Source: a virus (lineage: Duplodnaviria; Caudoviricetes). Taken from it: a DNA stretch of 62,851 nucleotides. Position numbers and translations under genes: made by a program. How positions within the stretch are numbered: the first letter of the stretch is position 1; the number at the start of each line of letters is the position of its first letter. Shown here piece after piece: positions 1-62,851 of this stretch. Under the pieces are notes generated by a model. That model searched no databases, was not told the origin of the DNA, and saw only the letters and a list, made by a program, of their open reading frames with translations. The stretch lies in the IMG/VR virus record IMGVR_UViG_3300017914_000417, positions 1 to 62,851 of that record; one strand, given 5' to 3'.

Positions 1-2059
1 AGTGGTGACAAACCAAGCAGAGGTTAGCGAACCACTTTGGAGGGCAGGGCTATCCATCGCAAAGTTTTGTACGGACGGAGAGAAAGCGGCTCACGCTATA
101 TCGAAAGACCATCCTGAGTACACACGAGAAGATACTATCAAGAAGATAGAACTTATAAAAGGTCCGTACACCTGTGCTAAGTTTGATGAGTTTAACGCTG
201 GGGTTTGCGTTAACTGTCCGAATTGGGGCAAAATTAAGTCGCCAATTACGTTAGGGCAACAAATTAAGGAAGCCGAACCAGACGAGGTAGTGGAAGAAGA
301 GTTAGGGAACTCCCTAACAAAACAGTACGTCATTCCGCCATACCCACGCCCGTATTTTCGTGGCGCAAATGGTGGGGTGTACACTCGCACTACCAACGCT
401 GAAGGCGACATGGACGAAACACTGATATATCACAATGATATATACGTTGTGCGTAGGTTACGTGACCCCGAACTTGGAGAGGCTATAGTTATGCGACTGC
501 ACCTGCCGCAAGACGGGGTGCGCGAGTTTACTGTGCCGCTAACTTCTGTCACCTCAAAAGAAGAGTTTCGCAAAGCTATGGCTATGGAAGGGGTGGCTGT
601 CACAAGAATGGATCCGCTTATGACTTACGTAACATCATGGGTAAACGAGTTACAGACTACTTCTAAGGCTGACAAAGCACACCGCCAGTTTGGGTGGACG
701 GATGAGAAATGCACCTCGTTTGTTTTGGGGGATAGGATTATCCATGCCGACAGCACCGAGCCTAACCCGCCTACTTCGCACACTGCCAGCCTTCTACCGT
801 CATTCGAGCCTAGAGGTGACATAGAAGAATGGAAGTCAATGCTGAACTTCTACAACAAAGACGGTTTTCAGTTACATCAGTTTGTTATCGGTGCGTCATT
901 TGGTTCGGCTTTGATGGAGTTATCGTCTATAAACTGCGCTGGTATCCACCTGTACGGCAAGTCAGGCGTGGGTAAAACTACGGCTATGGAAGCAGGGCTA
1001 AGTTTATGGGGCAACCCGAAGAACTTGCTGACATCGCAAAACGACACGCACAACACCCGTATGCACAGGGGCGAGATATACCATAGTCTTCCGCTGTATA
1101 TGGACGAACTTACTAACGCTAGGGCGTGGGAGTTGTCCGATATTGTGTATCAGCTTACTAGCGGTAAGCAACGTGGGCGTATGTCCAGTGGTAGCAATAC
1201 AGAACGTTATCGGGGCGAGCCGTGGAAACTGTTAGCAGTGACATCGGCAAACGCTAGTATGTGGGAAAAGATTAGCGGTGCGAAAGCTATGCCGACAGCA
1301 GAGGCACAGCGGATGCTAGAGGTAAATGTGCCTAAGATGGAACTGCCACCAAAAGAGCAGACCGATGCACTACAGCATAAAGTTGCCAATAACTACGGCC
1401 TGGCGGCGGAGCAGTACATACAATACGTGATAAGAAATCTAGACGAAGTTAAAAAACTCATAAACCAGGTCCAGCTACGTCTCGATGAACAGGCTGGGCT
1501 AGAAGCCGCCAACAGGTTCTGGTCTGTTGCAGGTACGATGCCCATTGTGGGTATTCTAATCGCCAAGCAGTTGGGCTTTGTATCATATGATACTAAACAG
1601 CTGTTTGCATGGGTGGTGGACACTCTGAAGCAGAACGTACGTGGTGTCAAAGATATGGACGTATCCGTAGAACAGACCCTGAATGATTATATGCACGAAC
1701 ATTGGGGCAATGTGCTGTGGATTAAAAGCACGGACGACCTACGCGGCAAGGCTGTGGACAACGGTGGGCTGGACTCGCTCATCACGCCAGAAATACTGCC
1801 GAGGGGCAAGCTGATAGCGCGGTATGAGACCGATGTAAAACGCGCCTACTTACTACCTAAACCTTTGAAGGCGTGGTGTGTAGAACAGCAGATACACTAC
1901 GGTATGTTTATACAGGATTTAAAAACTAAGATGGGCGCCCAGCAGAAGAAGGTGCGGTTGAGTAAAGGCACGAACATGAGCCTGCCGCCAACGTCATGCT
2001 ATGTTGTCCACTGTGATATAGAAGGCGTGGATGAAACAGGGAATACTCAGGAAGAATGA
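1..2059 (+). CDS. Primase-helicase, C-terminal part (PriCT-like + Cys cluster + DUF927 helicase); 5'-truncated
   Basis: EPLWRAGLSIAKFC, C-x8-C-x2-C, Walker A GKSGVGKT, Walker B LYMDE; N-terminal primase half at 62229-62851. Confidence 0.85.
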   Translation, partial: VVTNQAEVSEPLWRAGLSIAKFCTDGEKAAHAISKDHPEYTREDTIKKIELIKGPYTCAKFDEFNAGVCVNCPNWGKIKSPITLGQQIKEAEPDEVVEEELGNSLTKQYVIPPYPRPYFRGANGGVYTRTTNAEGDMDETLIYHNDIYVVRRLRDPELGEAIVMRLHLPQDGVREFTVPLTSVTSKEEFRKAMAMEGVAVTRMDPLMTYVTSWVNELQTTSKADKAHRQFGWTDEKCTSFVLGDRIIHADSTEPNPPTSHTASLLPSFEPRGDIEEWKSMLNFYNKDGFQLHQFVIGASFGSALMELSSINCAGIHLYGKSGVGKTTAMEAGLSLWGNPKNLLTSQNDTHNTRMHRGEIYHSLPLYMDELTNARAWELSDIVYQLTSGKQRGRMSSGSNTERYRGEPWKLLAVTSANASMWEKISGAKAMPTAEAQRMLEVNVPKMELPPKEQTDALQHKVANNYGLAAEQYIQYVIRNLDEVKKLINQVQLRLDEQAGLEAANRFWSVAGTMPIVGILIAKQLGFVSYDTKQLFAWVVDTLKQNVRGVKDMDVSVEQTLNDYMHEHWGNVLWIKSTDDLRGKAVDNGGLDSLITPEILPRGKLIARYETDVKRAYLLPKPLKAWCVEQQIHYGMFIQDLKTKMGAQQKKVRLSKGTNMSLPPTSCYVVHCDIEGVDETGNTQEE
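301..318. repeat. Palindrome GTTAGGG-AACT-CCCTAAC (in helicase CDS)
   Basis: Read directly. Confidence 0.9.
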
Positions 2060-2258
2060 CCTAAACCCAGACGGTGTAAAGATAACTATATCTTGGGATA
2101 ATATGTCGGTAGGCACATCAATATTTGTACCTTGCCTAAATACCGAAAAAGCATCACGTCAAATAAAGGCCATAACTAACGAAAAAGGTTGGCAAATTAA
2201 GCAGAAGGTCAGGATTGAGGACGGTAAATTAGGTCTTCGTGTGTGGAGATTTGTATGA
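2031..2258 (+). CDS. Conserved phage hypothetical protein (75 aa)
   Basis: Overlaps helicase stop; W..M..GTSIFVPC...GLRVWR pattern typical of small phage proteins. Confidence 0.7.
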   Translation: MKQGILRKNDLNPDGVKITISWDNMSVGTSIFVPCLNTEKASRQIKAITNEKGWQIKQKVRIEDGKLGLRVWRFV

Positions 2259-2264
2259 TAGACT
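2256..2264 (+). promoter_or_regulatory. Putative extended -10 promoter (TG-A-TAGACT) for candidate sRNA
   Basis: TGnTAnnnT match ending about 6 nt before hairpin at 2270. Confidence 0.4.
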
Positions 2265-2269
2265 GTTTT

Positions 2270-2350
2270 CGACAGACCTTTTTCTTCTTTGGTCATGTCG
2301 TTTCTCCAAAGCCCCCTACTGTTTGATGACGGCAGTAGGGGGTATTTTAT
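2270..2350 (+). ncRNA. Candidate antisense small RNA (two hairpins, anti-RBS segment)
   Basis: Hairpin CGACA-GACC/GGTC-A-TGTCG, then TTTCTCC, then terminator; 2292-2308 is the exact reverse complement of 47676-47692. Confidence 0.55.
2312..2350. terminator. Intrinsic terminator between the convergent arms (possibly bidirectional)
   Basis: Stem CCCCCTACTG/CAGTAGGGGG followed by TATTTTATT. Confidence 0.75.
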
Positions 2351-5300
2351 TCCCACTCACGGGAGTACTGGAGTAGCGAGGCGCGTAGCATTGGGCTAAG
2401 AGTGATGCCGTTGTGCATATTCTTACTTGTCTTTATATGAGTCTCGATAGATTTGTTTATAGTTTTGCTGTCAATACCTGCACCTTTTGCGGCATGTTTT
2501 TTGTTAAACTTCTCTATGTCTTTCAAAGCCTTTGTACGGTCATACGGACTACCAGCCCTTATCGCCATATAGAAACGCCGTAACAGCTTCGTGCGTTGTT
2601 CCAAGATGCTCCGCTCTATGCCTTTTAGAGAACGGTTTCTTTCCTGTTCAAAGTTATATCGTGCAGGGGTAAACCCTAAGAACTTACCGAAATGCTCAGT
2701 TAGAGTTATATCGTCCAGAATTATATCACCACGTCTTGTCTTGAACGCACCGTCTCTTTGTAGCCGCCCGACTAGTGAAGTGTATGCGTTAGCAACAGCA
2801 GGGGGTAAGAAGCCTTCAATCCCTCGTTCGATATCTCCGTTCAGCAAGTCATTACCTGCTCTAACACCTCTGCCCAATGTACTTAAGAACGGGCCCCCAA
2901 AATAGAAGCCAATAGTTTCCTCTAAAGATGCGTCCTCGTTATATCTGTTCTCTTGCACCACGAGGTCAGTAAGTTTAGCGCGTGACGCTATGTCTACACC
3001 AGTCAGTTGGTTAAGGGCTCCTTTATACCAACCCTCCCCAATAGATTTACGCACGATAGTATCGAAGTCTTCCTCATCGTCTTCAGTGAACATAAGGTCG
3101 TACAGTGAAGATATTACACCGTATAAAGGCAATCCATGTACCCCCGCAAAGAACAAGGCCGCACCGTGCATACTAACTAGTTGTTTACGTGCTAACGCCC
3201 GTAGTTCAGGATCTCCAGTAGAGCTGTAATCTATCGCTCTGAGTGCAGATTTGAACATAGTGTAGTACATATTAAGACCATAACTCTTATACATAAGAGC
3301 GATACGCCCCAGCCCTTCTTGAGATAATCTCGGTGCAGTTTCGAGAGCTAGGCCACCGTTAAGTTGCTCTGCTTGGTAGATAGCTTCAGATGTAGCTAAC
3401 TCGTTTTTCTGCGCAGTGGTTAGGTCGTTAGTGTTTATATATTTACCTTCTACTTCAGAGAATATACGAGGTTTGGTATCTATCTCTTTTCTTAGCAACC
3501 TGTAGTTAGCAAACAGTATGGTTTGTCTGTTAAACTTCTCCACTATGTTAAAACCAAATGCTGACAACTCTACGGTTTTATCCGCTAAACCTTTTGCTCT
3601 AGCACTCTCATCAAGGCCGAGATTATCCAGCAGGAACGACCGCGCTAAGTACCCTCTTTCTGCCGCCGCCTTAATTATGGGTGTATAGGCTTTTAGGATT
3701 TGTTTCTCTTCGTTAGTCAGGTAGTCTAGACCCTCTTTGAGAGTGTAGTTACCGTCTTTGTCGACATCGAAGTACTCATCAACTTGTTCTGGTTTGTCTT
3801 TGTTACCAAAGATCCTGCGCTGTTTAGGTAGCCCTACGACAAGTTTAGACATATTTGTAGCTTCGGATATAGCGCCTATAGTGTCGTCCATACCATGCCT
3901 AGCCGCCATATAAGGGGCGGCAAACAACGGTATCTGAGATAAGTTAATTATCGCTGACGATGTGTTGAACCCGATTGTATATAAAAAGGCGAGTTGATTA
4001 GCCCCCTTTACGAACGGCTCGCGTTGCTTGTTCTTAGCACCGTTACGCGCAAAATCTAAGCGGTTAGTAAGCTCTACTTTAACATTCTGTACATCAGCGG
4101 CTAGCTTCTGCTTAAAACCTTTCATGCCAGCGGCAGGGGGGTCGGTAGGCTTGATGCCTTCTAATTCTTTCTGCAACTCTCTAAACGTGACACCGTACTT
4201 TAGTTTTACCGCCTGTCTACCGATATCATACGCTTTAGTTTGTAGAGCTAGGCCTGTGTCTTCGATAAACCCAGCAGTTCCTTTACGTTTTTGCAGTGAC
4301 TTAGCAAAAGAAGTTTCAGGAAGAGTATCTACGAACAGCCGCATAAACCGCTCTTTAACTATCGGGTCAACGTTAGTGCTATCCAGCAATTCAAAAGTCT
4401 GCCTAACAAAGGAGCTAGGCGGAGTTTGCTCGAAGAACTTACTAGTTTGTGTGTCCTCTGTTTCTACAGTCAAGTTAGGGTCTTTACGTAGTTCTCTTGC
4501 AAAAGCGTCTCTCTCACTAATACTTGTGTATGCGAAAAACGCGTAGGACTCTTCAGGGCTTTGTGCCGCTTTGTTGATTACTTTCAGTGTGTATTGGCCT
4601 TCACGAACAAGAGGGAAATACACTTCTAATGACCCCGATGCAAACAAACGAGCAAAGATATCATTCTTCAGTTTTTTAGCTCTTGCTTTTCCGTCTTGCA
4701 TATCTTTGGTCATGCTGTCGATTTCGCCAAAGATTACAGATTTCAACTCTGCGTATTGCTTAGAATACAATTCACGTATCTGCTGATACATCTTCTTGCC
4801 ATCTGCACCGAGAGCATCCCAATCCCTACGTTGCATATCCCATATCTCAGCTAGATTGTTACCATCCTTGTCGATTCGCGGTGTGCCGTCCTTGTTTTCG
4901 TAGTTCGACCGCGCTCGCTGTGGGTCTACCTGATACAGTGTAGCTCCGTACTTACCGTTGTAGATTACACGGTCTAGTGCTGTTTTCTTTGTGGGGTTTG
5001 CCTTTGCCCACGGCGCCCATTTTTCACGGATAAAATCGTTTACAACTTTATCAGAATCGTTTATCGCCCCACGTTGTTCTTCTATGGCCTTGTGGATTCT
5101 TGCCCCGATGTTCCCCAGCCCTACTAAGTTAGCTATATCGCCCATAGACTTTGTGCCTACAAGACCCATAGCAAGGTTCTTGATTTTTGTGTTGCTGGTC
5201 AGGAAAATATCTAACAGTTTGTTTGCTGGCTTAGTACCTCGCCCACTTTGCACGCCACCTAAGAATTTACCCGTTTCAGAGGAGGCCACGCCTTGCTGTG

Positions 5301-8300
5301 CTATTTGACTAATACCATCTGGTGTACCTGCCATATATAGTAGGCCAGCGTTTCTAGTCTCAGGCGATACCGCTAACAGTCCGTCAACAAGACCGTCAAA
5401 CTTGTCCTGTGCAGAACCTATCTTCTTAGAGTCGAGACCTACAAGGTTACGTACGAAGTTAGTTAATGTATTGAGAAAACGTTGTAGTGCGCTTATAGGC
5501 TTGCCGTCTGGATGGATACCACCTAGCTTTGCTTGGAACTCAGGGTTAGTCATAGCTTCTGCTACAAATTCATCCACAGACTGAGCGCCATAGTAGGTAT
5601 CCAGCACGTCTTTTACTTCGTTAAACAACTTGGTCAGCTGTTTAGTTATAGGGTGCGACTTGTTGGCAAGTGTAGCATTAGTTGCAGCGTGCACCATCTC
5701 GTGTAGGATAGTATGCGGATTCATACCTATTTCGGCATCAAGCGTAATAGTGTTGGTCTTAGGGTCAAACATACCTGCACCGAGCTTGCCATTAGGCATA
5801 CGGATAAGACCTGTTACTTCTACTTTTGTATCCCCAACATATTTTTGCAGCTTCGAGGCTATCTTACGTACGTTAGGATCTGGTGACGTAGCCGACAACG
5901 CTGCCAGGGCCTCACCAAGTTCTCCTGCTTCTAACAACTTCTTTATAGTTGGGTGTACAGGGGTATCCAGCGCCATTATAGCATCGGCATCGAGAAAGTC
6001 TGGTAAGAAATCTAGGTCGTCTAGGTCGCTAAGAGTTTCACGGAAATCAGCGCCTGTGAATCGCGCATTAAACTCTTTAAGGTCTTTCTGTACCTCTTTA
6101 GCGTATTCTTTAGCTTTCTTCGCTTCTATCTTACGCTGTTCTGCTACCTTGTCTCGTCTGGTACTTTCTTTCCGTTTTTGGTCGGAGAACGATTCTTCTT
6201 GCTGTTCAACCAGCTCATCTAAAGTTTTGTTAGCTTCAGGGCTTAGATTTTTACGTACCCATTCTTTAGCGTTATTAGCGGCTTGCTTCCCTTTACCAGC
6301 GAAATACTGCCGAGCCCCTGGGGAATCCTGTGCAGTAGTTTGTTCTTGGTCGTTACCAAAAATAGATTCGTGGGCTATGGCTTCTAGCGCATCGTTAGCA
6401 CTTTCGTGGGTAGAAAAGTATTTTTGTGCGTCACGTTCTTGAGCGGCTTCTGGTGTTTCTTGTTTCTTAGAACGCTGCTTTTTTAGTTTTGTTTTCACCA
6501 AAGAAATAACTTTATCTGTGTCCTCTACAGACGCAGGGCCTAGTTTTGGCTGTGTGTAAAACTCTAGCTTAGATGATTCCGCACGGACTTCTGTAGGTGC
6601 TACAGCTTTCTCAACTTTTGCCCGCTTTGATATCTTGTTAAGAGCCTTTACCTCGTCTTTTAACGCTTGGGCTGTAGTTTGGCGTGCGGCCTTATCTACT
6701 TTCGCTTGCGCGGCTTTAGCGGCTTTCTTTTTCGCAGCTGCGGTTACTTTTGGTTGGGCTACTTTAGCTTTTGTAACAGGCACAGGAGCAGCTTTTGCGG
6801 CCTTTTGCGCTTTCTTAGCCGCAGCTACTTGGGCGTTAGCTTTTGCTTTTGTAATACGCTCTATAACTTCTTGCCCTGACATTGTGGACTCTTGAAGTTC
6901 TGGCGATGGTGTAACGGTTTGTGGGGTTGTTAAGTCTGCACCAACAGGTTCTGGCACGCGAGCGCGTTCCCTATCTGCCGCCAAACGCTGCACGAGTTCC
7001 GCAGGGTCAAAGGTATCGCGGTCAGTTTCGGCAGCGGCGACTGGTTGGTCTAGTGTATCGTCGAGCTGTCCTTGTCTGACATTATCTCTGCGAGGTAATA
7101 GTTCAGGGCGATCCAGTCGTCTGGCTCCAGCTTCTGTAGTGCTTTCGGGAACTCGCTCGGCTCTGGCAGCTTGCTCCAGCTCCAGTACACCATCCTCAGT
7201 GCTTCTTCTAGATTCTTCTGCGACAGGACTGGTAGGTACAGGATCTCTTCTTCCACTATCAGGTCGTCCATCTCGTCTAGCTCGTACATCTGCACCTCCC
7301 TCGCTATCCGTTTCGGCAGCGTCGAGTGCAAGAGATTGCTGCCTAGAATCTTTACGCGCAGCTTCTAACTCTAGTTCGGCTCTCTGGTTCTCACGAACTA
7401 CCTCGTTAAACTGTTGTTCGTCCCGAATCCGCATATTGCTCTCATCGAGGCGTCTTTGTATGTCTGCACGGGCTTCTGCGTCTTGCTCCTCATCAAGCAT
7501 ACGCTCCAATGCTACAGTTTCTTCCACTGTCCCTGCTGGTGGATCTTGTCGGGTACCTAGATCTTGTCCTGTAAATAACTCACCCTGTGTTAAATTTGCG
7601 GGGAGCGGAGTAGGTGTGCGCTGCTGTGCTTGTACTTCTTCATCCTGATCGGTCATTGCGTCAGGCTGTAAGTTAGGATCTTCTGCTAATCTAGCTAGTT
7701 CGTCTTGCGACCTAGAAGTTCTGCCTTTTCTTCCTTGTAAGAAGTCTATAGCACCCTGAAATACTGCGCCAGCCATACCGCCAGCTTGAGCCTCTTTAAT
7801 TGCTTCTTCGTTAAAGAAGTCTGCTTCAGGATTGTACCCTTGCTCAATCGCGTTCTGTGCTAACGCCGCACCAAATTCCTGCGCTGCTTCTAATCCGCCT
7901 GTGCTAAGTGCGGATCGTGCTTTTTTCCTAAGCGTGTCAGTAGGTCCGTTTACAAGCACTCTCTGTAGTACTTTGTTTACCCCAGGAAGTTTGTTTAAGA
8001 ACCTAACAAATGGTATTACTTCAGTGGCTCCGACTAGCCCACCTAATCTTTCAGCCTGCTCTTCTTCCTCTTTCGTTGCACCGAAAGCTCTAGCTCGACT
8101 ACTAGCCTCACCAACACCCGCACCGACACCCATAGCAGCACCGACACCAAGACCTATCGCACTAGTAACTCCCGCCCCTGCACCTAATGCGGGCGCTCCT
8201 AAAGCCACTGCCGCAGCTGGGGCTAAAAAGCCAGCAATAGACCCAAGCCCAGACCCTAGCAAGTACGATAGGCTATCTCTGTCTGCAACATCATATGTGG

Positions 8301-8679
8301 TGGCATCTCTAAAACGGTCTAGCTGCCTTTCAACACTTTTTTCGCCTTGCTCATCTAGGAGTAGGGAAGCGCCACCTTCAACAACAGACGCACCTGTGCT
8401 AGTAAAGCCTTCAGAAGCACCTTTAGCAAGAGACTCAAACATCCCTTGATCGTCTAGCTCAGCTTGTTTTTTCTTTTCTAATGCAGCGGCTAAGTCGCGC
8501 TCGTATAATTCTTCTGGGGATGGGCCAGCACTGGTAGTTGATTGTGTACCAAAAATAGGCGCAGATTGAGCCGCAAGGTCTCGCTGTAACGCAGCAATTA
8601 GCTCATCGTCGGTAGCGTCATCAGGCCCTTCGATGGTGTAAATTTCGCCATCAGGCCCTTCGATATTATACCTACGCAT
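2347..8679 (-). CDS. Giant internal virion/ejection protein, polyvalent type (zincin-like peptidase, PLxRFG-like segment)
   Basis: 2110 aa, last gene of late arm; HTILHEMVH...EFVAEA; YFPLVREGQY; duplicated N-terminal IEGPD. Confidence 0.75.
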   Translation of the reverse strand: MRRYNIEGPDGEIYTIEGPDDATDDELIAALQRDLAAQSAPIFGTQSTTSAGPSPEELYERDLAAALEKKKQAELDDQGMFESLAKGASEGFTSTGASVVEGGASLLLDEQGEKSVERQLDRFRDATTYDVADRDSLSYLLGSGLGSIAGFLAPAAAVALGAPALGAGAGVTSAIGLGVGAAMGVGAGVGEASSRARAFGATKEEEEQAERLGGLVGATEVIPFVRFLNKLPGVNKVLQRVLVNGPTDTLRKKARSALSTGGLEAAQEFGAALAQNAIEQGYNPEADFFNEEAIKEAQAGGMAGAVFQGAIDFLQGRKGRTSRSQDELARLAEDPNLQPDAMTDQDEEVQAQQRTPTPLPANLTQGELFTGQDLGTRQDPPAGTVEETVALERMLDEEQDAEARADIQRRLDESNMRIRDEQQFNEVVRENQRAELELEAARKDSRQQSLALDAAETDSEGGADVRARRDGRPDSGRRDPVPTSPVAEESRRSTEDGVLELEQAARAERVPESTTEAGARRLDRPELLPRRDNVRQGQLDDTLDQPVAAAETDRDTFDPAELVQRLAADRERARVPEPVGADLTTPQTVTPSPELQESTMSGQEVIERITKAKANAQVAAAKKAQKAAKAAPVPVTKAKVAQPKVTAAAKKKAAKAAQAKVDKAARQTTAQALKDEVKALNKISKRAKVEKAVAPTEVRAESSKLEFYTQPKLGPASVEDTDKVISLVKTKLKKQRSKKQETPEAAQERDAQKYFSTHESANDALEAIAHESIFGNDQEQTTAQDSPGARQYFAGKGKQAANNAKEWVRKNLSPEANKTLDELVEQQEESFSDQKRKESTRRDKVAEQRKIEAKKAKEYAKEVQKDLKEFNARFTGADFRETLSDLDDLDFLPDFLDADAIMALDTPVHPTIKKLLEAGELGEALAALSATSPDPNVRKIASKLQKYVGDTKVEVTGLIRMPNGKLGAGMFDPKTNTITLDAEIGMNPHTILHEMVHAATNATLANKSHPITKQLTKLFNEVKDVLDTYYGAQSVDEFVAEAMTNPEFQAKLGGIHPDGKPISALQRFLNTLTNFVRNLVGLDSKKIGSAQDKFDGLVDGLLAVSPETRNAGLLYMAGTPDGISQIAQQGVASSETGKFLGGVQSGRGTKPANKLLDIFLTSNTKIKNLAMGLVGTKSMGDIANLVGLGNIGARIHKAIEEQRGAINDSDKVVNDFIREKWAPWAKANPTKKTALDRVIYNGKYGATLYQVDPQRARSNYENKDGTPRIDKDGNNLAEIWDMQRRDWDALGADGKKMYQQIRELYSKQYAELKSVIFGEIDSMTKDMQDGKARAKKLKNDIFARLFASGSLEVYFPLVREGQYTLKVINKAAQSPEESYAFFAYTSISERDAFARELRKDPNLTVETEDTQTSKFFEQTPPSSFVRQTFELLDSTNVDPIVKERFMRLFVDTLPETSFAKSLQKRKGTAGFIEDTGLALQTKAYDIGRQAVKLKYGVTFRELQKELEGIKPTDPPAAGMKGFKQKLAADVQNVKVELTNRLDFARNGAKNKQREPFVKGANQLAFLYTIGFNTSSAIINLSQIPLFAAPYMAARHGMDDTIGAISEATNMSKLVVGLPKQRRIFGNKDKPEQVDEYFDVDKDGNYTLKEGLDYLTNEEKQILKAYTPIIKAAAERGYLARSFLLDNLGLDESARAKGLADKTVELSAFGFNIVEKFNRQTILFANYRLLRKEIDTKPRIFSEVEGKYINTNDLTTAQKNELATSEAIYQAEQLNGGLALETAPRLSQEGLGRIALMYKSYGLNMYYTMFKSALRAIDYSSTGDPELRALARKQLVSMHGAALFFAGVHGLPLYGVISSLYDLMFTEDDEEDFDTIVRKSIGEGWYKGALNQLTGVDIASRAKLTDLVVQENRYNEDASLEETIGFYFGGPFLSTLGRGVRAGNDLLNGDIERGIEGFLPPAVANAYTSLVGRLQRDGAFKTRRGDIILDDITLTEHFGKFLGFTPARYNFEQERNRSLKGIERSILEQRTKLLRRFYMAIRAGSPYDRTKALKDIEKFNKKHAAKGAGIDSKTINKSIETHIKTSKNMHNGITLSPMLRASLLQYSREWE
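7050..7289 (-). CDS. Candidate overprinted gene (79 aa) in the +1 frame of the giant ejection protein
   Basis: GGAGGT 4 nt before ATG at 7289; acidic, amphipathic helical sequence MYELDEMDDL...DKDSSTIH. Confidence 0.55.
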   Translation of the reverse strand: MYELDEMDDLIVEEEILYLPVLSQKNLEEALRMVYWSWSKLPEPSEFPKALQKLEPDDWIALNYYLAEIMSDKDSSTIH

Positions 8680-8688
8680 AGCAACTAC

Positions 8689-10323
8689 CTATCGTATTAC
8701 TTTAAACTGTCTTGAACCACTAGCAGTCCTAGTATTTATCTGCCCCGCAGCGGCCTGTTGATCTTGCATTAGCTGGTTTAACAACTTAGTAGCATCTGCG
8801 GTAGCCGCATTGATATCTGTTTTTAGTTGCTGTCTAATTTCTAGCTTCGCTTTCGCTTTAGCCGTGTCGTCCAGCTTCATATCGGCATCTATCTCTGCAA
8901 TAGCGACGTTTGCGGCATCTCTCAATGCTGTCTCCGCAGAGGTTATCTTTGCCGATACATTTGACATAGCGGTAGTAAGATACTGATACATGTTGCCTTG
9001 TGCAGTCAGACTGTTGCGCTCTTTTTCAACTTGAGTACGTAAGAGAGACAGTTCGGTAGCAATGTTTGTAACAAGAGTTTTGTTCGCATTAGAAGCTGCA
9101 TCTCTAGCTGACTGTACTGCTTCTTTGCGCCGCGCCAAGTCGGTGTTCTGATTAGCTATTTTAGCGTTGAGGACCATTTCTGCTTCTGAGGTCAGCTTGT
9201 CGTCATACCCTGTAGCCATAGTTGCTGCTGACTGTATGCCTGCCCGTCTGTCGGCAGAGGCATCGCTATAAGCTGTACCTGCTCGTCCAGCGGCTTCTCT
9301 TCTGATATCTTGTGATCTGTTTAGCTCATCCATAAACGCATCTTCGCGCTCGTTAAACAGTTTGGTTCTAGCACGCTCTTGTGTGCGTTGTGCGTTCATA
9401 GCACCTGCTGCGCCACCTGCACCTGTAAGGCCAAGAGTAGATTTACCTGCCATACCGATAAGTGTAGCCATACGGCGGTCTTTTGCTAGCTTGTCTGGAT
9501 CCAAAAGCGCTTTTTCTATACCTTGACGTTCGCTTTGTAAGTTCGCTACTTGTAGTTCCTCACCCAATGTACGTGCGCCCTTGTCCATTTGTCTGTCGTA
9601 CATGTCATCAAACGCTTGGTTTGGATCTGTGCCCGCTAATGTTGTTATGCCCGCCGCAGCAGTTTCGGTATAGGGGTTTGAAGAATAATCTACTTTTAAT
9701 GATTCTGGGTCTATATTGTCAGGAAAGGCAGGTACACTTGACATATCAGGCATGACCAGATCATCTTTGTCTAGCATCAGACGGTTTTCAGCAGGGGTGG
9801 GGGCATCTTTAGTTTGCGTAGCTTCTTGGCTTAATTTTTGTAGCAAAGCCACTTTCTCATCTTCAGGTATATCCATAGCGTTGATTAAATCAACACGATC
9901 TTGGTAACTCATAGCCTCATCAAAATCGTTAAAGTCCACGGCACCACCAGGAGCAAAACCCACAATACCACCTTCAGCCATACGCATAGTAGGAGCCCGC
10001 CCAGCGACACCAGACTGCGCGATACGTTGTAGGTTAGCTTGTTGTTGCGCTTGCTTTTGCTGTAGTGCGCCCATAACGCCCTTTGCTATATCTTGTTTGC
10101 TAGCCTGCACCATCTCAGCTTCGCGCTGCTGTTTAATAGTCTGTGGGCTGTTCTGCATCTGCATCTGCATACTGCGAGCAACTTCGTCTTTCTCAGACTT
10201 AAGTTTTTGCAGGGCTAACAGGTCAAGAAGTTCTTGGCTAGCTTGATATCTTTGCGCTAGTTTCTGCTCGTTACCACGAAACGCATCCATGCGACTTTTA
10301 ATTTGATCATCCACACCTTGCAT
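8689..10323 (-). CDS. Internal virion/ejection protein
   Basis: 544 aa Ala/Gln-rich coiled coil in ejection cluster; MAEGG and FAPGG motifs. Confidence 0.65.
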   Translation of the reverse strand: MQGVDDQIKSRMDAFRGNEQKLAQRYQASQELLDLLALQKLKSEKDEVARSMQMQMQNSPQTIKQQREAEMVQASKQDIAKGVMGALQQKQAQQQANLQRIAQSGVAGRAPTMRMAEGGIVGFAPGGAVDFNDFDEAMSYQDRVDLINAMDIPEDEKVALLQKLSQEATQTKDAPTPAENRLMLDKDDLVMPDMSSVPAFPDNIDPESLKVDYSSNPYTETAAAGITTLAGTDPNQAFDDMYDRQMDKGARTLGEELQVANLQSERQGIEKALLDPDKLAKDRRMATLIGMAGKSTLGLTGAGGAAGAMNAQRTQERARTKLFNEREDAFMDELNRSQDIRREAAGRAGTAYSDASADRRAGIQSAATMATGYDDKLTSEAEMVLNAKIANQNTDLARRKEAVQSARDAASNANKTLVTNIATELSLLRTQVEKERNSLTAQGNMYQYLTTAMSNVSAKITSAETALRDAANVAIAEIDADMKLDDTAKAKAKLEIRQQLKTDINAATADATKLLNQLMQDQQAAAGQINTRTASGSRQFKVIR

Positions 10324-10334
10324 TGATACGCTCC

Positions 10335-11303
10335 TTAGTCAAACAGCCCTGCAACAAAGTCTTTACCTTTGCCAAACAAATCGCCAACGTAGTTTTTCTC
10401 CGCCCCGCTAGCATCTGTGTAATTAAATATGTCGTATAATCCTTCCATACCTGCGGCTGTGCCCGCTGCTTCAGACAGCGCGGTAGGTTGCTGATACGAA
10501 TAGTTCTGCGCAGCAAGTGGTAATCCTTGTAGGAGCGACTGCATATACTGCACTTGTTTATATGGAAAATCTCGCTCTTCTCTAAATTGATTGTAATCTG
10601 CCGCCATGCCTTCGCTTTCTATACCACGCTGTACAGAGCCGAGATTAGCCATAGCCTGAAGTGCGGCTAGTCCTTGATCCATACCTTGTTGGCTAGCTGC
10701 CTGCTGCCTTGCTTGTTCTGCGTTGAACTGCTGCTGCGCCTGATTATACGCGTCTGCGTAACCCCGCCCTGTGATATTGGCAAGGTTTGTCATAAGGTTA
10801 CGATCCCCTTCTGACTCCATAATAGCCTGACGAGAACCACCAAATGCACCTGCTCTAGTTAGTCTACCCGCGTTTTCTACTCGTTGTATTTCTGCTTGTC
10901 TACGAGCCTCATCTATTTGCGGTTGCAGAGCAGCCATTAAGTACGGGTTCATGTACTGTTCAGCAACGCCATCAGCGGTAAAAGACTGTGGAGTGTAGGC
11001 CTGCATTGTGTCTTCAGTTGGCATATAGGCAGAAGCTAGCCCAGACGCAGCGTTAAACGCCTGCTGCTGTAAATCAGAAGCCCCTGCTGTAAGAGGGCCT
11101 GTATAAGCCTGATACCCTTCGTTAGCAAGTGCCTGACCTCTGCCAAGCATGTCAGTAACATAAGGGCCAACCCAGTTAGATAGAGACGATTCGGTACCAG
11201 TCTTTTTGCCGATTAGCGGATCAGTAACGGTCTGCTGTGTGGTCGAGGATGTACCCTGCCCCTCTGTGCTTCCTGCTGATGTACTAGTATCTACTGTTGC
11301 CAT
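10335..11303 (-). CDS. DNA-transfer/pilot-type ejection protein
   Basis: YMNPY...AGAFGGSRQ motif and Q/A/G-rich composition typical of podovirus ejection proteins. Confidence 0.65.
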   Translation of the reverse strand: MATVDTSTSAGSTEGQGTSSTTQQTVTDPLIGKKTGTESSLSNWVGPYVTDMLGRGQALANEGYQAYTGPLTAGASDLQQQAFNAASGLASAYMPTEDTMQAYTPQSFTADGVAEQYMNPYLMAALQPQIDEARRQAEIQRVENAGRLTRAGAFGGSRQAIMESEGDRNLMTNLANITGRGYADAYNQAQQQFNAEQARQQAASQQGMDQGLAALQAMANLGSVQRGIESEGMAADYNQFREERDFPYKQVQYMQSLLQGLPLAAQNYSYQQPTALSEAAGTAAGMEGLYDIFNYTDASGAEKNYVGDLFGKGKDFVAGLFD

Positions 11304-11310
11304 ATCTACC

Positions 11311-12963
11311 TCACACAGGCATTACAGAATTAGGTTTAATCTGCTTGCCTTGTTTTGTTGTGCCTGTTCTTGCCTTACGCACCCTATCCATCATGTCATA
11401 GAGCTGTTTTGCGCCCGCGTTAGAGTTGCCATTACCTAGCCCGCTAACAACGTCAGCTGCTACTACAAATTCGCCTCCAGACAGCGCCGCAGGGTCTCTA
11501 TTGTCGATGCTGCTTGGGATTGTGTCTGCCATACCATCAGCAGAGCTATTTAGATACCGTGATGCTGCCCCTGCGATACCCCCCATATTCATAGCCTGTA
11601 CAGGCGGTTGGTTCAGTGGGTTAGCTTCGTTCATCTGCCGTAATGCTGTAGCATCTGCTTGTGATGCTTGGCGTGCTCCTGCTATGCCTGAAGGTGCGGT
11701 GTACCGCATGTCGGTAAAGTAACGTCTACCACCTGCTCCAGGCCGACGCCCAGTAGAGTAATCCACAGGAACTTGTTGGCGAGTAGCGGCATATGTAGGT
11801 ATAGTACCTTGATACCCAACTTTATCAGCGCCACTGCTATCTAGTTTATCATACAAGTCAAGCCCAAGAGCTGAGCCAATAGCTGCACCGCCACTTAATA
11901 TCGCGCCAAAATTAAGTTCCCCGTCTCCATCGAGAAAATCAACGGCAGCAAGCCCTAGCATAGGTAACGCAGCCTCACCGAGATCGCCCAAGTTTATATC
12001 AGATTTTTCTTCATTAGGGGTCGTGGCGCTGGTGCCAGACTGCGTATTCTGTTGGTTTTCTGCGGCTACGTTTGACCCTGCATTTGGATCAAATACCACA
12101 CCTGTATTACGTGGATCGGCGCCTACACCTACTGGAGCTGGCTGCTCTGCTGGTATTGATGTTGTCACCGCTTCAGCTGCTGGCTCTGGTGTTGGTTCTG
12201 GTGTTGGTTCTGGTGTTGGTTCTGGTGTTGGCTGCGCTTGCGTTGAAGCTGGCTCTGGTGTTGGTTGTGCTCGCGTAATTTCTGATACTAGCTGATCAGT
12301 AGTGGACTGTTGCGCTGTGTTTGAAGTAGCATCGCTAGCTTCTAACGCTGATATCATTTGCTCTCGGGTAAGGCTGTTCACATAGTCTTGTGACATCCCT
12401 CTAGCCATACCCATATCTCGTAGATCCTGCCCACTATACACTAAATTATAATCTGTAGTGCCCGCTGGTTGTTGCAAAGTAGGGTTATTCGTGTACACAG
12501 GCGACCCATCTGCGGTCTCGATACCTGATTTAGGTGTAGTTACTGGGGTAAATTGAGACTGTGGAGGGTTCGGTGCGATATAATTAGTATTAGGGTCAAA
12601 ACCTACGCGCTGTGCATACGCTTTATACGCTTGATCTTGCGCCCTGATGCCCGAGTTACTAGCCATGCCGAAGTACGGAGAGTAAGTAAACGCTTGCAGT
12701 GTAGGCATACCTCGTTGGATGCCTTTATACTCAGGAGAATCGTAGAACGCAGGGTCAATAGTATATTGTGGGTCGGTAATACCCCCTGCATTAAAATTTC
12801 TAATGCCGTTATATTGGTTGTTTATCATAGTATCATACACCAGCTTTTCTCTGTCAGTAAGACTCTGCACCCCCTGAGTTGTACCTTTCTCTAAGATACT
12901 GCGTTTAACATCTGAAGATATGTTTTTGATGATATCTATAGATAATAATCCGTCATTACTCAT
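11311..12963 (-). CDS. Putative internal virion protein
   Basis: 550 aa; C-terminal DGMADTIP...ALSGGEFVVAADVVS..GNG..NAGAKQLY domain; PTPE linker. Confidence 0.6.
   Translation of the reverse strand: MSNDGLLSIDIIKNISSDVKRSILEKGTTQGVQSLTDREKLVYDTMINNQYNGIRNFNAGGITDPQYTIDPAFYDSPEYKGIQRGMPTLQAFTYSPYFGMASNSGIRAQDQAYKAYAQRVGFDPNTNYIAPNPPQSQFTPVTTPKSGIETADGSPVYTNNPTLQQPAGTTDYNLVYSGQDLRDMGMARGMSQDYVNSLTREQMISALEASDATSNTAQQSTTDQLVSEITRAQPTPEPASTQAQPTPEPTPEPTPEPTPEPAAEAVTTSIPAEQPAPVGVGADPRNTGVVFDPNAGSNVAAENQQNTQSGTSATTPNEEKSDINLGDLGEAALPMLGLAAVDFLDGDGELNFGAILSGGAAIGSALGLDLYDKLDSSGADKVGYQGTIPTYAATRQQVPVDYSTGRRPGAGGRRYFTDMRYTAPSGIAGARQASQADATALRQMNEANPLNQPPVQAMNMGGIAGAASRYLNSSADGMADTIPSSIDNRDPAALSGGEFVVAADVVSGLGNGNSNAGAKQLYDMMDRVRKARTGTTKQGKQIKPNSVMPV
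12181..12230. repeat. 12-bp tandem repeat encoding (PTPE)n linker
   Basis: About 4 copies of TCTGGTGTTGGT. Confidence 0.85.
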
Positions 12964-15900
12964 TGTTAATAATACCTAATAATCTGTCTGTGCTACTTAC
13001 TTGTCCACCCTCTGCATATGGGCTAAGAAACATACTCTCTTGGCTAGGGTTTGCAAAAATACTACTAAAATCATACAGGTAATCTATCTGCGCAGGGTCA
13101 GGTGTAACTACTTCGCCCATTCCACCGCCTAATAGACCTCTTCCCATCAAATTCTGCTTTAGTGCACCACCCGCAGCGTCTTCTTCTCTTTGTACCAGAT
13201 TTTGCACCAAATTTGTAACCAAATTTTGTGTTTGTGTGTTTTGCTGTTGTTGCTGCTGCTGTTGCGTGTCCTGTTGTTGCTGCTGCGCCGTCTCTAATTG
13301 CGTAGTAAGGTTGTTTACTTGTTGTGTTAGTAAGTTAGTAGCGGCTGTGTTTTGGTAGTTTTGTATGTCAGATGTTAAGTCCTGCCCCACATTTACAGTG
13401 CCAGTGAACCTATCAACGTCTTCTTGCAGTACATTATCCAAGCCGAGGTCACTATATATCTGACGAACTTCTTGCTCTGTGTTTACAAACGGGTCTAGGT
13501 ACTCAGTTATTTCCTGAGTCTTATCCTGTTTAAATGTATCCTCGGTGCCGTAACCTACAAACCGATTTACTTCCTCATCTGTAGGATTGTACCCGTACTG
13601 CGATAGCTGTTCCCGAACGTAATCGGCAGTGGTCTGTCTAGGAGCCACGTATTCACCAATATTAGTTCGAGCAGTATCTTCAAAAGTATTGCCAACAAAC
13701 TGATTTATTTGATCTTCTGTGGCTGTATACCCTAAATCAGTAAAGTATTGTCTAGCCTCATCTGCATCGGTAGTGGTGCGGTCTGCTACGTATTCGTTGA
13801 TCTGCTGAGTGGTGTCACCTGCACCGACAAACCTGTTAACATCTTCCTGTGTAGGAGCGTACCCAGTATTGGTAGCTTGGTACGCGTTGTAGGCCTCGTC
13901 TGTAGTGGTATATCCTGCATCGAACACGTTGTTTAGCAGGTTAGTTTGCAGCACATTATCAGTGAGGCCTAAATCTGCGAGTTGTTGCTGCGCTTGTGTC
14001 GCCCCTTCTTGGGTATTTGGAGCGGTATATACTACATTACGAACTTGCGGATTGAATATCTGCACAGCGTTTGTAACAGCGTCATTCGAGAATGTAGTAC
14101 CATATATGGTGCTAGATACGCCGAAACCGCCGATCATACCAAGCATAGCGTTAGCTGTAACGTTACCTACGCTGTCTCTGCTAGGATCTAACTGTACAAA
14201 TTGTGTTTCTAGGTACGCCTGTGGAAGTGCTTCTTCTAATCCTTCTGAGAGAGTTTCTGCACCAACAGCTGCGTACGCTTTATCGAACGTTGCGCCTTTT
14301 CTACCGTTGAATACTGCTTCATTGATACGTCCTGCTCCTACACCACCTGTGGCTAAAGAAGTAAGTGCAGAAATACCCCCAGCAGTAATTGCTTTATCTA
14401 CCGCATAGGCTTGAGCATCTGCTTCGTTCATCCCAGAGTTCAAAGCAACTTGCAGGGCTTCATCATATGCACCCATAGCAGTGCCGCCGAAAGATTCGGC
14501 AGTATCTAGCACTAGCGCAGAACTTAACGCAGCTTTTTTACCTAAGTCTGCGGCAAACTGCTCACCTGCTTCTTGGAACATACGCCGAGTAACATTACCT
14601 ACCCCGCCGCTAGCAAGGAAGATGGGTACTTCCTGAACGATCTCTTTGAATATGTATTCCCCTGCAAATACTCCAGGATTAGTAAGTGCAGCACCGCCGA
14701 TAGCTGTTACTGTATTAAACGCTCGCTCCCATGCAGAAGCATCAGGATCAATATCTTTGTTAGCGTTTGCGATTCTCTCAGATATATTTCTTTGCGCTTG
14801 TTTCCATTCTTCGGATTTCATATCTCCGCCAAGCGCCATTAGGTCGTTTGCAACTTCTGCGAGCGGAGTGGACTTAGGGTCGATACCTACAAGCAACGCT
14901 AAGGTGTTGAAGGAGTTTAACAGCTCGCCCCCAGCCTCTACGGATACCCCTGTAAGGTCAGATAGATTACGGAATGTCTCACTTTCTAAGACATTTTGTA
15001 CTTCTTCTTGCTCTAATATTCTGTTGGTTAGGTTTGTTGCAAAATCTACAACAGGAGCGCCAAATTTATCAGCTAGCTCTTGGTACGCCTCCGCCCCCAT
15101 GCTACCTATGTTAGCAACAAACGCGGCACGATCTTCCTGTGCAAGACGGTCTAGGGTAGGACGAGCTGCTTGTGCATACGTAATTACAGGTTTATTTTGA
15201 CCATCACCTTCAGTAGCAGTAACTTGGGCGTAGTAATCTTTGCCGTCTATAGTTTGTGTGTACGTTCCTTGAAACTCAGCAACTACTTGGTTGTTTAGTG
15301 GGTTAGTCTCTTTGTAGGTAAGCACACCATTTTCGATATTTTCTTGGACTAGGGTGTATATGCCTAATTCCTCGTTATATGTAGGTATTGGCACGGATAT
15401 ACGAATATCATCCCACCTCCAAAGGCCGTCGTCTCCTTGCTGGAATGTGGCTCTGCCAGATATGATGTCGGCATCGGTAATACCTTCTGCACGGGCTGTA
15501 GCAATTGATTTGTTTGGTTGCTGCTTTACAATACTCTGCACCGCAGCGTCGCGCCCCCCAAGTTCGGCTTCAATATCAGCAAAAAATTGGTCTCGTTGCT
15601 CCTGAGATACACCTTCTGGAAAAACACTACTTTGCTGGAGAATAATATCTTGCACTTCGGTTTTAGCAGCTGCTACGTCGGCGTTTCTAAGCTCGTCTAG
15701 AGACATAGCTCCAAAGTAGTCTGATATCGCACGTTGCTGATTATCGGTAAGCTCTGATACAGAAACACCCGCTTCGCCCATAGTCTGTTGTATAAGCTGG
15801 TCTTTGCTTTTTTGTATCTCAGCAACGTGTTCCTGTGCATTTACAGGTGCGTCATTTGCCCGCCCTTGTTCTAGGTAATGCTGGTAGGCGTTGTCATCCT

Positions 15901-17314
15901 CACCCAGCCCGTTAATCTGCTTATATTCTTCAGGATTAAAGTTACCTGCACCACCTGTCAGACCTTCTACAACAATCTTATTTAGCCCTTCGTTTACAGG
16001 GTCTAAAGCTAGTTGTGCTTGGTATGTTTCAGATTTTAGGTCTTCTATCTGTGTTTCGTATGTAGCGGTGTAGCCGTCAAGTTTGGTACGGCTAGCTTCA
16101 ATCTTATCCATAGTGCTGTCTAGGTAAGATTTATATGATTTATCGTAATCCGATTGGAGCCTGTCTGCGTACGCTTGGTATCTATCCCTTGCAGCCAAAG
16201 CAGCATTCTTTGTAGCTTCCGAGGGCTGTGCTTGGTTTGCGGCTAGTGCATCTTCATATTCTTGATACAACCTATCGCGCTCATCGTATCTAGGTGTAAG
16301 TTCCGCGACTTTTGCGTTGTAATCGTCAATAAGACCGTTATAGGTGTCTGTTTCGCCTTCAATAAGGTCGATAGATTCGTTTACGTCTCCGTACGAACCT
16401 GTAATTCTGTCGTACCCTCTATCAATAAGGTCTTTGCCTGTGGTGTCTAACCACTCTTCCATAGAAGCTGCGCCATACTGAGATACGGCATTGATAGCTG
16501 CTTGGCTAAGAGGTTTGCCGTTTATAGCTGCGGCTATAGTGTTATTTAGTCCTGACGTAACTGCGGCAAGTTGCCTGTCAGTCATAGACTTATCAGAGTC
16601 AAAGTATTTTTGAACAATATCGGCTGTAATTAAACCACTAACTGCGGCGTTAGTAAGCATTTCTGGAGTGGCATCTTCGTTATTAGCTACCGCGCCAATA
16701 TAGGTAGACACTACGTTTTTAGCAGATTGAGGCAGGTTTTCGTATGTCTGAACATTTGCTTCGATATAGTCGAGACCAGCACCTACTCCGCCAGTTATTG
16801 CGCCTGTAACAAATGAATCTTTTATGGCTTCTAGGTCGCCCCCAGTTATAACTGCTGTGGTAGCAGCTTGTCCTACCGCTTGGGATACAACTTCCTGTGC
16901 GGCTGCTGCTGCCGCTTCGTTAGTTATGTATTGTCCTGCGGCGTCTCCAGCATATTGACCAGCAGAAGCCCCTACTTTGCTAGCTACGTACGATTTTGCG
17001 GCGGCTCTAGCAATGTCTTCCCAGTCACCGCCATTGTTAGCTACTTTTGCCCCATCTATTAAGGGTAACGCCCAAGAGTTGCCTGTTGCTATTGCTGTTA
17101 TCTTAGCGATATTGTACAGGGGGTCGTCTTCAATAGTTTTGTATATGTCTTCGGTAGTCTCAACTATAGGGTCGAGAACTTCGTCAACAATCCAATCAGA
17201 TACATCAGAGCCAGTGTCAATTACTTCGTTGCCCCAATCAACAACAGTGTCTTTGACATCGTCAATATTTTCTTTGGTGTCGTCAATAATATCGCCTATC
17301 CAGCCGCCACACAT
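12956..17314 (-). CDS. Large internal virion/ejection protein
   Basis: 1452 aa, MCGG start, Ala/Gly-rich and coiled-coil segments, ~40-aa repeats, C-terminal YAEGG. Confidence 0.6.
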   Translation of the reverse strand: MCGGWIGDIIDDTKENIDDVKDTVVDWGNEVIDTGSDVSDWIVDEVLDPIVETTEDIYKTIEDDPLYNIAKITAIATGNSWALPLIDGAKVANNGGDWEDIARAAAKSYVASKVGASAGQYAGDAAGQYITNEAAAAAAQEVVSQAVGQAATTAVITGGDLEAIKDSFVTGAITGGVGAGLDYIEANVQTYENLPQSAKNVVSTYIGAVANNEDATPEMLTNAAVSGLITADIVQKYFDSDKSMTDRQLAAVTSGLNNTIAAAINGKPLSQAAINAVSQYGAASMEEWLDTTGKDLIDRGYDRITGSYGDVNESIDLIEGETDTYNGLIDDYNAKVAELTPRYDERDRLYQEYEDALAANQAQPSEATKNAALAARDRYQAYADRLQSDYDKSYKSYLDSTMDKIEASRTKLDGYTATYETQIEDLKSETYQAQLALDPVNEGLNKIVVEGLTGGAGNFNPEEYKQINGLGEDDNAYQHYLEQGRANDAPVNAQEHVAEIQKSKDQLIQQTMGEAGVSVSELTDNQQRAISDYFGAMSLDELRNADVAAAKTEVQDIILQQSSVFPEGVSQEQRDQFFADIEAELGGRDAAVQSIVKQQPNKSIATARAEGITDADIISGRATFQQGDDGLWRWDDIRISVPIPTYNEELGIYTLVQENIENGVLTYKETNPLNNQVVAEFQGTYTQTIDGKDYYAQVTATEGDGQNKPVITYAQAARPTLDRLAQEDRAAFVANIGSMGAEAYQELADKFGAPVVDFATNLTNRILEQEEVQNVLESETFRNLSDLTGVSVEAGGELLNSFNTLALLVGIDPKSTPLAEVANDLMALGGDMKSEEWKQAQRNISERIANANKDIDPDASAWERAFNTVTAIGGAALTNPGVFAGEYIFKEIVQEVPIFLASGGVGNVTRRMFQEAGEQFAADLGKKAALSSALVLDTAESFGGTAMGAYDEALQVALNSGMNEADAQAYAVDKAITAGGISALTSLATGGVGAGRINEAVFNGRKGATFDKAYAAVGAETLSEGLEEALPQAYLETQFVQLDPSRDSVGNVTANAMLGMIGGFGVSSTIYGTTFSNDAVTNAVQIFNPQVRNVVYTAPNTQEGATQAQQQLADLGLTDNVLQTNLLNNVFDAGYTTTDEAYNAYQATNTGYAPTQEDVNRFVGAGDTTQQINEYVADRTTTDADEARQYFTDLGYTATEDQINQFVGNTFEDTARTNIGEYVAPRQTTADYVREQLSQYGYNPTDEEVNRFVGYGTEDTFKQDKTQEITEYLDPFVNTEQEVRQIYSDLGLDNVLQEDVDRFTGTVNVGQDLTSDIQNYQNTAATNLLTQQVNNLTTQLETAQQQQQDTQQQQQQQQNTQTQNLVTNLVQNLVQREEDAAGGALKQNLMGRGLLGGGMGEVVTPDPAQIDYLYDFSSIFANPSQESMFLSPYAEGGQVSSTDRLLGIINNE

Positions 17315-17316
17315 GG

Positions 17317-17733
17317 CTATATCCTCCTGATTGTATCTTCGCCAATCTTTATGTGTATTAGCCTATCACCATTCTTACTAGGGGGCTTTATCCCTACAAA
17401 AGTGTCAGTGCCCTCAAAGTATTTCTGCAATACTTTAACTATTTGCGGTAAACTATCTCGCTCTGGTTCTGAAATTGCTGTTGCGTGGGTAATTCCTTTA
17501 CTCTGCAAGTACGCTAAAAGTTTTACTATACTGCGGAGCGCATCGCGTCCTGTATCCTGCACATAGCCTTCAATAAGCGCGGCGTTCTTTTTTCTGTAAA
17601 ACACAAAAAAGCTGTTACCTATACGCACCGAGTCAGCGCCTTGCATACCTGATTTACCTATAATCATAGGTAGCGCGGTACGGTAGTCTGTACCTTCTGG
17701 AAGGCTTCGCATTATTATTTCATGTACTTCCAT
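17317..17733 (-). CDS. Hypothetical protein
   Basis: 138 aa ORF abutting both neighbours. Confidence 0.6.
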   Translation of the reverse strand: MEVHEIIMRSLPEGTDYRTALPMIIGKSGMQGADSVRIGNSFFVFYRKKNAALIEGYVQDTGRDALRSIVKLLAYLQSKGITHATAISEPERDSLPQIVKVLQKYFEGTDTFVGIKPPSKNGDRLIHIKIGEDTIRRI

Positions 17734-18350
17734 TACGCATTACTCACAAAAGAAACTTCTATTTGCGCCCCAACGATACCTGACTTAGTAGTAAATGCGG
17801 CTACTTTAGGGCTATTACCTGTGCCATTTACGATTACAGTTATGTAATCTCCTGCTACCATAGACTCCATAACCTGAAGGTTGAAGGTTACATACTGCTG
17901 CCCGTTAATAGCGTCCATCTGGTAATACCTAGTGCTGTAATCTATATCTGTGCCATTCTTTTGTAGCCAAACATAGAAGCTACCTGTACCGCTCCCAACC
18001 GTAGTTAGTCCTTCTACCGTTATTTTATACACACCATCTGCACTTACAGTTATACGCTGGTTACTGTTTTCTGCGGTTATACCTGCGCTAGCAAATCTAT
18101 CTTGAGCAAAACTTACCGCGGTGTCCGTATTAGGAGTAAGATTCAATGTCGTAGAGGAATAGAACGAACCATGCGGCTGGTAGATAAACTTACCGCCCTG
18201 GTCGGATGACAATACAGCACCGATAGCTGTGGTTATCTGTCCGAAAAACAAACGAAGCACATTATGCAGCTGGTCAGAAAACCGTCTGTTGTACTGCTCT
18301 TCTGGTAGAGGCAGAGCTGGCTGTGTAGGTTTGTTTATCTCGTTAGCCAT
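17733..18350 (-). CDS. Tail protein with C1q/TNF-like beta domain
   Basis: Helical N-terminus; DGVYKITV, VWLQKNGTDI, AGDYITV beta motifs. Confidence 0.55.
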   Translation of the reverse strand: MANEINKPTQPALPLPEEQYNRRFSDQLHNVLRLFFGQITTAIGAVLSSDQGGKFIYQPHGSFYSSTTLNLTPNTDTAVSFAQDRFASAGITAENSNQRITVSADGVYKITVEGLTTVGSGTGSFYVWLQKNGTDIDYSTRYYQMDAINGQQYVTFNLQVMESMVAGDYITVIVNGTGNSPKVAAFTTKSGIVGAQIEVSFVSNA

Positions 18351-20218
18351 TAGCGCTGTCCGTCAAGTCTAGTATGTATTCTAGGGATGCCTAACTGCCA
18401 CGTAACTCCTAATTCGGTGGACTCTATCTTGAAGCTCAGCTGCCGCCCTCGCACCCTGATACCTAATTCTTCGGTGAACTCTTCAATCGGCGCAACTGCA
18501 CTGCGTACTACACTGCCGCTACTGTTACCTCCAACTGACGCTGGTGAGTTATACCCTGACCCCGAGTTGTTTGCAGGAGTCAACGTCACCGTCGCCGCAG
18601 GAGTAGAGGCGGTAGATCCGTCAAACGTAACATCTGGCACAAGCTGATATACAAAAGAAAACTTGTCGCCGTCCCCTACATCAAATTGTGCTGTGGTTAT
18701 AGACGCAGGAATAGCAGCGGGGGTAGAGTTTTCAGCGTTATCCACACCCACTTCGTGTTGTACAATTTTATATCCGTACGTAGCGGCTATTGGTTTGTCA
18801 CGCTGACCTGACTCCAGCCACGCACTGCGGTCCAGATTGCCATAGTACCAAATGTTATCCACATAATTATACACAACGTATCTATCGTTGCTGTTAGATC
18901 CTTCAGCGCAATAGAACCACCAGATCTCAGAGAAAGCCTCATTTGATCCTGCAAATACTTGGTCGTACTGGTCGAAGTTAAAGTCATTAAATATGTAGCG
19001 TCGTACATCACAAGGCAGTGGGCGTACTCTACCATCATATACATAGAAGTTGTCATGCCCCATCCAGAACGCTGTGTTGGCTGCGAAAGCCATAGAGTTA
19101 GGAGAAGCTATAGAAATGTTTTCGCCAAGCACCTGTGCGCCCCATACAATAGGTGCGCCTTGATACTGTAGTGAATAGAGTGCGGAGTTAGTCCAGACCA
19201 GAATCTCCTGACGACCCTGCCTAGCAGCAATAATCTCAGAACCACTAGATAGTCTAAGAGACCCAGCTTGGTTGGTAGCCGCAGGTGTCCAGTTTGCTGC
19301 GTCTTCTTGGTCAGACCATCTAATAAGCATGGTATCTTGTGTAGAACTACCTAACGGATTTGCCCCAAAACAAAACACGAAACGGCTAACGTCCGAAACC
19401 AACACTTGGTTTTGGCTAGTTGGTGTATCAGAAGCGCCCGCCAGAGTGCTGAGTTTTACTGCTTTAGTTGTTAACCCACTAGAAGCATCCCAATAAAACG
19501 GCTCGCTACCGCGATACCCAAGTATTAGGTCTTCCCCAAAGTTACTCTGTGACCACAATCGTAATGTGCTAAGAGACGCACCGCCTGTACCCCAGACATC
19601 CTCGCCCCATTCACCGCCGCCCCAACCAGAAAGAGGTACAGCGTAGGTAGTGCCTATAGGTACTTCGTATTTTGCTATTGCTGCGGTGCCGCCATCAGCT
19701 GTGTCAGACGCATCAGCCGCTGTAGCTACTTCAATCTCAAACGTATTAGCATCGGTGACTACAGTAATTTCATGGTTAGTATTTAGCACAGCAGCAGTGA
19801 CATTGCCGCCTAGACTGGTTGCCCCTGAGAAAGTAACGTAATCACCCACAGCAGCGCCGTGTCCATTCTCAGTAACTGTAATAGTTGTGCTTCCATCTGT
19901 AGCAGAAAAGGTGGCATCTCCAGCGGAAGTCTCGTCACGAAATGGGGTAACATCATTATACACCCCACCTTGCTCGATGTAGAACTTCTCGTTAGTTCCT
20001 ACTCCTGTAAACGCCCCACCAGATAGAGAACTCCAAGAAAACAAAGAACGGCATACACCCTCAAACGTATTATCAGAAATACGCTGCCACCCGCCTATCT
20101 TTTCAGGAAACCCCTGCCGAAACCGCACTTTATCGCTCTCGTACCAAGAACCTTCGCTTGCGTACCGAGTTTTTTCTCTGTTAACTCCTGCTTTAAATGC
20201 TAATTTCTGTAGAGGCAT
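18350..20218 (-). CDS. Tail hub/DNA stabilisation protein (P22 gp10-like beta-propeller)
   Basis: 622 aa; DKVRFR.G.PEKIGGW start, IRWSDQED, Trp-rich repeats; precedes ejection genes. Confidence 0.6.
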   Translation of the reverse strand: MPLQKLAFKAGVNREKTRYASEGSWYESDKVRFRQGFPEKIGGWQRISDNTFEGVCRSLFSWSSLSGGAFTGVGTNEKFYIEQGGVYNDVTPFRDETSAGDATFSATDGSTTITVTENGHGAAVGDYVTFSGATSLGGNVTAAVLNTNHEITVVTDANTFEIEVATAADASDTADGGTAAIAKYEVPIGTTYAVPLSGWGGGEWGEDVWGTGGASLSTLRLWSQSNFGEDLILGYRGSEPFYWDASSGLTTKAVKLSTLAGASDTPTSQNQVLVSDVSRFVFCFGANPLGSSTQDTMLIRWSDQEDAANWTPAATNQAGSLRLSSGSEIIAARQGRQEILVWTNSALYSLQYQGAPIVWGAQVLGENISIASPNSMAFAANTAFWMGHDNFYVYDGRVRPLPCDVRRYIFNDFNFDQYDQVFAGSNEAFSEIWWFYCAEGSNSNDRYVVYNYVDNIWYYGNLDRSAWLESGQRDKPIAATYGYKIVQHEVGVDNAENSTPAAIPASITTAQFDVGDGDKFSFVYQLVPDVTFDGSTASTPAATVTLTPANNSGSGYNSPASVGGNSSGSVVRSAVAPIEEFTEELGIRVRGRQLSFKIESTELGVTWQLGIPRIHTRLDGQR

Positions 20219-20230
20219 GGCGTCACCTTA

Positions 20231-20443
20231 TTAGGATGTCTCACCAAAAGCTGGTGGCAAACTCGTTACTGATATAGAAACAGACTCACGTACGGTTAAC
20301 GCTGCTCCACAATCAGAGCATGTATCTGCTGTTAGTTCTGATTCATCTAGGTCGAAGCCGCAAGCATGGCACACCTTCTCAATTACGTGTGTTGGCTCGA
20401 TGCTACCATCGGCTAGAGTGTTTGCTTTTACTTCTTTTCTCAT
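20231..20443 (-). CDS. Small Zn-ribbon protein
   Basis: CHAC...CSDC; ATG overlaps lysozyme stop. Confidence 0.6.
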   Translation of the reverse strand: MRKEVKANTLADGSIEPTHVIEKVCHACGFDLDESELTADTCSDCGAALTVRESVSISVTSLPPAFGETS

Positions 20444-20883
20444 GTTACTTCCCTCATACGCTTGCATAACCGCTTTGCGCGGTTAGGTACCTGATCAAAC
20501 CATTTCGAGTCTTCCATCTGAGCGGCACATTCATTCCAGTCCCGTACTTCAACAGCACCCCGTAACAGTTTGAATTTACTCATCCTTGTATATCCAAGAT
20601 TAAACATCATATTTGCTAGGATTAACTGTGCTTCTTCTGGTATATCGCTAAAGTTGTCGTACATACGGTTACAGTCTTCTACCGTTACAGCAATATCTCT
20701 ACGAAAAAGCATAGCTACACGCTCTTCAGACACAGGAGTTCCTACGGACATGCCGTGTTCCTCGTCGTTTTCGGTGATCAAGTGGCCTATACCCGTTGTC
20801 GGCAGGCCTAGATGATCTAAATAAATCTCGTACTTGCAGCCCTCGTCTTCCGCGAGTTCCAGCCGCAACTGATCTAAGTTCAT
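20440..20883 (-). CDS. Endolysin, T4-lysozyme-like (GH24)
   Basis: EDEG...YLDHLGLPTTGIGHL catalytic E/D/T pattern; NMMFNLG; SKWFDQVPNRA. Confidence 0.9.
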   Translation of the reverse strand: MNLDQLRLELAEDEGCKYEIYLDHLGLPTTGIGHLITENDEEHGMSVGTPVSEERVAMLFRRDIAVTVEDCNRMYDNFSDIPEEAQLILANMMFNLGYTRMSKFKLLRGAVEVRDWNECAAQMEDSKWFDQVPNRAKRLCKRMREVT

Positions 20884-21275
20884 TTTGTTAGCCCTTTGTA
20901 TTTCTCGAAAGTTCTAAGGCTTCCTAGCCCTAACATACCTAATAATACCGTCATTAAGCTGTCCATGTCAAAGCTAGGTAGCTCTGGTATTTCTATACCA
21001 TACCATGCAGCAGCAAAGATAATAATTTCTGTAAGAACAAAGTGATATGCCAGAGCAACACCACAAGTCCAGCCGATAAAAGGCCTCCAACCAGCAACAA
21101 AAATACTTCTATGGCTAGCCTCTTGCTTGTTAACTTCAACTTGCGCCATCGCTGCTTCATGGGCGTGCTTTTCAGCCATTGTAGCAATCTCATGAGCAAG
21201 TTTCGCTTTCTGATCCTTGTCCTCAATAAACTTATCTAATAACCCTGTAACAGGGCCAATCAATGCTTGTATCAT
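20880..21275 (-). CDS. Holin (3-TM, GTA-holin-like)
   Basis: FVAGWRPFIGWTCG, GMLGLGSLRTFEK; adjacent to lysozyme. Confidence 0.8.
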   Translation of the reverse strand: MIQALIGPVTGLLDKFIEDKDQKAKLAHEIATMAEKHAHEAAMAQVEVNKQEASHRSIFVAGWRPFIGWTCGVALAYHFVLTEIIIFAAAWYGIEIPELPSFDMDSLMTVLLGMLGLGSLRTFEKYKGLTK

Positions 21276-21481
21276 TTCCCTTTGGCCTCCCTACCTAGAT
21301 ACAACCCGTATATACCTGTCATAACACCCATTATAACAGAGACAAACGCAGACTGTGCAGTTGTCGGGTCTTCGAGGTTCATAAACCATTCGGCACAACG
21401 CCATGACATCACAACGCTGGCAACCATAGTCAGCTTAGCTGTTATGTTAACTTTTAGCCATTTTTCTAACATATCACTCAT
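21272..21481 (-). CDS. Small 2-TM membrane protein in lysis cluster
   Basis: Two hydrophobic segments, 69 aa. Confidence 0.6.
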   Translation of the reverse strand: MSDMLEKWLKVNITAKLTMVASVVMSWRCAEWFMNLEDPTTAQSAFVSVIMGVMTGIYGLYLGREAKGK

Positions 21482-21482
21482 C

Positions 21483-21941
21483 TTATGCTAACCCCCGAAG
21501 ATACAACGCCCATGCAACTAACATCCACGCACCAAATCCAAGACATATAACCAATACAGATATAGCAGCTATTTCAATATTGCGCTTAATCTTGCGTTTA
21601 CGTTCTTCCTCTTCTGCTATCCGTTGTTTTCGTATCTGCCCTTCTAATCTAACAAATTCATTCCAAGCTTGTGGATTTATACTCAACATGTAGAGACGTA
21701 GTTCTTCTCTTTGCTTTTTGATTTGACGCATAGCCGCCCATGTCTGCAAGGCTTCTTCCTCAACAGATCTGTTGAACAACTTAGTCTTTTGTTTGTTGTG
21801 GGATTTTTCAATGTCATGGCAAGCGCCCATCCACCTCGATACATCTTTATACATCCCCTCGATATCTTTACCGATAGAGATGCCTTTTTTAACAGCTGCG
21901 AAAGCACTCGCCGCTAATGCGATCGTAGCTGGATCTATCAT
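21483..21941 (-). CDS. Membrane-anchored coiled-coil protein
   Basis: MIDPATIAL start, coiled coil, C-terminal TM helix. Confidence 0.65.
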   Translation of the reverse strand: MIDPATIALAASAFAAVKKGISIGKDIEGMYKDVSRWMGACHDIEKSHNKQKTKLFNRSVEEEALQTWAAMRQIKKQREELRLYMLSINPQAWNEFVRLEGQIRKQRIAEEEERKRKIKRNIEIAAISVLVICLGFGAWMLVAWALYLRGLA

Positions 21942-21943
21942 GG

Positions 21944-22090
21944 TTACTTCTTCCTAGTCTGCCATAACCTCACGACAACTAAAACGATAGAGAGGGTCAC
22001 AAGAACCAGCCCTAGCCAGTCATTGAGGGCGGGGAGCCACAGAGGAGAACTGATTCCCCCGATAGCAAGGGCTGCGTCGTTATGATCCAT
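21944..22090 (-). CDS. Small membrane protein (48 aa; absent from ORF track), holin-like
   Basis: Manual translation MDHNDAALAIGGISSPLWLPALNDWLGLVLVTLSIVLVVVRLWQTRKK fills the gap between two genes almost exactly. Confidence 0.7.
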   Translation of the reverse strand: MDHNDAALAIGGISSPLWLPALNDWLGLVLVTLSIVLVVVRLWQTRKK

Positions 22091-22091
22091 A

Positions 22092-23570
22092 CTATGACTC
22101 CAATGCTGCTATGCGTGCCTCTAGTTCATCGTTTTTAGCTGATAGTTCTTGCACTGCCTTCCACAGGATTGGGACCATGTCCCCAGGAGTGAATCTTTGC
22201 ACGTCCATTTTAACGGCGCTTTCTTCTTCACCCTCTTCTTTTTTCCACTTTTCTATCTCGTTAAAGGTAAGTCGGGCGTTTTCATACCCTGATGTTTCGC
22301 TAAGCGCGGCTTCTACGTGTTGAGCAACCCACCCAAATTCTAGACGCTCGTTTTTCTTTTCTCCTGCTTCATACGCAGCTTTATCAAATTCACGAGAGGT
22401 TGGGTCAAAGTATTGCCCGCGATTGTTTTTGTAAAAGGACTTTGGCGTAACTTCGTTTACAAAGTCTAACCCGATGGTTAGATCTTCAATGTCTATCTTG
22501 TCGCGTTCATCAGAAACAGCGGTGATAGATGTATCTTGGCATCGAAGATCTGTAATAGAAGAATTACCTAATACAATTTGGTTAGAAACGGTAGCGTTGG
22601 CATCATGCCCTAAAGCCATACTGTTGTCGCGGAAATCATCAATAAACGCATCAGCACCAATGGCTACGTTATCTTCGCCACCGTCACCTCCAGATTCGCC
22701 TACAGCAGCCTGAAAACCGATTGCTACGCTTCTTTTACCGTCATCCCAGATTCTGACACCATGACCCATACAGACGTTTCCGTTAGCATTGTCACGTATT
22801 TCAATATCCGAGCCAACTGCGGTGTTTTCAGAGCAATCGTCAGTAGAAGAATGAGACCCAGCCAGATATATATCGTGCCCAACAAAAGTAGTTCTAACAC
22901 CTGTACCAGAACCGCTAAGACTAGCAAGCCCCATGTCACTACCAACAAATGTAGATTCGGCGTAATCACCACTGTAGTAAGTACCACTGCCCATTTGGTT
23001 TGACCCACCAACAATGGCAGTTACGCTATCGGAGTTTCCACAAAAATAACCGCCAGTACCAATATGGATGGTGTAGTCCCCAGGATCAGTGGTTTGGCTA
23101 TAGCTGCCTATAACTACACTAGTTAGACCCGCATTTTTTACCCGCCACCCGATAGCAATACCAGAAGTTGCTGTAGCTTCTGCTTGGTACCCTAGAGATA
23201 CAGTTCTAATTGCGCTACTCAGTGTATCGTACCCAAACGCGGTAGACTCATTCGCTGTAGCTTCTGCAAATTGCCCAACAGCGGTAGTCCGCTCGCCTGT
23301 AGCATCCGCGCTGCCCCCTATAGCGGTAGAACGTGTGGCGGTAGCGGTCGCAGCAGCGCCGATAGCCATAGAATTAGTACCTGAGCGGGTAACGTCATCA
23401 GTATCGTCAGTATCTTGCGGTACTCCACTACCGCCACCAGAAAAACCTGTCTGTGTTATACCAGTGAGGTCAATTTCAGTAGCACCTGTAAAATCAATAG
23501 TACCGCCGTTGACGGTAATACCATCCTCTACTTCTAGGCCTTTGTTAACCTTAAAATCTTTTTCCGCCAT
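22092..23570 (-). CDS. Tail fibre with YadA-like head repeats and C-terminal intramolecular chaperone (S74-like)
   Basis: SxAIG/STAFG 14-aa repeats; SDERDK...GWVAQHV...ILWKAVQELS. Confidence 0.85.
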   Translation of the reverse strand: MAEKDFKVNKGLEVEDGITVNGGTIDFTGATEIDLTGITQTGFSGGGSGVPQDTDDTDDVTRSGTNSMAIGAAATATATRSTAIGGSADATGERTTAVGQFAEATANESTAFGYDTLSSAIRTVSLGYQAEATATSGIAIGWRVKNAGLTSVVIGSYSQTTDPGDYTIHIGTGGYFCGNSDSVTAIVGGSNQMGSGTYYSGDYAESTFVGSDMGLASLSGSGTGVRTTFVGHDIYLAGSHSSTDDCSENTAVGSDIEIRDNANGNVCMGHGVRIWDDGKRSVAIGFQAAVGESGGDGGEDNVAIGADAFIDDFRDNSMALGHDANATVSNQIVLGNSSITDLRCQDTSITAVSDERDKIDIEDLTIGLDFVNEVTPKSFYKNNRGQYFDPTSREFDKAAYEAGEKKNERLEFGWVAQHVEAALSETSGYENARLTFNEIEKWKKEEGEEESAVKMDVQRFTPGDMVPILWKAVQELSAKNDELEARIAALES

Positions 23571-23593
23571 AGTTCACTATCCCTTATAGCTGG

Positions 23594-24907
23594 TTATGTA
23601 ATTTCTACCACTTTAAAAGTGTAGCCAGTGGTGTCTGATGATGTAGAAGTAACTTGAATATTCAGATTACCGCCGTTGTTAACAAAATTCATCTGACTAA
23701 AGAGTTCTGTGCCGCTGTGTATGATATTGTAGATGGTAAAGTCTATAGTTGTTCCGTTATATATAACCATCGCTTCAAAAGCATGAACCACACCAGTTTT
23801 GGTAGCTTTTCCTCGCACCTTGTAACAATCGCCATCAGCAAGTGCGCCAAGATTCACGAGGTTAGTCTGGGTTGTTGAGCTTGTTGAAGCATAATATCTA
23901 TTATCTACATATTTTTTAGTCGCTAAATCGTTAATATCAGATGGCGTGTAGCTTGAGTTTCCACAACGAATAGCACCCGTACCGTTAGGGGTAAGGAGAA
24001 TATTACCGTTGGATGTAGAGACAATCGAGTTACCATTAACGTCCAAATTGCCGCCCAACTGCGGAGTCGTGTCTGCGCTAACATCCGCGATGCCACCTGT
24101 TTGGTCAGTCCAAGATAAGTTGCCGCTACCATCAGTCTCTATAACTTGGTTTGCGTCGCCATCAGAATCTGGTAATACCCATATCTGGTTGCTGGATACA
24201 GTAGCTGGAGCTTCAAACCCGATATAATTACTTGTGTCGCCGTCACCAAACCGTAATTCTGCACGCCCGTTCATGGTCATAGCTGTACCTACAGCGGGGC
24301 TTGTCAGCGTTTTGTTGGTAAGAGTTTCGGTACCTGCGAGAGTAGATAGGGTACCTGTGGTAGGCAGCGTTACGTTTGTTGCAGCTGTGGCAGTCAGGGT
24401 GAGGGAAAATGCCCCTGAAGTAGTAAATGCGTCAGCTGTAGTTAACGTGCCGCCTAGAGTAACAGTTTCGCCGCCAAGTTTTGCAGAAGCAATATTTGTT
24501 ACCGCTTGCTCTACGTTGGTACCATCACAGAACAGCAGCATAGTTTCTCCATCTGGGATAGAGATTCCAGTGCCAGCTGAAGTTTTTAATGTAACCGCTT
24601 GAGATCCTGTATTATTTTTGGCTACGTAGATCTTGCTTTGGGCGGGACAAATAACTGAACCTGCACCTGTCAGTGCGCTGCCAGTATCGGTAAACTCAAG
24701 CATAGCCGCTCTACTTTCGGAGGTCGTACCATCCGCTGTAGTTAGCGTGTGCGAGTTTGTTGTCCATGTGTTAATTACTTTGCGCCCTGCGATAGCTTCC
24801 TCTATCATCGAGGTAATGTTATCGTTTACTAGGTCGCCCCAAGTACCACTGTTCTCGCCTTGCGTAGGCAGAGCCAGTTTTAATATGGTTGTATAGTTAG
24901 TCGCCAT
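23594..24907 (-). CDS. Tail fibre protein
   Basis: GTWGDLVN start, TETLTNKTLTSP, DTTPQLGGNLDVNG, DLATKKYVD motifs. Confidence 0.8.
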   Translation of the reverse strand: MATNYTTILKLALPTQGENSGTWGDLVNDNITSMIEEAIAGRKVINTWTTNSHTLTTADGTTSESRAAMLEFTDTGSALTGAGSVICPAQSKIYVAKNNTGSQAVTLKTSAGTGISIPDGETMLLFCDGTNVEQAVTNIASAKLGGETVTLGGTLTTADAFTTSGAFSLTLTATAATNVTLPTTGTLSTLAGTETLTNKTLTSPAVGTAMTMNGRAELRFGDGDTSNYIGFEAPATVSSNQIWVLPDSDGDANQVIETDGSGNLSWTDQTGGIADVSADTTPQLGGNLDVNGNSIVSTSNGNILLTPNGTGAIRCGNSSYTPSDINDLATKKYVDNRYYASTSSTTQTNLVNLGALADGDCYKVRGKATKTGVVHAFEAMVIYNGTTIDFTIYNIIHSGTELFSQMNFVNNGGNLNIQVTSTSSDTTGYTFKVVEIT

Positions 24908-24916
24908 TTTATCCCT

Positions 24917-27331
24917 CTATGCAACATTCTTAAATGTATTTGTATCATCTGGGACGGTTTCAGTCCAGATATCACTTTCATCAGCCGTGCTAACGTCTAC
25001 CCATGATGTAGCTTCAATTGGCACGGTTTCTGTCCAGAAATCAGCATCGAACTCAGTATCCTGGTAGTTTGGATTCTGGACGGGTGTAATTGTTACCCAA
25101 ATATTCGCAAACCCAACACCTAGAGCTAACGCTGGAGGCGCGGTTGGGAAGACAGTGGCTACGCCGTCTACTACTGAGCCTGAGTCTACCACAGATGTAG
25201 CAGCTACGCCAGTAACATCGAATGTGACGCCTAAACGTATTAAGAAGCCATTATCTATGGTACCTGTTGAAGAAACGCCTGTTACACTGAAGTTAGCATC
25301 CGCAGTGACTGTTACAGAGCCTAGCCCGCCCGTTGCTTCCAGTCCTGATTCTGAGATGGTTACATCAATTACAACGCCTTCATCATCCAGCGTAGCGGTA
25401 GCAGAAACTCCAGTTAATGATACAACAGCGGTACCAGTGACAGATTCTTCGCCTAAAGCGCTTGTTCCTGCTACCCCTGTAACTGCTACATCGGCGTTTG
25501 CAGTAGCGATTGTTTGTCCTACCGCAGTGGTAGCCGCTACGGAACCAACATCTACAGACGAAATATTTGCATTGGCTATAATTGTTGGACTGCTTACGCC
25601 GCCTTCCAGAGCGAACTTAAACCCACCCCACTGATCACCGCCCCAACCACCTGAGCCCCAGCTACCAGTAGAAATAAATACGCGAGCGGTCTGCGGAATA
25701 CTTTCTTCGCCCAGACTGGTTGTAGCGGATACGCCAGTAACAGACACGTTTGCTGCCGCTGTAGCAGTTTCTTCGCCAAGCCCGCTTGTGCCAGATATAC
25801 CTGTCACAGAAAGATTTGCGTCGCCAGATATAGTTGGAGTAGCCAGTGCGCTTGTAGCAGCTGTACCTGTAAGTTCTACGCTAGCTGTACCTGTAGAGGT
25901 CTCAGCACCGAGGCTGCTAGTGGCAGATACGCCTGTGACATCTATATCTACCGACGCTGAGGCAATTTCTTCACCAAGACTAGATGTAGCGGATACACCT
26001 GTAGCGTCTACATTACCTATACCTGTCTCTGTGGTATCTCCAATAGAACCTGTAGCGGATACACCCGTAGCGTCTACGACTGCTTTACCAACAGCAGTTT
26101 CTTCGCCAAGTCCAGATGTACCAGAGATACCAGTTACTGATACGTTAGCTACACCTGTCTCTGTGGTGTCACCGATAGAACTTGTAGCGGATACACCTGT
26201 GGCGTCTACAATCGCTACACCTGTAACAGTTTCTTCGCCAAGTCCAGATGTACCAGATACACCCGTAGCGTCTACGACTGCTTTACCAACAGCAGTTACA
26301 GTACCAATACTACCGTTCGCAAGGGGTGTAGGAGTGGTAGGACCAAATATAGCGTTCTGCTGGATCTGTACGGTGGTGCTGCCTACAGCACTGACAAGCT
26401 CTCCGAACGAACCGTAGCTACCCCAAGCATTGTCGCCCCAAGCGTTAGTACCCCAGCTACCGCCACCAACAGGTACTATGTTGTTCAGGTCGCCATCTAC
26501 AGTAGCAACCTCGCCAAAAACCATCCTGTATGATGTAGTTCCGCTACCCCAATACCCCATCCCACTGTGAACTTCACAGTAAGGGTATATATTCATAGTT
26601 CCCTGAAAGTTAAAAGCGATAAACTCAAAACGGCCTAAGGCTTCACTATCGAACCTAGTATACGCCCCCGATGTCCCAGGAGTGCCTACTTGTGTAGTGC
26701 CGAAATGTTTAGTACCTCCTGCATGGGTACCGTTGGACCTATTAGAGAACGCAAGAGGATGTCCAGAGTTACTAGGGTCAGATTGATCAAACTTTAGCTG
26801 CGAGCCTAGTGTGTACCAATTTTGGTAAAACGTACTAAACCCAGATCCCATGTAAGTAGCAGAATTATTATTACCAGCTACGAAAGCAAGTACAGTGGTG
26901 AAGCCTGCGTCTTCATAGAAGCGGAATCTGTTCTGGTTCCCTGTATACGCATTGTTTTCAACACGTACATATATAACTCGGAAGTCTTGATCAGGGTGAT
27001 ATTCGGTTAGGAATACAGCTGCTTGCACACCAGAAACAACAACGCTCTGGTTCTGTCCTATGACAACTGTAGTGCTTCCTACAGAGGCTGTAGCGCTAAC
27101 AGACCCTATATCGGTGTCACTTACCGTAGGAGCAATTATAGACTCATCGCCAAGACTAGATGTAGCGGATACACCTGTGGCGGTAACTGTAGCGTTAGTA
27201 GACTGAGTTACATTACGGGTTTGGGCAGTAGCGGATACCCCTGTAACCTGAACGGTTACAGATTCGGACGCTGCTATTTGGCCTATCGAACCAAACGCGT
27301 CTTCCGAAAACGTTAATACCCCAAGTGCCAT
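24917..27331 (-). CDS. Repetitive fibre/structural protein (~28-aa VTGVSAT repeats) with inserted cupredoxin-like domain
   Basis: Many [VA]TGVS[AG]TSxLGxE units; WG repeats; HPLAFS...YCEVHSGMG. Confidence 0.65.
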   Translation of the reverse strand: MALGVLTFSEDAFGSIGQIAASESVTVQVTGVSATAQTRNVTQSTNATVTATGVSATSSLGDESIIAPTVSDTDIGSVSATASVGSTTVVIGQNQSVVVSGVQAAVFLTEYHPDQDFRVIYVRVENNAYTGNQNRFRFYEDAGFTTVLAFVAGNNNSATYMGSGFSTFYQNWYTLGSQLKFDQSDPSNSGHPLAFSNRSNGTHAGGTKHFGTTQVGTPGTSGAYTRFDSEALGRFEFIAFNFQGTMNIYPYCEVHSGMGYWGSGTTSYRMVFGEVATVDGDLNNIVPVGGGSWGTNAWGDNAWGSYGSFGELVSAVGSTTVQIQQNAIFGPTTPTPLANGSIGTVTAVGKAVVDATGVSGTSGLGEETVTGVAIVDATGVSATSSIGDTTETGVANVSVTGISGTSGLGEETAVGKAVVDATGVSATGSIGDTTETGIGNVDATGVSATSSLGEEIASASVDIDVTGVSATSSLGAETSTGTASVELTGTAATSALATPTISGDANLSVTGISGTSGLGEETATAAANVSVTGVSATTSLGEESIPQTARVFISTGSWGSGGWGGDQWGGFKFALEGGVSSPTIIANANISSVDVGSVAATTAVGQTIATANADVAVTGVAGTSALGEESVTGTAVVSLTGVSATATLDDEGVVIDVTISESGLEATGGLGSVTVTADANFSVTGVSSTGTIDNGFLIRLGVTFDVTGVAATSVVDSGSVVDGVATVFPTAPPALALGVGFANIWVTITPVQNPNYQDTEFDADFWTETVPIEATSWVDVSTADESDIWTETVPDDTNTFKNVA

Positions 27332-27337
27332 ATGTCA

Positions 27338-30300
27338 TTACGCCTGTGACTCTGCCCATGTAATACGCGCCGAACATTTGAACGGTGAGCTAGCCGAGAT
27401 ACCAAATGTATCTGAAACTTTAACAGCAACCGTGATAACGTCAGGTCCATTCGGGAAGACCCCATCGCCACCTAATATGGCGTTACCTAAGTCTACCAGA
27501 TCTCCTAGCTTGTAGTCTTGTGTATTCGACAGACGTACACCGTTGTTATCTGTTGCACCGCCCGAAGCACGGAAGTTAAATATTTCTACCCCGCCTGATA
27601 CAGTCTCGCCTGATTCGTGTTTCTGGAGTTGTGATAGCGATGGTTGCCCCACAGTTTCCCAGCTAATCGCGCTAAAGTCACCGTTCAGGATCAGCTTAAC
27701 TTCGCAGTCATGTGTTAGAACCAGACCAACCTCGTTCATCTTCAACTGCATTCTGTTAAGGATATCTCTTTCTCCTAAGAACCCTGTCAAACTAGAGTCC
27801 GCAGAAGGCGCAAGTCTTAGAGATACGAGAGGAATAGTGTCGGTACCAAGATCCACCGCTGTATCCGCTGCACCGCCCGCAGGAGCACCAATATTGACAA
27901 CTTCACCACTGGAAACACTTGGGTAAACAGCAGGTGGCTGATAATACAGGTAACGTCCTACATATATGTAGACACGAACACTGCTGCCAGAGAAATCAAT
28001 ATAGTCAACAGCCTCTCCATTAAGTGACTCATCAGCTGTAAACAACGGGGTACCTGTTGGGAACTTATCCGAATCTGAGGACGGGAAAGACAACCGCACG
28101 TAATAATCTCTCTGGAATCGACTTACAGCAGTGCTAACTAGTGAAGACGTAGCGTTGGCGGTAGCGGTGTTACTGTCACCACCTGTAAACGATAGCGCTC
28201 TAGAAGTCGCTGTAAAGAGGTACGCTTTATCGTCATCAAATGTACCATCCATAATAACCGAAGTACCCCAGTGGAACAGCTTCGGTGCATATGTTGGGTT
28301 CTCGTCGTTTATAACTTCGTAACGTGCTGGGATGTTACCTGAACGCATGTATGCTTCATCGAGTCTGTTGTTGTGGATGAACTCATGAACGTAACGGACA
28401 TGACCTTTACGATCCTTGAAGCCGAAACGAATCTTACCCGCACCGTACCAAGAGTAGTCCATATAGGCCATTTGAATCTTATTAAGGTCAATAGTAAACC
28501 CTTCTGGACCTTCACCATCACACTTATCAATATTCCAATCATCCTGTGGGACTTTAACATCCTCAGTTTTAGTAAGAATAATCCCGTCAGAACCGACCCC
28601 TCTATACTCAGGCTGCACAAACATTTCGGTAGCATTTGTTATAGATACTACACGGTAAGTTTGTCCGCGAATAACTACCTGATCTCCTGCGACTAACTGA
28701 GAGTTAAACAGAGTGTCAGTACCTACTATCTGCTGGCTATCGTTTGTTACCGCGATAGTGCCTGAAAGCTGAGTAACAGAAGAACGCCGCACACAAGAAA
28801 GTACCGAACCATTGTACTCAAAGAAAAACCCGTTCTGGTCATCAAACATGCCCGCACGAGTTCCAGCACCTGAATACCCGTTCAAGTTAAACTTCGCTAT
28901 ACCCCCCGCTATAGAACTGCTCGGTGTGTTAGCTAAAGTAAAGGTAAAGGTAAAGTCGTCAGTTACCGTAATATCAAAGTCACCGTTGTATTCATTGTCA
29001 GCAGCGCCAGATATCTTTATCGACTGCCCTGTAGCCATTCTATGTGGATACAACGTAGTACCTGTAGCGGTTGTGCTACTAGAGGTAAGTGTTTTAAACG
29101 TTATCGGCGGGTTGAAGTTAATAGCCAACGATGTCTGAATACCTTTACCTGACTGGTAACGGAAGTACTTACGGGTCTGTCTAGTAATCTGCGAGAACGG
29201 CGCAGTACCCGCCGCAATCTCTACCCCACCATCGAACGGTCTGTGGATAGCAAAACCGTCAGGACGTGCGTATACAGCTGTCCTCGAGAAATGTTTCTGT
29301 CCAGTTAAAGCGCGTCCAAAAGGAGCATCCAACTGCAAAGACAGATCGCTAGGTACGGATATAACTTCTCTTTCGATTAACTGTCCTGGGGTGTCACTAT
29401 CGTCTTTAATGAATATGGTATCTCCAGGCTTATAAGTACGTTTAAACAGCGTATTAGTGCCTGTGACCAACGCGCTAGATTCCGAAGTAGCAACTGTACC
29501 CGTAGCTTCCGCCATACCTGCTAGAGACGCGGCTTTAAAGTTATGTGTTCCAGAGCTAACAGCTGTAAGAGATATAGCATTTCCCCCCAACGCGTCTTCA
29601 AAACTTTCGCCTAGCTGGATTGTTGTATCATCTACTACGATTGCGTAGTAGTCAGTGCCGTCAGTCAGCCCTCCAACTGCGGTGTTACCATTTACACCGT
29701 AAGTTATTTTCCCGCCTAAAAGTAAGTTGTGGGTAGAATCGAAAGTAATCTGATCGTCAGTGGTATCTACTCCAGTATTACCGTTAATGGTATATGTTTG
29801 CCCTACAATCTCTTGCCCTGTTTCAAACTTAAGAGTTGACCCAGTTGTAGCATTGCTAGCTGTGTATACGCCGTCAATGGCACCTACTTGTGCTTCTGTT
29901 TGAAACTCTAGATCAGGAGAACCCTTACCGTTTAGCTCAATAAGTTGCCCTGTTGGGCTATCCGCCCGCAACGATATACGATTAGTGTTGATAACATTTG
30001 CATACACGGTGCCTGCGCTAAGGCTAGGGTACGCCCAGTTAGCGTCGTAGTAGTCAATCATATCCTGACAGATATTACGTATAGTCGTTGTACTCAGAGT
30101 GGTGGCGTCGTCTTTAGTAAACGCAAAGCGAATATGCCAGTGAGTAGTGCTGAAATCAGTATATGTATGAGTACGGTGATATAAGTATGAGCTATTATTG
30201 GTCTGTGCGTAGCCGTACATACTACTGTCACTTCTAGTAGTACCCTTTTGAATATGCAGAGTTACAATGTAGAAATCATCGCTAGAGGCAGTCCCACCTA

Positions 30301-33049
30301 TTCTAGACCATGTAATCAAACCTTCCCAGTTTTCCCCTGATGCAGACGTATAATAGTTGCCGCTGCTCTGGATTAAAGTTCTAGTACCCCCGTTGGTGCC
30401 ACTATGAGCGTTTTGATTTGTATAGCTGCCGCCACGCAAAGCCGCATACAGGAAAACATCGAAGAAAAGTCTATACGAAGTATTAGGTCTTTCTATATGG
30501 AAAGCAGATATATGCCTGTTAATAGACTGATTGTTTGATATCTGTTTTGATATATAGGTAGAGTTGTTACCGTTAGCGTTCCTCGCAGGTGAAATACCCG
30601 CGTGTATACGTGATGAAAACGGCCTACGTAAATCTGGATCGGACATCTGTGTATAAGATTGGTTAGCTTGGTATACATAACCACTATTAAACGGCAGATA
30701 TAACCTAACTCCATGCTGACCACCAGATTGGTTGTATATGACAGAATCAGTGTTTACCCCTAAGTTGGAAGTAACAAAATCTGTAGTGGTAACGCTATTA
30801 TCAGTTAATGCGCTATCAAGAGCAGCTTCCCAAATAGCAAATTCGTCCGCTGTACTGCCTACTCCTGGCTCCCCAGGCGTACTATCTTTAGTTCCTGTAG
30901 GTGTAGTTGGTAACACACCACTATTTACTGTTCCGAGAGTAACGGCATCACCTGACGCCAGCCCATGTCCTGGAATATAGAAACTGTTTTTTGTGACGTT
31001 ATCGCCTGTACCTGACCAACTATATGTACCTGTAATTTGATTTATTTCGTAAGCGCTGCCCCCACCATTAGGAGTGAGTCTAAAACGGTCATCGGAAACT
31101 TTTTCCACACCGTAAGTGCCAGCTCCAATAGTGCTTGCAGTTGGTGCGGTAGCGAAATAGCCGCCTCCTCCAGAAACAATTTTTATATCGTCCCCAGCAG
31201 ATTTAGTGAACGAAATAGTACCTCCACCAAGCAACCCGTGATCTTCAGAGAATAAAGTATCCCCTTCAGGATCTCGTTTCATAGGCAACCAGAACACATC
31301 GCGTTCATTATAGGTAACGTTGTAAAACCCAGCGTTGTAGGAATACATACGAATATACCCACCACTATTACCTTGATACATGTACCCAGCACGAAAGCTG
31401 TTCTTGTAATTGTTTTGGTCGCTGAAATAACCTTCGTGTTCGTAAGGATGATACACGTTAGGAGTAGTAGTGCTTTCGCCAAACACCATAGCAGATTGAT
31501 TATTTGTCGTGTAATCGTACTGCTCGTATAAGAATCCTAAATTACTGGCACCCTGACTTGTAAGCCTATGAGAAAGTCGCCGCCCTGTACGAGACGCCCA
31601 AACAGCACGTTCAATTTTACCTGTACCCCATTGAGCACTACCACTTAGTCCCCAACCTTGTGCGTCAGTATCGTAGTATGTGCGGGCATCCCAACCAGAG
31701 TAAGCGTTGGTCTGTGAACCGTTACCAAACTGGTTGGCATATGTGTAAGCGTAGGCATATGAGTCCCTGTACCGACTGTGGTACGCCCTTCTAATATGAT
31801 ACACCAAGCCAATACAAGCACGTCCGTAATTATAAGTACCCTGGCTAGTCAGTGATATAGCGCTACCTGTACGTGATGTAGATAGGCTAATGTTGTCGTT
31901 ATCAACATAGCTTACAAAATAAATTTCAAACCTATCAAGGCCCCCAATCGCTGTATCTCCTGAAGGTGGGATGTAGATAACTGTATCCCCTGTACGCATC
32001 CTGTGGTTAGTCCATGTGATTGTATTGTTTGATGTGTTAACAGCAGAGGCACCAAACTTAATATGGTGGACTGGCACATACTTTTTTGTTTCGGTTTTAG
32101 TAAGGTCAACCGTAGGTGTTATGCTTACAGTTTGTCTGTCGTCCACATGAGGATTACCATCGGCAGCGTCTGTGGTTGTAGCAGTCATAGTTAGTTTTTT
32201 AACAGCCACTGTGTTTAGCAAGTAGAACGCTGAGTCCTCAACAAACCCATGTGGGTTAGGGGTGGTTACGGTCAAGGTAGAGTTAGATGAGTTTTCATCT
32301 GTCTCAATACCTGTGTCAGTCTGATAGTTAATCTGAGAACCTGAATAAAACTGCCCTGGAGTGATAGTTGTATATACAGTACCGATATTACCTGTTGTAG
32401 TCTGTGCTGCCGCCGCTTGATACGTAAAAGATTCATCGCTAGGCACAGATTTTACAAGAAACTTACCTTCAGCGGATCTGGATGTCAGACCTTGAATATC
32501 AATAGGTGTGCCAATGACCAAACCGTGTTGCACATCACAGGTAACGGTGAGGATATCAGATCCATTAGAAGCGGTTATGCTCTGCACGATATCTAGGGCG
32601 GTCTCCCCATCAGCAGTAAAGAATGAGGGAACGTTGTTTGAACGCTCCAATGTCTCCCATTTGGTAGACTGAAGGCCGTATTCAAAGTCAGTATCAATGA
32701 GGTTTTCAGGGGTCGATACACGGATCTTGTGTACAGGATCTAGGAAAGAATCGTGCACATCCATTTTCTGGGAAACACGATCGACAAAAATCTGCATTTG
32801 AGTATCGTCATCAATAGCAGGCGACTGAGCGCTCATGTCTATATCTAAGACGATAGTAGTTTGTTCGGTGTCCTCATCGTAGGTTACAGAAGTAAACCCT
32901 TTAGCAGAGTCTGAGAACTGATAGATAATTTTGTTATTAGTGACATCAGTAATCAGCAGAAGTTCTTCTGCCTTTACGTGTTCGTCTACTACAATAGTAT
33001 CGTTAGCCGAGTCTACGGTGTAGTATGAAGCTAATAGTTGTTTTGCCAT
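27338..33049 (-). CDS. Very large virion structural/fibre protein
   Basis: 1903 aa, beta-rich; RVSTPENLIDTDFEYGLQ and RQTRKYFRYQSGKG blocks I recall from large cyanomyovirus structural proteins. Confidence 0.65.
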   Translation of the reverse strand: MAKQLLASYYTVDSANDTIVVDEHVKAEELLLITDVTNNKIIYQFSDSAKGFTSVTYDEDTEQTTIVLDIDMSAQSPAIDDDTQMQIFVDRVSQKMDVHDSFLDPVHKIRVSTPENLIDTDFEYGLQSTKWETLERSNNVPSFFTADGETALDIVQSITASNGSDILTVTCDVQHGLVIGTPIDIQGLTSRSAEGKFLVKSVPSDESFTYQAAAAQTTTGNIGTVYTTITPGQFYSGSQINYQTDTGIETDENSSNSTLTVTTPNPHGFVEDSAFYLLNTVAVKKLTMTATTTDAADGNPHVDDRQTVSITPTVDLTKTETKKYVPVHHIKFGASAVNTSNNTITWTNHRMRTGDTVIYIPPSGDTAIGGLDRFEIYFVSYVDNDNISLSTSRTGSAISLTSQGTYNYGRACIGLVYHIRRAYHSRYRDSYAYAYTYANQFGNGSQTNAYSGWDARTYYDTDAQGWGLSGSAQWGTGKIERAVWASRTGRRLSHRLTSQGASNLGFLYEQYDYTTNNQSAMVFGESTTTPNVYHPYEHEGYFSDQNNYKNSFRAGYMYQGNSGGYIRMYSYNAGFYNVTYNERDVFWLPMKRDPEGDTLFSEDHGLLGGGTISFTKSAGDDIKIVSGGGGYFATAPTASTIGAGTYGVEKVSDDRFRLTPNGGGSAYEINQITGTYSWSGTGDNVTKNSFYIPGHGLASGDAVTLGTVNSGVLPTTPTGTKDSTPGEPGVGSTADEFAIWEAALDSALTDNSVTTTDFVTSNLGVNTDSVIYNQSGGQHGVRLYLPFNSGYVYQANQSYTQMSDPDLRRPFSSRIHAGISPARNANGNNSTYISKQISNNQSINRHISAFHIERPNTSYRLFFDVFLYAALRGGSYTNQNAHSGTNGGTRTLIQSSGNYYTSASGENWEGLITWSRIGGTASSDDFYIVTLHIQKGTTRSDSSMYGYAQTNNSSYLYHRTHTYTDFSTTHWHIRFAFTKDDATTLSTTTIRNICQDMIDYYDANWAYPSLSAGTVYANVINTNRISLRADSPTGQLIELNGKGSPDLEFQTEAQVGAIDGVYTASNATTGSTLKFETGQEIVGQTYTINGNTGVDTTDDQITFDSTHNLLLGGKITYGVNGNTAVGGLTDGTDYYAIVVDDTTIQLGESFEDALGGNAISLTAVSSGTHNFKAASLAGMAEATGTVATSESSALVTGTNTLFKRTYKPGDTIFIKDDSDTPGQLIEREVISVPSDLSLQLDAPFGRALTGQKHFSRTAVYARPDGFAIHRPFDGGVEIAAGTAPFSQITRQTRKYFRYQSGKGIQTSLAINFNPPITFKTLTSSSTTATGTTLYPHRMATGQSIKISGAADNEYNGDFDITVTDDFTFTFTLANTPSSSIAGGIAKFNLNGYSGAGTRAGMFDDQNGFFFEYNGSVLSCVRRSSVTQLSGTIAVTNDSQQIVGTDTLFNSQLVAGDQVVIRGQTYRVVSITNATEMFVQPEYRGVGSDGIILTKTEDVKVPQDDWNIDKCDGEGPEGFTIDLNKIQMAYMDYSWYGAGKIRFGFKDRKGHVRYVHEFIHNNRLDEAYMRSGNIPARYEVINDENPTYAPKLFHWGTSVIMDGTFDDDKAYLFTATSRALSFTGGDSNTATANATSSLVSTAVSRFQRDYYVRLSFPSSDSDKFPTGTPLFTADESLNGEAVDYIDFSGSSVRVYIYVGRYLYYQPPAVYPSVSSGEVVNIGAPAGGAADTAVDLGTDTIPLVSLRLAPSADSSLTGFLGERDILNRMQLKMNEVGLVLTHDCEVKLILNGDFSAISWETVGQPSLSQLQKHESGETVSGGVEIFNFRASGGATDNNGVRLSNTQDYKLGDLVDLGNAILGGDGVFPNGPDVITVAVKVSDTFGISASSPFKCSARITWAESQA

Positions 33050-33058
33050 TATTCACTC

Positions 33059-33442
33059 CTACGACAAGGCTATCGCAAAGGCCGCAGCAAGCGGATCTGA
33101 CTCTGTAAGAGTCGCGTCTATATTACCAGCGGCGTTTTTATATACTGCTTTTTCTGCGGGTAGTGTAACAAAAATAGTCCGTGTACCCGTAGTCCAATCA
33201 ACCGCAGCATCAGAATTGCTAGACTGTAGGATGGTAGTACGAGCTAGGGTAGTACCAGAGGACGTATATGTCCCTATACCTATCTCAAAGTCTGTACCAT
33301 CTGTGCAACAGTAGTATGTTGTATTGCCGTCACCCACGGAAGCAAAAGTCTCAAACCCAGCCTCAGCACCTGCGAGTGTGTAGGTGCCAGTACCTGTAGT
33401 GGTCGTAGTCTCTTTTACACGGTCACGAACAACCAGAGCCAT
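33059..33442 (-). CDS. Tail/fibre adaptor protein
   Basis: DRVKETTTTTGTG...EIGIGTY..SGTTLAR; ends FAIALS. Confidence 0.6.
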   Translation of the reverse strand: MALVVRDRVKETTTTTGTGTYTLAGAEAGFETFASVGDGNTTYYCCTDGTDFEIGIGTYTSSGTTLARTTILQSSNSDAAVDWTTGTRTIFVTLPAEKAVYKNAAGNIDATLTESDPLAAAFAIALS

Positions 33443-33453
33443 ACTTACGCCCC

Positions 33454-33882
33454 TTACGCGATACGGATGATAGCGTTAGTGTCGTCAGCTGTTGGGAACT
33501 GGATAGTAAAGTCACCAGCTGTTGATGTCTTATCATCACCAAAGTCTAGCACAGCAATAGCTGCATTACTGTTTGATGTGGTGTAGATCAACGCGCCACG
33601 AGCAGTAATTGTTGCTGTTGAGAACGTAACATCATCAAAGTCAACGATAGCAGTATCAGTGCTAAGTGACGCAGCGTTTAGTGTCAGTGTCGCACCGCCA
33701 GCTGTGTACCCAGTACCAGTTACTTCGTTTGATGTTGTGTACGCTGTTGTAGATTTATCCAGAGTAGCTGAACTGTCGTACAACGCAATCTTGTATACTT
33801 GCGTAGTATCTGAACTGAAGTCCATCTCTCCATCGAGAATAGCCTTCTTAAAAGAGTTGCACATTGCTTGTGTGATAGCCAT
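33454..33882 (-). CDS. Virion structural protein
   Basis: MAITQAMCNSFK...KIALY...GYTAGG...AVLDFG.DKTST.GDFTIQFP. Confidence 0.65.
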   Translation of the reverse strand: MAITQAMCNSFKKAILDGEMDFSSDTTQVYKIALYDSSATLDKSTTAYTTSNEVTGTGYTAGGATLTLNAASLSTDTAIVDFDDVTFSTATITARGALIYTTSNSNAAIAVLDFGDDKTSTAGDFTIQFPTADDTNAIIRIA

Positions 33883-33893
33883 AATTTAGTCTC

Positions 33894-34526
33894 CTAGCTC
33901 ACAGGGTTTCTTACTTGGCCTGACCGATAGCTGTCTTCTCTCAACTTACCATCGCCCAGATTTTTGAGCAAACCAAGAGATTCTAAGTACATCTTTTCGT
34001 ACATAGTCACAATATCTGGTTCACCCTTTATGAAGCGCACGGCTTCAATTAACGCACCGTTTAACAGTGCACTATCAAACTCTTCGCCAAGCCACGGTGT
34101 AGTAGCGGCGGTTACAATAGATTCAGGGTAATACCCATAGTGTAGCTCTATTGTATACGCAGCGTCGGGCGTAGGTCCGAGAATAAAGTTTGCCGCATCG
34201 AAGTACCCATAGTGTTTCGGCTTGCCTGAGCCCGCCACTGTAGGGTACGCCTCACGAATAAAATTAACGTCTTTATTTAGCAGGTATGTGAAGTTATCGC
34301 TACCATCAATCACTGCCATAGAATAAGACCACAAGAAATCTGTGGGCACCTGCAAATATTGGTTGCCGTTTGTCGTGGTACCTGTTGCGTTTTTGCGGAG
34401 AGCGGGAAACTGAACACTATTATAGATCTTCTGCTCGGCCTGCTGTGTAAACATAGCAAGCTGGGCATCAGTGAACGTGGTCTCCACGATGTCCTGTATA
34501 TTAGCTTTCAGTTCCGTGTAATCCAT
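33894..34526 (-). CDS. Head-tail adaptor/tail tubular-like protein
   Basis: F..QAEQKI, LGPTPDAAYTIELHY, LLNGALIEA. Confidence 0.6.
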   Translation of the reverse strand: MDYTELKANIQDIVETTFTDAQLAMFTQQAEQKIYNSVQFPALRKNATGTTTNGNQYLQVPTDFLWSYSMAVIDGSDNFTYLLNKDVNFIREAYPTVAGSGKPKHYGYFDAANFILGPTPDAAYTIELHYGYYPESIVTAATTPWLGEEFDSALLNGALIEAVRFIKGEPDIVTMYEKMYLESLGLLKNLGDGKLREDSYRSGQVRNPVS

Positions 34527-34660
34527 TACCCATTTCTTCCGCTATAGTTACGCCCTTGCGTAGCTTTACCACAACCACGAACAAGTTTACCTGTATTATA
34601 TTTCTTCGGCTTCTTGATGTTAAGTTGCTGTTTAGGTGACTTTAACATATTTCTCTGCAT
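34526..34660 (-). CDS. Small basic protein (44 aa; absent from ORF track)
   Basis: GGAG RBS; MQRNMLKSPKQQLNIKKPKKYNTGKLVRGCGKATQGRNYSGRNG; VRGCG shared with 36320-36625. Confidence 0.7.
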   Translation of the reverse strand: MQRNMLKSPKQQLNIKKPKKYNTGKLVRGCGKATQGRNYSGRNG

Positions 34661-34678
34661 TTTTAACTCCTTTTATGC

Positions 34679-35161
34679 TTATGGGGTAACAACTGTTACA
34701 TCATCTACACTAGTAGTACCTGACACACCTGTTACAGAGAAAATAGCATCCCCCGTAACAGACTCACTGCCCAAACTCGTTGTACTAGATACACCGCTCG
34801 GGTCTACAATAACGTCGGTTGAAACAATTACCCTGCCAGGAGCAAAGAAGTTAGCCTGAATACTAGGTTTAAAAAGACCTAACTCAGATACATCGGGTGC
34901 ACCCGCTACTATCCTTAACTCACGACTTTTCTTGAATTGTACGGAATCAGGGCGAGGATCACGTAAAGCCTGCGGGTCATCCACAGGAAACTCACCAATA
35001 CGGTGCTGTGGGTGGTCGTCATCCCAGCACTCCATGCAGGCTTTTGTAGCTACAACGTTACCCTTAACCACCAGAGGTTTGAGTTCGCGCAACTTATATG
35101 TGAAGCCACATACGTCACATACGCCTAATGCCCGCCTACTTGATGCGAACCGCTCACCCAT
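34679..35161 (-). CDS. Zn-finger protein with C-terminal VTGVS repeats
   Basis: CDVCGF...CMECWD; DPQALRDPRPD. Confidence 0.65.
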   Translation of the reverse strand: MGERFASSRRALGVCDVCGFTYKLRELKPLVVKGNVVATKACMECWDDDHPQHRIGEFPVDDPQALRDPRPDSVQFKKSRELRIVAGAPDVSELGLFKPSIQANFFAPGRVIVSTDVIVDPSGVSSTTSLGSESVTGDAIFSVTGVSGTTSVDDVTVVTP

Positions 35162-35163
35162 CG

Positions 35164-35850
35164 TTAGACCCTATTAGCAGTAGGTACGAACCTAAAGGGG
35201 GTCTTTTCTCTATCTTCCCCAGCGGCAAGAATAAACTGCGCTTCGTACTCTTGTTTTAATAAATCAACCCGACTGATAAGTTCAGGCTCTTTCATAGCGA
35301 TATGATAAGCTAGCCCCGCCACTAGACACGGTAAAAAGCGGAAGTTCATATCCGCTGTCTCAACACCGTTTCCTGCGTCTTGGATGCGGCGTAAGCGCCA
35401 ATAAACGAATGTATAGTCATTAGTATTAGGAACAGGCCAGACGTTAATCTGGGGCTGGTCACGCTGTCTGTCGATCCACACCTGAATCGGCCTACCTGTG
35501 GATAGTTTGTTTGGGATAGTAGCATATGTGGTCACGCTGATACGTGTCATGCTTAGATCTGATTGTGTGGCTGCGTTACCTGCGTTTGTACGGATAACCT
35601 GCTCTAAAAGGTCAATCGTGTCTGCGGGTAGGTTGTACTGAGCTGTGTTCGCTGTAAGCGATACAGAGCCTTCGTCAACTGTCCATAGATTGATACCACG
35701 ATTCTGCCATTCAATGGTCATAAGGTTCATAGAACGACGAGCAGTACGCAAATCGTAGCCGCTACGCATCTCTCTACCTGCACGAGACCAAGCCTCTTCA
35801 GCAATCTCGGTAAAGTCCATATCAAAGGCGGTAGTGCCTGACGTAGCCAT
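35164..35850 (-). CDS. Head-tail connector/tail tubular-like protein
   Basis: TARRSMNL...WQNRGINLW, VWPVPN, RFLPCLVAGLAY. Confidence 0.6.
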   Translation of the reverse strand: MATSGTTAFDMDFTEIAEEAWSRAGREMRSGYDLRTARRSMNLMTIEWQNRGINLWTVDEGSVSLTANTAQYNLPADTIDLLEQVIRTNAGNAATQSDLSMTRISVTTYATIPNKLSTGRPIQVWIDRQRDQPQINVWPVPNTNDYTFVYWRLRRIQDAGNGVETADMNFRFLPCLVAGLAYHIAMKEPELISRVDLLKQEYEAQFILAAGEDREKTPFRFVPTANRV

Positions 35851-35853
35851 AGT

Positions 35854-36132
35854 TTACCTCTTCTTCCTGCGAGCAGCCTCTACACGACGTGGTTTGCCCG
35901 CTGGTTGCCCTAGCCGCTTCTTCTGGTTTATTCGCTTCCTCTTTTCGGCAGAGGACATTTCTGAGGAGGTCTTGGGTGTTTTAGAAGAAACCCTCTTGCT
36001 GGGGCGACAATATGGAGTACCCCGTTTTTCACCTTTGGTTCGCCCACATGCCTTCCCCGTGCGAACATCCTTCCAGTCCTCTTTGAACCACCTCTTAAGA
36101 GCCGCACCCTTTTTAGTTTTTCTTACTGCCAC
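35854..36132 (-). CDS. Small basic protein (DUF5872-like)
   Basis: LKRWFKEDWKDVRTGKACGR...PYCRP; probable GTG start at 36132. Confidence 0.65.
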   Translation of the reverse strand: MAVRKTKKGAALKRWFKEDWKDVRTGKACGRTKGEKRGTPYCRPSKRVSSKTPKTSSEMSSAEKRKRINQKKRLGQPAGKPRRVEAARRKKR

Positions 36133-36316
36133 TTTTGTTACCCCAGTTCTTAGCGCCCTTCTTGCGACAGGACGCAATAGCGCCAGAGGCATAGGCGGAC
36201 GGGAAGACTTTATAGCGTGACTTTACTTTGTGGTAACACGCATCTTTAACCGACCCGCCCTTTTTGTAGCCTTTACCACAGTTACAATCAGAACATGTCT
36301 TGTAGTAACTACGCAT
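36113..36316 (-). CDS. Small basic protein
   Basis: DACYHKVKSRYKVFPSAYASGAI..CRK; YKKGG motif. Confidence 0.7.
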   Translation of the reverse strand: MRSYYKTCSDCNCGKGYKKGGSVKDACYHKVKSRYKVFPSAYASGAIASCRKKGAKNWGNKSGSKKN

Positions 36317-36319
36317 AGC

Positions 36320-36625
36320 TTACCTCATTTTGGCTTTACGTACGCCTTTTTTAGCTATACCACAGCCACGAACCTTGCCACCCTTCTTATAAGAGTTTTT
36401 GGTCATGCCCCCAGCTTTCATACCTGCCTTCATGCACTTACCTGCGGCTTTACACTTAGCAGGGTTTGGGCAAGTAGGGCAGATAGAACCGCCACCAGCG
36501 TACGTTTTAGCCATTTTGTCCATTTTGTCCATTTTAGCCATTCCTCCAGCTTTCTTTTTGATAACCCCGCGCCCAATAAGCACGTCTTTCTGTGTGACTT
36601 TGCCGTCACCGCTTAGATCTTTCAT
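36320..36625 (-). CDS. Small basic Met/Lys-rich protein
   Basis: Probable start MKDLSGDGKVTQKD (EF-hand-like loop); four xxxGG motifs. Confidence 0.7.
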   Translation of the reverse strand: MKDLSGDGKVTQKDVLIGRGVIKKKAGGMAKMDKMDKMAKTYAGGGSICPTCPNPAKCKAAGKCMKAGMKAGGMTKNSYKKGGKVRGCGIAKKGVRKAKMR

Positions 36626-36626
36626 C

Positions 36627-36938
36627 TTAACAATTCCACTTCCTAAGACTTTTGTTGATACGGCTATTAGGATCTCTCGCTGTCTTTGCACTTGTAAGAC
36701 GTTTCTTCATACCCTTCATACGGGCGCAGAATGACTTACGGCGCTTAGCAGCCTTAGACCCCTTCTTAAGTTTGCTGGGCTTTGTAGTAACAGCTGTCTT
36801 TAGTTTACTGCCAGGATTTGCCCGACGGTAGCTAGCAACACCTTTTGCATTCAGCCCACCTGACTCACTTTTGCCTTCCTTACGTGTCCACGCAGGAGAC
36901 TTTTTTACGGAGCCACCTTTTTTATAGTCGCGCCGCAT
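36627..36938 (-). CDS. Small basic protein (DUF6321-like)
   Basis: AWTRKEGKSESGGLNAKG...RRKSFCARM...SLRKWNC. Confidence 0.7.
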   Translation of the reverse strand: MRRDYKKGGSVKKSPAWTRKEGKSESGGLNAKGVASYRRANPGSKLKTAVTTKPSKLKKGSKAAKRRKSFCARMKGMKKRLTSAKTARDPNSRINKSLRKWNC

Positions 36939-36947
36939 ACCCGCCTC

Positions 36948-37223
36948 CTACGAACAGAACACAGTTACGCTAGAGCAAGCTGTTAGATCCAAGTAACAGT
37001 CAGTCTCAAACAAGATACCTTTATCAGGGATGTTGACTGAGAATGTATCGCTAAGCCCAAATTCAAGGGTCAGCAGGATTGTACCTGATGACCCCCCGTC
37101 TTTAAGAACAATTTTTGGGCTACCAGAGGCAGCTGTTTTTACCTGAATCTGACGTACTCTAATACGACCATCAAAAACGGTCGCATCTGCGGTTTTGGTT
37201 ACTGCAAATACATCAGAACTCAT
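36948..37223 (-). CDS. Small virion/structural protein
   Basis: 91 aa, beta-rich, IPDKGILF motif, GGAG RBS. Confidence 0.6.
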   Translation of the reverse strand: MSSDVFAVTKTADATVFDGRIRVRQIQVKTAASGSPKIVLKDGGSSGTILLTLEFGLSDTFSVNIPDKGILFETDCYLDLTACSSVTVFCS

Positions 37224-37235
37224 TGTAAACTCCTA

Positions 37236-37466
37236 TTACGCGGTTGCTGTTGCGCCAGTGTCTACACGAATCCAGTTTGAACCGTCAGAAAACACGAGGT
37301 TGCCTGTACCATTACCTGCGGTTTCAGCGGCCTTACGAGCGTCTGATACATAATAGATGTAGCCTTCGTTGGCAGCATCTGCTGTAGGTAAGCTTGCAAA
37401 TTCGATTGGGTTAGCCCAGAAAGCAGTATTTGATTTCAGTGGGCCTGAAAAAGTAGAAGTAGCCAT
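37236..37466 (-). CDS. Small capsid-associated protein
   Basis: MATSTFSGP start, FSDGSNW motif; follows major capsid gene. Confidence 0.6.
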   Translation of the reverse strand: MATSTFSGPLKSNTAFWANPIEFASLPTADAANEGYIYYVSDARKAAETAGNGTGNLVFSDGSNWIRVDTGATATA

Positions 37467-37539
37467 TTTGATCTCCTGTCTTGGCTAGTGTCAGCCACAC
37501 CATGCAGCTGTCAGGGATACGTACAGTATAATACAAAAA

Positions 37540-37576
37540 TAAACAAAAAGAAAGGGCGAGTAAAAACCCGCCCTTT
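37540..37576 (-). terminator. Intrinsic terminator after major capsid gene
   Basis: AAAGGGCGGGT-TTTT-ACTCGCCCTTT then CTTTTTGTTT on minus strand. Confidence 0.8.
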
Positions 37577-37598
37577 AAGTTTCCAGGGAGGAAACTGA

Positions 37599-38507
37599 TT
37601 ATGCGCCTGGTGAACCGTAGATACCCAGTGGGTCGGATACACCGAATGAATAACGCTCACGAGCCTTGTAGCGGCTGTTGCCTGTGTCAAAGTCTGCATC
37701 CATAGATGTAGCCATTGGTGAACGGACAAAGTGCTTCAGACCGTTAGGAACGTCAGTCATCAGGAACCATGCGTCAGTGTCTGTCAGGTAGTGGTTCACT
37801 GTATAACCTTCTGGAATTGAACCGTTATTACGGATCGCATTCAGATCGTTATCAGAAGTTGAAACACGACCTTCTGTTTCTAGCAGGCGAGTTGCTACGA
37901 ACTGCAATGCTGGTGGAATTACCAGCTTGCGAGGCTTAGCAGCAATCAGCAGGCCACGCTCGTCTGTCCAACCAGCAATCTGGATAACAGCAGCTTCAAG
38001 TGAAGTTTCGTTAAGGTCAGATGCAGTTGAAGGACGATTTGAGTTTGTGCCGCCACTAACAAGTGGGTGATCGGTAGCAGCTAGTGACTTACCGTCGCCA
38101 TATGTTGTGTTGGCATCAAACGCGTTGTTAAGGATTGATGCAGCCTTAACCTGCTTAGTGTACGCCATTGCACGAGCCAGAGCTTTGGTGTAACGAGCAG
38201 ACAGAGAATCGTAGAGGTTGTCCTCGATTGCTTCTTCTGTGATGCTGAAGCCCATAGCCACTGTTTCGTGGTTGTAGCGTGCAGTCCAGGCTTCCTGCGC
38301 TGCATCGTATTCGATGGCAGCACCCTCACCTTTTACAGGTGCGGCTGAGAAGCCTGATAATTTAGTTTCTTCCTCAAATGAACGATCTGAGGACTCAGTT
38401 TCAAAGATTTCGGCGTGTTCTTCACCGTACTTTGCATACTCCAACCCGAACAATGCGTTGAGGCCAGGAAGGAGTTCTTTAAGTAATTGTGCTCTTGAAA
38501 TAGCCAT
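37599..38507 (-). CDS. Major capsid protein
   Basis: 302 aa, MAISRAQLLKELLPGLNALFGLEY; strong codon bias; follows scaffold; terminator downstream. Confidence 0.85.
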   Translation of the reverse strand: MAISRAQLLKELLPGLNALFGLEYAKYGEEHAEIFETESSDRSFEEETKLSGFSAAPVKGEGAAIEYDAAQEAWTARYNHETVAMGFSITEEAIEDNLYDSLSARYTKALARAMAYTKQVKAASILNNAFDANTTYGDGKSLAATDHPLVSGGTNSNRPSTASDLNETSLEAAVIQIAGWTDERGLLIAAKPRKLVIPPALQFVATRLLETEGRVSTSDNDLNAIRNNGSIPEGYTVNHYLTDTDAWFLMTDVPNGLKHFVRSPMATSMDADFDTGNSRYKARERYSFGVSDPLGIYGSPGA

Positions 38508-38519
38508 AACCTAAGCTCC

Positions 38520-39113
38520 TTAAATGCCAGTAGTGTTATCGAACTGATGCCCTGCGTTCCACTTTACATACGCTTCTGTGAAACCGCCTGATGAGTTCTT
38601 AGTCTCTTCGACCAGACCCACAACACGGAAAGGAAGTGTAGCAGTGGTTGCAGATGTATCGGAAATGCCAGACTTAGAGTTACCAGTTGTGGTAGACCCT
38701 GTGTTGTCCACACCCGCTACGTTTGCACCAATGTCTGTGATAGCCATATCACCGATAGTAGTACCAGATGATAAGATTGCGACCTTAAACAGAACGTCTG
38801 TTGTATCGCAAACATAGGCTTGGATATCATCAGCTGCTGTAGAAGCAGGATAATATTGCTGGAAGGTTTTTTGCTTAGTGTTAGGGTCTGTGTAAGAACA
38901 GCCTAAGAAAACACCAATAGGTGTCATAGCAGCATCGAACGTATCGCGCTCGACAGTGCCCCCAGTAACAAGTTTCACAGCGTCGCCATTGAAAATGCTA
39001 GTACCGTAGTTATTAGCAATTGAATACTGACGTGTCACGCCAGCGTATGGAGTACCGCTCAACAATTTTACTGGAACTAGTCCGTAAGGACCATCAACAG
39101 TTGGATATGCCAT
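38520..39113 (-). CDS. Capsid decoration/minor capsid protein
   Basis: 197 aa beta-rich protein directly upstream of MCP. Confidence 0.6.
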   Translation of the reverse strand: MAYPTVDGPYGLVPVKLLSGTPYAGVTRQYSIANNYGTSIFNGDAVKLVTGGTVERDTFDAAMTPIGVFLGCSYTDPNTKQKTFQQYYPASTAADDIQAYVCDTTDVLFKVAILSSGTTIGDMAITDIGANVAGVDNTGSTTTGNSKSGISDTSATTATLPFRVVGLVEETKNSSGGFTEAYVKWNAGHQFDNTTGI

Positions 39114-39135
39114 ATCCGTAGCTCCTTAGTAAAGA

Positions 39136-39594
39136 TTAAGTTCCCTTGCCGAAAGTAACCTTAGATTTCCTATCGTTAAACAGAGGCATCCGAGGATCAC
39201 TTTCTCTCATAAGGTTGTTGTCAACAGAATCCATCTGAGCTTTAGTCTGAGCCCTAAAGTACTCAGTCCGCTCCTCAGCTAGTTCTTTTGGAGCCTTACA
39301 CAGCATCAAACCACCAATAACTACGTTATCCTTGAACTTCTCGTTCTCGACTGTGACCATAGTGATCTCAGGGTGATCAGAGGCTTTGACTGGCTCCCAA
39401 CCTTGTCTAAGTTTTGAGGAGACGTTAGTAGCGTCTACCGTTCCTTGAGTTGCTACACGCACCCAGTAGAAATCGTACCCAGGCTCAGGATTCGGAGATG
39501 GTAGCACCTCTGGACGCTGCCAAGCCCGTTTGCGGGTATCTTTTTTCTCGCGGGTATCTAGCTCTCTATCTAAACGATTCTCAGCCATTTTCAT
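39136..39594 (-). CDS. Conserved head-module hypothetical protein
   Basis: PEPGYDFYWVR, GWEPV, IGGLMLCK. Confidence 0.65.
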   Translation of the reverse strand: MKMAENRLDRELDTREKKDTRKRAWQRPEVLPSPNPEPGYDFYWVRVATQGTVDATNVSSKLRQGWEPVKASDHPEITMVTVENEKFKDNVVIGGLMLCKAPKELAEERTEYFRAQTKAQMDSVDNNLMRESDPRMPLFNDRKSKVTFGKGT

Positions 39595-40621
39595 TCCTCA
39601 TATCTTTTGCAACCTGTAAGGCGTATTGTTCGGGGGTAAGACCTAGTCTCTTAGCCAAAGTAACTTGCGTTTGCGTTAACCTAATCTTCTTAGGTGCTGT
39701 GCTCCGCGTTGCGGGTGCAACCACATTGCTACTCGGGGTAGGGGCTTCGACCTCTTCCTCGATTGTTGAATCGGTATCCTCAAACTGGTCGGGGAATACC
39801 TGTCGCATACGCGCATCAATGCGCTGGTAGTAATCTTCGGTCGAGGGATTAACACCCTCTTTGACAAGTTTGTTATGCAGCCCCAACGCAAAACTTGTCA
39901 TTTCATCATCAGATCCGAACCAAGTGTTTGTGGATGTCCACTCTTTTAGCTTTGGATCCATATCCGCAGGGGCGGGTTGTGTCTCTTCTTGTTGTACAGT
40001 GTTTGCTGACTGTTGTAAAGGCGGTATCTTAAAGTTAGCTAGCCTGTCACTTTTCATAGTGGCGTTAGTTACCTGTTGCTGTGCATCAGCTACGGCATCT
40101 GCGTCACCTGACTCGTACGCTTGCTTAAAACGAGCTTTAGCGCCTAGAAGTTCTGCCTCAGCATTTTTCTTAGCCTGATCTAGCAAAGCTTCTTGGTTCT
40201 TTAGTACGTCTGCCTTCAGCTTCTCGTTTTCAGCTATAATACGCTTTGCAAGATCAGCAGCTTCCTGCCGTTCCCTTTCAGCAGCTTCTTTAGCGCGGCG
40301 TTCGTCGTGGTAGCCTTTGCTGAAGTGCTGTATGCGCTTTCTTACTTTCTCAGAGTAATCTTCCAGCTCTTCATCCGTGACATCAGAAGGCGGCTCTGAC
40401 GCTTTGCGATTGCGATCAGCCTTTGGTGTGTCGTCGACAATCTCAATCTCAGGTTCATCCTTAGCAGGAACAGGCTCACTTTTAGCTCTGTAATCTTCTG
40501 CCGTACTCTTTCCCGATACATCAATCTCTACCTCGCTCGACGATTCAATCTCAATATCTTGAGACTTCTGTTTATCCTCAGTTTCATGAGGAAACTCATA
40601 TTCTACCTTTTGCAGTGGCAT
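39581..40621 (-). CDS. Capsid scaffolding protein (putative)
   Basis: Acidic N-terminus, long coiled coil, C-terminal AKRLGLTPEQYA; between portal and MCP. Confidence 0.65.
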   Translation of the reverse strand: MPLQKVEYEFPHETEDKQKSQDIEIESSSEVEIDVSGKSTAEDYRAKSEPVPAKDEPEIEIVDDTPKADRNRKASEPPSDVTDEELEDYSEKVRKRIQHFSKGYHDERRAKEAAERERQEAADLAKRIIAENEKLKADVLKNQEALLDQAKKNAEAELLGAKARFKQAYESGDADAVADAQQQVTNATMKSDRLANFKIPPLQQSANTVQQEETQPAPADMDPKLKEWTSTNTWFGSDDEMTSFALGLHNKLVKEGVNPSTEDYYQRIDARMRQVFPDQFEDTDSTIEEEVEAPTPSSNVVAPATRSTAPKKIRLTQTQVTLAKRLGLTPEQYALQVAKDMRNENG

Positions 40622-40630
40622 CTGTTACTC

Positions 40631-41005
40631 CTATACAGTCATGATTCCTGAAGGGTCTGGAATAACCGCTTCAACTGAATCATCATTCATTAACCTAAAC
40701 TCTTTCCCGTTTACCTTAAAACGAGTACCTGTGTTCATACGGAACATTACGTAATCCCCAGGTTTACACCATGCGCCTTCAGGGAATCGCTCCTTGTCAG
40801 AGTACGCCCCTTCGCCCATATCTAATACAACCCCCATAATGGACATAATGTATTCGCGGTGCTTCTGCGTGTCGGTTTTGAGAATGCCTGTATCTTTGAA
40901 ATGCTCTTCTACATCAGGGAGCGCTACCAAGATACGATAGCCTACGGGTTTTGGAAGCTGTGCTTCCCATGCTTCTTCTGTTATTTTCTGAGCTGGTTCA
41001 CTCAT
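40631..41005 (-). CDS. groES: GroES-like co-chaperonin
   Basis: PVGYRILV...GVVLDMG...WCKPGDYVMF...FRLMNDDSVEAV matches the Cpn10 pattern. Confidence 0.8.
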   Translation of the reverse strand: MSEPAQKITEEAWEAQLPKPVGYRILVALPDVEEHFKDTGILKTDTQKHREYIMSIMGVVLDMGEGAYSDKERFPEGAWCKPGDYVMFRMNTGTRFKVNGKEFRLMNDDSVEAVIPDPSGIMTV

Positions 41006-41195
41006 CATCTGACTCCAAATAGTTTTTCGCAAGGTCTTCTACGTGATTGCGGCAGGCGTCCAGACCTCGGATGACCCCTACGACTTCCTTGTAAGCAGCA
41101 AAGTCTTGCGCTCCGCCACCACCAAGAAACTGTTGTGCTGATTGTTTATCTTCGTCAATTTTTTCTATAAGCACGTCAAAGACGGTTTTAGCCAT
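40998..41195 (-). CDS. Hypothetical protein
   Basis: 65 aa helical; coupled to portal stop. Confidence 0.65.
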   Translation of the reverse strand: MAKTVFDVLIEKIDEDKQSAQQFLGGGGAQDFAAYKEVVGVIRGLDACRNHVEDLAKNYLESDDE

Positions 41196-43609
41196 TATTT
41201 ACCTTTCAACAAGTTTATCATATCCATACCCGCTTGGTTCTTGGTCTTAACGGTCTCATTACGAGACTTTACACCTGCTTTACGGGCTTCGAGTTTGATT
41301 TCCGCTTTATCAATAGCGGTATCATTTTTATCTTTCTCGATTTTACGCTTAAGCTCAGCAGCTTGCAGTTGTAGGTCGGCCTGATCTTTGGCCTTCTTAC
41401 GCTGAACTTCTTCAAGTTTTGCCTGTGCTTCCATCTGTCTGATCTGCAAGTTCGGATCTTGTGCTTGCTGCTCAGCCTGTTTCTGAGCTGCTTGCTGCTG
41501 GTGAGCTTGAGTAAGCTGTTGTCCAGCATCAGATACAAGACGAGATAGTTGGACTTCGATTTCTTCAGGCAGCTCTTCGTTCGGCGGTGGCAATTCAACA
41601 CCCAACCGTTCTTCAATCTGCTGTCTGTACTGGAATCCAAGATGCTCAGCAATATGCGCTTGGAGTGACGACATAATTTGCTGTGCTTGTGGGTTCTGTC
41701 CAATCATCTGCGCTATCATAGGATCTTGCATAAATGACATATGTGCGGAGATATGTGCTTGATGATCTTGGTATATGAAGGCTTTCATTGGCTTGCCAAC
41801 CAATGCCGCCATGTTCTCGCTTACAGGATCTGTAGGTTTGGCGTCGTCCGAAGTAGGTACGAGTTTATCTGCGTTCTTAACTCCAAGAACTTCTATCATC
41901 TGCCTATGTAACTGAGGTAGGTCATAGATCTGAGGCGCAGACTGTGCCATCTGTAGCACGGCCTGGTACTGTACGACACGTTGTGCCATAGTAGAGCTGT
42001 TAGGGTCACTAACGGGTATTACGTCAACCATCATGTAGTCTGCTTGACGTGCGCTGATTTCTCCCCGTACAGGTTCGTAATCGTAGTCTATAGGTGCGTA
42101 CTCAGCCATAATTGACTTAAGTAGTTTAAACTCTTGCTTCATGGCGTAGTGTACACGAGACTGTACAGCAGCCATTGGTTTCAGAGTGCGCTCCAGAAGT
42201 GCAAGTGTTGTACCCACAGGAGCGTTTGCAGACATGTCAGAGATGTTCATGTCCGAGATCGCGCCAAGTCTGCGGCCTTCCTGCGTAATCTTATCGAGCA
42301 GGGCCAACAGTGTCTGGCTTGGTTCTTTGTATGGCATAGGCATGATGTTGTCGCGTATGCTGCCTGAAGGCACGTCAACATCTTTCCACTCACCAGGTTC
42401 TACTGGTCTATCATCCCCCTTGATACGGAGTCCTCTGGACTTCAAACCCCCTGGGAGATTAGATAGGGTTCCAGCATCTACTAGCTGACGTATCAAGGAG
42501 GTGCCAGCCCGTGCATACCCACCGATGATATGGATCAACCCAAGCCCATAGAACCCAAAACCTGGGACATATGGGTAGTGGACGAAGTGCTGACGCTTCA
42601 GTGTCAGTCTATCTTCAGGGTTCCAGTTCCTCCGTATACCCAGAACTTCACCCGATCCAACCTCAATGGTCACAACATATGGCTTGGCAATCTCCTCTTC
42701 TGAATCATCTATTCCGTCAATAACTAGATCTGCGTGAACCTCGTACAACGCAAAGCGGTTGTCGTCTGTCAACGAGTACCCGCCCTCTTCTGCTTTCCGC
42801 TCCTCAATATCGGAGTGGTATGGCTGTGGCTCGCCCAAGTCTATATCTCTATAGAACCCGACGGCCTGTAACTTCTTAAGTTCGTTCTTGGTCTTACGCA
42901 TCACATGAGTAACGCGTTCTGCTGTTTCGATGTGGGTGGCACCGTAAGGTACGATAACATCTTCAGCTGGGATAAACAGAGCAACCTGCCGCCCCATATT
43001 TGGATCGTAGTACACTTTCTTGAAAGCAGAACCTGACAAGCCCAAGCTGTAGAGCAAACGCTCGTGCTCTGGTCTGTACTCAACCATGTTCTCGGTGAGC
43101 TGGTAGTTCATGTCTGCTTTTACTCGTGCAGATGCGTCTACTTTATCTTTTGTTTCTTCGCCTAAGATTTTGACCTTTACAGGGCCAGCGGCAGGGAAAG
43201 TTTCGGACATAGTCTCAGCCTGAAAGCGGATGGCAGCTTCCGCTAAGACTGTAGAGTATACGCCACATGCACCTTCCCACGGATCAGTGCGCTCCTCATA
43301 CTTGAAGCCAAGAACATCTAAACCCTTGACGAAAGTATCCGCCCACTCTTTACGGCTGTCCTCGTCACTCTCGATAGCCGCCATCAGCTCATCAGAGATC
43401 ATACTAAGTACATCGTCATCTAACCCTTCGGCTAGATTGGCGTCGAACGACATTACATCTCCGACATCGGCATCGGGGATAATAGTAATCTCCATACTAC
43501 CGTCATCTAATGTAACGGACTCTGGGTTAACAACTTCTATCTCTAGAGGCTGCGTCTGTTCTTCATCTAACCCTGTTGGGGCTTGGTATACGCTTTTTTC
43601 TACTGCCAT
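41195..43609 (-). CDS. Portal protein (P22-like, long C-terminal barrel)
   Basis: 804 aa after TerL; GSAFKKVYYD, FYGLGLIH; Gln-rich C-terminal coil. Confidence 0.85.
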   Translation of the reverse strand: MAVEKSVYQAPTGLDEEQTQPLEIEVVNPESVTLDDGSMEITIIPDADVGDVMSFDANLAEGLDDDVLSMISDELMAAIESDEDSRKEWADTFVKGLDVLGFKYEERTDPWEGACGVYSTVLAEAAIRFQAETMSETFPAAGPVKVKILGEETKDKVDASARVKADMNYQLTENMVEYRPEHERLLYSLGLSGSAFKKVYYDPNMGRQVALFIPAEDVIVPYGATHIETAERVTHVMRKTKNELKKLQAVGFYRDIDLGEPQPYHSDIEERKAEEGGYSLTDDNRFALYEVHADLVIDGIDDSEEEIAKPYVVTIEVGSGEVLGIRRNWNPEDRLTLKRQHFVHYPYVPGFGFYGLGLIHIIGGYARAGTSLIRQLVDAGTLSNLPGGLKSRGLRIKGDDRPVEPGEWKDVDVPSGSIRDNIMPMPYKEPSQTLLALLDKITQEGRRLGAISDMNISDMSANAPVGTTLALLERTLKPMAAVQSRVHYAMKQEFKLLKSIMAEYAPIDYDYEPVRGEISARQADYMMVDVIPVSDPNSSTMAQRVVQYQAVLQMAQSAPQIYDLPQLHRQMIEVLGVKNADKLVPTSDDAKPTDPVSENMAALVGKPMKAFIYQDHQAHISAHMSFMQDPMIAQMIGQNPQAQQIMSSLQAHIAEHLGFQYRQQIEERLGVELPPPNEELPEEIEVQLSRLVSDAGQQLTQAHQQQAAQKQAEQQAQDPNLQIRQMEAQAKLEEVQRKKAKDQADLQLQAAELKRKIEKDKNDTAIDKAEIKLEARKAGVKSRNETVKTKNQAGMDMINLLKGK

Positions 43610-45162
43610 TAGTAATATCCACCACGCCTTTGCCTAAAATACTGAACATCTTCAAGTTCATCTGAAGGCAAACGGATAAATCCACCCTGCCTAAACCTCA
43701 TGAGTGCCATTACGGTAGAGTCTACCAAGTCGTCGTGACTCATGAAAGGAAAACCTGCGATCTCCTCTACTACCTCTTCAGCCCACCGCGTTTGAGGTAC
43801 CCATACCATACCCGAGGCTACAATGTCAGCAACTGAGTTCAATCGTGCTAATTTATCGCCAGTACCTCTGTGCGGTGTGTACTCCTGTACAGGTATACCA
43901 CTTCTTCGCATTTCTTGATAGAGGGCAGTACCTGCACTCTTCTTTTCCACTATAAACGCGTCTGGCTCCCACTCTTCATACTCCTCCATAGCTAGGCGCT
44001 TCAGCTCTGGGAACTCTAAGCGATCCTTAATACTATTTAGCAGTATGATGTGGTGTCCTCCCTCCTCTTCATTTAGGAAGACCCCCCACGTAGTCAATGC
44101 GGTGAAGTCGGCTCGGTTGTGCGTTTCTGCCGCTGCGTCCAACGACATGATAATATATTCACACGGTGGCGGCTGTTCTGCTGTCCACTCACTCCACCAT
44201 TCACGTTTGATGATAGAAGCTTCTTCCGCCGTTGGCTGCTGTTGATACTGGGCGTTCCACTGGAACGTCGGCATCGACGCTTTGGTACGGAGTAGCGCCT
44301 CCATATCGAAGAACTCAGGCCACAGTGGTTTCTCCACCGTTTTACCCTTCTGCTCGATTGACAGTATGGCGGGGAACTCGACAACGTCGTACTGGTCAGC
44401 TCGGTCGTTGTTGCCCATGTCGCGCACAACTCTACCTGTAAGGTCGTCCATGTGCCAACGTGTTTGTATGATAGCTACCTTACCCCCAGGCATGAGACGG
44501 GTACGAGCACCGAAGGTAAACCACTCATACGCTTTCTCAAAAACCTCGAAGTTTCCGTTAATTACGTCCTGTTCTGAATGTGGATCGTCAACTAACAGCA
44601 GATGAGCACCGCGACCAGCCAGCGCCGACCCGATACCACAGGCGTAGTATTCGCCCCCTACATTTGTGTTCCATCTACCCGCCGACTTACTATCTGAAGC
44701 CAACGCAACGGTAGGGAATATTTCTTTATACTGGTCTGAGGCGATCATATTACGCACTTTACGCCCAAAATCGACCGCCAAATCAGTAGTATGGGACACC
44801 ATCATGACTTTTTTGTCTGGATTTCGCCCCAAAAACCACGCTGGAAACATGATAGATACTAGTTGTGATTTACCATGTCTCGGTGGTATATTTACACAGA
44901 TGCGGTCTTTATCACCGCTCTCAATACCCATTAACATGTTTGCAAGCAGTCTGTGGTGCTTACCCACGATGTAATCAGGCTGCATATGCTTACAAAATTC
45001 GATGAGATCGTCATATGCTTTCTTATATTGTTGCCGCGTATGTACTTCAGACACAAGACGGTCGATCTCTGCGACCTCGTCGGGAGAAAAAGCGTCGAGA
45101 TTGGCTAGCATATGCTCGATGTCGTCTTCAGAAAACGAAAAATCGCTGCCAGGAGTGCTCAT
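43609..45162 (-). CDS. terL: Terminase large subunit
   Basis: NIPPRHGKS, LLLVDDP, IQTRWH, SLDAA, HDDLVDS. Confidence 0.92.
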   Translation of the reverse strand: MSTPGSDFSFSEDDIEHMLANLDAFSPDEVAEIDRLVSEVHTRQQYKKAYDDLIEFCKHMQPDYIVGKHHRLLANMLMGIESGDKDRICVNIPPRHGKSQLVSIMFPAWFLGRNPDKKVMMVSHTTDLAVDFGRKVRNMIASDQYKEIFPTVALASDSKSAGRWNTNVGGEYYACGIGSALAGRGAHLLLVDDPHSEQDVINGNFEVFEKAYEWFTFGARTRLMPGGKVAIIQTRWHMDDLTGRVVRDMGNNDRADQYDVVEFPAILSIEQKGKTVEKPLWPEFFDMEALLRTKASMPTFQWNAQYQQQPTAEEASIIKREWWSEWTAEQPPPCEYIIMSLDAAAETHNRADFTALTTWGVFLNEEEGGHHIILLNSIKDRLEFPELKRLAMEEYEEWEPDAFIVEKKSAGTALYQEMRRSGIPVQEYTPHRGTGDKLARLNSVADIVASGMVWVPQTRWAEEVVEEIAGFPFMSHDDLVDSTVMALMRFRQGGFIRLPSDELEDVQYFRQRRGGYY

Positions 45163-45755
45163 GTACTATCCTTTATGCCTAATTCCTCGTCTACATCTAT
45201 GCTGTCACCATCTATCAATACGGCTTCCTCGACTTCTTCATCAGGATTTATCAGTTTTGATAGCTTTGCTCTTAGACTTTCCCGTAATTCTTCGGTTGTC
45301 TTATGAGTAACAGTCACCTCCGTCTTCTCCGAGAACAGGCCTACGTCGGAAATCTTACCCAAAAGCTCTAGCGCACGTATTCTGACCCTCGGATCAGCGT
45401 TGTCAGTCTCCAAAATTAGCTTATTAGTCACCATGTGACGTACTTGCACCGCCGATTGTGCTACAGACTGCCCAAATTCCTGCAAAATATTGTTCGTCAG
45501 GACCAACGAGGCGGGTGTCAGGGACGCTGCACGCCTATTAGTTACCTTTTTAGAGGTATTTTCGGGGTCTTCGGCGTATGCCATGCTTAGTTTTGCTGCT
45601 ATATCCTCGTCTTCTTTGGTCGGATTGACCTCAAGACCGTTCTCTACAAGCACATTTACGGTGCCACATGCAGCTTCTGCCCTAGTTCGTAGGTCTACGT
45701 AGGGGATATCTGGTGTGAAGGGCACACCAATCTCTGGTTCTATCAGTAGTGTCAT
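45159..45755 (-). CDS. Terminase small subunit (putative)
   Basis: Directly upstream of TerL; RIRALELLGK motif. Confidence 0.55.
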   Translation of the reverse strand: MTLLIEPEIGVPFTPDIPYVDLRTRAEAACGTVNVLVENGLEVNPTKEDEDIAAKLSMAYAEDPENTSKKVTNRRAASLTPASLVLTNNILQEFGQSVAQSAVQVRHMVTNKLILETDNADPRVRIRALELLGKISDVGLFSEKTEVTVTHKTTEELRESLRAKLSKLINPDEEVEEAVLIDGDSIDVDEELGIKDST

Positions 45756-45808
45756 GCCATTTTACGCAGGTTGTTAACCGATAGTTACTTTTTATACGCT
45801 AAACTGCG

Positions 45809-46162
45809 CTATTCTTCAATACCCTTATCTTCGTTCCAGTGTAAGATGCGGTGGCAGTTAGCACATAAAGGGATACATTTTTCGGTGGCTTCTTTTTTGG
45901 CGGCACCGTAACGCCCTTGTCCTGATAAAAGATATACATGCGTCATATCTGTTTTGTCTATGTGGTGGAAATCTATGATAGCTGGGTGACTTGCGCCGCA
46001 ATGTTCGCATTTTTGCTCCGCCTTAAATTCAAGCCAATCTTTCTTGTACCGCTTTCGATTTGCCGCAGCGGTTGCTTTGTGTTTTTCCTTGTTCCGTTTG
46101 TACCACTCTTTCTGGTACGCACGGTTATACGCCTTCTGCGCTTCAGGATCTTTATATCCCAC
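45809..46162 (-). CDS. HNH endonuclease
   Basis: CEHC...DFHH...LCANCHRILH; probable GTG start. Confidence 0.8.
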   Translation of the reverse strand: MGYKDPEAQKAYNRAYQKEWYKRNKEKHKATAAANRKRYKKDWLEFKAEQKCEHCGASHPAIIDFHHIDKTDMTHVYLLSGQGRYGAAKKEATEKCIPLCANCHRILHWNEDKGIEE

Positions 46163-46341
46163 GTCTTCCCCCCAGAAGTTGTGGTGTAAATACAATAACA
46201 CAATTTTTTAACGACTTGAAGTTTAGGTACCATAAAGGGGGTACTTCCCTGTGTAAGTATAACGCAGCGGAACCCAAAAAATTACGAATCATTTGTGAAA
46301 ATTAGTATTGCATACGTATACGGTAACAAGCTGACAGAAAC

Positions 46342-46363
46342 GGGGTGTCGGGGTGGGGTAGGG
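46342..46363 (+). other. G-quadruplex-type G-tract motif
   Basis: GGGG-TGTC-GGGG-T-GGGG-TA-GGG. Confidence 0.55.
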
Positions 46364-46456
46364 TTTATCAAATCATGTTAAAAGCTACCTAGTATTTCCA
46401 AGCGATTTGTGCCAGTATTAAATCATGGCGAGGGATGGTCTCTCGCTTCTAACCAT

Positions 46457-46474
46457 GTTAGGGAATTCCCTAAC
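46457..46474. repeat. Palindrome GTTAGGG-AATT-CCCTAAC
   Basis: Read directly; upstream of first early gene. Confidence 0.9.
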
Positions 46475-46499
46475 AGTCATACGAAAAGGAAAACAAGTT

Positions 46500-47021
46500 A
46501 TGACAAATTCAAATATCACTCTTTCTGCTAAGGCATCAACTCTCATTAAAACTTTCGTATCTCGAGAGGCTGGCTATCAAAAAGCCAGAGCCGCATTGCT
46601 GGACGAGCTGGCTAACACTGGCTGGACTAGCGCGCATCTGCGCTCGCCTAAAACTTCTGGACTATGTACGCCAGAGGCATGGGCGGCATTGAACAAGGCG
46701 GTTGCCATGACACTACCGAAAGCCACATGCCAGCTTGTTCTGGCGGATTCGGTTAAAGGCATGACGGATGCGCAGAAAGACAAGCGCAGAAAAGCTATGC
46801 AACAAATCGGCTCGCTGATTAAAGATTTGCGTAACGCAATGGCGAGACGAGAGCCTAAAGAGAGCCGTCCAGTGGTGGCGCCATCTGAGCGCCATCTCAA
46901 ATCGCTTCAGAACATGGTAACATGGATTGACGAGATTGATGGCGAGCCAGCTGGCAAGGCGTTTGATGTAGTCGAGATTAAATCTCAACTCAACAAGTTG
47001 ATTGCCATGATGAGAGGCTAA
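46500..47021 (+). CDS. First early gene, hypothetical helical protein (173 aa)
   Basis: AGGAAAACAAGTT-ATG; palindrome upstream; own terminator. Confidence 0.7.
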   Translation: MTNSNITLSAKASTLIKTFVSREAGYQKARAALLDELANTGWTSAHLRSPKTSGLCTPEAWAALNKAVAMTLPKATCQLVLADSVKGMTDAQKDKRRKAMQQIGSLIKDLRNAMARREPKESRPVVAPSERHLKSLQNMVTWIDEIDGEPAGKAFDVVEIKSQLNKLIAMMRG

Positions 47022-47031
47022 CACCAACGAG

Positions 47032-47061
47032 AAAGGCAGGGTTTTTACCCTGCCTTTTTTT
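47032..47061 (+). terminator. Intrinsic terminator
   Basis: AAAGGCAGGGT-TTTT-ACCCTGCCTTT followed by T-run. Confidence 0.85.
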
Positions 47062-47077
47062 GTGCCTAATTTTTGGC

Positions 47078-47189
47078 GATGCCAGTTCCGTAGCCGCGTC
47101 GAGTTCGTGCATCGCACAGCTACGAGTTTTGTTAGGGACTTCCCTAACACTTGTACTGATGTGATACCAGTTCCGTAGCCGCGTCGAGT
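47078..47189. repeat. Pair of 27-bp direct repeats (47078-47104, 47163-47189)
   Basis: GATRCCAGTTCCGTAGCCGCGTCGAGT, 1 mismatch. Confidence 0.85.
47131..47148. repeat. Palindrome GTTAGGG-ACTT-CCCTAAC
   Basis: Read directly; between the 27-bp direct repeats. Confidence 0.9.
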
Positions 47190-47190
47190 G

Positions 47191-47524
47191 AATGTTCCAA
47201 ATGTTCCTATGAATGTTCCAGAATGTTCCTTTTTATTTCGGCAAAAAGGTACATTAGCAAATCGTGGTAAATCGTGTCGTGCGGTGGTTTACAACGGTAT
47301 CCTGTTAGGGAAATCCCTAACAAATAAGACTATATATATATAATGTTCCTTTTATAAATATTACTATCCACCGTGACGACTAGCCTATAACAAGTGTATG
47401 TATGTTCCTTTATCTGTTCGCTTAGGTATGGCGTAGTGAATACCTCATAAATTAGGGAACATTAGAACATTACAGTTTTTACAGAGACTTACCTGTTCCC
47501 ACATACAGAACATTGTAGAACATT
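47191..47524. repeat. Iteron-like AATGTTCC octamer array in opposing orientations with an (AT)n tract; candidate origin or packaging region
   Basis: AATGTTCC at 47191, 47200, 47212, 47222, 47342; (G/A)GAACATT copies at 47456, 47464 and 47507-47524; TATATATATATA at ~47331. Confidence 0.6.
47304..47321. repeat. Palindrome GTTAGGG-AAAT-CCCTAAC
   Basis: Read directly; inside iteron-like region. Confidence 0.9.
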
Positions 47525-47561
47525 ACATCACTTACCACGTTTTACAACACCTAGTTACGAC

Positions 47562-47591
47562 TTGACACGAAGGGGTATTATGTGATACTAT
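47562..47591 (+). promoter_or_regulatory. Sigma70-type early promoter
   Basis: TTGACA-18 nt-TACTAT with TGn extension. Confidence 0.7.
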
Positions 47592-47596
47592 TAAGA

Positions 47597-47655
47597 ACAA
47601 TCAGAGTTTGACCAAATTTTTTCTTGTTTTCCTCCTTTGGTCATTCTCTGGTTGT
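47597..47655 (+). ncRNA. Leader hairpin with 19-nt U/C-rich loop antisense to the RBS of gene 46500
   Basis: Stems ACAATCAGAG/CTCTGGTTGT and TGACCAAA/TTTGGTCA; loop 47623-47633 is the reverse complement of 46487-46497. Confidence 0.5.
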
Positions 47656-47687
47656 ACCAACAACAACTTGTCATATGGAGAAACGAC

Positions 47688-48695
47688 ATGACATTCAATA
47701 CTACAAACATCAACGACTTTACTTCTAACGCCACAGCACCAGCCGATACAATCGGCTCGAACAAAGCTGACCTCGTTCTCAAGTTAGGGAACTCCCTAAC
47801 AAACGGAACATCACCTATCGACACCGAATCTGTTCCGTCACTAGCTTCTAGTGCAATGCTGGTAGAACTCAGCATCTCTGCATGGCGTGGTTCAAAGCTA
47901 GCCAAGCGTGAATCCGAAGAAGTAACACAGCGCGCCAATGCTGGCGACCGCACAGCCAGAGTGACCAAGAGCCTGTTACCAGATTGTGAGGAACTTAAAG
48001 CTATCCACACACATATCAACGCAATACGCGCCTACAACAATTCGGCAACTATGCCGTGGGGTAACATGGGGCAGAAGCTACTAGCGACCAAAGGCTACCC
48101 GACCTATCACAATGACATTACTGGCATGATTGCCGAAGGCTATCGTTTGGTTGACGCATTCTGTCAATCGTATGATTGGAAGATAGCAGATGCACAGGCA
48201 TCACTTGGCGATATGTTTGACAGTAACGATTACCCATCAGTGGATGACATACGCAGGAAGTTTGTATTCCGTTTGTCGTATCAACCGCTACCTGATGCTG
48301 GTGATTTCCGTATCGACATTGGCAATGAAGCTATGCGCGACATCCAAGAGAGATACAATTCTTTTTACGAGACTTGCTTCAAGCAAGCTATGGGTGATGT
48401 GTGGCAACGCGTTTACAAGGCTTTGTCTAACGCTTCCGAGCGCTTGGATTACTCTGACACAGAGGACAAGCGAGTATTCCGTGATTCGCTGGTTGGCAAC
48501 ATCATGGGTCTGGTCGATGTACTAGATGTATGTAATGTCACCAACGATACGCAGATGTCGGCACTACGCCAGCAACTGCAACAAGCCTTCGAGGGTATTA
48601 CCGCTGACGCATTGCGTGATGACGAGTACCTACGCAGGGAAACCAAGACCAATGTGGACGCTATCATCGCACAGCTTCCATCAATCGAAATGTAA
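47688..48695 (+). CDS. DUF3150-like protein
   Basis: GGAGAAACGAC-ATG; AMLVELSISAW, TMPWG, YPSVDDIRRKF..RL..PLP; precedes AAA/vWA pair. Confidence 0.6.
   Translation: MTFNTTNINDFTSNATAPADTIGSNKADLVLKLGNSLTNGTSPIDTESVPSLASSAMLVELSISAWRGSKLAKRESEEVTQRANAGDRTARVTKSLLPDCEELKAIHTHINAIRAYNNSATMPWGNMGQKLLATKGYPTYHNDITGMIAEGYRLVDAFCQSYDWKIADAQASLGDMFDSNDYPSVDDIRRKFVFRLSYQPLPDAGDFRIDIGNEAMRDIQERYNSFYETCFKQAMGDVWQRVYKALSNASERLDYSDTEDKRVFRDSLVGNIMGLVDVLDVCNVTNDTQMSALRQQLQQAFEGITADALRDDEYLRRETKTNVDAIIAQLPSIEM
47783..47800. repeat. Palindrome GTTAGGG-AACT-CCCTAAC (in CDS)
   Basis: Read directly. Confidence 0.9.
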
Positions 48696-48698
48696 TCA

Positions 48699-48716
48699 GT
48701 TAGGGTATTCCCTAAC
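48699..48716. repeat. Palindrome GTTAGGG-TATT-CCCTAAC
   Basis: Read directly; intergenic. Confidence 0.9.
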
Positions 48717-48740
48717 ATATTGTCAGAAGGAGAAACGACA

Positions 48741-49835
48741 ATGACTAATCAAGCTATCACAATGTATGCACAGTCTCTGGACGGTATCGCATCACTCATC
48801 AAAGCCAACGGCAACAAGCGCACTATCATCGTGCAAGGTGACATGGGTTGTGGCAAATCATCAATCCTCAAGATGTTGTCAGATATGTTGCCTGACCATG
48901 CGCCATGCTACTTCGATTGCACCACCAAAGACTTGGGTGACATCATGATTCCAAAGATGTCTGAGTTGGACGGACAGGACTATGTTCGGTTTGCAGTCAA
49001 CGAGGAGTTGGGCGTACATCTGGGCAAACCTGTCATCATCATGCTTGACGAGTTCGGCAAGTCCAATCCAGCGGTCAAGAACGCACTGCTTCGTTTGATA
49101 CAGGAGCGTGAGATTGGTGGCTACAAGTTGCACCCTGACAGCATCGTATTTGCTACCACCAACAAAGGCTCGGAGGGTGTCGGTGACTTGTTACCACCTC
49201 ATGCGCGTAACCGCGTCGCAGTCGTACCCACACGCAAACCAAGCAACATGGAGTGGATTGAGTGGGGCATCAACAACGGTGTTGACCACAGCTTGCTCGG
49301 TTGGGTGAAGGACAATCCGCATCTGTTCGCATCATTCGAGGATGTCAAAGACCCTGACGAGAACCCATACATCTTCCACCCGAAGGCACAACGCACATCG
49401 TTTGTCACACCACGCTCATTGGAAGCGGCATCCGATTGGCTACATTGTCGGGCTGAGTTCAGTGATGATGCGCTCACAGCTGTTCTCATGGGTACGATTG
49501 GTGAACGAGCGGCAATGGACTTGATGGCGTTTGTCAAACTGGCTGACCAGCTACCTACATTGGAGTCTATCAAGACTGACCCGAAGAACGCAAAAGTGCC
49601 TGACTCTGCCGCCGCAGTTTGCATGGTAGTCTATCGCACACTAGCAAGTCTGGACAAAGATTGGGTGTCACAGTGGATGGACTACATGGTGCGTCTGGAC
49701 AAAGAAGCACAGGGTATGTTTGCCAACGGTGTACGCTCACCCAAGTACAGCAAGCAAACAATGGTCATGACCAACAAGAAGTTCACCGAGTGGGCTATGC
49801 AGAACAACTATATGTTCGCTGGTGACAAGAAGTAA
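48741..49835 (+). CDS. MoxR-like AAA+ ATPase
   Basis: GDMGCGKS, IMLDE, ATTN, ARNR, TPRS. Confidence 0.85.
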   Translation: MTNQAITMYAQSLDGIASLIKANGNKRTIIVQGDMGCGKSSILKMLSDMLPDHAPCYFDCTTKDLGDIMIPKMSELDGQDYVRFAVNEELGVHLGKPVIIMLDEFGKSNPAVKNALLRLIQEREIGGYKLHPDSIVFATTNKGSEGVGDLLPPHARNRVAVVPTRKPSNMEWIEWGINNGVDHSLLGWVKDNPHLFASFEDVKDPDENPYIFHPKAQRTSFVTPRSLEAASDWLHCRAEFSDDALTAVLMGTIGERAAMDLMAFVKLADQLPTLESIKTDPKNAKVPDSAAAVCMVVYRTLASLDKDWVSQWMDYMVRLDKEAQGMFANGVRSPKYSKQTMVMTNKKFTEWAMQNNYMFAGDKK

Positions 49836-49838
49836 TCA

Positions 49839-49856
49839 GTTAGGGAATACCCTAAC
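49839..49856. repeat. Palindrome GTTAGGG-AATA-CCCTAAC
   Basis: Read directly; intergenic. Confidence 0.9.
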
Positions 49857-49880
49857 ATATTGTCAGAAGGAGAAACGACA

Positions 49881-51074
49881 ATGTTATCTATCGGAGTAAA
49901 TCTAACAGCAGAGCAACGACTGTCCAAAGCGGTCGTTGACATCATGGCTAACCCCAAGTATGTCGCTCTGTCTGGTGTCCTGATGATTGGCGAACGGTCA
50001 GTCACCAAAGCCAAAGCACCAACAGCTTGCACAGATGGCAAGAACGAATGGTACAATCCCGATTTCGTTGACACACTAAACGATGCCGAGTTGCGCTTCC
50101 TCGTATTGCACGAGTGCTATCACAAGCTGTACCGACACCTAATGACATGGAAACATCTTCACGAGCAGAATCACAGGATAGCCAACATCGCTTGTGATTA
50201 TGTCATCAACATCAAGATACAAGATGACAATCCTGATGGCTGGGCAAAGATGCCCGAAGGTGGCTACCTCGATGAGAAGTATCGTAACTGGGATACCGCA
50301 CAGGTATTCAAGGACATCTACGACAATGATGACGATGGCGGTGACGGTGGACGCGGTGGCGATGGCGGTCAAGGTTTCGATGACCACGATTGGGAAGGCG
50401 CACAAGAGATGACCGCTGATGAGCAACGCGAGTTGGCTCGTGAGTTGGACGAAGCTATCCGACAAGGTGCGCTCGTTGCTGGCAAGACTGGCTCTGGTGG
50501 TGACAGAGACTTGGCGGAACTGCTACAGCCACAGGTCAACTGGCGCGAGGTGTTGCGTGATTTCGTGACAACAAATTGTGCTGGCAAGGACTTCTCGACT
50601 TGGAAGCGACCTAGCCGCAGGTATGCCGCATCTGGTTACTATATGCCTAGTGCTATCAGTGAGCAGATTGGTGGGCTGGTTGTTGCCAACGATATGTCTG
50701 GCTCTATCGGTCAGCGTGAGATATCCGTCTGTCTTACCGAAACCAAAGAGGTATGCGATACAGTGCATCCCGATTGGGTACGCATCCTGTATTGGGATAC
50801 GCAGGTTTGTGGTGACGAGTTGTACCAGAACAACGAACTGGACACGATGATACAATCCACAAAGCCTGTCGGTGGTGGCGGCACTATGCTGTCTTGTGTA
50901 CCCAAGCACATGACCAAAGAGGGTATCGAACCTCAAGCTGTAATTGTCGTGACCGATGGCTACATTGGGGATTGGGGTACATTCAACTGTCCTGTCCTGT
51001 TTGTCATCATCGACAATCCGTCATGCAAAGCACCATTCGGTGTTACCGTCAATGTCAAGTCAAGAGATATGTAA
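49881..51074 (+). CDS. DUF2201-type metallopeptidase + vWA domain protein
   Basis: PTACTDG, LHECYH, MIDAS DMSGS, GGGGT, VTDG. Confidence 0.85.
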   Translation: MLSIGVNLTAEQRLSKAVVDIMANPKYVALSGVLMIGERSVTKAKAPTACTDGKNEWYNPDFVDTLNDAELRFLVLHECYHKLYRHLMTWKHLHEQNHRIANIACDYVINIKIQDDNPDGWAKMPEGGYLDEKYRNWDTAQVFKDIYDNDDDGGDGGRGGDGGQGFDDHDWEGAQEMTADEQRELARELDEAIRQGALVAGKTGSGGDRDLAELLQPQVNWREVLRDFVTTNCAGKDFSTWKRPSRRYAASGYYMPSAISEQIGGLVVANDMSGSIGQREISVCLTETKEVCDTVHPDWVRILYWDTQVCGDELYQNNELDTMIQSTKPVGGGGTMLSCVPKHMTKEGIEPQAVIVVTDGYIGDWGTFNCPVLFVIIDNPSCKAPFGVTVNVKSRDM

Positions 51075-51077
51075 ACA

Positions 51078-51095
51078 GTTAGGGTATTCCCTAAC
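51078..51095. repeat. Palindrome GTTAGGG-TATT-CCCTAAC
   Basis: Read directly; abuts RBS. Confidence 0.9.
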
Positions 51096-51107
51096 AAGGA
51101 GAAAGCT

Positions 51108-51305
51108 ATGAAACAGAGTAAAGAAGATATCATGTACGATGGGTCATCTATGGTAATCAACAACCTAGAACAAGTCCTGTCCAAAGAACTAGGTGCAGAC
51201 TTCAAGTGGGAATGGCGGTCTGTAGTCGGTGGAGACGAACTAAATCCTATATGGAGTCTCACACTGTTTGTTGAACCAAAGGAATATACAGAGGAGTCAG
51301 AGTAA
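51108..51305 (+). CDS. Hypothetical protein
   Basis: AAGGAGAAAGCT-ATG. Confidence 0.6.
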   Translation: MKQSKEDIMYDGSSMVINNLEQVLSKELGADFKWEWRSVVGGDELNPIWSLTLFVEPKEYTEESE

Positions 51306-51781
51306 TGGGTTATCGTTCCGAAGTATGGCTCACTGTCGCAGTACCAACACAGACAATCTTGTCAGAACTGGTATCAGTGTATGCGCTGGATGAGCGTGTC
51401 AAAAAACACAAAGTGCTAGATGATTTCGTGGTCAAGTATCACACGGACAGTTGCTTATTCTACACCCTGACCATCCATGCCACAGACACAAAGTGGTATG
51501 AGATGTTCGAGGATGTGCAAGCGGCACACTATCTGGCTGAACTATGTCAGAGTTTCTACCAAGAACGTGGTGACGAGTTTGCGTACGCTTACAAGTTTAT
51601 TCGTATCGGAGAAGAAACAGGCGACATCGAGCATGACTCACATGAGTCTAACAATGCTCTAGGTCAGCTGATGGCTGATGAGATGAACGACCACGCATGG
51701 TCAGTCCAAATGATTGAAATCACGAACACAGGTACAGATGTTAGGGTTTCCCTAACACCCAACGGTATAACAGTCGAGTAA
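51305..51781 (+). CDS. Hypothetical protein (MGYRS-type phage early protein)
   Basis: MGYRSEV...KWY...FIRIGEE. Confidence 0.7.
   Translation: MGYRSEVWLTVAVPTQTILSELVSVYALDERVKKHKVLDDFVVKYHTDSCLFYTLTIHATDTKWYEMFEDVQAAHYLAELCQSFYQERGDEFAYAYKFIRIGEETGDIEHDSHESNNALGQLMADEMNDHAWSVQMIEITNTGTDVRVSLTPNGITVE
51740..51756. repeat. Palindrome GTTAGGG-TTT-CCCTAAC (in CDS)
   Basis: Read directly; 3-nt spacer. Confidence 0.9.
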
Positions 51782-51792
51782 GGAGAAACACA

Positions 51793-52818
51793 ATGGCTTT
51801 ATATTACACAAACTACAGAACTTTCGCAGATGTTGTAGAGGACTATAACAAAATCAAACCTATCGTATCCAAGAACCACACAAGGGCAGATGATGTCCGT
51901 CCTATCGGTGACAGGGCGCGGAAACAAGAGCGCATTATCAAGCTGGACAATAACTGCTATGCTTTGTCGGATTGGGATACGCCTGACCAGATATTCTATT
52001 GGGGTCATACCGAACCACCTGTACCCAAAGAGACACGCGACTTTGCACCTATACTATGGCGCAAGCGTGGTGGCTCGGAGTATGTGCATATTCGCAATGG
52101 TGTCGGGCAAGCCGCACACAATGGTAGGTACTCATTCCTCAGCAGACATCTACCACCGCGTATGGATTTTGTCATCGACAACGGCAAGCAGTTTGTTCGG
52201 TATCAAGGTAGGCGGTATTTCCTACCCAAAGGAAAGTACTGGTGGCCTACTCGCGTGGATTACATGAACGAACATTACAACAAGGGCAACCAGAACATAC
52301 GCAGAGAGCAGTACAAGACTGGTCGCAATCCTGAACTTGTTTTCAAGCGTGATGGTGATAACTGGATTATCCAGAATGAACACTCACTACCCAAGCCGCC
52401 ACGCCAGTTGGTTCGCAAGGGTGTCAAGGCAAGATACGCGAAGGCTCTCAATTCTCTACGCGAGTATGTTTTCGCAATGGCGCCTGTTATCGTAGTGCAA
52501 GACGATGGGAGTTATTACCGCAGACATAATTGGGAGCAAGAGATGTCCATGCGTTCTGAGTTTGCGCAGGCAGTCAAGGAGCATTATCCTGAGTATGATA
52601 CGGATGACCGCTATTTCGCAATGAATAGCATTCCGCCAAAACTTGCACTAGACATCATTACCAGCTACAATGATTCACTAAGATTATACCTTGCTTATCA
52701 GTTTGGCATAGATTCTGATATCTGTACTATGTCCGACCAAGAAGATGTTAAGCGTGTCAAAGCACAATACAACCGCTGGATAAACAAGTTGTGTGGTTTC
52801 ACAAAGGTAGTTAGTTAG
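51793..52818 (+). CDS. Hypothetical protein (341 aa)
   Basis: AGGAGAAACACA-ATG; long ORF. Confidence 0.75.
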   Translation: MALYYTNYRTFADVVEDYNKIKPIVSKNHTRADDVRPIGDRARKQERIIKLDNNCYALSDWDTPDQIFYWGHTEPPVPKETRDFAPILWRKRGGSEYVHIRNGVGQAAHNGRYSFLSRHLPPRMDFVIDNGKQFVRYQGRRYFLPKGKYWWPTRVDYMNEHYNKGNQNIRREQYKTGRNPELVFKRDGDNWIIQNEHSLPKPPRQLVRKGVKARYAKALNSLREYVFAMAPVIVVQDDGSYYRRHNWEQEMSMRSEFAQAVKEHYPEYDTDDRYFAMNSIPPKLALDIITSYNDSLRLYLAYQFGIDSDICTMSDQEDVKRVKAQYNRWINKLCGFTKVVS

Positions 52819-52831
52819 GGAGTTCCCTAAC
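52814..52831. repeat. Palindrome GTTAGGG-AGTT-CCCTAAC
   Basis: Read directly; supplies TAG stop of upstream gene. Confidence 0.9.
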
Positions 52832-52857
52832 AAGTTGACATAAGAAGGAGAAACGAA

Positions 52858-53691
52858 ATGTCATTTACACCAAAGTTAGTAAAAGAAGTAAAAGCTAAGT
52901 ACAACAATGTCGAAGCAGGAGAGGAGTTGCTACTTCTCATCTGCAAGCTGAAAGGGGTGATGCCGACTTTGCACACCCATGTCACATCCTCTGGCACAGC
53001 GTACTTGTACATGAACAACCAGCCATATGTATTGGGGCGCATCAAGTACGGACAGTTACAGGACAGCACTATGGACTATATGTATGGTGTGGTCAGTCCG
53101 AATATCTGTAACGAAAAGTACAGTGACCACCGTGAGTTGTTCAGCACTAAGATGACGAAGAACGTGGACACGGCACTAAAACATGTAAAGAAGTATGTGC
53201 GTCCTATGTCTCTTACCGACATCGCCAGGCAGAGTACAAACGATTATGAGCATACGGTGCGTAGGCTAGTGTCTCAGAAGGTCAACACAGCAGAACAAAG
53301 CAAGCGCAGTGTTTTGCAAGACGAGTTGATGACCGAGTTGCGTACGATGTATCAGACAGGGTACGAGTTCAATGCGACCCTTGCCGAGAAGATACATGAT
53401 TGGATTGCGGCTGATGAAGAAGCATCCAAGTATGAGCGTAAGTTCAAACAGCTTGAGTGTCGTTTCGTGCAAGTGAAGAACACACCGATGGGGCAACACC
53501 TATCGGTGGCGCAGTGTACTGATATGCTGTCGTACAGCACAAAGGTAACACCCACAGACGTGTTCACAGCAACTAACGCACCCGAAGAATTGGTGGGTAA
53601 GTTGTCAGTCTTAACCATACTCGAAGATGAAGCGTATGTTGAGGATGTAGGCATGAAGATTACAGACGAGTTGTTCTATGTCGAAGGATAA
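52858..53691 (+). CDS. Hypothetical protein (277 aa)
   Basis: GAAGGAGAAACGAA-ATG; long ORF. Confidence 0.75.
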   Translation: MSFTPKLVKEVKAKYNNVEAGEELLLLICKLKGVMPTLHTHVTSSGTAYLYMNNQPYVLGRIKYGQLQDSTMDYMYGVVSPNICNEKYSDHRELFSTKMTKNVDTALKHVKKYVRPMSLTDIARQSTNDYEHTVRRLVSQKVNTAEQSKRSVLQDELMTELRTMYQTGYEFNATLAEKIHDWIAADEEASKYERKFKQLECRFVQVKNTPMGQHLSVAQCTDMLSYSTKVTPTDVFTATNAPEELVGKLSVLTILEDEAYVEDVGMKITDELFYVEG

Positions 53692-53980
53692 ACCTGTTTA
53701 CATGGTTAAGTTGGAGACAGGTACTCTAGCCGACCACCGAGGCAAGATAAAAGTCTGGTGCATTGGGCTAGAGTGTCCTGACCCCAACGAGAGGGAAATA
53801 TATGATAATTTTGAGGAGTTACCCAAATGGATACAACGCAAGATTACAATATTGGATATGGTGCAATCTCGTGAGAGAGGGAAGTTATCAGTACTACCAC
53901 CTAGAGTTGACGGTGTAGGCACTGCATTTGGAACTTCCTATCAGATAATAAAGGATGAAGATGATGAAGACGATGGATAG
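53678..53980 (+). CDS. Hypothetical protein
   Basis: ELPKWIQRKITIL...VDGVG resembles the C-terminus of the upstream ORF (APEELVGKLSVL...VEDVG). Confidence 0.65.
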   Translation: MSKDKPVYMVKLETGTLADHRGKIKVWCIGLECPDPNEREIYDNFEELPKWIQRKITILDMVQSRERGKLSVLPPRVDGVGTAFGTSYQIIKDEDDEDDG

Positions 53981-54155
53981 AGTTAAGAATAGAGCGAAGG
54001 TACTCACCGTTATTATGGGTTCTTTCTTGGTATATTTTTTCGTGGCTATGTCAGCCTTGTTTTGGATTGACTGGTTGTGGATTTTCGGTGTTGAGGATAG
54101 TCAACAGTATACATGGTGGGGCATGATTTACGCCCTTGCAAATGGAGGATGGTAA
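53973..54155 (+). CDS. Small membrane protein
   Basis: One long hydrophobic segment, Trp-rich. Confidence 0.55.
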   Translation: MDRVKNRAKVLTVIMGSFLVYFFVAMSALFWIDWLWIFGVEDSQQYTWWGMIYALANGGW

Positions 54156-54156
54156 C

Positions 54157-54564
54157 ATGACGAATGAACTGAACGAAGTGAAGAAGGAACTGAAGCAAGT
54201 GAAAGATGCTTTGCGTAACTTCATGGTAACTTATCACAGTCAGATGGCAGATATTGTAGCACAACAAAAAGATGCCACTACAGTTTTAGAGGAACATTGG
54301 GCGCAGATAAAAAGACGACCAGTTGATTTAGAGCAGATGCGGCATGTTGTGTACGATGATGTAGAGAAACAAGTTGAGCGTCATCTAGCAGAACACATGA
54401 CTGTTTTTGACAGAGCGATAGACAATTACTTTTTTGATGCGCGGCTTGTGCCTAGCAAACGGATAAGCGATGTCTTGACCGAGACAGACCCAGATACCCT
54501 TGATGTTACCTTGTCGGGTAGCATAAAGGATGAGGTCAAAAAAGAAATGTCAAAAGGTGCTTGA
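54157..54564 (+). CDS. Hypothetical coiled-coil protein
   Basis: GGAGG upstream; heptad pattern. Confidence 0.6.
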   Translation: MTNELNEVKKELKQVKDALRNFMVTYHSQMADIVAQQKDATTVLEEHWAQIKRRPVDLEQMRHVVYDDVEKQVERHLAEHMTVFDRAIDNYFFDARLVPSKRISDVLTETDPDTLDVTLSGSIKDEVKKEMSKGA

Positions 54565-54611
54565 CAATAAGCTAAACTATCGTCAATTATTAAATCGTGA
54601 GGTAAAGTATT

Positions 54612-54905
54612 ATGACGCCAGAAGCTAAAGTAAAAAAGAAAGTTGTAGCAATGTTGAAGGAGTACGGTTGCTATTACTTTTATCCAGTGACAGGTGGTTA
54701 CGGTAAAAGCGGTGTGCCAGATATCGTAGCTTGTCACAACGGATACTTCATAGGTATCGAGTGCAAGGCGGGCAACAACAAGCCCACACCATTACAGGAA
54801 AAGAACTTGTCAGATATTAAGAAGTCCAATGGCGTGGCGATAGTTATTAACGAGGACAATCTCGAACTTGTTAGGGAAACCCTAACTTTACAAGAGATAA
54901 ACTAA
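54612..54905 (+). CDS. VRR-NUC nuclease (Holliday junction resolvase-like)
   Basis: TPEAKVK...GVPDI...IECK...PTPLQ. Confidence 0.85.
   Translation: MTPEAKVKKKVVAMLKEYGCYYFYPVTGGYGKSGVPDIVACHNGYFIGIECKAGNNKPTPLQEKNLSDIKKSNGVAIVINEDNLELVRETLTLQEIN
54870..54886. repeat. Palindrome GTTAGGG-AAA-CCCTAAC (in CDS)
   Basis: Read directly; 3-nt spacer. Confidence 0.9.
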
Positions 54906-54907
54906 TA

Positions 54908-54982
54908 GAGACTAGGCTTTTGCTTCTCCTTCCCTAGTCTCAGTGGGTGACAGTTGCTTTTGTTGTTGGTGCTGTCACCCAC
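54908..54982 (+). ncRNA. Twin-hairpin RNA with loops antisense to early-gene initiation regions
   Basis: Perfect 9-bp and 11-bp stems; loops CTTTTGCTTCTCCTTC and TTGCTTTTGTTGTTGGTG. Confidence 0.55.
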
Positions 54983-54999
54983 CCTTTGGGAGAAATGAT

Positions 55000-55329
55000 A
55001 TGAACTGTCCAGAATGTAAATCGAAATCTAAGGTAGACGAGTCCAGAACCAGAGACAATAACACATGGCGTAGACGTACTTGTTTGTCATGTAATCACAA
55101 ATATCAGACAGTTGAAAAACTGTTTGTGAAACCAGTTACGAAACCAGTTACCGCGCCCACGAAAGTTAGGGAAAACCCTAACAAAAGAAAACGCAGAAAG
55201 AGTTTCGTGCCACTACAGAAGAAGCATGAGCCAGCAGTGATGCGCGAACCTGATGTAGACTCGATGACCGATGAAGAATTGGAAGCTTGGATTTTTTCAG
55301 AGGGGGCTAGCTTCGATGATGAGGATTAA
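55000..55329 (+). CDS. NrdR-like Zn-ribbon protein (no ATP cone)
   Basis: MNCPEC...KVDESR...RRRTCLSC...YQTVE. Confidence 0.75.
   Translation: MNCPECKSKSKVDESRTRDNNTWRRRTCLSCNHKYQTVEKLFVKPVTKPVTAPTKVRENPNKRKRRKSFVPLQKKHEPAVMREPDVDSMTDEELEAWIFSEGASFDDED
55165..55182. repeat. Palindrome GTTAGGG-AAAA-CCCTAAC (in CDS)
   Basis: Read directly. Confidence 0.9.
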
Positions 55330-55504
55330 AGTAGGGGAGAAGGGATACTTTCAAAAAGCGATTGATGCAGGTTTGTGTCCAAAATGCAAGACTAAAGTAG
55401 ATTACAGCGTTGACCCTACGGTCTGTAGTGTGTGCAAACTAGAAATGACTGGTGCAACAAAGGACGAAAAGGAATCTAGGCATGACAGAAGAACAGAGAT
55501 TTAA
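55316..55504 (+). CDS. Small Zn-ribbon protein
   Basis: CPKC...CSVC. Confidence 0.55.
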   Translation: MMRIKVGEKGYFQKAIDAGLCPKCKTKVDYSVDPTVCSVCKLEMTGATKDEKESRHDRRTEI

Positions 55505-55643
55505 GGAATGGTTAAAAACTAGTCCTTTTATGTGGACGATTGTAGATAGTATCAGTGATGAGAACGCATTGGTGGTATCTTTTGATATTGTCCGAACCAA
55601 AGATGAACGGCAGTTAGAGTTGCCGTTTGAACCCGAAGCCTAA
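55482..55643 (+). CDS. Hypothetical protein
   Basis: FKEWLKTSP; C-terminal QLELPF, a beta-clamp-binding-like motif. Confidence 0.55.
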   Translation: MTEEQRFKEWLKTSPFMWTIVDSISDENALVVSFDIVRTKDERQLELPFEPEA

Positions 55644-55655
55644 TGGAGAAATGAT

Positions 55656-56135
55656 ATGGCAAGGAAGAAGACTACGAAGCACGAAAAAGTTTGGAAGATG
55701 TTACTGGCGAACCCGAAAGCCCCTGTGAAAGAAATAGCAGAGAAGGCAGGGTGTTCAACCAAGTACGTGTACATGCTAAAGAGCAAGATAGGTACACCAA
55801 TGGAAGTGTTAGTACCAGACACTAAGAAGAAAGACCTAGATGCTTGGAACGGACTCGGCGGAACAGTACGTAAGTCACGCTCAAACGTGTTGGCACAAGC
55901 AGACAAGCTGGTCAATGGCGCTCGAGCAGACGAGTACGGTGATGCGAAGCAGAACTTTGATGACATTGCAAAGATGTGGTCAGTGTTGTTAGGAACAGAA
56001 ATAACAGCACAGCAGGTAGCATTGTGCATGATTGCGGTGAAGTCAGCTAGGCTGATGAAGTCCGACAGCCCCGACAGTTGGGTAGACATCTGCGGTTACG
56101 GTGCGCTGGGTGGAGAGATGCAATCAGATGCTTGA
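55656..56135 (+). CDS. HTH + DUF6378-like protein
   Basis: VKEIAEKAGCSTKYVY HTH; R..EYGDA..NF..IA.MWS...DSWVDICGYGAL. Confidence 0.75.
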   Translation: MARKKTTKHEKVWKMLLANPKAPVKEIAEKAGCSTKYVYMLKSKIGTPMEVLVPDTKKKDLDAWNGLGGTVRKSRSNVLAQADKLVNGARADEYGDAKQNFDDIAKMWSVLLGTEITAQQVALCMIAVKSARLMKSDSPDSWVDICGYGALGGEMQSDA

Positions 56136-56307
56136 GCGCAAATGTGATAAATGTGAGGAGTACGCCATTGTTAATAGCGATGGCGTATTTTCCTGCCCTT
56201 CGTGTTGGATGAAACGAGTAAAAGAGGAAGAAAAACGTGGACGTAATAACCCTAGATTTCGAGACGTTCTACAGCAAAGAGTTCAGTCTACGAAAAGTTA
56301 CGACTGA
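56128..56307 (+). CDS. Small Zn-finger protein (uncertain)
   Basis: CDKC...CPSCW; overlaps polymerase start by ~70 nt. Confidence 0.4.
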   Translation: MLERKCDKCEEYAIVNSDGVFSCPSCWMKRVKEEEKRGRNNPRFRDVLQQRVQSTKSYD

Positions 56308-58063
56308 GGAGTACATACGAGACTCTCGGTTTGAAGTTATCGGTGTAGGTGTGAAGTTTAACAACGAACCTACCGAATGGGCTAGTGGTACACAGGAACA
56401 GTTGCAAGCGTACCTCAACATGTTTGATTGGGGTAACGCTATGCTGGTCTGCCACAATACGATGTTCGATGGGGCGATACTGAACTGGCGGTTTGGTATC
56501 AAGCCGAAGGCTTATGCAGACACGATGTGCATGGCACGAGCAATTCATGGCGTGGAAACAAGTGCTAGTTTGAGAGCAATCAGCGATAAGTACGGAGTTG
56601 GTACGAAAGGTTACGAAGTAAACAACGCGCAGGGTAAGAACCGCGTGGACTTTACTGATGCCGAACTTGCCGCGTATGGCGATTATTGTGTCACTGACGT
56701 AGACCTGACATTCAAGCTGTTCAAGATTATGGCTAACGACTTTCCGAAGATGGAGATGAAGCTGATAGACCTGACGTTGCGGATGTTTATTGACCCTATG
56801 CTGGAGTTAGACTTGGGGCTACTTGAACAGCACCTCACCGAAACAAAAGACCGTAAGGATGAACTGCTGGAGAAAGCAGGGGTGAGTAAAGAAGAACTGA
56901 TGAGCAATCCGAAGTTTGCGGAGTTGTTGCGGCAGTTAGGTGTAGAGCCGCCTATGAAGGTCAGTCCGACTACAGGTAAAGAGACATACGCTTTCGCCAA
57001 GACAGACGAAGCGTTCAAGGCTCTGGCAGAACACGACAACGACAAAGTGCAATCGTTGGTGTCAGCTAGACTTGGTACGAAGAGTACACTAGAGGAAACA
57101 CGTACACAGAGGTTTATAGATATAGCTAAACGTGGAACACTTCCCGTACCGATACGCTACTATGCCGCACATACTGGCAGATGGGGCGGTGATGACAAGA
57201 TTAACTTGCAGAACTTACCGAGCCGTGGCGTAAACGGCAAAAAGCTAAAACGTGGTATCATCGCACCAGAGGGCTACAGCTTGATTGATGCTGACTCGTC
57301 ACAGATTGAAGCGCGAGTGCTGGCGTGGCTAGCCGAACAGGACGACCTGACCCAAGCCTTTGCCAACGGTGAAGATGTTTATGTGAAGATGGCTTCTCGC
57401 ATCTACGGCGTCCCCGAAGAAGATGTATCCAAAGACCAACGGTTTGTGGGTAAGACCACTATCTTGGGCGCAGGGTACGGCATGGGAGCAGTTAAATTTC
57501 AAGCACAATTAAAAAACTTTGGGTTTGATATGGAGTTAGAAGAAGCCCGAAGGGTAATCAACATCTACCGTGATGCGAACTGGAAGATTAACCAGCTATG
57601 GCGAGACGCTAACAATACGTTGACCTATATGTTGAGAGGCGACAGGTTAAACTTTGGTAAGGCTGGAGTGATTACTGCTTATACGAGCCCTACAGGTTTA
57701 CTATTACCCTCAAACTTGTTGTTACGTTATGATGGGCTAGGGGCAGAACAGGGTGAGAAGGGCATAGAGATGTCCTACAAAACACGACTAGGCCGAACAC
57801 GCATCTACGGTGGAAAAGTTATAGAGAATGTGTGCCAAGCGATAGCACGTTGCATTATTGGTGAGCAGATGCTAAAAATAGCTAGCAAATACAAAGTTGT
57901 GATGACAGTGCATGACTCGATTGTATGTTGCGTACGAGACGATGAGGTCAGCGAAGCCCAACAATATGTTGAGGGATGTATGCGCTGGACACCTGATTGG
58001 GCAGATGGCTTACCGATTGATTGTGAGTCTGGCACAGGCAAATCGTATGGGGATTGTGGATGA
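56237..58063 (+). CDS. polA: DNA polymerase family A with 3'-5' exonuclease
   Basis: ExoI DFET; HTGRW; NLQNLP; motif A DSSQIEAR; motif B RFVGKTTILGAGYG; motif C VHDS. Confidence 0.92.
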   Translation: MDVITLDFETFYSKEFSLRKVTTEEYIRDSRFEVIGVGVKFNNEPTEWASGTQEQLQAYLNMFDWGNAMLVCHNTMFDGAILNWRFGIKPKAYADTMCMARAIHGVETSASLRAISDKYGVGTKGYEVNNAQGKNRVDFTDAELAAYGDYCVTDVDLTFKLFKIMANDFPKMEMKLIDLTLRMFIDPMLELDLGLLEQHLTETKDRKDELLEKAGVSKEELMSNPKFAELLRQLGVEPPMKVSPTTGKETYAFAKTDEAFKALAEHDNDKVQSLVSARLGTKSTLEETRTQRFIDIAKRGTLPVPIRYYAAHTGRWGGDDKINLQNLPSRGVNGKKLKRGIIAPEGYSLIDADSSQIEARVLAWLAEQDDLTQAFANGEDVYVKMASRIYGVPEEDVSKDQRFVGKTTILGAGYGMGAVKFQAQLKNFGFDMELEEARRVINIYRDANWKINQLWRDANNTLTYMLRGDRLNFGKAGVITAYTSPTGLLLPSNLLLRYDGLGAEQGEKGIEMSYKTRLGRTRIYGGKVIENVCQAIARCIIGEQMLKIASKYKVVMTVHDSIVCCVRDDEVSEAQQYVEGCMRWTPDWADGLPIDCESGTGKSYGDCG

Positions 58064-58722
58064 GTGAAAAGTGGTCGTTCAGTAGGCTCAAGTCTTTCGA
58101 GCAATGTCCGAAACAGTTTTATCATGTAAAGGTGAAGCGAGAGTACGAAGAGCCTGAGACTGAGGCTATGCTGTACGGCTCTGAGTTTCACCTTGCTTGT
58201 GAGGAATACGTCCGAGACAGAAAACCAATCCCAAAGAAGTTTGAGTATATCAAACCTACACTTGATTCGCTGATCGCCAAAGAAGGTGAGAAGTTATGTG
58301 AATACAAGATGGGGATTACGGTAGACCTAGAACCATGCACGTTCTTTGCCGACAATGTTTGGTGGCGCGGTATTGCAGATTTAGTTATACTGAATGGCGA
58401 TGAGGCTACCGTGATTGATTACAAAACGGGTAAGTCCACACGTTACGCAGATAAAGGCCAGCTGGAGTTGATGGCTCTGGCTACTTTCAAACACTTTCCA
58501 ACGGTGAAGAAAGTAAAGGCTGGGCTACTGTTTGTGGTATGTAACGAACTTATACGCGATACATACAACGCAGACCAACAGCCAGAACTGTGGAAGAAGT
58601 GGCTCGATAAGTATGGTGCGATGGAAGCGGCTTTCGAGAACGATGTGTGGAATCCCAACCCAAGTGGGCTTTGTAGGCGGCATTGTGTAGTGCTGGAGTG
58701 TCCACATAACGGGAGAGGCTAA
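58060..58722 (+). CDS. PD-(D/E)xK exonuclease (Cas4/AddB-like Cys cluster)
   Basis: SFSRL...QCP, GIADL, DYKTGK, QLELMA, C..HC...CPH. Confidence 0.85.
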   Translation: MSEKWSFSRLKSFEQCPKQFYHVKVKREYEEPETEAMLYGSEFHLACEEYVRDRKPIPKKFEYIKPTLDSLIAKEGEKLCEYKMGITVDLEPCTFFADNVWWRGIADLVILNGDEATVIDYKTGKSTRYADKGQLELMALATFKHFPTVKKVKAGLLFVVCNELIRDTYNADQQPELWKKWLDKYGAMEAAFENDVWNPNPSGLCRRHCVVLECPHNGRG

Positions 58723-58979
58723 TGCCATATACTAAATCTAAAAGGCCGTACAAGAAAGAGTACGAGCAACAGAAAGCCAGAGGCGAACACAAGAACAGAA
58801 TGGAACGCCAGAGAGCAAGACGCAAGCTTGACAAGAAAGGCGTTAACCGCAAAGGTAAAGATGTAGCCCACAAGAAAGCGTTAAGTAAGGGTGGGTCTAA
58901 CAAGGACGGTTACACATTACAAAGCCCAAAGAAGAACCGCAGTGCTGGTGGGCGAATGAGTAAGCCAAAGAAAAGTTAG
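58722..58979 (+). CDS. Small HNH-like basic protein
   Basis: KDVAHKKALSKGGSN...NRS. Confidence 0.65.
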   Translation: MPYTKSKRPYKKEYEQQKARGEHKNRMERQRARRKLDKKGVNRKGKDVAHKKALSKGGSNKDGYTLQSPKKNRSAGGRMSKPKKS

Positions 58980-58992
58980 GGAGTTCCCTAAC
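58975..58992. repeat. Palindrome GTTAGGG-AGTT-CCCTAAC
   Basis: Read directly; supplies TAG stop and abuts helicase RBS. Confidence 0.9.
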
Positions 58993-59004
58993 AGGAGAAA
59001 CGAC

Positions 59005-60540
59005 ATGGAAGTATATGACAATAAGGCTGTCGTGCTACGTCTTCAACACCCTGAGAAGGTTACGACACTATTACCAAACAGCAAGCTACTAGATGATGGT
59101 CGGTTAGCCGTTAAATGGGGTGTTGAAGAAGCACAAACCCTCAATGACATAAATATAAACGTGCCGTCACCTATTACTGGTAAATATCAGTGGACTGGTA
59201 AGTATAAACCCTTCGCGCACCAGCGAGAGACAGCCGCGTTCTTCACCCTTAACAAACGAGCCTTTTGTTTCAACGAGCAGGGTACTGGTAAAACAGCCAG
59301 TGCTATCTGGGCGGCAGACTTTCTTATGAAACAAGGACTAGTCAGACGAGTGCTGATTATATGCCCTCTGTCGATTATGCACAGCGCATGGAAGAATGAC
59401 CTGTTTACGTTTGCGATGCACCGTAAGGTGGATATTGCGCATGGCGCACCAAAGAAGCGTGAACAGATAGTTAAGTCCGATGCTGAGTTCATCATCATAA
59501 ACTACGATGGGGTAGAGGTTGTATCGCAAGCTATTGCGGAGGGTGACTTCGACCTGATTATTGTAGACGAGGCGACACACTACAAGAACGCGCAGACTAA
59601 ACGTTGGAAGACACTGTACAAGTTGTTAACACCTGATACTTGGATGTGGATGATGACGGGTACACCAGCCGCACAGTCGCCTCTGGACGCTTACGGATTA
59701 GCCAAGATGATAAACCCGAACAGTGTGCCTCGTTTCTTTGGCTCGTTTCGAGACATGGTGATGTGGAAGGTGACACAGTTCAAGTGGATGCCTAAAGAGA
59801 ACGCCACCGATGTAGTGTACAACGCACTACAGCCAGCTATCCGATACACAAAAGAACAGTGCCTAGACCTACCGCCTATGACGTATGTTAAAAGGCGCGT
59901 GGAGTTAACAAGACAGCAGAAGAAGTATTACGACATCCTCAAGAGCCGTATGATTATGCAAGCCGCTGGTGAGGAGATAACAGCCGCCAATGCCGCTGTA
60001 CAGATGGGTAAGCTGTTGCAGATATCATCTGGTGCGGTCTACACCGATGAAGGAGAGGCACTAGAGTTCGACATCAAGAACCGCTACCAAGTGCTACGAG
60101 AAGTGATTGACGAGAGTAGCAAGAAGGTGCTGGTGTTTGTGCCGTTCAAGCATACGATAGATGTGCTGGCAGACAAACTACGCAAGGACGGTATCACCAC
60201 TGAGATAATCCGAGGTGATGTGAGTGCTGGCAAACGCACAGAAATATTCTCTGACTTTCAAGATAAACCCGACCCGAAAGTGCTGGTCATTCAGCCACAA
60301 GCGGCGGCGCATGGTGTTACGTTGACGGCGGCGAACACAGTCGTATGGTGGGCACCAACAAGTTCTCTGGAAACATACGCACAGGCAAACGCCAGGGTAC
60401 ATCGTTCAGGACAGACACACAAGTGTACCGTAGTACAGTTAGAAGGCTCTGCGATCGAGAAGCGTGTTTACGCATTGCTAGATAACAGAATTGATGTACA
60501 CACAAAAATGATAGACCTTTACCAAGAAATACTTGACTAG
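59005..60540 (+). CDS. SNF2-family helicase
   Basis: EQGTGKT, IVDEA, MTGTP, QANARVHRSGQ. Confidence 0.9.
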   Translation: MEVYDNKAVVLRLQHPEKVTTLLPNSKLLDDGRLAVKWGVEEAQTLNDININVPSPITGKYQWTGKYKPFAHQRETAAFFTLNKRAFCFNEQGTGKTASAIWAADFLMKQGLVRRVLIICPLSIMHSAWKNDLFTFAMHRKVDIAHGAPKKREQIVKSDAEFIIINYDGVEVVSQAIAEGDFDLIIVDEATHYKNAQTKRWKTLYKLLTPDTWMWMMTGTPAAQSPLDAYGLAKMINPNSVPRFFGSFRDMVMWKVTQFKWMPKENATDVVYNALQPAIRYTKEQCLDLPPMTYVKRRVELTRQQKKYYDILKSRMIMQAAGEEITAANAAVQMGKLLQISSGAVYTDEGEALEFDIKNRYQVLREVIDESSKKVLVFVPFKHTIDVLADKLRKDGITTEIIRGDVSAGKRTEIFSDFQDKPDPKVLVIQPQAAAHGVTLTAANTVVWWAPTSSLETYAQANARVHRSGQTHKCTVVQLEGSAIEKRVYALLDNRIDVHTKMIDLYQEILD

Positions 60541-60561
60541 TCCATTTCTTGTCATTATATA
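60533..60561 (+). promoter_or_regulatory. Putative sigma70 promoter
   Basis: TTGACT-17 nt-TATATA. Confidence 0.4.
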
Positions 60562-60591
60562 TTAAAGACTGACACAGATTTGGAGAATGAA

Positions 60592-61002
60592 ATGTCAAAA
60601 GAAGAACATAATGGTATCCCTGTAGACAAGCTGACTAAAACCTATTTGCGGATTAGGGCAAAGAGAGCCGAACTTGCGAATAGGTTTAAGGAAGAAGAGA
60701 ATAATCTTCTCGAACAAATGGAGAAGATTAAAAAGGCACTACTCGACTATTGCAAATCGCATAACGTTGAGAGTGTAAAGACTTCGGAAGGTGTCTTTTA
60801 TCGGACTACTAGAGCTAAGTATTGGACAAGCGATTGGGAGCAGATGCACAAGTTTATACTTGAACACGAAGTACCCGAATTGCTAGACAAGCGGCTCAAC
60901 CAATCTAATATGAGGCAGTTTCTGGAAGAAAACCCCGATGTAGTACCGAAGGGTCTGAACGTGGACTCGGAGTACATAATATCAGTTAGGAAGAAATCAT
61001 GA
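60592..61002 (+). CDS. Conserved replication-module hypothetical protein
   Basis: Coiled coil, SVKTSEG, DW..M.KFI, PKGLNV. Confidence 0.7.
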   Translation: MSKEEHNGIPVDKLTKTYLRIRAKRAELANRFKEEENNLLEQMEKIKKALLDYCKSHNVESVKTSEGVFYRTTRAKYWTSDWEQMHKFILEHEVPELLDKRLNQSNMRQFLEENPDVVPKGLNVDSEYIISVRKKS

Positions 61003-61253
61003 GCAATCCGTATGTGCCGATTGAGGAATTGGCAAAGCACTTTTCTGTCTCTGTATCTACTATCAGAATGTGGGTACGGAACAAACACATCCCCGAAGAT
61101 ACTTATGTAAATATCGGCAACACTTACCGATTTAGTATTGACGATGTGACAGACGCACTAACCAAAAAGAAGGGTGGTGCAACCGCAACAGTGGTGGACT
61201 TTCAACCTGCAATGGCAGGGCTGGGTCAACCCGAACTTGATGAAGATATGTAG
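60999..61253 (+). CDS. MerR/excisionase-like HTH DNA-binding protein
   Basis: IEELAKHFSVSVSTIRMWVR..HIP...YRF. Confidence 0.8.
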   Translation: MSNPYVPIEELAKHFSVSVSTIRMWVRNKHIPEDTYVNIGNTYRFSIDDVTDALTKKKGGATATVVDFQPAMAGLGQPELDEDM

Positions 61254-61264
61254 GAGAGACGATA

Positions 61265-62128
61265 ATGTCTGACTTGTTTGAAAACAATGCGCTTGTAGCT
61301 AGTGACCTATTCAAATCACTGGTGGATGTAAATGACAATCTGTTGAGCGGTGGTGACGGTAATAAGTTACGTCGCATCAGCTTACGTGGCGGCAAATTCC
61401 GTGAAATCGTAGGTGGCGAACAGGTGAACGTAAGCAAAGACGATAAGCTAAATATAGTAATCGTTAATGCGGCTCGTATCTCTCGCACTTACTATGGTGG
61501 TACGTACGACCCTGAGAATCCAGCCCCACCAACTTGTTGGTCAGCAGATACCAATACACCAGCAGAAGATGTGCCAGAAAAACAGCGGCAGGCCTCACGT
61601 TGCGTAGATTGCCCTCAGAACGTAAAAGGTTCAGGTCAGGGCGAAGGACGCGCTTGCCGCTTTGCACAACGCATCGCTGTAGCTTTAGAAGGCGATTTAG
61701 AGAAAGTCTATCAGCTTCAGTTACCAGCCACTTCCGTGTTTGGTGAAGCGAAAGATGGTAAGATGCCGATGCAGGCTTACGCTCGTTATCTTCAGGCGCA
61801 CAAAACGCCAGCTATTGCTATCGTGACTGAAATGTACTTTGATGAAAACAGCGATACACCAAAGCTGTTCTTCAAACCTGTACGCCCTCTGGAAGAAGCA
61901 GAGTTACAGGCAGTTGTTGCCTTGAAGGACTCGCCAGAAACCGAAAGGGCTATCACCATGACTGTGGCACAAACTGATAATGTAGATACAAAGAAGTTGC
62001 CAGCAGGTACAGTTTCCGCCCCTACCGAAGAAGTGGTGGAAGAACCAAAGAAGGCCGTCAAAAAATCCTCTCCGAAACCAGACGACAATGACGACCTGAG
62101 TAGCATCGTGGACGATTGGGACGATTAA
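61265..62128 (+). CDS. ssDNA-binding/recombination protein (putative)
   Basis: RISLRGGKFR, Cys cluster, acidic aromatic C-terminus DDWDD. Confidence 0.55.
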   Translation: MSDLFENNALVASDLFKSLVDVNDNLLSGGDGNKLRRISLRGGKFREIVGGEQVNVSKDDKLNIVIVNAARISRTYYGGTYDPENPAPPTCWSADTNTPAEDVPEKQRQASRCVDCPQNVKGSGQGEGRACRFAQRIAVALEGDLEKVYQLQLPATSVFGEAKDGKMPMQAYARYLQAHKTPAIAIVTEMYFDENSDTPKLFFKPVRPLEEAELQAVVALKDSPETERAITMTVAQTDNVDTKKLPAGTVSAPTEEVVEEPKKAVKKSSPKPDDNDDLSSIVDDWDD

Positions 62129-62135
62129 GCTACTC

Positions 62136-62214
62136 TGTAGGGGCTAGGCTGGTTTTTGTTCGTTCCCCAGCCGAAAAGGGTGAGTTGCAACACCCCTGCC
62201 CCTGCATCTTTTTT
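62136..62214 (+). ncRNA. Three-way-junction RNA element followed by U-tract
   Basis: P1 TGTAGGGGC/GCCCCTGCA, P2 GGCTGG/CCAGCC with U/C loop, P3 GGGTG/CACCC. Confidence 0.45.
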
Positions 62215-62228
62215 CGGGAGAGGTTGTT

Positions 62229-62851
62229 ATGAATACAGATACATTTTTAAGTAGGGTACTGGCTGACGAAGGCTTCTATTGTATGTTCGCCTTTGACACC
62301 GCCAATGACCGCAGAATACAAAAGTTTTATGGTACACGCTCTGAACTAGCAAATGCCGCACACATGGCAGACCAAAACGGTTTCGATGCCTACTTTGCGC
62401 TTGCTACGTTTGAAGCGGGTACGTCACGTAAGGTCGATAACGTAAAACATATTCAAGCTATGTTTCTCGACCTAGATTGTGGGCCCAGCAAAGATTACGC
62501 AACACAGCAGGACGCGTTGGTGTCACTACGTAGTTTCTGTTCCCAGACAGGGCTACCCAAGCCAGCAATTATAAACTCGGGGCGTGGTGTGCATGTGTAC
62601 TGGCCTCTAAAAGAACCAGTGTCGTTGCAAGAATGGCTTCCTGTAGCTGAGGGACTGAAGAGGTCATGCGCACACTATAACTTGTTGGCAGACCCAGCGG
62701 TCACAGCTGATGGCGCTCGTGTTCTTCGTGTACCTTTTACGCATAACCACAAGACTGACCCACCAGCACCTGTAAAGTTCTTTGGGCGAGAGATGCCCGA
62801 CCCCATAGATTTCGACTACTTTGCTGATAAGATTGGCGTCAGTACGATACC
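62229..62851 (+). CDS. Primase-helicase, N-terminal AEP/RepB-like primase domain (3'-truncated; absent from ORF track)
   Basis: Manual translation MNTDTFLSRVL...FLDLDCG...NSGRGVHVYW...RVLRVP, open to window end. Confidence 0.85.
   Translation, partial: MNTDTFLSRVLADEGFYCMFAFDTANDRRIQKFYGTRSELANAAHMADQNGFDAYFALATFEAGTSRKVDNVKHIQAMFLDLDCGPSKDYATQQDALVSLRSFCSQTGLPKPAIINSGRGVHVYWPLKEPVSLQEWLPVAEGLKRSCAHYNLLADPAVTADGARVLRVPFTHNHKTDPPAPVKFFGREMPDPIDFDYFADKIGVSTI

What the first reader, a model, noticed from the sequence alone, without database searches (positions are those of the whole stretch)
2256..2350. Candidate trans-acting sRNA with a 17-nt perfect antisense match to an early-gene RBS and start codon 45 kb away
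Seen: 2292-2308 (GTCATGTCGTTTCTCCA) is the exact reverse complement of 47676-47692 (TGGAGAAACGACATGAC), the SD+ATG of the DUF3150-like gene. The same segment pairs 14 nt with the SNF2 helicase start (58994-59007), 12 nt with the AAA and vWA starts (48729-48740, 49869-49880) and 10 nt with gene 52858. It lies in an ~80-nt unit with a TGn-TAGACT box upstream, a 5' hairpin, the anti-SD TTTCTCC unpaired between the hairpins, and an intrinsic terminator. Established: bacterial sRNAs repress translation by occluding the SD/AUG. Inference: an sRNA from the far end of the replication arm switches off a regulon of early genes that share one target sequence.
Basis: partly seen in the sequence, partly recalled or inferred. 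Interest (0 to 1): 0.9.

Follow-up and report, generated by a model that had tools for sequence, protein, structure and literature searches.

The report
Conserved phage anti-RBS small RNA gene
At the end of this marine phage's early genes sits a small, conserved RNA gene whose exposed stretch mirrors the ribosome-docking sites of those same genes, so it probably turns their translation down, although no transcript has yet been seen.

Summary
2292-2308 is the exact reverse complement of 47676-47692, and three more early starts match with 3 mismatches. The unit 2256-2351 reads: extended -10 box TGaTAGACT over the stop of a conserved 75-aa gene, hairpin 1, unpaired GUUUCUCCAAA, intrinsic terminator.

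It is conserved. A covariance model finds it once, at the same spot, in 71 of 97 distinct related sequences and in 17 of 18 related genomes. TGnTAnnnT is kept in 84 of 97. Both helices show compensatory changes, with G·U far commoner than A·C, which points to a plus-strand RNA.

The minus-strand ORF is not conserved. The CU-rich seed changes between lineages, and each phage's RNA fits its own early-gene starts better than other phages' RNAs do. Late-gene starts show no such effect.

The 17-nt length is particular to this window. What is conserved is a 5-7-nt anti-SD core plus variable flanks. Expression, repression and timing are untested.

No Rfam family matches. Earlier notes of this scan (e1-6196971, e1-6226967) describe what looks like the same kind of element on other DNA.

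Verdict: a probable new phage sRNA family.

The parts
2031..2258 (+). Conserved 75-aa gene of unknown function. Its TGA stop (2256-2258) supplies the TG of the promoter-like box.
   Evidence: An ORF with invariant PDG..W..F.P..W..G.R.WR is present in 29 of 29 sequences examined, the window included, and aligns as A1. No Pfam or PHROG family. AF2 pLDDT 83. No PDB fold match at E <= 0.001.
2256..2264 (+). Extended -10-like box TGaTAGACT (TGnTAnnnT). No good -35.
   Evidence: Across 97 distinct relatives: T 97, G 93, A 97, T 93, A 95 of 97; then three unconserved positions; then T in 88 of 97. The full pattern occurs in 84 of 97, and 93 of 97 stops are TGA. It is invariant in all 22 rows of A2.
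2271..2299 (+). Predicted 5' end (about 2271, 7 nt after the -10 T) and hairpin 1: GACAGACC / loop UUUUUCUUCUUU / GGUC-A-UGUC.
   Evidence: Fold. GACAG is conserved at +15..+19 after the stop (76, 71, 65, 75 and 64 of 97). Helix 1 is 83.4% paired, and 4 of its 6 pairs show changes on both sides. Arm variants include GATAG/CTATC, CGAAACA/TGTTTCG and CGACAAA/TTTGTCG.
2300..2310 (+). Unpaired linker GUUUCUCCAAA: the anti-SD seed.
   Evidence: Unpaired in both MFE and centroid folds. TCTCC lies within 138 nt of the stop in 72 of 97 distinct relatives, and TTCTCC in 67. The CU-rich stretch is unpaired or in a loop in the MFE folds printed for 19 genomes.
2292..2308 (+). 17-nt exact complement of 47676-47692. 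It spans the 3' arm of hairpin 1 and the seed.
2311..2351 (+). Intrinsic terminator: 13-bp stem, 7-nt loop, tail AUUUUAUU.
   Evidence: Helix 2 is 95.5% paired, and 4 of its 6 pairs show changes on both sides. The T run lies on the plus strand in relatives.
47676..47692 (+). SD and ATG of the early gene 47688-48695: the best predicted target (-31.1 kcal/mol).
48729..48743 (+). SD and ATG of the AAA_5 ATPase gene (12-nt exact match).
49869..49883 (+). SD and ATG of the DUF2201 (vWA-like / metallopeptidase) gene (12-nt exact match).
58994..59007 (+). SD and ATG of the SNF2 helicase gene (14-nt exact match).
55645..55658 (+). SD and ATG of gene 55656-56135 (GGAGAAATGATATG; -26.8 kcal/mol with G·U pairs).
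52847..52860 (+). SD and ATG of gene 52858-53691 (10-nt exact match).

Best explanation
2256-2351 is a small-RNA gene of about 80 nt on the plus strand. It lies at the 3' end of the early/replication arm, where that arm meets the late arm head-on.

Inferred steps. An extended -10 promoter overlapping the stop codon of the preceding gene starts transcription at about 2271. Read-through early mRNA ending at the same terminator would carry the same module as its 3' end. The RNA folds into a 5' hairpin, an unpaired CU-rich stretch (GUUUCUCCAAA) and an intrinsic terminator. The CU-rich stretch pairs with the Shine-Dalgarno sequence GGAGAA(A) of the phage's own early genes. Pairing can then spread into the spacer and the AUG by opening hairpin 1. 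This blocks 30S binding and lowers early-protein synthesis.

Shown here: the anatomy, its conservation, helix covariation, the strand, the complementarity and its lineage-specific tracking. Inferred: transcription, repression as opposed to some other outcome, and timing.
For: 1. Conservation of place and form. Model R1 hits once per source, always just after the 75-aa gene and on its strand, in 71 of 97 distinct related sequences (357,088 bases, E <= 0.01). It hits in 17 of 18 related genomes or contigs, with no other hit in 709,296 bases at E <= 1.

2. Promoter signature. TGnTAnnnT occurs in 84 of 97. The three middle positions are unconstrained, and GACAG begins 7 nt after the last T.

3. 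RNA structure. 89.5% of cells are paired against 80.3 +/- 0.7 in shuffles. The covariation score is 0.304 against 0.136, reached by 0 of 500 shuffles. Slid controls give 44-59% paired. 8 of 12 pairs change on both sides.

4. Strand. There are 70 G·U cells against 6 A·C cells, and the T run follows the terminator on the plus strand.

5. The seed is the best-kept non-helical part and is predicted single-stranded.

6. Targets in the window. In a scan of both strands, the 7 best sites other than the element's own antisense are all early-gene starts, at -31.1 to -21.0 kcal/mol. GGAGAAA-N3-6-ATG occurs 9 times on the plus strand, each time before an early ORF, and once on the minus strand, which is the element itself. 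GGAGAA sits in 10 of 26 early RBS windows and 0 of 35 late ones.

7. Tracking between lineages.
- Seed CAUCCUCCUGC goes with early AGGAGGA RBSs (G006, G010).
- Seed CUCUCUUUCUCUU goes with GAGAGAGA / AAGAGAAGGAGAG (G007, G009).
- Seed UGUUGUUCUC goes with GGAGAACAACAUG (G013).
- Seed ACUCUCC goes with GGAGAGU (G011).
Own-RNA against own early starts sums to -356.6, against a permuted -321.7 +/- 6.2 (0 of 20,000 permutations as low). Late starts give -280.9 against -283.7 (12,981 of 20,000). With near-duplicate genomes dropped: 13 of 50,000. Without the window and its closest kin: 169 of 50,000.
Against: - The extended pairing is not conserved. G001, the nearest relative, keeps CGACAUGAC in the RNA, but its early RBSs read GGAGAACAAAATG, GGAGAATGATATG and the like. 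G003 has CGACA in its RBSs but not in its seed.
- After column-centring, the own RNA ranks only 14th, 16th and 13th of 19 in G003, G005 and G015.
- In G006 and G007 the own RNA also ranks first against late starts. There the match may reflect a genome-wide SD or composition dialect.
- The conserved core is only 5-7 nt of anti-SD, which would touch any strong SD, host ones included.
- About half of the 17-mer is locked in hairpin 1.
- 10 of 97 distinct sequences have no CU core. 3 of the 97 (L117, which stands for L007 too, L184 and L096) have no element of this form at all.
- Early RBSs resemble each other because they belong to a repeated palindrome-plus-RBS cassette. The number of matches in the window therefore does not count independent events.
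- Method limits. Gene starts come from my own crude caller, which scores SD-like words. Duplex energies ignore accessibility. Permutations are not corrected for phylogeny. Alignment A3 was fitted to the model's structure.
Confidence: 0.55

Rival explanations
1. The unit is only the 3' end of the early operon: an intrinsic terminator plus a protective upstream hairpin. The CU-rich stretch would be kept for a cis reason, such as a site for Hfq, S1 or an RNase, or terminator efficiency. It would have no base-pairing targets.
For: The unit sits exactly where the early arm must end. Distant cultured relatives with the same layout have only a plain terminator there or no gap at all. Some lineages lack the CU core.
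Against: A terminator needs neither a conserved TGnTAnnnT box at a fixed distance nor a seed that changes in step with the early RBS type. The seed is anti-SD in several unrelated sequence versions.
Confidence: 0.17
2. A real small RNA whose main targets are host mRNAs, or SD sequences in general, acting as a mimic of the 16S 3' end for host shut-off. On this reading the fit to phage early genes is a by-product of their strong SDs.
For: The conserved core is a generic anti-SD. The type-B seed AUCCUCCU resembles, from memory, the 16S anti-SD CCUCC. In G006 and G007 the own RNA fits late starts as well.
Against: In the window the best sites are early starts only, and the pairing runs into phage-specific spacer and AUG. 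Late starts overall show no own-genome advantage. The host is unknown, so host targets could not be scored.
Confidence: 0.12
3. The functional strand is the minus one. GGAGAAACGACATG would be the RBS of ORF 2296-2159 (MTKEEKGLSK...), or a decoy copy of the early RBS for a protein that recognises it.
For: In the window the SD and ATG are perfect and are followed by a 45-aa frame. Identity on the minus strand predicts the same tracking as complementarity on the plus strand.
Against: Of 67 distinct TTCTCC-bearing relatives, 43 have no start codon 3-12 nt after GGAGAA. Of the other 24, 19 give frames under 30 aa. In L002/L009 the frame is ATG ACC TAA. The frame runs antisense through a strongly conserved gene. 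G·U outnumbers A·C 70 to 6. The -10 box and the T run are plus-strand features.
Confidence: 0.03
4. Chance, or a relic: an inverted, decayed copy of the early palindrome-plus-RBS cassette with no present function.
For: Early RBSs belong to a repeated cassette. On the minus strand the order is also hairpin then RBS.
Against: 5 matches against 0.14 expected. The unit is conserved across relatives whose primases are only about 50% identical, with covarying helices.
Confidence: 0.01

Closest known systems
c4 antisense RNA of phages P1 and P7 (Rfam C4)
   Same: A phage-encoded RNA of about 77 nt, acting in trans, that pairs with a phage mRNA to control the protein made from it (Table 1 of review PMC12197685, read). 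That its exposed stretches cover the ribosome-binding region is from memory.
   Different: From memory, c4 is cut out of the very transcript it controls and governs one operon (ant) for immunity. Here there is a promoter-like box of its own, many predicted targets of one temporal class, and no sequence or structure match: no Rfam hit at gathering score over the whole window, and none to C4 at E <= 10 over 2100-2500.
T4 RegB endoribonuclease and RegA translational repressor
   Same: Shut-off of a whole class of early phage genes through their Shine-Dalgarno or start regions. From memory, RegB cuts within GGAG of early mRNAs. Paper PMC9409239 was seen only as a search listing.
   Different: These are proteins, not an RNA, and there is no homology. 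The likeness is in the proposed logic only.
Bacterial sRNAs with C/U-rich seeds that cover several SDs (RsaE/RoxS, LhrC, RNAIII)
   Same: CU- or C-rich motifs held in loops and linkers between hairpins. Here a second CCUCC-like motif often sits in the hairpin-1 loop. There are many targets, all hit at the SD.
   Different: Those are chromosomal, respond to stress or quorum signals, and act on host regulons. The comparison is from memory and was not tested here.
3'-end sRNAs with a promoter inside the upstream gene (DapZ, MicL type)
   Same: The promoter overlaps the end of the upstream ORF and the terminator is shared with that gene's mRNA, so the same RNA module can arise by transcription or by processing.
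   Different: Named from memory. No sequence relation, and no processing site was examined.
VpdS of vibriophage VP882
   Same: A phage-encoded, trans-acting sRNA of about 50 nt that affects both phage and host mRNA levels (review PMC12197685, section 2 and Table 1, read).
   Different: VpdS is Hfq-bound and tied to quorum-sensing-driven induction of a temperate phage. It has not been described as an anti-SD seed matched to an early-gene class.

Membership tests
Trans-encoded base-pairing sRNA (functional class) | Own transcription start or a defined processing site | tested here: inconclusive
   An extended -10 signature, TGnTAnnnT, is kept in 84 of 97, with GACAG 7 nt downstream. No experimental 5' end is available. 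The tool's sigma-70 scan, which needs a -35, found nothing in 1500-3500.
Trans-encoded base-pairing sRNA (functional class) | Rho-independent terminator at the 3' end | tested here: met
   Stem 2311-2343 plus a T-rich tail. Helix 2 is 95.5% paired with compensatory changes.
Trans-encoded base-pairing sRNA (functional class) | A conserved, single-stranded seed | tested here: met
   TCTCC in 72 of 97. Unpaired in the MFE and centroid folds.
Trans-encoded base-pairing sRNA (functional class) | Complementarity to targets beyond chance, and tracking them in relatives | tested here: met
   with the caveats given in the Against line.
Trans-encoded base-pairing sRNA (functional class) | The RNA is expressed and changes target translation or stability | not testable with these tools
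   Needs RNA data or reporter assays.
Rfam C4 antisense RNA (P1/P7 c4) | Match to the family covariance model | tested here: not met
   No hit at gathering score in the whole window. At E <= 10 in 2100-2500 there were only two chance-level hits, F6 and HOTTIP_2.
Any Rfam 15 family | Match at gathering score over 2256-2351 | tested here: not met
   One search lists only Mu-gpT-DE (37464-37516) and int-alpA (62137-62218).
Protein-coding gene on the minus strand (2296-2159) | Start codon and reading frame conserved in relatives | tested here: not met
   43 of 67 have no start, and 19 of the other 24 give frames under 30 aa. The frame is antisense to a conserved gene.

The most novel reading that the evidence does not exclude
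An abundant lineage of uncultured marine phages (at least 560 contigs encode the neighbouring gene) writes its early genes in a Shine-Dalgarno dialect of its own, inside repeated hairpin-plus-RBS cassettes. It also carries one small RNA whose seed co-evolves with that dialect. The RNA would act as a timer made of RNA alone, closing the whole early class while late genes, which use other SDs, stay open. That would be an RNA counterpart of T4 RegB/RegA. Convergent late transcription reading through the gene in antisense might in turn reset it.
Probability: 0.35. Interest if true: 0.8.

Novelty: new variant of a known kind. Interest (0 to 1): 0.62.

Why it matters
Few phage small RNAs have a known role, and those listed in the 2025 review (PMC12197685, Table 1) mostly control one gene or host functions. 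This element would be a whole-class translational switch. It comes with a ready-made comparative data set: dozens of seed variants, each with its own matching set of ribosome sites. That makes the rule of seed-target co-evolution directly testable. The family is absent from Rfam and from cultured phages in the collection searched, so it also marks an unannotated gene in many marine viral contigs.

Tried and rejected
- Nucleotide search of 50,697 phage records with 1500-3500: no match.
- Protein search with the primase: the best cultured relatives are Pseudomonas phage Rollin (29.5%) and Rhizobium phages RHph_TM3_14A and kin (23.6%). Both have the same gene order, but Rollin has no gap and RHph has a plain terminator without an anti-SD. 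R1 finds nothing in either locus.
- RNA evidence: no RNA holder listed among 22 runs, so expression could not be examined.
- Four DNA runs from four studies were laid on 1-6000. Contigs cover the element in all four. None of the 40 listed differences falls between 1037 and 2580. At this low divergence that says little about constraint.
- MAFFT plus RNAalifold on 22 sequences recovered only the terminator core, because the hairpin-1 arms were out of register. I therefore gave the structure by hand and realigned with a covariance model, which biases pair counts towards that structure.
- 75-aa neighbour as a possible RNA chaperone: no Pfam or PHROG family. The model has pLDDT 83. No PDB match at E <= 0.001; the weak rows include Alba-like and KH folds, but none is usable.
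- Minus-strand ORF and minus-strand decoy: rejected.
- Genome terminus or packaging site: G002 has direct terminal repeats at its ends, while its element lies at about 47.2 kb.
- Earlier-findings look-up by sequence: nothing. By place: one unrelated note.
- Supplementary files of papers were not opened.

Full report
**What the window is.** The window is a complete virus record of 62,851 bases. It has no nucleotide match among 50,697 phage records. Plus-strand early and replication genes run from about 46.4 kb to the end. They continue in frame across the record's junction into 2-2059, a DUF927 primase-helicase. Minus-strand structural genes fill 2347-46201. The finding lies in the 88-base gap where the two arms meet head-on, so it marks the 3' end of the early arm.

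**The observation.**
- The 17-mer at 2292-2308 has one exact reverse-complement copy at 47676-47692 and three copies with 3 mismatches at other early starts. That is 5 matches, the site itself included, against 0.14 expected.
- GGAGAAA-N3-6-ATG occurs nine times on the plus strand, each time before an early ORF of 65-511 aa. It occurs once on the minus strand, which is the element itself.
- The RNA 2271-2351 folds into hairpin 1, an 11-nt free linker GUUUCUCCAAA and a 13-bp terminator (-33.1 kcal/mol, z = -6.07).
- Eight of the 17 bases (2292-2299) sit in the 3' arm of hairpin 1.

**Which strand, and is there a gene on the other one?**
- The plus-strand ORF 2031-2258 is conserved in all 29 sequences first examined and has invariant residues. 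It is a real gene.
- The minus-strand frame MTKEEKGLSK runs antisense through that gene and is not conserved. In the closest relatives it reads ATG ACC TAA.
- Among 67 distinct relatives with TTCTCC, 43 have no start codon 3-12 nt after GGAGAA, and 19 of the remaining 24 give frames under 30 aa.
- In the two helices G·U cells outnumber A·C cells 70 to 6.
- The T run follows the terminator on the plus strand.
The functional strand is therefore the plus strand.

**Conservation.**
- The primase and the small gene brought in 36 + 80 + 80 loci. At least 560 viral contigs encode the small gene.
- These gave 97 distinct downstream sequences.
- Position by position after the stop codon: T G A T A (93-97 of 97), three free positions, T (88 of 97), six free positions, then GACAG (64-76 of 97). 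That is the pattern of an extended -10 promoter, with the transcript starting at the foot of hairpin 1. It also explains why 93 of 97 stops are TGA.
- A covariance model built from 22 sequences with a hand-given structure finds exactly one hit per source, at this spot. It does so in 71 of 97 sources and in 17 of 18 related genomes, and finds nothing else in 709 kb.
- On the resulting alignment 89.5% of cells pair, against 80.3 +/- 0.7 in shuffles and 44-59% when partners are slid. Eight of 12 pairs change on both sides.
- This alignment was fitted to the structure, so these counts lean towards it.

**The seed and its targets.**
- TCTCC lies between hairpin 1 and the terminator in 72 of 97 sequences, unpaired or in a loop. 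Many hairpin-1 loops carry a second CCUCC-like motif.
- Other lineages carry other CU-rich seeds: CAUCCUCCUGC, CUCUCUUUCUCUU, ACUCUCC, CUCCUCCUCCC, UUCUCA.
- I fetched 18 related records and called genes with a simple caller of my own.
- Early RBSs follow the seed: AGGAGGA in G006 and G010, GAGAGAGA-type in G007 and G009, GGAGAACAACAUG in G013, GGAGAGU in G011.
- I scored each phage's pre-terminator RNA against each phage's start regions. The own-with-own sum for early genes is -356.6, against -321.7 +/- 6.2 for permuted pairings (0 of 20,000 as low). For late genes it is -280.9 against -283.7 (12,981 of 20,000).
- Dropping near-duplicate genomes gives 13 of 50,000. Dropping the window and its close kin gives 169 of 50,000.
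- In the window, a scan of both strands puts early-gene starts in the seven best places after the element's own antisense.
- GGAGAA is in 10 of 26 early RBS windows and 0 of 35 late ones.

**What speaks against the reading.**
- The long match is local to this window. G001, with an 80% identical primase, keeps CGACAUGAC in the RNA, but its early RBSs do not have it. G003 shows the reverse.
- The own RNA ranks poorly in G003, G005 and G015. In G006 and G007 it ranks first against late starts too.
- Ten of 97 sequences have no CU core, and three of the 97 have no element of this form.
- The early RBSs of the window belong to a repeated cassette, an 18-nt palindrome GTTAGGGnnnnCCCTAAC followed by the RBS. 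The palindrome has 11 copies, and two 52-nt cassette copies are 96% alike. The several matches are therefore not independent.
- The permutations do not correct for shared descent, and the energies ignore accessibility.

**Comparison with what is known.**
- No Rfam family matches, including C4.
- The 2025 review of phage sRNAs (PMC12197685; section 2 and Table 1 read) lists c4, sar, OOP, VpdS, PreS and others. None is described there as an anti-SD RNA aimed at a temporal class of phage genes.
- Two literature searches gave no such case in their listings. I read only listings and abstracts of the other papers.
- The proposed logic resembles T4 RegB/RegA, and the form resembles C/U-seed sRNAs and 3'-end sRNAs with internal promoters. 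These comparisons are from memory.
- Earlier notes of this scan (e1-6196971, e1-6226967) describe what appears to be the same kind of element in other phage genomes and reach a similar reading. I saw them after my own tests, and they are not independent evidence.

**Verdict.** This is very probably a real, conserved plus-strand RNA module (about 0.85). Acting as an sRNA that pairs with early-gene ribosome sites is the best-supported reading (about 0.55). Repression and timing are not shown.

Noticed in passing
window 46457-46474, 47131-47148, 47304-47321, 47783-47800, 48699-48716, 49839-49856, 51078-51095, 52814-52831, 55165-55182, 58975-58992, and 301-318: An 18-nt palindrome, GTTAGGGnnnnCCCTAAC, occurs 11 times (22 strand matches against 0.33 expected). 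Ten copies lie in the early arm, most just upstream of early-gene RBSs, and one lies inside the primase gene. Together with the RBS it forms a repeated cassette; two 52-nt copies are 96% alike. G002 and G003 carry a different palindrome (TAGTCCGTGGACTA) at the same places. It may be an operator, an RNase III or stabiliser hairpin, or a recombination cassette.
   Followed up: partly
window 62137-62218 (+) and 62229-62849 / 2-2059: An Rfam int-alpA RNA motif (43.1 bits) lies just upstream of the primase-helicase gene. That gene runs off the end of the record and continues in frame at base 2, so the record is circularly permuted.
   Followed up: partly
window 37464-37516 (-): Rfam Mu-gpT-DE RNA (73.6 bits, E 2.9e-15) in the structural arm.
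   Followed up: no
window 2031-2258 (+): The 75-aa protein is conserved in every relative seen and overlaps the primase stop. It has no Pfam or PHROG family. The confident AF2 model (pLDDT 83; strand, helix, beta-hairpin) has no PDB match at E <= 0.001. Whether it works with the RNA next to it is unknown.
   Followed up: partly
window 2311-2349, minus strand: The 2110-aa late gene ends at 2347, just outside the terminator stem. On the minus strand only three T follow the hairpin, and relatives show no A run before it. Late transcripts may therefore read through and be fully antisense to the small RNA. This is inference only.
   Followed up: no
window 47078-47104 and 47163-47189: Two 27-nt direct repeats, 96% alike and 85 nt apart, in the ORF-poor leader of the early arm.
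   Followed up: no
window 47662-47692, 48714-48743, 49854-49883: In three early leaders the SD lies between short inverted repeats (TTGTC...GACAA, TGTCAT...ATGACA) that share the GACA/TGTC stem of hairpin 1. The RNA and its target could in principle swap arms. This is not general in relatives.
   Followed up: no

What the first reader, a model, noticed from the sequence alone, without database searches (positions are those of the whole stretch)
7050..7299. Probable overprinted gene inside the 2110-aa ejection protein
Seen: a +1-frame ORF (7289 to 7050, 79 aa) with GGAGGT just upstream of its ATG. It encodes a globular-looking acidic helical protein (...NLEEALRMVYWSWSKLPEPSEFPKALQKLEPDDWIALNYYLAEIMSDKDSSTIH). 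Over the same span the main frame turns into an Arg-rich disordered-looking stretch (ARRDGRPDSGRRD...RRLDRPELLPRRD), which is what an off-frame reading usually looks like. Inference: a real nested gene, perhaps a chaperone or inhibitor of the ejection protein, or a superinfection-exclusion factor.
Basis: partly seen in the sequence, partly recalled or inferred. Interest (0 to 1): 0.7.

Follow-up and report, generated by a model that had tools for sequence, protein, structure and literature searches.

The report
Hidden small gene inside giant phage gene
A 79-codon gene sits in a second reading frame inside the gene for a 2110-residue virion protein of a marine phage, and related phages keep the small protein while the large protein's sequence over the same DNA drifts, so it is very probably a real gene that annotation pipelines miss.

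Summary
An ATG at 7289 (minus strand) opens a 79-codon +1-frame ORF that ends at 7050. GGAGGT lies 4 nt upstream, and the ORF sits inside the 2110-aa gene 2347..8679.

Taken alone, neither feature beats chance. Seven +1-frame open stretches of at least 104 codons occur in this genome. GGAGG-N3-10-ATG occurs 9 times against 9.4 expected.

Comparison with relatives decides the matter. Six other lineages carry homologous giant genes that are only 29-35% identical to this one. Each has a 61-78-codon ORF in the same +1 frame and the same relative place, with its own start codon, all but one ending ..LH-stop.

- The window's peptide matches a profile of four of them at hhalign probability 93%, E 3e-7.
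- The main frame of the same DNA gives E 0.32.
- In one closely related pair, 25 of 51 differences fall on nested third positions and 12 on main-frame third positions. In control segments, 36 of 53 fall on main-frame third positions.

No homologue stands alone as its own gene, and there is no Pfam, PDB or fold match. The gene is real; its function is unknown, and a partner of the giant protein is the best guess.

The parts
7050..7289 (-). Nested +1-frame gene, 79 codons plus TAG (protein P0001). It is acidic, has no Cys, and belongs to a new family.
   Evidence: Family alignment A8, 7 lineages, invariant E28 A30 P48 L51 L54 W59 L62 L66. hhalign against 4 relatives: probability 93.2%, E 3e-7.
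7294..7299 (-). Shine-Dalgarno-like GGAGGT, 4 nt before the ATG.
   Evidence: Purine-rich motifs lie 6-11 nt before the start in the relatives. The motif alone is not enriched in the window (9 seen, 9.4 expected).
7182..7220 (-). Predicted helix 1 of the nested protein (residues 24-36; family motif Q-V/L-E-x-A-L/M).
   Evidence: AlphaFold2 with alignment A4, mean pLDDT 69.5; alignment A8.
7059..7124 (-). Predicted helix 2 (residues 56-77; conserved W59, L62, L66; acidic tail). Residues 78-79 (I-H) precede the stop; five of the six relatives end L-H.
2347..8679 (-). Host gene: 2110-aa multi-domain virion-type protein (P0002), the last gene of the minus-strand structural block. It has an HEMVH zincin motif, and its C-terminal ~750 aa are DarB-like.
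   Evidence: phrog_11358 E 7.1e-38 and phrog_10089 'DarB-like antirestriction' E 5.5e-34. tblastn to 'PLxRFG / DarB-like' genes of cultured podophages, C-terminal part only. Neighbouring genes are tail or virion proteins.
7050..7290 (-). Main-frame residues 464-543 of the host protein: a low-complexity R/D/E/P/G/T linker read from the same DNA.
   Evidence: Not homologous between lineages: 3 invariant columns; hhalign probability 0.19%, E 0.32.
7015..7299 (.). Island of similarity in a diverged environmental relative (run X18, one contig). This piece aligns with 36 differing letters and 5 gaps in 285 bases, while both flanks (6805-7015 and 7299-7442) are replaced by unalignable sequence.
   Evidence: tables 5 and 8.

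Best explanation
Positions 7289..7050 (minus strand) hold a genuine protein-coding gene embedded in the +1 frame of the gene for a giant virion-type protein.

Shown:
- The same small protein family is encoded in the same frame and relative place in seven diverged marine-phage lineages.
- It is the nested frame, not the main frame, that is conserved and shows the codon-position pattern of purifying selection.

Inferred:
- Ribosomes start internally on the long late structural mRNA, at the gene's own Shine-Dalgarno plus ATG (GTG in one lineage). The product is a 61-79-residue acidic protein with two amphipathic helices joined by a Pro-rich loop.
- The giant protein reads the same DNA as a flexible low-complexity linker. 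This linker lies between the N-terminal hydrophobic domain and the Lys/Ala-rich, zincin and DarB-like parts. It can accept whatever residues the small gene dictates, provided no stop arises.
- The main frame's A/T-rich third positions become the nested frame's second positions. That favours Leu/Ile/Val and Asp/Glu/Lys/Gln codons, which is the make-up of an amphipathic helix.

Function (guess, about 0.3): a dedicated partner of the giant protein, such as a chaperone or assembly and ejection helper, kept with it by being embedded in it. Lambda Rz1 and Rz are the precedent.
For: 1. Seven lineages carry the ORF in frame +1 of the giant gene: the window, L002, L007, L008, L011, L013 (L014 carries the same peptide) and L015 (L016 carries the same peptide). 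Offsets from the giant gene's start are 1390, 1813, 1915, 1996, 2032, 2359 and 1843 nt, all congruent to 1 mod 3. The loci were fetched by homology of the giant protein, not of the peptide. All 8 loci that contain that part of a homologous giant gene have the ORF. L006, L009 and L012 are cut off before it.
2. hhalign of P0001 against the four peptides of L002, L007, L008 and L011 gives probability 93.2%, E 3e-7, with 69 columns aligned end to end. The main frame of the same DNA gives probability 0.19%, E 0.32, 3 columns. Invariant columns across the first four lineages aligned (window, L002, L007, L008): 11 in the nested frame against 3 in the main frame. Eight nested columns remain invariant across all 7 lineages.
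3. L008 against L011, nested region: 51 variable columns of 216. Nested position 1 has 14, position 2 (main position 3) has 12, position 3 has 25. Two control segments of the same gene pair have 53 variable columns, with 36 at main position 3, 8 at position 1 and 9 at position 2. Chi-square computed by hand is 21.8 with 2 df. Peptide identity is 48 of 71 in the nested frame against about 41 of 74 in the main frame, by hand count.
4. Strain X3 differs at 15 of 1201 bases. Six differences lie in the ORF: 5 are synonymous in the nested frame and 2 in the main frame. That is 1 nested residue change (S75N) against 4 main-frame changes.
5. In-frame stops lie 2, 6 and 8 codons upstream of the start in L007, L008 and L002. 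Shine-Dalgarno-like motifs lie before every start.
6. In run X18, the piece that still aligns (7015-7299) coincides with the ORF plus its Shine-Dalgarno site, between replaced flanks.
Against: - There is no expression evidence of any kind: no RNA, ribosome or peptide data.
- In this sequence alone, neither the open frame nor the Shine-Dalgarno site exceeds chance.
- The Shine-Dalgarno site is weak in L007 (GAGGA, 11 nt away) and imperfect in L011 (AGGGA). L013 starts with GTG.
- The N-terminal third of the peptide is poorly conserved.
- The AlphaFold2 model is only moderately confident (pLDDT 69.5).
- Peptide identities to P0001 are 25-29%, and pairwise BLASTP to L002's peptide reaches only E 0.005.
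- Only 16 of the 36 differences of run X18 in this region were listed, so I could not check that its ORF is intact.
- The codon-position counts after one search were made by hand from tool alignments, and they cover one gene pair.
- The main frame keeps genome-like low third-position G+C here.
- Nothing supports the functional guess beyond gene placement and composition.
Confidence: 0.8

Rival explanations
1. It is a chance open frame. A linker poor in hydrophobic residues rarely creates +1-frame stops, and an accidental GGAGG-ATG happens to sit at its head.
For: Seven +1 stretches of at least 104 codons occur in the window. Resampling gives some such stretch in this gene in 16.9% of rounds. 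GGAGG-N3-10-ATG is at chance level. Neither the peptide nor its stop-to-stop reading has a significant database match.
Against: Homologous peptides occur in the same frame in six other lineages whose main-frame segments are not alignable. Variable sites are shifted to nested third positions. Start and stop are kept at equivalent places.
Confidence: 0.04
2. The frame is coding but not an independent gene. A programmed +1 ribosomal frameshift gives a shortened giant protein that carries the nested sequence as an alternative C-terminus.
For: In the window the +1 frame is open for 25 codons upstream of the ATG. A database fragment (P0026) reads from the main frame into the nested frame of an L002-like phage.
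Against: Stops lie 2-8 codons before the start codon in L007, L008 and L002, leaving almost no room for a shift site. Every lineage has a start codon with a purine-rich motif before it. P0026 needs inserted bases beside runs of A and comes from an early virome data set, so sequencing error is likely (this last point is inference).
Confidence: 0.05
3. The conservation reflects a nucleic-acid element (RNA structure or binding site) inside the giant gene, not a second protein.
For: An island of similarity sits between replaced flanks in run X18. P0005 is about 72% identical to P0002 in the main frame over this span (64 of 89 columns by hand count) against 40% over the whole alignment.
Against: Between distant lineages the DNA is not conserved, but the peptide pattern is. 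Variation has a three-base period phased to the nested frame. Start and stop codons are kept. I did not test RNA structure.
Confidence: 0.03
4. This rival concerns origin, not reality. The small gene is the older one, and the giant gene's linker is the overprinted frame. Two neighbouring genes fused by reading through a still-functional small gene.
For: The nested frame is the conserved, helix-forming one. The main frame there is low-complexity and unalignable between lineages. Only the C-terminal ~900 aa of the giant protein is shared with cultured phages.
Against: No homologue was found as a separate gene. The phmmer search of 1.84 billion representatives gave only a spurious repeat hit. The profile search of 39-139-aa proteins gave only a fragment of the same arrangement. 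Nothing was found in GenBank phages. The main frame keeps the genome's low third-position G+C (0.26-0.41) while the nested frame's third position is 0.72-0.81 G+C, which by the usual codon-usage criterion (recalled) marks the main frame as older.
Confidence: 0.2

Closest known systems
Lambda Rz/Rz1 embedded spanin genes
   Same: A small gene lies wholly inside a larger one, on the same strand and in the +1 frame, with its own start. [quoted passage not shown] The two products work as a complex, which is the model for my functional guess.
   Different: The protein is not a spanin. P0001 has no Cys, hence no lipobox, and no signal peptide is apparent. The host gene is a 2110-aa structural-block protein, not a lysis gene. 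There is no sequence similarity.
Overprinted genes of small viruses (for example phiX174 E within D)
   Same: One stretch of DNA serves two frames. One product is conserved and the other is tolerant and low-complexity. The gene is missed by standard callers. General reviews were seen only as listings and abstracts. The phiX174 example is recalled.
   Different: Here the genome is a 62.9-kb dsDNA phage with no obvious pressure on size. The constrained frame is the short embedded one, while the long frame is the tolerant one.
DarB-like / PLxRFG giant virion proteins of ~60-kb podophages (the host gene's family)
   Same: The C-terminal ~750-900 residues match phrog_10089 and phrog_11358. They also match genes annotated 'DarB-like antirestriction' or 'PLxRFG protein' in Klebsiella, Pseudomonas, Vibrio, Erwinia and Rhizobium phages at 21-25% identity.
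   Different: The N-terminal half, including the linker with the nested gene, has no counterpart in those cultured phages. tblastn of three nested peptides against 50,697 GenBank phage records found nothing credible.
Class I type III secretion chaperones (a functional analogy only, recalled)
   Same: These are small, acidic proteins with an amphipathic helix, encoded next to the large protein that must travel unfolded through a narrow channel.
   Different: No homology was found (Pfam none; PDB none). This protein is about half their size. No binding has been shown.

Membership tests
Embedded same-strand overlapping gene (Rz1-type architecture) | The ORF lies wholly inside a longer ORF on the same strand, in another frame. 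| tested here: met
   7050..7289 lies inside 2347..8679, at offset 1390 nt, which is frame +1.
Embedded same-strand overlapping gene (Rz1-type architecture) | It has its own start codon with a ribosome-binding site. | tested here: met
   ATG with GGAGGT 4 nt upstream. Starts with purine-rich motifs occur in all six relatives. This is sequence evidence only, and two of the motifs are weak.
Embedded same-strand overlapping gene (Rz1-type architecture) | Purifying selection acts on the embedded frame. | tested here: met
   Codon-position shift in L008 against L011. Strain X3: 5 of 6 changes are synonymous in the nested frame. Homology appears in the nested frame only.
Embedded same-strand overlapping gene (Rz1-type architecture) | The product is made in infected cells. 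| not testable with these tools
   No RNA, ribosome-profiling or proteome data were reachable. The 20 runs that hold the stretch are all on record as DNA.
o-spanin (Rz1 family proper) | Signal peptide with a lipobox Cys. | tested here: not met
   P0001 has no Cys. It is not a spanin.
De novo overprinted gene | Restricted distribution, with no free-standing or in-frame homologue elsewhere. | tested here: met
   phmmer of 1.84 billion representatives gave one spurious repeat hit. Profile searches of 39-139-aa and of 140-2000-aa proteins gave only P0026, a fragment of the same arrangement. No Pfam, PHROG or PDB match. Unannotated nested ORFs are invisible to protein databases, so this test is weak.
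De novo overprinted gene | The novel frame has the less genome-like codon usage. | tested here: inconclusive
   The nested third position is 0.72-0.81 G+C, against about 0.3-0.4 for the genome's genes. Yet the codon-usage likelihoods of the two frames are about equal here: the difference falls to -8.4 against a gene mean of +55.
DarB-like / polyvalent virion protein (host gene) | Profile match to the family's C-terminal module. | tested here: met
   phrog_10089 E 5.5e-34 and phrog_11358 E 7.1e-38.
DarB-like / polyvalent virion protein (host gene) | Packaged in the capsid and ejected into the host. | not testable with these tools
Support is limited to its position at the end of a tail and virion gene block.

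The most novel reading that the evidence does not exclude
The small gene came first. The giant multi-domain protein was built by fusing the genes on either side of it, reading straight through the still-working small gene in another frame. Giant 'polyvalent' phage proteins could then grow without losing the genes they swallow. The swallowed gene, now inseparable from its host, moves with it as a module. This would explain the island of similarity in P0005 and in run X18.
Probability: 0.2. Interest if true: 0.8.

Novelty: new variant of a known kind. Interest (0 to 1): 0.66.

Why it matters
Gene callers forbid long same-strand overlaps, so this family appears in no protein database. The only trace among billions of predicted proteins is one frameshifted fragment.

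The case shows that large dsDNA phages, which are not short of space, can hide a conserved gene inside a structural gene. It also shows that a 'disordered linker' of a giant virion protein can be the passive reading of another gene.

The phage is widespread in seawater data: 20 runs from 7 studies hold all or part of the gene. The family spans several uncultured lineages. If the small protein works with the giant protein, it gives a handle on how such proteins are folded, packaged or ejected.

The case also offers a clean test set for methods that detect overlapping genes.

Tried and rejected
**Searches that found no relatives or no DNA**
- DNA search of 6500-7900 against GenBank phages: no match.
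- Peptide-pattern scans of IMG/VR with P0001 and P0002: none confirmed. With P0005: none.
- First metagenome scan, with an alignment of the region: none. The second scan, with P0005, did not return P0005's own contig but gave L002.
- The search for related loci with the peptide alignment: no stretch conserved enough.

**Hits judged spurious or unrelated**
- phmmer hit P0016 (E 1.5e-4) is a junction motif of 11 Big_5 repeats, so I rejected it.
- The PF22254 hit (E 0.03) is below its cut-off.
- tblastn of P0001 against GenBank phages gave one hit at E 0.8, antisense to an annotated gene. I rejected it.
- L003-L005 share only the zincin part. L004's +1 ORF (P0019) is Arg-rich and unrelated.

**Tests with no discriminating power**
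- Inferring nested-frame effects from P0004's protein alone: 13 of 19 assignable replacements at main position 1 inside the ORF against 104 of 187 outside.

**Structure and function probes**
- Foldseek against PDB: best E 2.9.
- ESM Atlas: no usable hit.
- PDB sequence profile search: none.
- Complex prediction of the peptide with the zincin domain (residues 885-1125): no answer, score 0.01, controls not run. This is neither support nor evidence against binding.
- Promoter and terminator scan of 6900-7600: none found.

- The script machine was lost, so later counts are by hand.
Full report
**What is there**

The window is a 62,851-bp IMG/VR virus record, rated complete. It comes from seawater: 20 public runs from 7 studies hold all or part of the gene. 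On the minus strand, a 2110-codon ORF (2347..8679, protein P0002) closes a block of tail and virion genes. Its C-terminal ~750 residues match PHROG families, one of them named DarB-like antirestriction. They also match, at 21-25% identity, giant genes of cultured ~60-kb podophages annotated DarB-like or PLxRFG.

Inside it, at offset 1390 nt and therefore in frame +1, an ATG at 7289 opens a 79-codon ORF ending in TAG at 7050-7052. GGAGGT lies 4 nt upstream.

**Is this more than chance, judged from this sequence alone?**

Hardly.
- The stop-to-stop stretch of 104 codons is an outlier within this gene, where the next longest is 43.
- Across 53 long ORFs of the window there are seven such +1 stretches, and this is the seventh.
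- Synonymous resampling leaves this stretch open in 2.2% of 1000 rounds. It produces some stretch of at least 104 codons in the gene in 16.9%. Codon permutation gives 4.4%.
- GGAGG-N3-10-ATG occurs 9 times against 9.43 expected.
- A codon-usage likelihood puts the two frames level here (difference -8.4, against a gene mean of 55 and sd of 15). Part of that is simply the absence of stops. The main frame keeps its usual low third-position G+C.
- P0001 has no Pfam or PHROG match. Its 104-residue stop-to-stop reading (P0003), searched against 1.84 billion representative proteins, found only a repeat artefact.

**Close relatives of the window's phage**

A 2102-aa protein, P0004, is 85% identical to P0002, but I had no DNA for it.

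Laying contigs of four runs on 6600-7800 gave a strain (X3) with 15 differences in 1201 bases, all of them listed. Six fall inside the ORF. Five are synonymous in the nested frame and two in the main frame. That is one nested residue change (S75N, in the variable tail) against four main-frame changes.

A more distant contig (run X18) aligns over 7015-7299 with 36 differences and net in-frame indels. Both flanks (6805-7015 and 7299-7442) are replaced by unalignable sequence. The retained island therefore coincides with the ORF plus its ribosome-binding site. Of its 16 listed differences, 9 fall on nested third positions and 2 on main-frame third positions. Twenty further differences were not shown, so I cannot say whether its ORF is intact.

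A much more distant protein, P0005, is 40% identical to P0002 over the whole alignment (338 of 843) but about 72% over this span (64 of 89 columns, hand count). I could not get its DNA.

**Distant relatives decide the matter**

Using the giant proteins as queries, I fetched every locus I could find. Eight loci contain the corresponding part of a homologous giant gene. These are L002, L007, L008, L011, L013, L014, L015 and L016, and they represent six lineages. Their giant proteins are 29-35% identical to P0002.

All eight have an ORF of 61-78 codons in frame +1 of the giant gene. Offsets are 1813, 1915, 1996, 2032, 2359 and 1843 nt, each congruent to 1 mod 3. In each locus the ORF lies between the N-terminal domain and the Lys/Ala-rich segment. 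L006, L009 and L012 are cut off before the region. L003-L005 share only the zincin domain and are not comparable.

The seven peptides align with eight invariant residues: E28, A30, P48, L51, L54, W59, L62 and L66 in P0001 numbering. Six of the seven end in His-stop. P0001 matches a profile of four of them with hhalign probability 93.2%, E 3e-7, over 69 columns from end to end. The main-frame translation of exactly the same DNA, treated the same way, gives probability 0.19%, E 0.32 and 3 columns. Homology therefore exists in the nested frame only.

**Selection**

L008 and L011 are a moderately close pair. Their nested genes align without gaps and differ at 51 of 216 columns: 14 at nested position 1, 12 at position 2 (which is main position 3) and 25 at position 3. 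Two control segments of the same two giant genes differ at 16 of 114 and 37 of 300 columns. Of those 53 differences, 36 are at main position 3, 8 at position 1 and 9 at position 2. A chi-square computed by hand is 21.8 with 2 df. The script machine had been lost, so these counts come from the tools' lists of invariant columns.

The three-base rhythm of variation thus jumps from the main frame to the nested frame exactly in this segment. Hand translation gives 48 of 71 identical residues in the nested frame and about 41 of 74 in the main frame.

**How it is probably expressed**

Every lineage has a start codon: ATG in six and GTG in L013. Each is preceded by a purine-rich motif:

| Lineage | Motif | Distance to start |
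|---|---|---|
| Window | GGAGGT | 4 nt |
| L002 | GGAGG | 9 nt |
| L008 | AGGAG | 6 nt |
| L013 | AAGGAGA | 6 nt |
| L015 | GGAGG | 11 nt |
| L007 | GAGGA (weaker) | 11 nt |
| L011 | AGGGA (imperfect) | 6 nt |

In L007, L008 and L002 a nested-frame stop lies only 2, 6 and 8 codons upstream. A frameshift from the main frame is therefore unlikely and internal initiation is the simple reading. No sigma-70-like promoter or terminator lies nearby, so the gene would be read from the long late mRNA. All of this is inferred; no expression data were available.

**What the protein looks like**

It is acidic: 18 Asp or Glu against 6 Lys or Arg in P0001, counted. It has no Cys. AlphaFold2 with a five-sequence alignment gives mean pLDDT 69.5, with helices at residues 24-36 and 56-77 joined by a Pro-rich loop. 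Without the alignment the mean pLDDT is 65.3.

There is no match in Pfam, PDB sequences, Foldseek against PDB (best E 2.9) or the ESM Atlas. Profile searches of the 5.8-billion-protein set found only P0026, an 87-residue fragment of an L002-like phage that runs from the main frame into the nested frame. I take it to be a sequencing indel. Three peptides searched by tblastn against 50,697 GenBank phage records found nothing credible.

**Function**

Function is unknown. My best guess, at about 0.3, is a dedicated partner of the giant protein. Three observations point that way.
- The gene cannot be separated from the giant gene.
- It is made from the same late message.
- Its make-up recalls small acidic chaperones with an amphipathic helix (an analogy recalled, not tested).

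The one known phage case of the same architecture, Rz1 inside Rz, encodes two proteins that form a complex (PMC6139136, passages read). An independent role, for example against host defence, is about as likely. A complex prediction with the zincin domain gave no answer and counts neither way.

**Origin**

Origin is open. The nested frame's G+C-rich third positions and the lack of free-standing homologues favour overprinting. The conserved, structured nature of the nested product and the unalignable main frame leave room for an older small gene that the giant gene came to read through.

**Novelty**

Embedded genes are known in phages. This family, and its place inside a giant virion-protein gene of uncultured marine phages, I did not find described. 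The full-text searches were made, and I saw only listings and abstracts from them. Supplementary files were not consulted.

Noticed in passing
window 7050-7300; protein P0005 residues 617-705: P0005 is 40% identical to P0002 over the whole alignment but about 72% identical (64 of 89 columns by hand count) in the main frame just over the nested gene. In run X18 the same span is an island between replaced flanks. This suggests the nested gene moves or is retained as a module. I had no DNA for P0005.
   Followed up: partly
L002 4495-4540; protein P0026: Just upstream of L002's nested gene the main frame reads ACA AAA AAG, an in-phase A AAA AAG heptamer. A database fragment (P0026) of a near-identical phage switches from the main frame to the nested frame a few codons later. 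Its sequence implies inserted bases beside A runs, so it is probably sequencing error.
   Followed up: partly
L008 5308-5595; L011 6584-6871: Both giant genes carry a second +1-frame ORF of 95 codons with an ATG, at offset 25 nt from the giant gene's start. The window's gene has no +1 stretch longer than 43 codons apart from the nested gene. I did not translate or compare these.
   Followed up: no
L008 6811-7032; L011 8147-8332: A further pair of +1-frame ORFs (P0023 and P0025) is similar between these two close relatives. They are basic and off-frame-looking and unrelated to the family, so they are likely a by-product of main-frame conservation.
   Followed up: no
window 41195-43609, 51793-52818, 43609-45162, 47637-48695, 27338-33049, 18350-20218: Six other genes contain +1-frame open stretches of 106-144 codons, all longer than the one studied here. 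None was examined.
   Followed up: no
window 2347-8679: After synonymous resampling, the gene's longest +1 open stretch has a median of 87 codons. In the real gene the second longest is only 43. Off-frame stops seem commoner than codon usage alone predicts.
   Followed up: no
window 7560-7600; L007 2925-2960; L008 7285-7320: A main-frame motif (Q-x-E/Q-L-F-G/T-D/G) recurs in the N-terminal halves of these giant proteins. In L007, L008 and L011 it overlaps the first codons of the nested gene.
   Followed up: no
window 5700-5715: The giant protein has an HEMVH zincin-type motif (residues 993-997), invariant in nine relatives (H993, E994, H997).
   Followed up: partly

Follow-up and report, generated by a model that had tools for sequence, protein, structure and literature searches.

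The operators of lambdoid phages are dyads of 17-18 bp read by a dimer of Cro or CI. Cro is encoded by the first gene in the early operon, which it turns down, and lambdoid phages that are otherwise near-identical differ in this specificity cassette. The repressor of phiC31 binds conserved inverted repeats, and copies of its operator occupy many early intergenic gaps. Short palindromes that can form hairpins, found close to where the early region begins and in lineage-specific versions, are familiar from the virion-RNA-polymerase promoters of N4 and from boxB of the lambda N/nut system. Two mycobacteriophage systems are also close: the operators and stoperators of Cluster A phages (L5, Bxb1 and relatives), described in PMC6550527 and PMC9283540, and the 17-bp dyad TGTTCGG-NNN-CCGAACA of Cluster O phages, with 34 copies in Corndog according to PMC4351075.

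The window analyzed here is a 62.9-kb IMG/VR record (62,851 nucleotides). An open reading frame starting at 62229 runs on in frame into 2-2059 across the record ends, from which we conclude that the record is a complete, circularly permuted phage genome. The source phage is uncultured and marine.

A repeated palindrome in one arm of the genome

An exact scan of the whole window returned exactly 13 copies of GTTAGGG-N3/4-CCCTAAC, the same 13 that a first-pass annotation had listed; none were expected, and none appeared in 100 dinucleotide-preserving shuffles of the window. The spacer is 4 nt at 11 sites and 3 nt at two, and the spacers vary between invariant arms and include reverse-complement pairs, as had been described. 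The annotation had placed every copy in the early arm and proposed exact and fuzzy scans as a check. All 13 do lie within the 18.9-kb + strand arm and none in the late arm (a region of 30% of the genome holds all 13; P = 1.7e-7 if sites were placed uniformly), and scans with up to three mismatches gave no extra credible copy. The late arm's sole look-alike, GTTAGGG-T-CACTAAC at 41999, has a spacer of 1 nt, and one of its arms belongs to a different type. GTTAGGG half-sites standing alone show no enrichment: the two strands together have 7, where simple arithmetic predicts about 7.7. The density gradient noticed earlier also holds, the first 6.4 kb of the arm containing nine of the 13 (about P 0.01 by binomial arithmetic).

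The first palindrome (46457..46474, GTTAGGG-AATT-CCCTAAC) is intergenic, 25 nt upstream of the start codon of gp46500 (46500..47021, + strand), the arm's first gene, which encodes a proposed dimeric palindrome binder of 173 aa. Directly 3' of this gene, we read from the sequence an intrinsic-terminator-like hairpin (47032..47061, + strand) with 11-bp arms, a 4-nt loop and a T run. Two palindromes fall in a 667-nt non-coding stretch, one (47131..47148) with a copy of a 27-nt direct repeat on either side and the other (47304..47321) followed closely by a (TA)n run and AATGTTCC repeats. The arm's best sigma-70-like promoter match (47562..47591, + strand; TTGACA, 16-18 nt, extended -10), a consensus match only, sits about 100 nt upstream of gp47688.

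Five copies lie within coding sequence and two overlap a stop codon, in agreement with the annotation. The coding copies are at 47783..47800 in gp47688 (DUF3150-like), where the palindrome is translated LGNSLT; at 51740..51756 in the 3' end of gp51305 (3-nt spacer, next start 36 nt on); at 54870..54886 in the 3' end of a Hjc-like resolvase gene (3-nt spacer); at 55165..55182 in a NrdR-like zinc-ribbon gene; and at 301..318 in a primase-polymerase/DUF927 helicase gene, the frame that wraps from 62229 to 2059, by virtue of which this copy belongs to the same + strand arm. The TAG inside GTTAG is the stop codon of gp51793 at 52814..52831 (next start 26 nt on) and of gp58722 at 58975..58992 (SNF2 helicase start 12 nt on). 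Another three palindromes begin 3 nt past a stop codon: at 48699..48716, between gp47688 and an AAA ATPase gene starting 24 nt on; at 49839..49856, between the AAA ATPase gene and a DUF2201/VWA gene starting 24 nt on; and at 51078..51095, with an immediately adjoining Shine-Dalgarno sequence and a start 12 nt on. Eight of the 13 sites end at most 40 nt upstream of a start codon, one of these starts being that of a doubtful 51-aa ORF.

The phage is part of a large uncultured family, its AAA ATPase having 365 relatives. We examined 92 sequences (the window and 91 related loci), and 91 of them have their own repeated palindrome at comparable positions in the + arm. The arms come in 12 versions; types were assigned by hand, and loci without a hand-listed type defaulted to GTTAGTG. 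Spacers range from 3 to 5 bp among sites of one type. In all five complete relatives, the sites cluster in a single 3-11-kb stretch.

Covariation of the palindrome with the first gene

The annotation had put gp46500 first among its candidate binders and suggested looking in relatives for palindromes that covary with one protein. Such covariation exists for gp46500. We aligned 46 family members representing 21 lineages at least 40% divergent outside the motif, and residues 101-112, within one long helix, shift with palindrome type over these lineages. Types with inner GGG (GTTAGGG and TTTAGGG) have K-D-[LI]-[KR]-[NT] in 6/6 lineages, GTTAGTG has [NGT]-D-[FY] in 8/8, GTTATAG has [GI]-D-I in 2/2 and GTTAGTC has [NA]-K-I in 2/2. 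The shift recurs inside one lineage, where GTTAGGC accompanies N-R-[VI], GTTATAC V-K-V, TGTAGTC G-K-V and GTTAGYC N-K-V. At arm position 7 of GTTA- and TTTAGGG-type lineages, G goes with Asp and C with Lys/Arg, which matches the usual pairing of major-groove contacts, Asp with cytosine and Lys/Arg with guanine. A Gln-Gln pair is lost where the outer base has changed (TTTAGGG, TGTAGTC). Further GTTAGGG fragment records encode a family member in four of five cases, three of the four bearing K-D-[LIM]; the fourth is an exception at arm position 6, with the G-D-F signature of the GTTAGTG type. Group B loci (GTCGA-N6-TCGAC) and L263 yielded no family member at E <= 1e-3.

Whole-protein comparisons were less specific. 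Pairwise identity separated same-type from different-type pairs with an AUC of 0.90 for the first gene (24 sequences), 0.89 for the SNF2 helicase, 0.81 for the putative small terminase and 0.80 for gp52858, and tree-level tests did not set the first gene apart, palindrome type needing 12 changes on its tree versus 11-13 on the trees of five other proteins.

Two pairs of near-identical genomes with different palindromes were informative. Across most of about 6 kb, L238 (GTTAGTG) and L237 (TTTACGG) share 95-100% identity, the comparison being limited to the part up to just past the AAA gene, where the L237 sequence ends. Identity falls at the first-gene region and at each palindrome, and the palindromes are exchanged in place, at one site within a 120-nt flank that is 92% identical. 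L293 (GTTAGGC) and L295 (TGTAGTC), compared over 15-19-kb fragments, are 98-100% identical in most 100-nt windows, and the initial two thirds of their first genes are merely 61-69% identical; four of five sites are exchanged, and L295 retains one old-type site. The first gene is the sole divergent gene-sized block common to both pairs. The strictness of this in-place replacement suggests that the sites are needed, which would fit a positive role as well.

These comparisons make gp46500 the best candidate for the protein that binds the palindromes. The other named candidates fall inside few of the fetched loci and are compared on a thinner sample: the HTH protein at 60999 in 5/91, the NrdR-like protein at 55000 in 3/91 and the DUF6378 protein at 55656 in 23/91.

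The structural model of gp46500 (173 aa, pLDDT 90.1) is all-helical, with no match to known folds and no helix-turn-helix fold found. In this model, the covarying residues 101, 102, 105, 108, 109 and 112 share one face of helix 90-117, which is basic. The protein is predicted to form a symmetric homodimer: the prediction scored 0.80 versus 0.17 for the best of three controls, and three runs share at least 92% of contacts with partner pLDDT of at least 81. In the calibration of the prediction tool, the mark was reached by 20/30 solved homo-pairs and 1/23 single chains, counts that are only rough because our own alignment was used. Helix 90-117 contributes just residue 106 to the predicted interface. 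The annotation's suggestion that a dimeric protein binds these DNA sites and works along the length of the early arm gains support from both the covariation and the predicted dimer.

What the palindromes may do

The reading toward which we lean, at somewhat better than even confidence, is that the palindromes are operators bound as duplex DNA by a gp46500 dimer, giving roadblock-type repression of the early arm. We infer that gp46500 physically binds the sites and that duplex DNA is the form bound; repression as the outcome is a guess. Each palindrome would bind one symmetric dimer, and a single face of helix 90-117 would read each half-site, (T)GTTAGGG, in the major groove, its conserved Gln-Gln-x-Gly part facing the conserved outer bases GTTA and residues 108-112 (Lys-Asp-Leu-Arg-Asn here) facing the inner, lineage-specific bases. 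Given the palindrome 25 nt ahead of its start codon and the terminator behind the gene, gp46500 probably regulates itself. The remaining sites are internal to the long polycistronic arm, most of them in the short interval from a stop codon to the following ribosome-binding site. Since these gaps are too short for a host-type promoter, the likeliest effect would be to hinder RNA polymerase along the arm: bound dimers would slow polymerase travelling the early/replication arm, and shut-down would be graded and strongest near the arm start.

It is unlikely, in our judgment, that gp46500 instead binds RNA hairpins in the nascent polycistronic mRNA, either as a lambda-N-like antiterminator, whose modified polymerase would pass the terminator after gp46500, or as a translational regulator blocking the adjacent Shine-Dalgarno sequence. 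The order of hairpin, first gene and strong terminator would suit this, as would the basic covarying helix, the 3-5-nt loops natural for a hairpin, and a predicted stability of -10.6 kcal/mol for a 43-nt stretch with no other structure. A Shine-Dalgarno sequence and start lie at most 80 nt downstream on the + strand at 249/489 non-identical sites, peaking at 15-20 nt, versus only 27/489 on the - strand, and some spacers follow the direction of transcription (ACT 30 versus AGT 3, many sites being related by descent). The 3-5-bp spacer range within a type is more than a rigid dimer on B-DNA should accommodate, which counts against our preferred reading. On the other side, the stems are invariant and the loops free, whereas most known recognition of hairpins by proteins works the other way round; boxB, for example, conserves its loop and not its stem. 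Among 41 one-mismatch sites, G-U-compatible changes are not in excess (6 G-T type, 3 C-A), and in 26/41 the mismatch comes from a hybrid half-site differing at arm position 6; such half-sites give T-C mismatches that would disrupt a stem. Where neither flank falls in a long reading frame (143 sites), the flanks come close to symmetry, with T at -1 in 69% and A at +1 in 79%. Two window sites lie between the terminator and the next promoter-like match, and a symmetric dimer suits a dyad in duplex DNA. Because arms are invariant while spacers vary, G-T mismatches are few and flanks are nearly symmetric, duplex DNA is favored over an RNA hairpin. The hairpin-promoter and RNA-processing alternatives raised by the annotation are disfavored.

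The hairpin-promoter idea, in which, as in N4, an unrecognized phage RNA polymerase would start at the conserved A after each palindrome, seems to us very improbable. An A does follow the palindrome at 398/463 sites, the lineage-specific versions resemble phage polymerase-promoter pairs, the AAA/VWA gene pair is N4-like, and three proteins of the virion arm, 1452-2110 aa long, are largely unaccounted for. Yet that A is nearly mirrored by a leading T at unconstrained sites, a 12-nt site-to-start leader scarcely fits a ribosome site, and the protein that covaries is helical, has 173 aa and is no polymerase. Neither Pfam nor PHROGs revealed an RNA polymerase (62 and 36 proteins, respectively), and sequence searches of the PDB gave none for the 2110-aa and 1452-aa proteins; N4 itself has a giant polymerase gene, of which no equivalent was found here, and three promoters. 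A doubtful alternative is that gp46500 binds the sites as DNA to organize or mark the replication arm. The sites might serve parS-like loading or bridging close to origin-like repeats, regulate replication initiation, or protect the DNA that enters first. Site density is highest beside the non-coding stretch with its direct repeats, AATGTTCC iteron-like repeats and (TA)n run, three of the 13 sites lie deep within genes, where an expression signal is unexpected, and the authors of PMC4351075 judged a transcriptional role unlikely for the very similar 7-N3-7 repeat of Cluster O. Against this stand the strong bias to gene boundaries, the site preceding the binder's own gene, and the lack of a ParA/ParB-like or SMC-like partner by Pfam and PHROGs. 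Passive elements without a dedicated binder (hairpins stabilizing mRNA 3'/5' ends, weak terminators or a selfish repeat kept uniform through gene conversion) would be consistent with stable folding at intergenic positions in one operon, and recombination between such repeats was seen by the Cluster O authors (PMC4351075). We rate this extremely improbable: arms are identical within a genome and do not covary there, five copies are maintained in coding sequence, a terminator-like match occurs at one of 13 palindromes and on the - strand, and a passive element would not be expected to covary with one protein helix from lineage to lineage.

Comparison with described phage systems

Lambdoid operators are grouped at two promoters, so that a cassette swap carries all of them, whereas the sites here extend over 10-17 kb and are replaced singly in place; gp46500 also differs from Cro and CI in that no helix-turn-helix fold was found. 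As PMC6550527 and PMC9283540 describe them, Cluster A phages resemble this one in carrying tens of copies of one short site across transcribed regions, mostly off promoters, in the covariation of site consensus with protein between related phages, and in the binding of the sites by one phage protein, proposed here and known there, where it blocks elongation. Their stoperators differ in being 13-bp, asymmetric, oriented with transcription and bound by a monomeric two-domain repressor, compared with 17/18-bp dyads and a predicted dimer of no known fold here, and in numbering 20-30 on both arms of temperate phages, compared with one arm of a phage in which an integrase and a prophage copy were looked for and neither was found. 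The Cluster O repeats are alike in their 7-bp invariant arms, free A/T-rich 3-bp spacer, TGTT...AACA ends and mixture of short intergenic and intragenic positions, and those authors also proposed a dimeric binder; they are genome-wide with more than 30 copies, versus 13 in one arm here. The description of these repeats in PMC4351075 identifies neither a binder nor lineage-specific versions, while here covariation points to a binder and one family has at least 12 specificities. The gp46500 protein family is previously undescribed, and the kind of control proposed for it is one already known from stoperators and Cluster O repeats.

Palindrome sites in the window and its relatives

The window, a complete IMG/VR virus record of 62,851 bp, is circularly permuted because a frame open at 62229 continues into 2-2059; the site at 301 therefore lies in the same + strand arm. 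This frame encodes a primase-polymerase and DUF927 helicase, and an Rfam int-alpA RNA motif lies immediately 5' of it (62137-62218, +; 43.1 bits, gathering score 35.8). The + arm (46.3 kb to the end, then 1-2.4 kb) carries replication and recombination genes, encoding a DUF3150-like protein, an AAA ATPase, DUF2201/VWA, an Hjc-like resolvase, PolA, a PD-(D/E)XK nuclease, an SNF2 helicase and a small HTH protein. A conserved trio (47688-51074, +) of DUF3150-like, MoxR-class AAA ATPase and DUF2201 peptidase/VWA genes heads the main operon, its ATPase/VWA pair being nearest to N4-like phages (~30% aa). The - arm (2.3-46.3 kb) encodes terminase, portal, capsid, SU10-type adaptors, tail proteins and lysis genes, along with very large proteins of 2110 aa (2347-8679, -; with matches limited to C-terminal parts of giant DarB-like PHROG profiles), 1452 aa (12956-17314, -; no match) and 1903 aa (27338-33049, -). 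An Rfam Mu-gpT-DE RNA motif (37464-37516, -; 73.6 bits) lies close 3' of the major capsid gene.

An exact scan for GTTAGGG-N3/4-CCCTAAC recovered the 13 sites listed in the first-pass annotation and none extra, compared with 0 in 100 shuffled sequences. All are perfect dyads, with a 4-nt spacer in 11 and a 3-nt spacer in 2. As that annotation had described, the arms are invariant and the spacers vary (10 distinct among 13 sites), five copies lie within coding sequence, and in two the TAG inside GTTAG overlaps a stop codon. Three sites begin 3 nt past a stop codon and finish 12-24 nt ahead of the following start codon. Scans of the window allowing up to three mismatches gave no credible additional copy, and unpaired half-sites occur at a chance-level number. 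The reported lack of copies in the late arm also held, since the single look-alike there (41999) has a spacer of 1 nt and differs in type in one of its arms. All 13 sites fall within 30% of the genome (P = 1.7e-7), and they are densest near the start of the arm, as had been claimed, with 9 of the 13 in its initial 6.4 kb.

Several other elements adjoin the sites. A 27-nt direct repeat (GATrCCAGTTCCGTAGCCGCGTCGAGT) brackets palindrome 2 (47131) with copies at 47078-47104 and 47163-47189, and GATACCAGTT-type elements adjoin palindromes repeatedly in many related contigs. The 667-nt non-coding stretch that holds palindromes 2 and 3 contains a (TA)n run surrounded by at least four AATGTTCC repeats and by inverted GAACATT copies (47189-47233, 47342-47353 and 47456-47530); these resemble iterons and an unwinding element, possibly marking a replication origin, and the same iteron-like words are present in related contigs. 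Intergenic cassettes of identical sequence follow palindromes 5 (48699) and 6 (49839), at 48717-48745 and 49857-49885. The predicted fold of the first cassette forms a second stem with the ribosome site in its loop and the start-codon region paired, and a similar stem follows palindrome 1 (46457).

The GTTAGGG palindrome occurs in at least 209 IMG/VR contig stretches, often in several copies and usually directly 5' of a ribosome site. We gathered relatives in two ways, 11 loci through gp47688 (the DUF3150-like gene) and the best 80 of 365 AAA ATPase relatives. The first-pass annotation had proposed looking in relatives for palindromes of their own that covary with one protein. A lineage-specific repeated palindrome is indeed present in the same arm in all of the 92 sequences, window included, except one locus (L263), in which no palindrome was seen. 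Arm types, assigned by hand with unlisted loci defaulting to GTTAGTG, were GTTAGTG (39 sequences), GTTAGGG (10, including the window), GTCGA-N6-TCGAC (9), TTTAGGG (7), GTTAGTC (6), GTTAGGC and GTTATAC (5 each), GTTATAG and TTTACGG (3 each), GTTATCC (2), and TTCGGGC and TGTAGTC (1 each). Five complete relatives each have their sites limited to a single 3-11-kb stretch, and a freshwater relative whose AAA ATPase is 56% identical carries five copies of GTCTAA-NN-TTAGAC. A 3-bp spacer is commonest among relatives (311/489 sites). GTTAGTG-type phages also share a hybrid site, with a GTTAGTG left arm and a GTTAGGG-type right arm, about 100 nt 5' of a regular site (loci L248, L252, L259, L261, L262, L264, L268, L273, L305, L306 and L228). 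A G-rich box (46342-46365; GGGGTG...GGGGTAGGGT type, often with GGGACTCC ahead) is kept across lineages (also in L218, L221, L223 and L228-L304), lying 20-100 nt 5' of the first palindrome, at the divergent-arm junction and beside the putative small-terminase gene, and could represent a genome end or a site for packaging.

DNA searches of GenBank phages gave short holin or baseplate patches only, or no match. The nearest cultured phages by terminase (45-48% aa) are 023Pt_psg01, HTVC027P, DSL-LC04 and HTVC023P, whose replication modules differ, and no palindrome recurs in the two that we scanned. Our literature searches found no paper on this phage family, and the matches listed for both arm sequences plus phage were unrelated telomere or macrophage work. 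The window or part of it is contained in 20 of 22 listed sequencing runs, all recorded as DNA.

A candidate binding protein

Statistical comparisons over 17 protein families, by pairwise identity and per column, did not settle which protein covaries with arm type. In same- versus different-type pairs the first gene of the arm scored best (AUC 0.90, from only 24 sequences), closely followed by the SNF2 helicase (0.89), the putative small terminase (0.81) and gp52858, another early-arm gene (0.80). Column-wise mutual information across 11 conserved families gave no clean type predictor, the best value being 0.82 when single columns of one 21-sequence family are set aside. A tree-level count did not favor the first gene, with 12 type changes on its poorly resolved, long-branched tree versus 11-13 on the trees of other proteins. 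Among the alternative candidates, profiles of gp47688, gp51793 and gp52858 had no match to PDB sequences; the Atlas lead for gp47688 was DUF3150, and gp51793 gave nothing usable.

For the identity of the putative binder, the decisive comparison was between close genome pairs with unlike palindromes. The related loci L238 and L237 share 95-100% identity over most of a 6-kb stretch, except for about 1 kb containing the arm's first gene and short dips at every palindrome, where GTTAGTG-type sites are exchanged in place for TTTACGGAATTCCGTAAA. L293 and L295 match at 98-100% in the majority of 100-nt windows; their differences fall in the initial two thirds of the first gene, a variable block at 7.1-8.7 kb, and 4 of 5 palindromes. 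L295 retains a GTTAGGC-type site at 9806 (9908 in L293), in a stretch 98% identical between the two, beside four TGTAGTC-type sites. It looks like a recent mosaic caught partway through a specificity change.

The first genes belong to a single fast-evolving family (54 members from 53 loci, with 6 more found by whole-locus search) and lie in every case directly 3' of the first palindrome. An alignment of 46 sequences has a mean column identity of 26%, and its best-conserved stretch is K/R-R-x-x-Q-Q-I-G, after which the residues sort by palindrome type. We counted 21 lineages at least 40% divergent outside this motif. Following Q-Q-I-G-x-x-x, arms with inner GGG (GTTAGGG, TTTAGGG) go with K-D-[LI]-[KR]-[NT] in 6/6 lineages, GTTAGTG with [NGT]-D-[FY] in 8/8, GTTATAG with [GI]-D-I in 2/2 and GTTAGTC with [NA]-K-I in 2/2. 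A single lineage contains GTTAGGC (with N-R-[VI]), GTTATAC (with V-K-V) and TGTAGTC (with G-K-V), and two additional loci with GTTAGYC sites have N-K-V. The Gln-Gln pair is missing where the outer base is altered (TTTAGGG, TGTAGTC). In these GTTA- and TTTAGGG-type lineages, arm position 7 is G with Asp and C with Lys/Arg. In the major groove, Asp contacts cytosine and Lys/Arg contact guanine, and direct contacts of this kind would give the observed pairing.

As an independent check, five further GTTAGGG fragment records were searched, and four contained a family member, with K-D-[LIM] in three and G-D-F in one. Because GTTAGTG-type phages tolerate single GTTAGGG half-sites, position 6 may be either G or T for the [NG]-D-F form; the G-D-F record still counts as an exception. 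With this one exception, arm type covaries with the family of gp46500, the first gene of the window's + arm (46500..47021, +; 173 aa), a positive answer to the covariation check proposed in the first-pass annotation.

The gp46500 product fits the family description (~165-210 aa, all-helical, a K/R-R-x-x-Q-Q-I-G helix, first gene past the first palindrome). It has no relatives in Pfam, PHROG or PDB sequences; among 1.84 billion proteins the family has 622 representatives (E <= 1e-3), and its named members are all 'hypothetical', without a Pfam domain. A confident AlphaFold model (pLDDT 90.1, pTM 0.63) is all-helical and places the motif on helix 90-117, with residues 101, 102, 105, 108, 109 and 112 on one face. 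Searches with this predicted fold neither name nor exclude a family: Foldseek gave a best E of 1.0 against PDB and 0.067 against BFVD, and VIA wide a best Z of 6.8, a generic match to the C-terminal helical hairpin (120-173) only.

The first-pass annotation had envisaged a dimeric protein, in line with a predicted gp46500 homodimer scoring 0.80, whereas the highest-scoring of 3 controls reached 0.17. At least 92% of contacts were shared among the three runs, with partner pLDDT at least 81. In the calibration of the prediction tool, which applies only roughly to the alignment used here, this mark was reached by 20 of 30 solved homo-pairs but by just 1 of 23 single chains. The predicted interface comprises helix 3-42, residues 55-71 and the C-terminal helices, with residue 106 alone from helix 90-117, and the modeling supports pairing of gp46500.

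Site chemistry and proposed function

The palindromes probably act as duplex DNA, the main alternative being that they work as RNA hairpins. A hairpin of the palindrome would be stable, sites lie directly ahead of ribosome sites, spacer length varies from 3 to 5 nt, and some spacers follow the direction of transcription (ACT at 30 sites versus AGT at 3, many of which share descent), all of which suit RNA. The RNA reading is harder to square with fixed arms and free spacers, and with the mismatches: only 6 of 41 one-mismatch sites are of the G-T type, and the majority (26/41) are hybrid half-sites at arm position 6. A further two sites have a terminator on one side and the best promoter match on the other, which also speaks against RNA. 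Flanks point the same way. Across all 463 sites, A follows in 86% and T precedes in 58%, whereas the 143 sites with both flanks outside long reading frames are near-symmetric (A 79%, T 69%); the asymmetry is therefore mostly due to the end of the upstream gene.

A role as host-type promoters fits poorly. Sigma-70-like matches in the window are not above shuffle frequency and just one overlaps a site, and with 12-26 nt to the start codon, the interval from a site to the following ribosome site is too short for a host-type promoter. We suggest instead that gp46500 dimers bound within the polycistronic arm would act as roadblocks, that the site ahead of gp46500's own gene would provide self-control, and that the thinning of sites with distance would grade the block. 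The sites matter, because their replacement is strictly in place; such replacement would also fit a positive or non-transcriptional role.

A bolder and rather unlikely proposal is that the first-gene protein and site array form an immunity-like specificity system of lytic marine phages, in which a resident phage produces this protein before any other, and the protein silences the early arm of a later phage with the same palindrome. If true, it would impose selection for new protein-site pairs and explain at least 12 specificities and site-by-site replacement in genomes 95-100% identical. It would also explain a simple, re-targetable helix-to-base code in a protein fold without precedent.

Comparison with known systems

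A few cultured actinophages are known to have dispersed operator arrays, and an array of this kind is not new in itself. In Cluster A phages, which are temperate, stoperator sites are asymmetric and the repressor monomeric (PMC6550527, PMC9283540). Like stoperators, the sites are scattered in many copies (13 here), mostly off promoters, and their consensus covaries with the putative binder among relatives, with one exception record. Unlike the 13-bp, asymmetric, transcription-oriented stoperators, the window sites are dyads with near-symmetric flanks. In apparent contrast to a temperate immunity repressor, gp46500 occurs in a genome whose Pfam matches include no integrase or partition genes, and no integrated copy was found in 185,579 species genomes; a single-protein scan gave none, and a profile scan gave 3 MAG contigs, whose labels (Alphaproteobacteria, Flavobacteriales and Methylopumilus) are too mixed for naming a host. 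By analogy, the array would work as stoperator arrays do, as an elongation roadblock.

The Cluster O 17-bp repeat, for which PMC4351075 gives neither binder nor function, has the same 7-N3-7 build: 7-bp invariant inverted arms, a free spacer, and TGTT...AACA ends too. Its spacer is 3 bp, compared with 4 bp in 11 of the window sites, 3 bp in the other two and mostly 3 bp in relatives, and its more than 30 genome-wide copies, as described there, differ from 13 copies in a single arm. The sites also differ from lambda nut, where N recognition involves a conserved hairpin loop, in having 10 spacers and invariant arms. Unlike in ParB-parS systems, scans of window proteins with Pfam (62 proteins) and PHROGs (36 proteins) found no ParB-like (ParBc) protein or partner ATPase. 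Intrinsic terminators have a GC-rich stem and a T run, and none of the 13 palindromes was flagged as one on the + strand (58975 was flagged on the - strand only). N4-type hairpin promoters, from which transcripts begin a few bases past the hairpin, need a phage-encoded (virion) RNA polymerase; Pfam (62 proteins), PHROGs (36 proteins) and PDB sequence searches (2110-aa and 1452-aa proteins) found none.

Relative to these systems, the novelty lies in the candidate protein family, in a covariation that can be read from helix residue to base, in how many specificities a single abundant marine family contains, and in sites being replaced one at a time between near-identical genomes. Many natural specificity variants occur in this large, abundant, uncultured marine phage family; they point to a probable binder, its reading helix and residue-to-base-pair matches, and an unexplained repeat becomes a directly testable pair, a 173-aa protein with an 18-bp duplex. 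The pair, if confirmed, would add a DNA-binding family without a known fold (622 sequence clusters) and a model for the joint specificity change of a regulator and more than 10 scattered sites.

Follow-up and report, generated by a model that had tools for sequence, protein, structure and literature searches.

A long-loop leader hairpin of an early phage operon complementary to the ribosome binding site of an upstream gene, with co-varying counterparts in uncultured marine phages

The stretch of DNA analyzed here (hereafter, the window) is a complete IMG/VR virus record of 62,851 bp, IMGVR_UViG_3300017914_000417, and the sequencing runs identify its source phage as marine. Structural genes occupy positions 2347-46201 on the minus strand, while the early and replication genes lie on the plus strand, from 46500 to the window end and continuing through 1-2257. 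The large terminase (TerL) shares 45-48% identity with pelagiphage HTVC027P-type and lake phages. The early operon begins with a DUF3150 gene, preceded by a promoter and a long leader hairpin, and an upstream gene of the same strand, designated here gene 46500, is the subject of much of what follows (Table 1). Between gene 46500 and the leader promoter lies an origin-like, iteron-containing region, and a homologous iteron region is kept in relatives.

Table 1. Features around gene 46500 and the start of the early operon.
Feature	Position	Strand	Basis or remark
Hairpin in the gene 46500 5' UTR (target hairpin), GUCAUA(C) / (G)UUAUGAC stem	46476..46504	+	Fold
Target sequence AGGAAAACAAG, -13..-3 of the ATG at 46500	46487..46497	+	Exact complement of 47623-47633
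Gene 46500 (target), 173-aa protein	46500..47021	+	Homologues in 57 loci
Intrinsic terminator after gene 46500, GGCAGGG-loop-CCCTGCC then T7	47035..47061	+	Read from sequence
Origin-like region: direct and inverted (G/A)AATGTTCC iterons, AT-rich run	47190..47540	.	
Sigma-70-type early-operon promoter	47562..47591	+	10/12 matches, TG before -10
Leader hairpin, 18-bp interrupted stem	47597..47655	+	MFE fold
Unpaired pyrimidine loop, 19 nt, TTTTTTCTTGTTTTCCTCC	47617..47635	+	MFE
A/C-rich unstructured spacer, leader hairpin to start-site hairpin	47656..47669	+	CA-rich equivalents in relatives
Start-site hairpin of the DUF3150 gene, GTCAT / ATGAC stem	47670..47692	+	Fold
DUF3150 (PF11348) gene, first of the early operon	47688..48695	+	PF11348 precomputed on many homologues
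MoxR-type AAA ATPase gene, after DUF3150	48741-49835	+	
DUF2201 peptidase/vWA gene, early operon	49881-51074	+	

The product of gene 46500 gave an all-helical predicted model (pLDDT 86), with no significant match in PHROGs, Pfam, the PDB sequences or a Foldseek comparison with the PDB, and a wide structural comparison of the model returned helical-hairpin matches only (Z <= 6.7). Around the start codon, its mRNA is predicted to fold into a hairpin more stable than shuffled sequences (z = -3.7, 0/200 shuffles as stable), in which a 14-nt loop carries the Shine-Dalgarno (SD) sequence together with most of the stretch complementary to the leader, and the start codon is placed in the 3' arm. Analogous hairpins with the SD in the loop (GTCAT/ATGAC, GTCAA/TTGAC, CACT/AGTG) are found in homologues of gene 46500 from relatives. 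The terminator that follows the gene was read from the sequence, as the promoter and terminator pattern scan did not list 47035-47061, and a terminator is conserved at the equivalent place in a seven-sequence alignment of the whole interval (A5). The pattern scan detected no evident promoter for gene 46500 within the window; in relatives, plausible promoters were recognized by eye approximately 50-65 nt 5' of the ATG of the homologue. With this terminator behind gene 46500 and a separate promoter ahead of the early operon, the target and the leader lie on separate transcripts.

The early-operon promoter consists of TTGACA (47562-47567) and TACTAT (47586-47591) with an 18-nt spacer, or, alternatively, of the same -35 box with a TG-extended GATACT (47584-47589) and a 16-nt spacer. 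The arrangement TTGACA-17-TGnGATAMT is invariant in alignment A5, and the same promoter is located 5' of the hairpin in lineages L143, L146, L161, L152 and L162. A first, sequence-only reading of this DNA had described an 18-bp interrupted stem closing a 19-nt loop directly after the promoter, and our fold and coordinates agree with it: a lower stem of 10 bp (47597-47606 with 47646-47655) is followed by a 2x2 internal loop and an upper stem of 8 bp (47609-47616 with 47636-47643), which closes the loop. The segment 47597-47700 folds at -29.1 kcal/mol (z = -3.9, 0/200 shuffles as stable), and the leader hairpin on its own at -23.3 kcal/mol. In the window the hairpin begins 7 nt past GATACT, at about +1, and 6-7 nt lie between the -10 box and the first base of the stem in the window and in the five lineages just named; this conserved spacing fits a transcript that would start at the hairpin. 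Downstream, the start site of the DUF3150 gene is built like the target site, as a small hairpin displays its SD cassette GGAGAAACGAC in the loop and has the ATG (47688) within the 3' arm, and an ATGTC/GACAT helix at this start is also predicted in the clade alignment.

Some other readings of the leader hairpin were considered and rejected. As a terminator or attenuator it lacks a terminator-like site, and the stem is followed by ACCAACAACAAC, without a U tract. Masking of the operon's own start site was likewise discarded, as the longest helices between the leader and its own downstream start site measured 5, 5, 7, 5, 5, 5, 5, 4, 5 and 5 nt in ten lineages, a median of 5 nt that equals the background level; moreover, the leader loop lies at least 35 nt 5' of that start site and does not pair there. 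A small minus-strand open reading frame within the hairpin has 17 codons and a weak SD, and was rejected too.

The core of the leader loop, CTTGTTTTCCT (47623-47633), is the exact reverse complement of AGGAAAACAAG in the gene 46500 start region, as originally pointed out, and all 11 of its bases are unpaired in the MFE structure. Core and target are the only exact copies of this 11-mer in the window, and the duplex between the loop and its target is computed at -14.6 kcal/mol. Among composition-matched shuffled loops, 253 of 5000 (5.1%) reached at least 11 nt against any of 63 start regions (96 of 2000 in a repeat run), and 79 of 5000 (1.6%) did so against the gene 46500 start region; the window contains 770 inverted 11-mer pairs. 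Judged from the window alone, the match is marginal (p about 0.02-0.05), and it is because relatives co-vary that it stands far above chance.

Relatives of the window were sought at several levels of similarity. Megablast with 46300-48700 found no near-identical phage record in INPHARED, and tblastn with the DUF3150 protein returned only three cyanophage records, at 27% identity. DUF3150 protein relatives exist at 85%, 73% and 59% identity (P0002-P0004), of which the last was searched for among viral contigs and not found there, and a metagenome scan yielded only relatives at 49% identity or less. A relative of roughly 87% identity was present in one of four DNA sequencing runs, on contigs that end before the RBS and the hairpin loop. 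In IMG/VR, the DUF3150 family is large and made up of uncultured marine phages with at most 56% protein identity to the window. A hairpin-stem pattern scan of this database gave at least 108 matches. Of 600 pattern-matched IMG/VR stretches, 574 code for a relative of DUF3150, and 80 loci were retained. When 45701-49900 was compared by blastn with 142 loci, matches were obtained only with loci from the protein scans (L002-L031), and with none of the stem-pattern matches.

The gene order is maintained in this family, as 57 loci encode a homologue of gene 46500 at 1.2-2.8 kb 5' of the DUF3150 gene and on its strand. Many DUF3150 loci also share the layout of the leader, namely a -10 box, 6-7 nt, a long hairpin, a CA-rich spacer and then a start site of the form ..TGTCA-N-GGAGAACGACATG; in approximately 20 loci the promoter and the DUF3150 gene have other small genes between them, and these loci yielded no assignable leader. 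A long promoter-proximal leader hairpin is present in ten lineages. The preset test, a hairpin kept without complementarity, gave the opposite result in every one of them, as an unpaired part of each leader is complementary to the 5' UTR of its own upstream gene. In nine of the ten lineage representatives the loop pairs with the SD region over 7-14 bp, through sequences that differ from one lineage to another, which supports the proposal of the sequence-only reading that the loop is the antisense partner of the gene 46500 RBS. The tenth, L193, forms a 15-bp helix further upstream and only 5 bp near the SD.

The individual pairs vary both in sequence and in extent. Against the 11 bp of the window, L143 has 14 bp of exact complementarity (CATGAAAGGAAAAA), or 18 bp including two G-U pairs, and pairs over a further 11 bp with a second RBS that closely follows. 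Other lineages combine a contact at or near the SD with a second one elsewhere: L144 pairs over 10 bp on the SD and 11 bp at -53..-43; L146 and L163 over 14 bp at -48..-35 and 8 bp at -24..-17, with a U-G pair in L146 where L163 has C-G; and L161, L214 and L218 over 10 bp, with an additional 7-8 bp on the SD. In lineages with two helices, their order is identical on both RNAs (a-b and a'-b'), which means that no single continuous duplex can form and that two separate loop contacts are needed. In L147 and L215 the pairing of 7 bp fills a 7-nt interior loop, and in L152, L153 and L157 the complementary stretch coincides exactly with the 8-nt interior loop, ATGAGGAT matching the loop ATCCTCAT in L152 and AAGAGGAT matching the loop ATCCTCTT in L153 and L157; L152 and L153 differ by a one-base swap. 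Finally, GGGAAACA pairs with TGTTTCCC in L162 and CAGGAATTA with TAATTCCTG in L149; these two lineages have the hairpin scaffold in common, and the whole loop is swapped.

This agreement between loop and target was quantified by exact-helix statistics, as RNAduplex, run on long windows, gave too much noise to tell matched combinations from mismatched ones, and a longest-complement search over the whole interval was dominated by palindromes. Searching the target from -25 to +3, the longest Watson-Crick helix between each of the ten representative leaders and its own start region was 11, 14, 10, 8, 8, 5, 7, 8, 8 and 8 bp (mean 8.7, with at least 7 bp in nine of ten), whereas the 88 mismatched leader-target combinations averaged 5.48, with a maximum of 9. 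No label permutation out of 20,000 reached the matched sum, although the lineages share ancestry and this figure therefore overstates their independence. In alignment A5, 53 of 56 intermolecular cells are Watson-Crick (scripted counts, with two of the seven rows shifted one column by hand), and seven of the eight intermolecular positions show at least two pair types and are thus compensatory. The corresponding controls gave 13-26 of 56 when the partner was slid by 1-3 columns, and 2-7 of 8 for cross-lineage pairs. The leader stems co-vary as well: within a clade of ten sequences, 8 of 25 predicted pairs are changed on both sides, and several G-U intermediates are found, which indicates an RNA structure on the plus strand.

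A sister group of loci (L150, L151, L154, L174, L194, L199, L221, L226, L230 and L232) has at the 5' end no more than a short hairpin, whose loop measures approximately 5 nt and shows no complementarity to the upstream gene. The antisense loop is thus an elaboration present in some clades and not universal, and the 5' hairpin as such must have some function that does not depend on it.

Not all that had been suggested about the loop could be sustained. The generic CCTCC does occur in it (47631-47635), but it is not kept in the loops of relatives, and a functional role for it is not supported. The loop had also been placed in a relay, in which each later transcript, on an assumed timing, would silence an earlier one, the 54.9-kb and 2.3-kb RNAs acting on the genes at 47.7-52.9 kb. 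Such a multi-step relay is not established, since shuffled loops match the best complements of the 54.9-kb, 2.27-kb and 62.1-kb loops in 22%, 6%, 14% and 84%. The frame GACC-T-rich-TTTGGTCAT indeed recurs at 2276-2296, in the 2270 element, but the paralogy drawn from it is not established: TTTGGTCAT, a 9-mer, occurs six times in the window (0.53 expected), and its recurrence at 2270 therefore says little on common descent.

The 2270 region has a feature of its own. Next to the 2270 hairpin, positions 2292-2307 repeat 16 nt of the DUF3150 start site exactly and in inverted orientation (0/100 shuffles); in each of two full-length relatives, the equivalent 3' UTR position holds the reverse complement of the cassette as that relative has it. 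From these sequences, the putative anti-RBS stretch of 16 nt is real and conserved, and separate from the leader loop. A candidate minus-strand gene at the 2270 element was rejected, as its open reading frame is not conserved in G001 or G003.

Overall, we consider it likely that the 5' leader of the early mRNA works as an antisense RNA in trans and represses translation of gene 46500. The early-operon mRNA, encoding the DUF3150 protein, the MoxR ATPase, the vWA protein and replication genes, would begin with the hairpin, transcription starting at the base of the stem; the stable stem would hold the 19-nt loop single-stranded and provide a stable 5' end. The loop would then pair in trans with the SD region of gene 46500, on a separate, terminated transcript encoded 1.1 kb upstream. 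As both the SD of gene 46500 and the core of the leader lie in hairpin loops, the expected geometry is that of a kissing-loop complex, which would cover -13..-3 relative to the start codon. With the SD covered, binding of the 30S subunit would be blocked and translation of gene 46500 repressed, possibly followed by cleavage of the duplex; the leader may also be processed into a small RNA.

Other explanations have to be weighed against trans repression by the leader. Complementarity and covariation are symmetrical and do not indicate the regulated partner, and both partners are 5' UTR elements of mRNAs. The two RNAs might therefore pair to a different effect or in the opposite direction, with the 5' UTR of gene 46500 acting on the early leader and altering operon expression, for instance by RNase III co-degradation or by a change of the leader structure, or with the pairing stabilizing or activating the target. 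The extra helices at -53..-35 (L144, L146, L163, L161, L214, L218 and L193) go in the same direction, as they are unneeded for blocking the ribosome. Nevertheless, the helix covers the SD in nine of ten lineages, as is usual for translational repression; activation by unmasking would be unnecessary for an SD that is already in an open loop, and the leader loop is at least 35 nt away from the operon start site, without any contact to it. We thus regard a different outcome of the pairing as unlikely. That the hairpin is a mere 5'-terminal stabilizer against 5'-end-dependent decay, with a functionless complementarity, appears less probable still. A hairpin at about +1 is kept even with 5-nt, non-complementary loops, 5% of shuffled loops reach an 11-mer match within the window, and U/C-rich loops readily pair with purine-rich start regions; none of this, however, explains the lineage-specific compensatory changes at seven of eight intermolecular positions, the permutation result (0/20,000) or the additional helices, 10-15 bp long, that lie away from the SD. 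Stabilization may well be a second function of the stem, compatible with the antisense one.

The two complementary segments could also act as DNA, being inverted binding sites of one protein, such as the gene 46500 product or an origin-binding protein, that controls both promoters flanking the origin-like region and with which the sites co-evolve. Both segments do flank the iteron-rich region, some of the upstream target segments are partly palindromic (e.g., CAACGG-CGGAA-CCGTTG in L146), and pairs of sites tracking a fast-evolving protein would appear compensatory as well. On the other hand, one copy is always located in an unpaired loop, on stems whose G-U intermediates reveal a strand-specific RNA structure, and the other always overlaps the SD within an RNA hairpin loop. 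Both are in transcribed 5' UTRs, downstream of promoters, their orientation is always inverted, and the helix ends extend through G-U pairs (the 18 bp of L143 with two G-U, and U-G in L146 against C-G in L163). Moreover, their sequences change between very close relatives (L152/L153 and L149/L162), which would count against such sites if the protein did not change along with them. Taken together, these observations make a role as protein binding sites improbable.

To our knowledge, the phage genes known to be under antisense control belong to a few temperate model phages. In the present case an ordinary early mRNA seems to supply the regulator through its 5' leader, which would contact a different transcript loop to loop; many lineages of an abundant group of uncultured marine phages retain this element with compensatory change. 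It would provide a regulatory link, readable from the sequence, to gene 46500, a conserved gene beside a putative origin. The natural compensatory pairs make the mechanism directly testable with reporters, and other U/C-rich hairpins with big loops and anti-RBS stretches in these genomes merit the same comparative test. A bolder proposal, which we put forward tentatively and consider rather doubtful, is that the leader loop and the RBS form a programmable specificity module of this large phage family, gating the origin-adjacent gene 46500. Very close relatives (L152/L153 and L149/L162) carry reset versions of the module sequence, akin to the immunity specificities of P1 and P7. If this proposal were true, the module would decide which co-infecting or superinfecting relatives express gene 46500, and lytic marine phages would fall into exclusion or incompatibility types set by RNA; combined with the conserved anti-RBS stretch of the operon's 3' UTR, the module would make up an RNA-only timing circuit for early genes.

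In the literature consulted (without supplements), no description of the leader element or of the leader of this phage group was found, and a cmscan of 46200-47800 against 4227 Rfam families (E <= 1) gave no match overlapping the hairpin, its four weak matches all falling at 46963-47170. Several known RNAs share part of its features. The stabilizing 5' stem-loops of the ompA type are stable hairpins formed from the first transcribed nucleotides, and do not need a specific loop; the loops described here are, in contrast, long, lineage-specific and complementary to the RBS of another gene. CopA/CopT of R1 and RNAI/RNAII of ColE1 are cis-encoded antisense RNAs for the control of plasmid copy number, and OxyS-fhlA interacts by a two-loop contact. 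Loop-loop recognition, a start region beside an origin and, in some lineages, two contacts are traits common to these systems and the leader element. However, the plasmid RNAs are cis-encoded antisense RNAs, and gene 46500 shows no sign of being a replication initiator.

Among phages, sar of P22 and OOP of lambda are small antisense RNAs that, in the cited parts of PMC12197685 and PMC5415839, lower the expression of the regulators ant and cII. They are encoded in cis on the opposite strand and fully complementary to their targets, whereas the leader would act in trans from 1.1 kb away, on the same strand and by a contact of 7-18 bp. The CI RNA of P4 and IsrK of Gifsy-1 originate in the 5' untranslated portion of an operon transcript and act by pairing elsewhere, IsrK being both an sRNA and a messenger, according to the cited part of PMC4825925. 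The leader element resembles both in its leader origin and in its predicted action by pairing. Nevertheless, P4 CI RNA causes premature termination through seqA/seqC on the same operon transcript, while here the SD is on a different one, and IsrK activates translation, while here the pairing covers the SD; the leader hairpin is not followed by a terminator and has no Rfam match.

The c4 RNA of P1 and P7 is processed from a transcript that also carries its own target, and controls the antirepressor of a temperate phage. The cited part of PMC12197685 describes c4 as a structured phage antisense RNA that pairs around the RBS of another phage gene. The leader element has in common with c4 (immI) the loop complementarity at an RBS, which in c4 blocks translation, and sequences that differ together between relatives (PMC12197685). 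It departs from c4 in that an mRNA with its own promoter would provide the regulator as its 5' leader, and the target is on a separate, terminated transcript; moreover, the c4 phages are temperate, and this phage is without any sign of being so. On these comparisons, the proposed leader antisense element is one that would work like c4 but stands outside the c4 family.

The start site of the DUF3150 gene (GGAGAAACGACATGAC), the first gene of the early operon, was found a second time in the window, as an exact inverted copy, and no second copy arose in any of 100 shuffles (0/100). Two full-length relatives, L244 and L245, carry GTCGTTCTCC in the same place, and the reverse complement of that sequence is GGAGAACGAC, the cassette of these relatives themselves; AAA/TTT in the window corresponds to AA/TT in both of them. 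Forward cassettes are degenerate in G001. A minus-strand gene at this element was considered and rejected, and because its ORF is not conserved in G001 or G003, we read the stretch as a plus-strand noncoding element, which could possibly act as an anti-RBS carried in a 3' UTR.

The start cassette GGAGAAACGAC(A)ATG is itself repeated among the early genes of the window. Together with a TGTCA lying upstream, it forms a small hairpin whose loop displays the SD and whose stem contains the ATG, and the motif ..TGTCA-N-GGAGAACGACATG is almost invariant among relatives sharing less than 56% protein identity. A 9-mer, TTTGGTCAT / ATGACCAAA, is also recurrent, with six occurrences in the window vs 0.53 expected.

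Positions in the window of the repeated features
Feature	Position	Setting or content
Inverted start-site copy	2292-2307, within element 2276-2307	3' UTR, between conserved small gene 2104-2257 and bidirectional terminator 2314-2344
Start cassette GGAGAAACGAC(A)ATG	47677-47692, 48729, 49869, 52847, 58994	
TTTGGTCAT / ATGACCAAA	2288, 4705, 32514, 36398, 47636, 50910	
Origin-like region	47062-47560	two GATRCCAGTTCCGTAGCCGCGTCGAG copies; AATGTTCC iterons, direct then inverted; (AT)n run
Palindrome GTTAGGGANNTCCCTAAC copies	301-318 and 46457-58992	

The early arm also holds all 11 window copies of an 18-bp palindrome, GTTAGGGANNTCCCTAAC, counted at up to two mismatches, several of them immediately 5' of RBS cassettes. 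One copy (47783-47800) falls within the DUF3150 coding sequence, where it encodes LGNSLT, a peptide present in the homologues with 85% and 73% identity but absent from that with 59%. At equivalent intergenic sites, relatives have their own lineage-specific palindromes, e.g., GTTAGTG..CACTAAC, GTTATAGATTCTATAAC and GGTAGTCCACGGACTACC. The layout of the origin-like region, with GATACCAGTT..GCCGAGCC repeats and AATGTTCG iterons, is kept by relatives between the target gene (the homologue of gene 46500) and the leader promoter.

Further hairpins with large U/C-rich loops were detected at 54908-54982 and 62147-62172. The first loop at 54908-54982 shows 9 nt of complementarity (GAAGGAGAA) with the start region of each of three genes (48741, 49881 and 52858), a length equalled by 22% of shuffled loops; the 9-nt complement of the second loop was matched by 6% of shuffles, and the 7-nt complement of the 62.1-kb loop by 84%. 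In L143, the closest IMG/VR relative, a small ORF is located directly 3' of the gene-46500 homologue, and its RBS is also complementary over 11 nt (GAAAGGAAAAA, L143 1908-1923) to the loop of the leader hairpin, so that one leader loop may have two targets in that phage.
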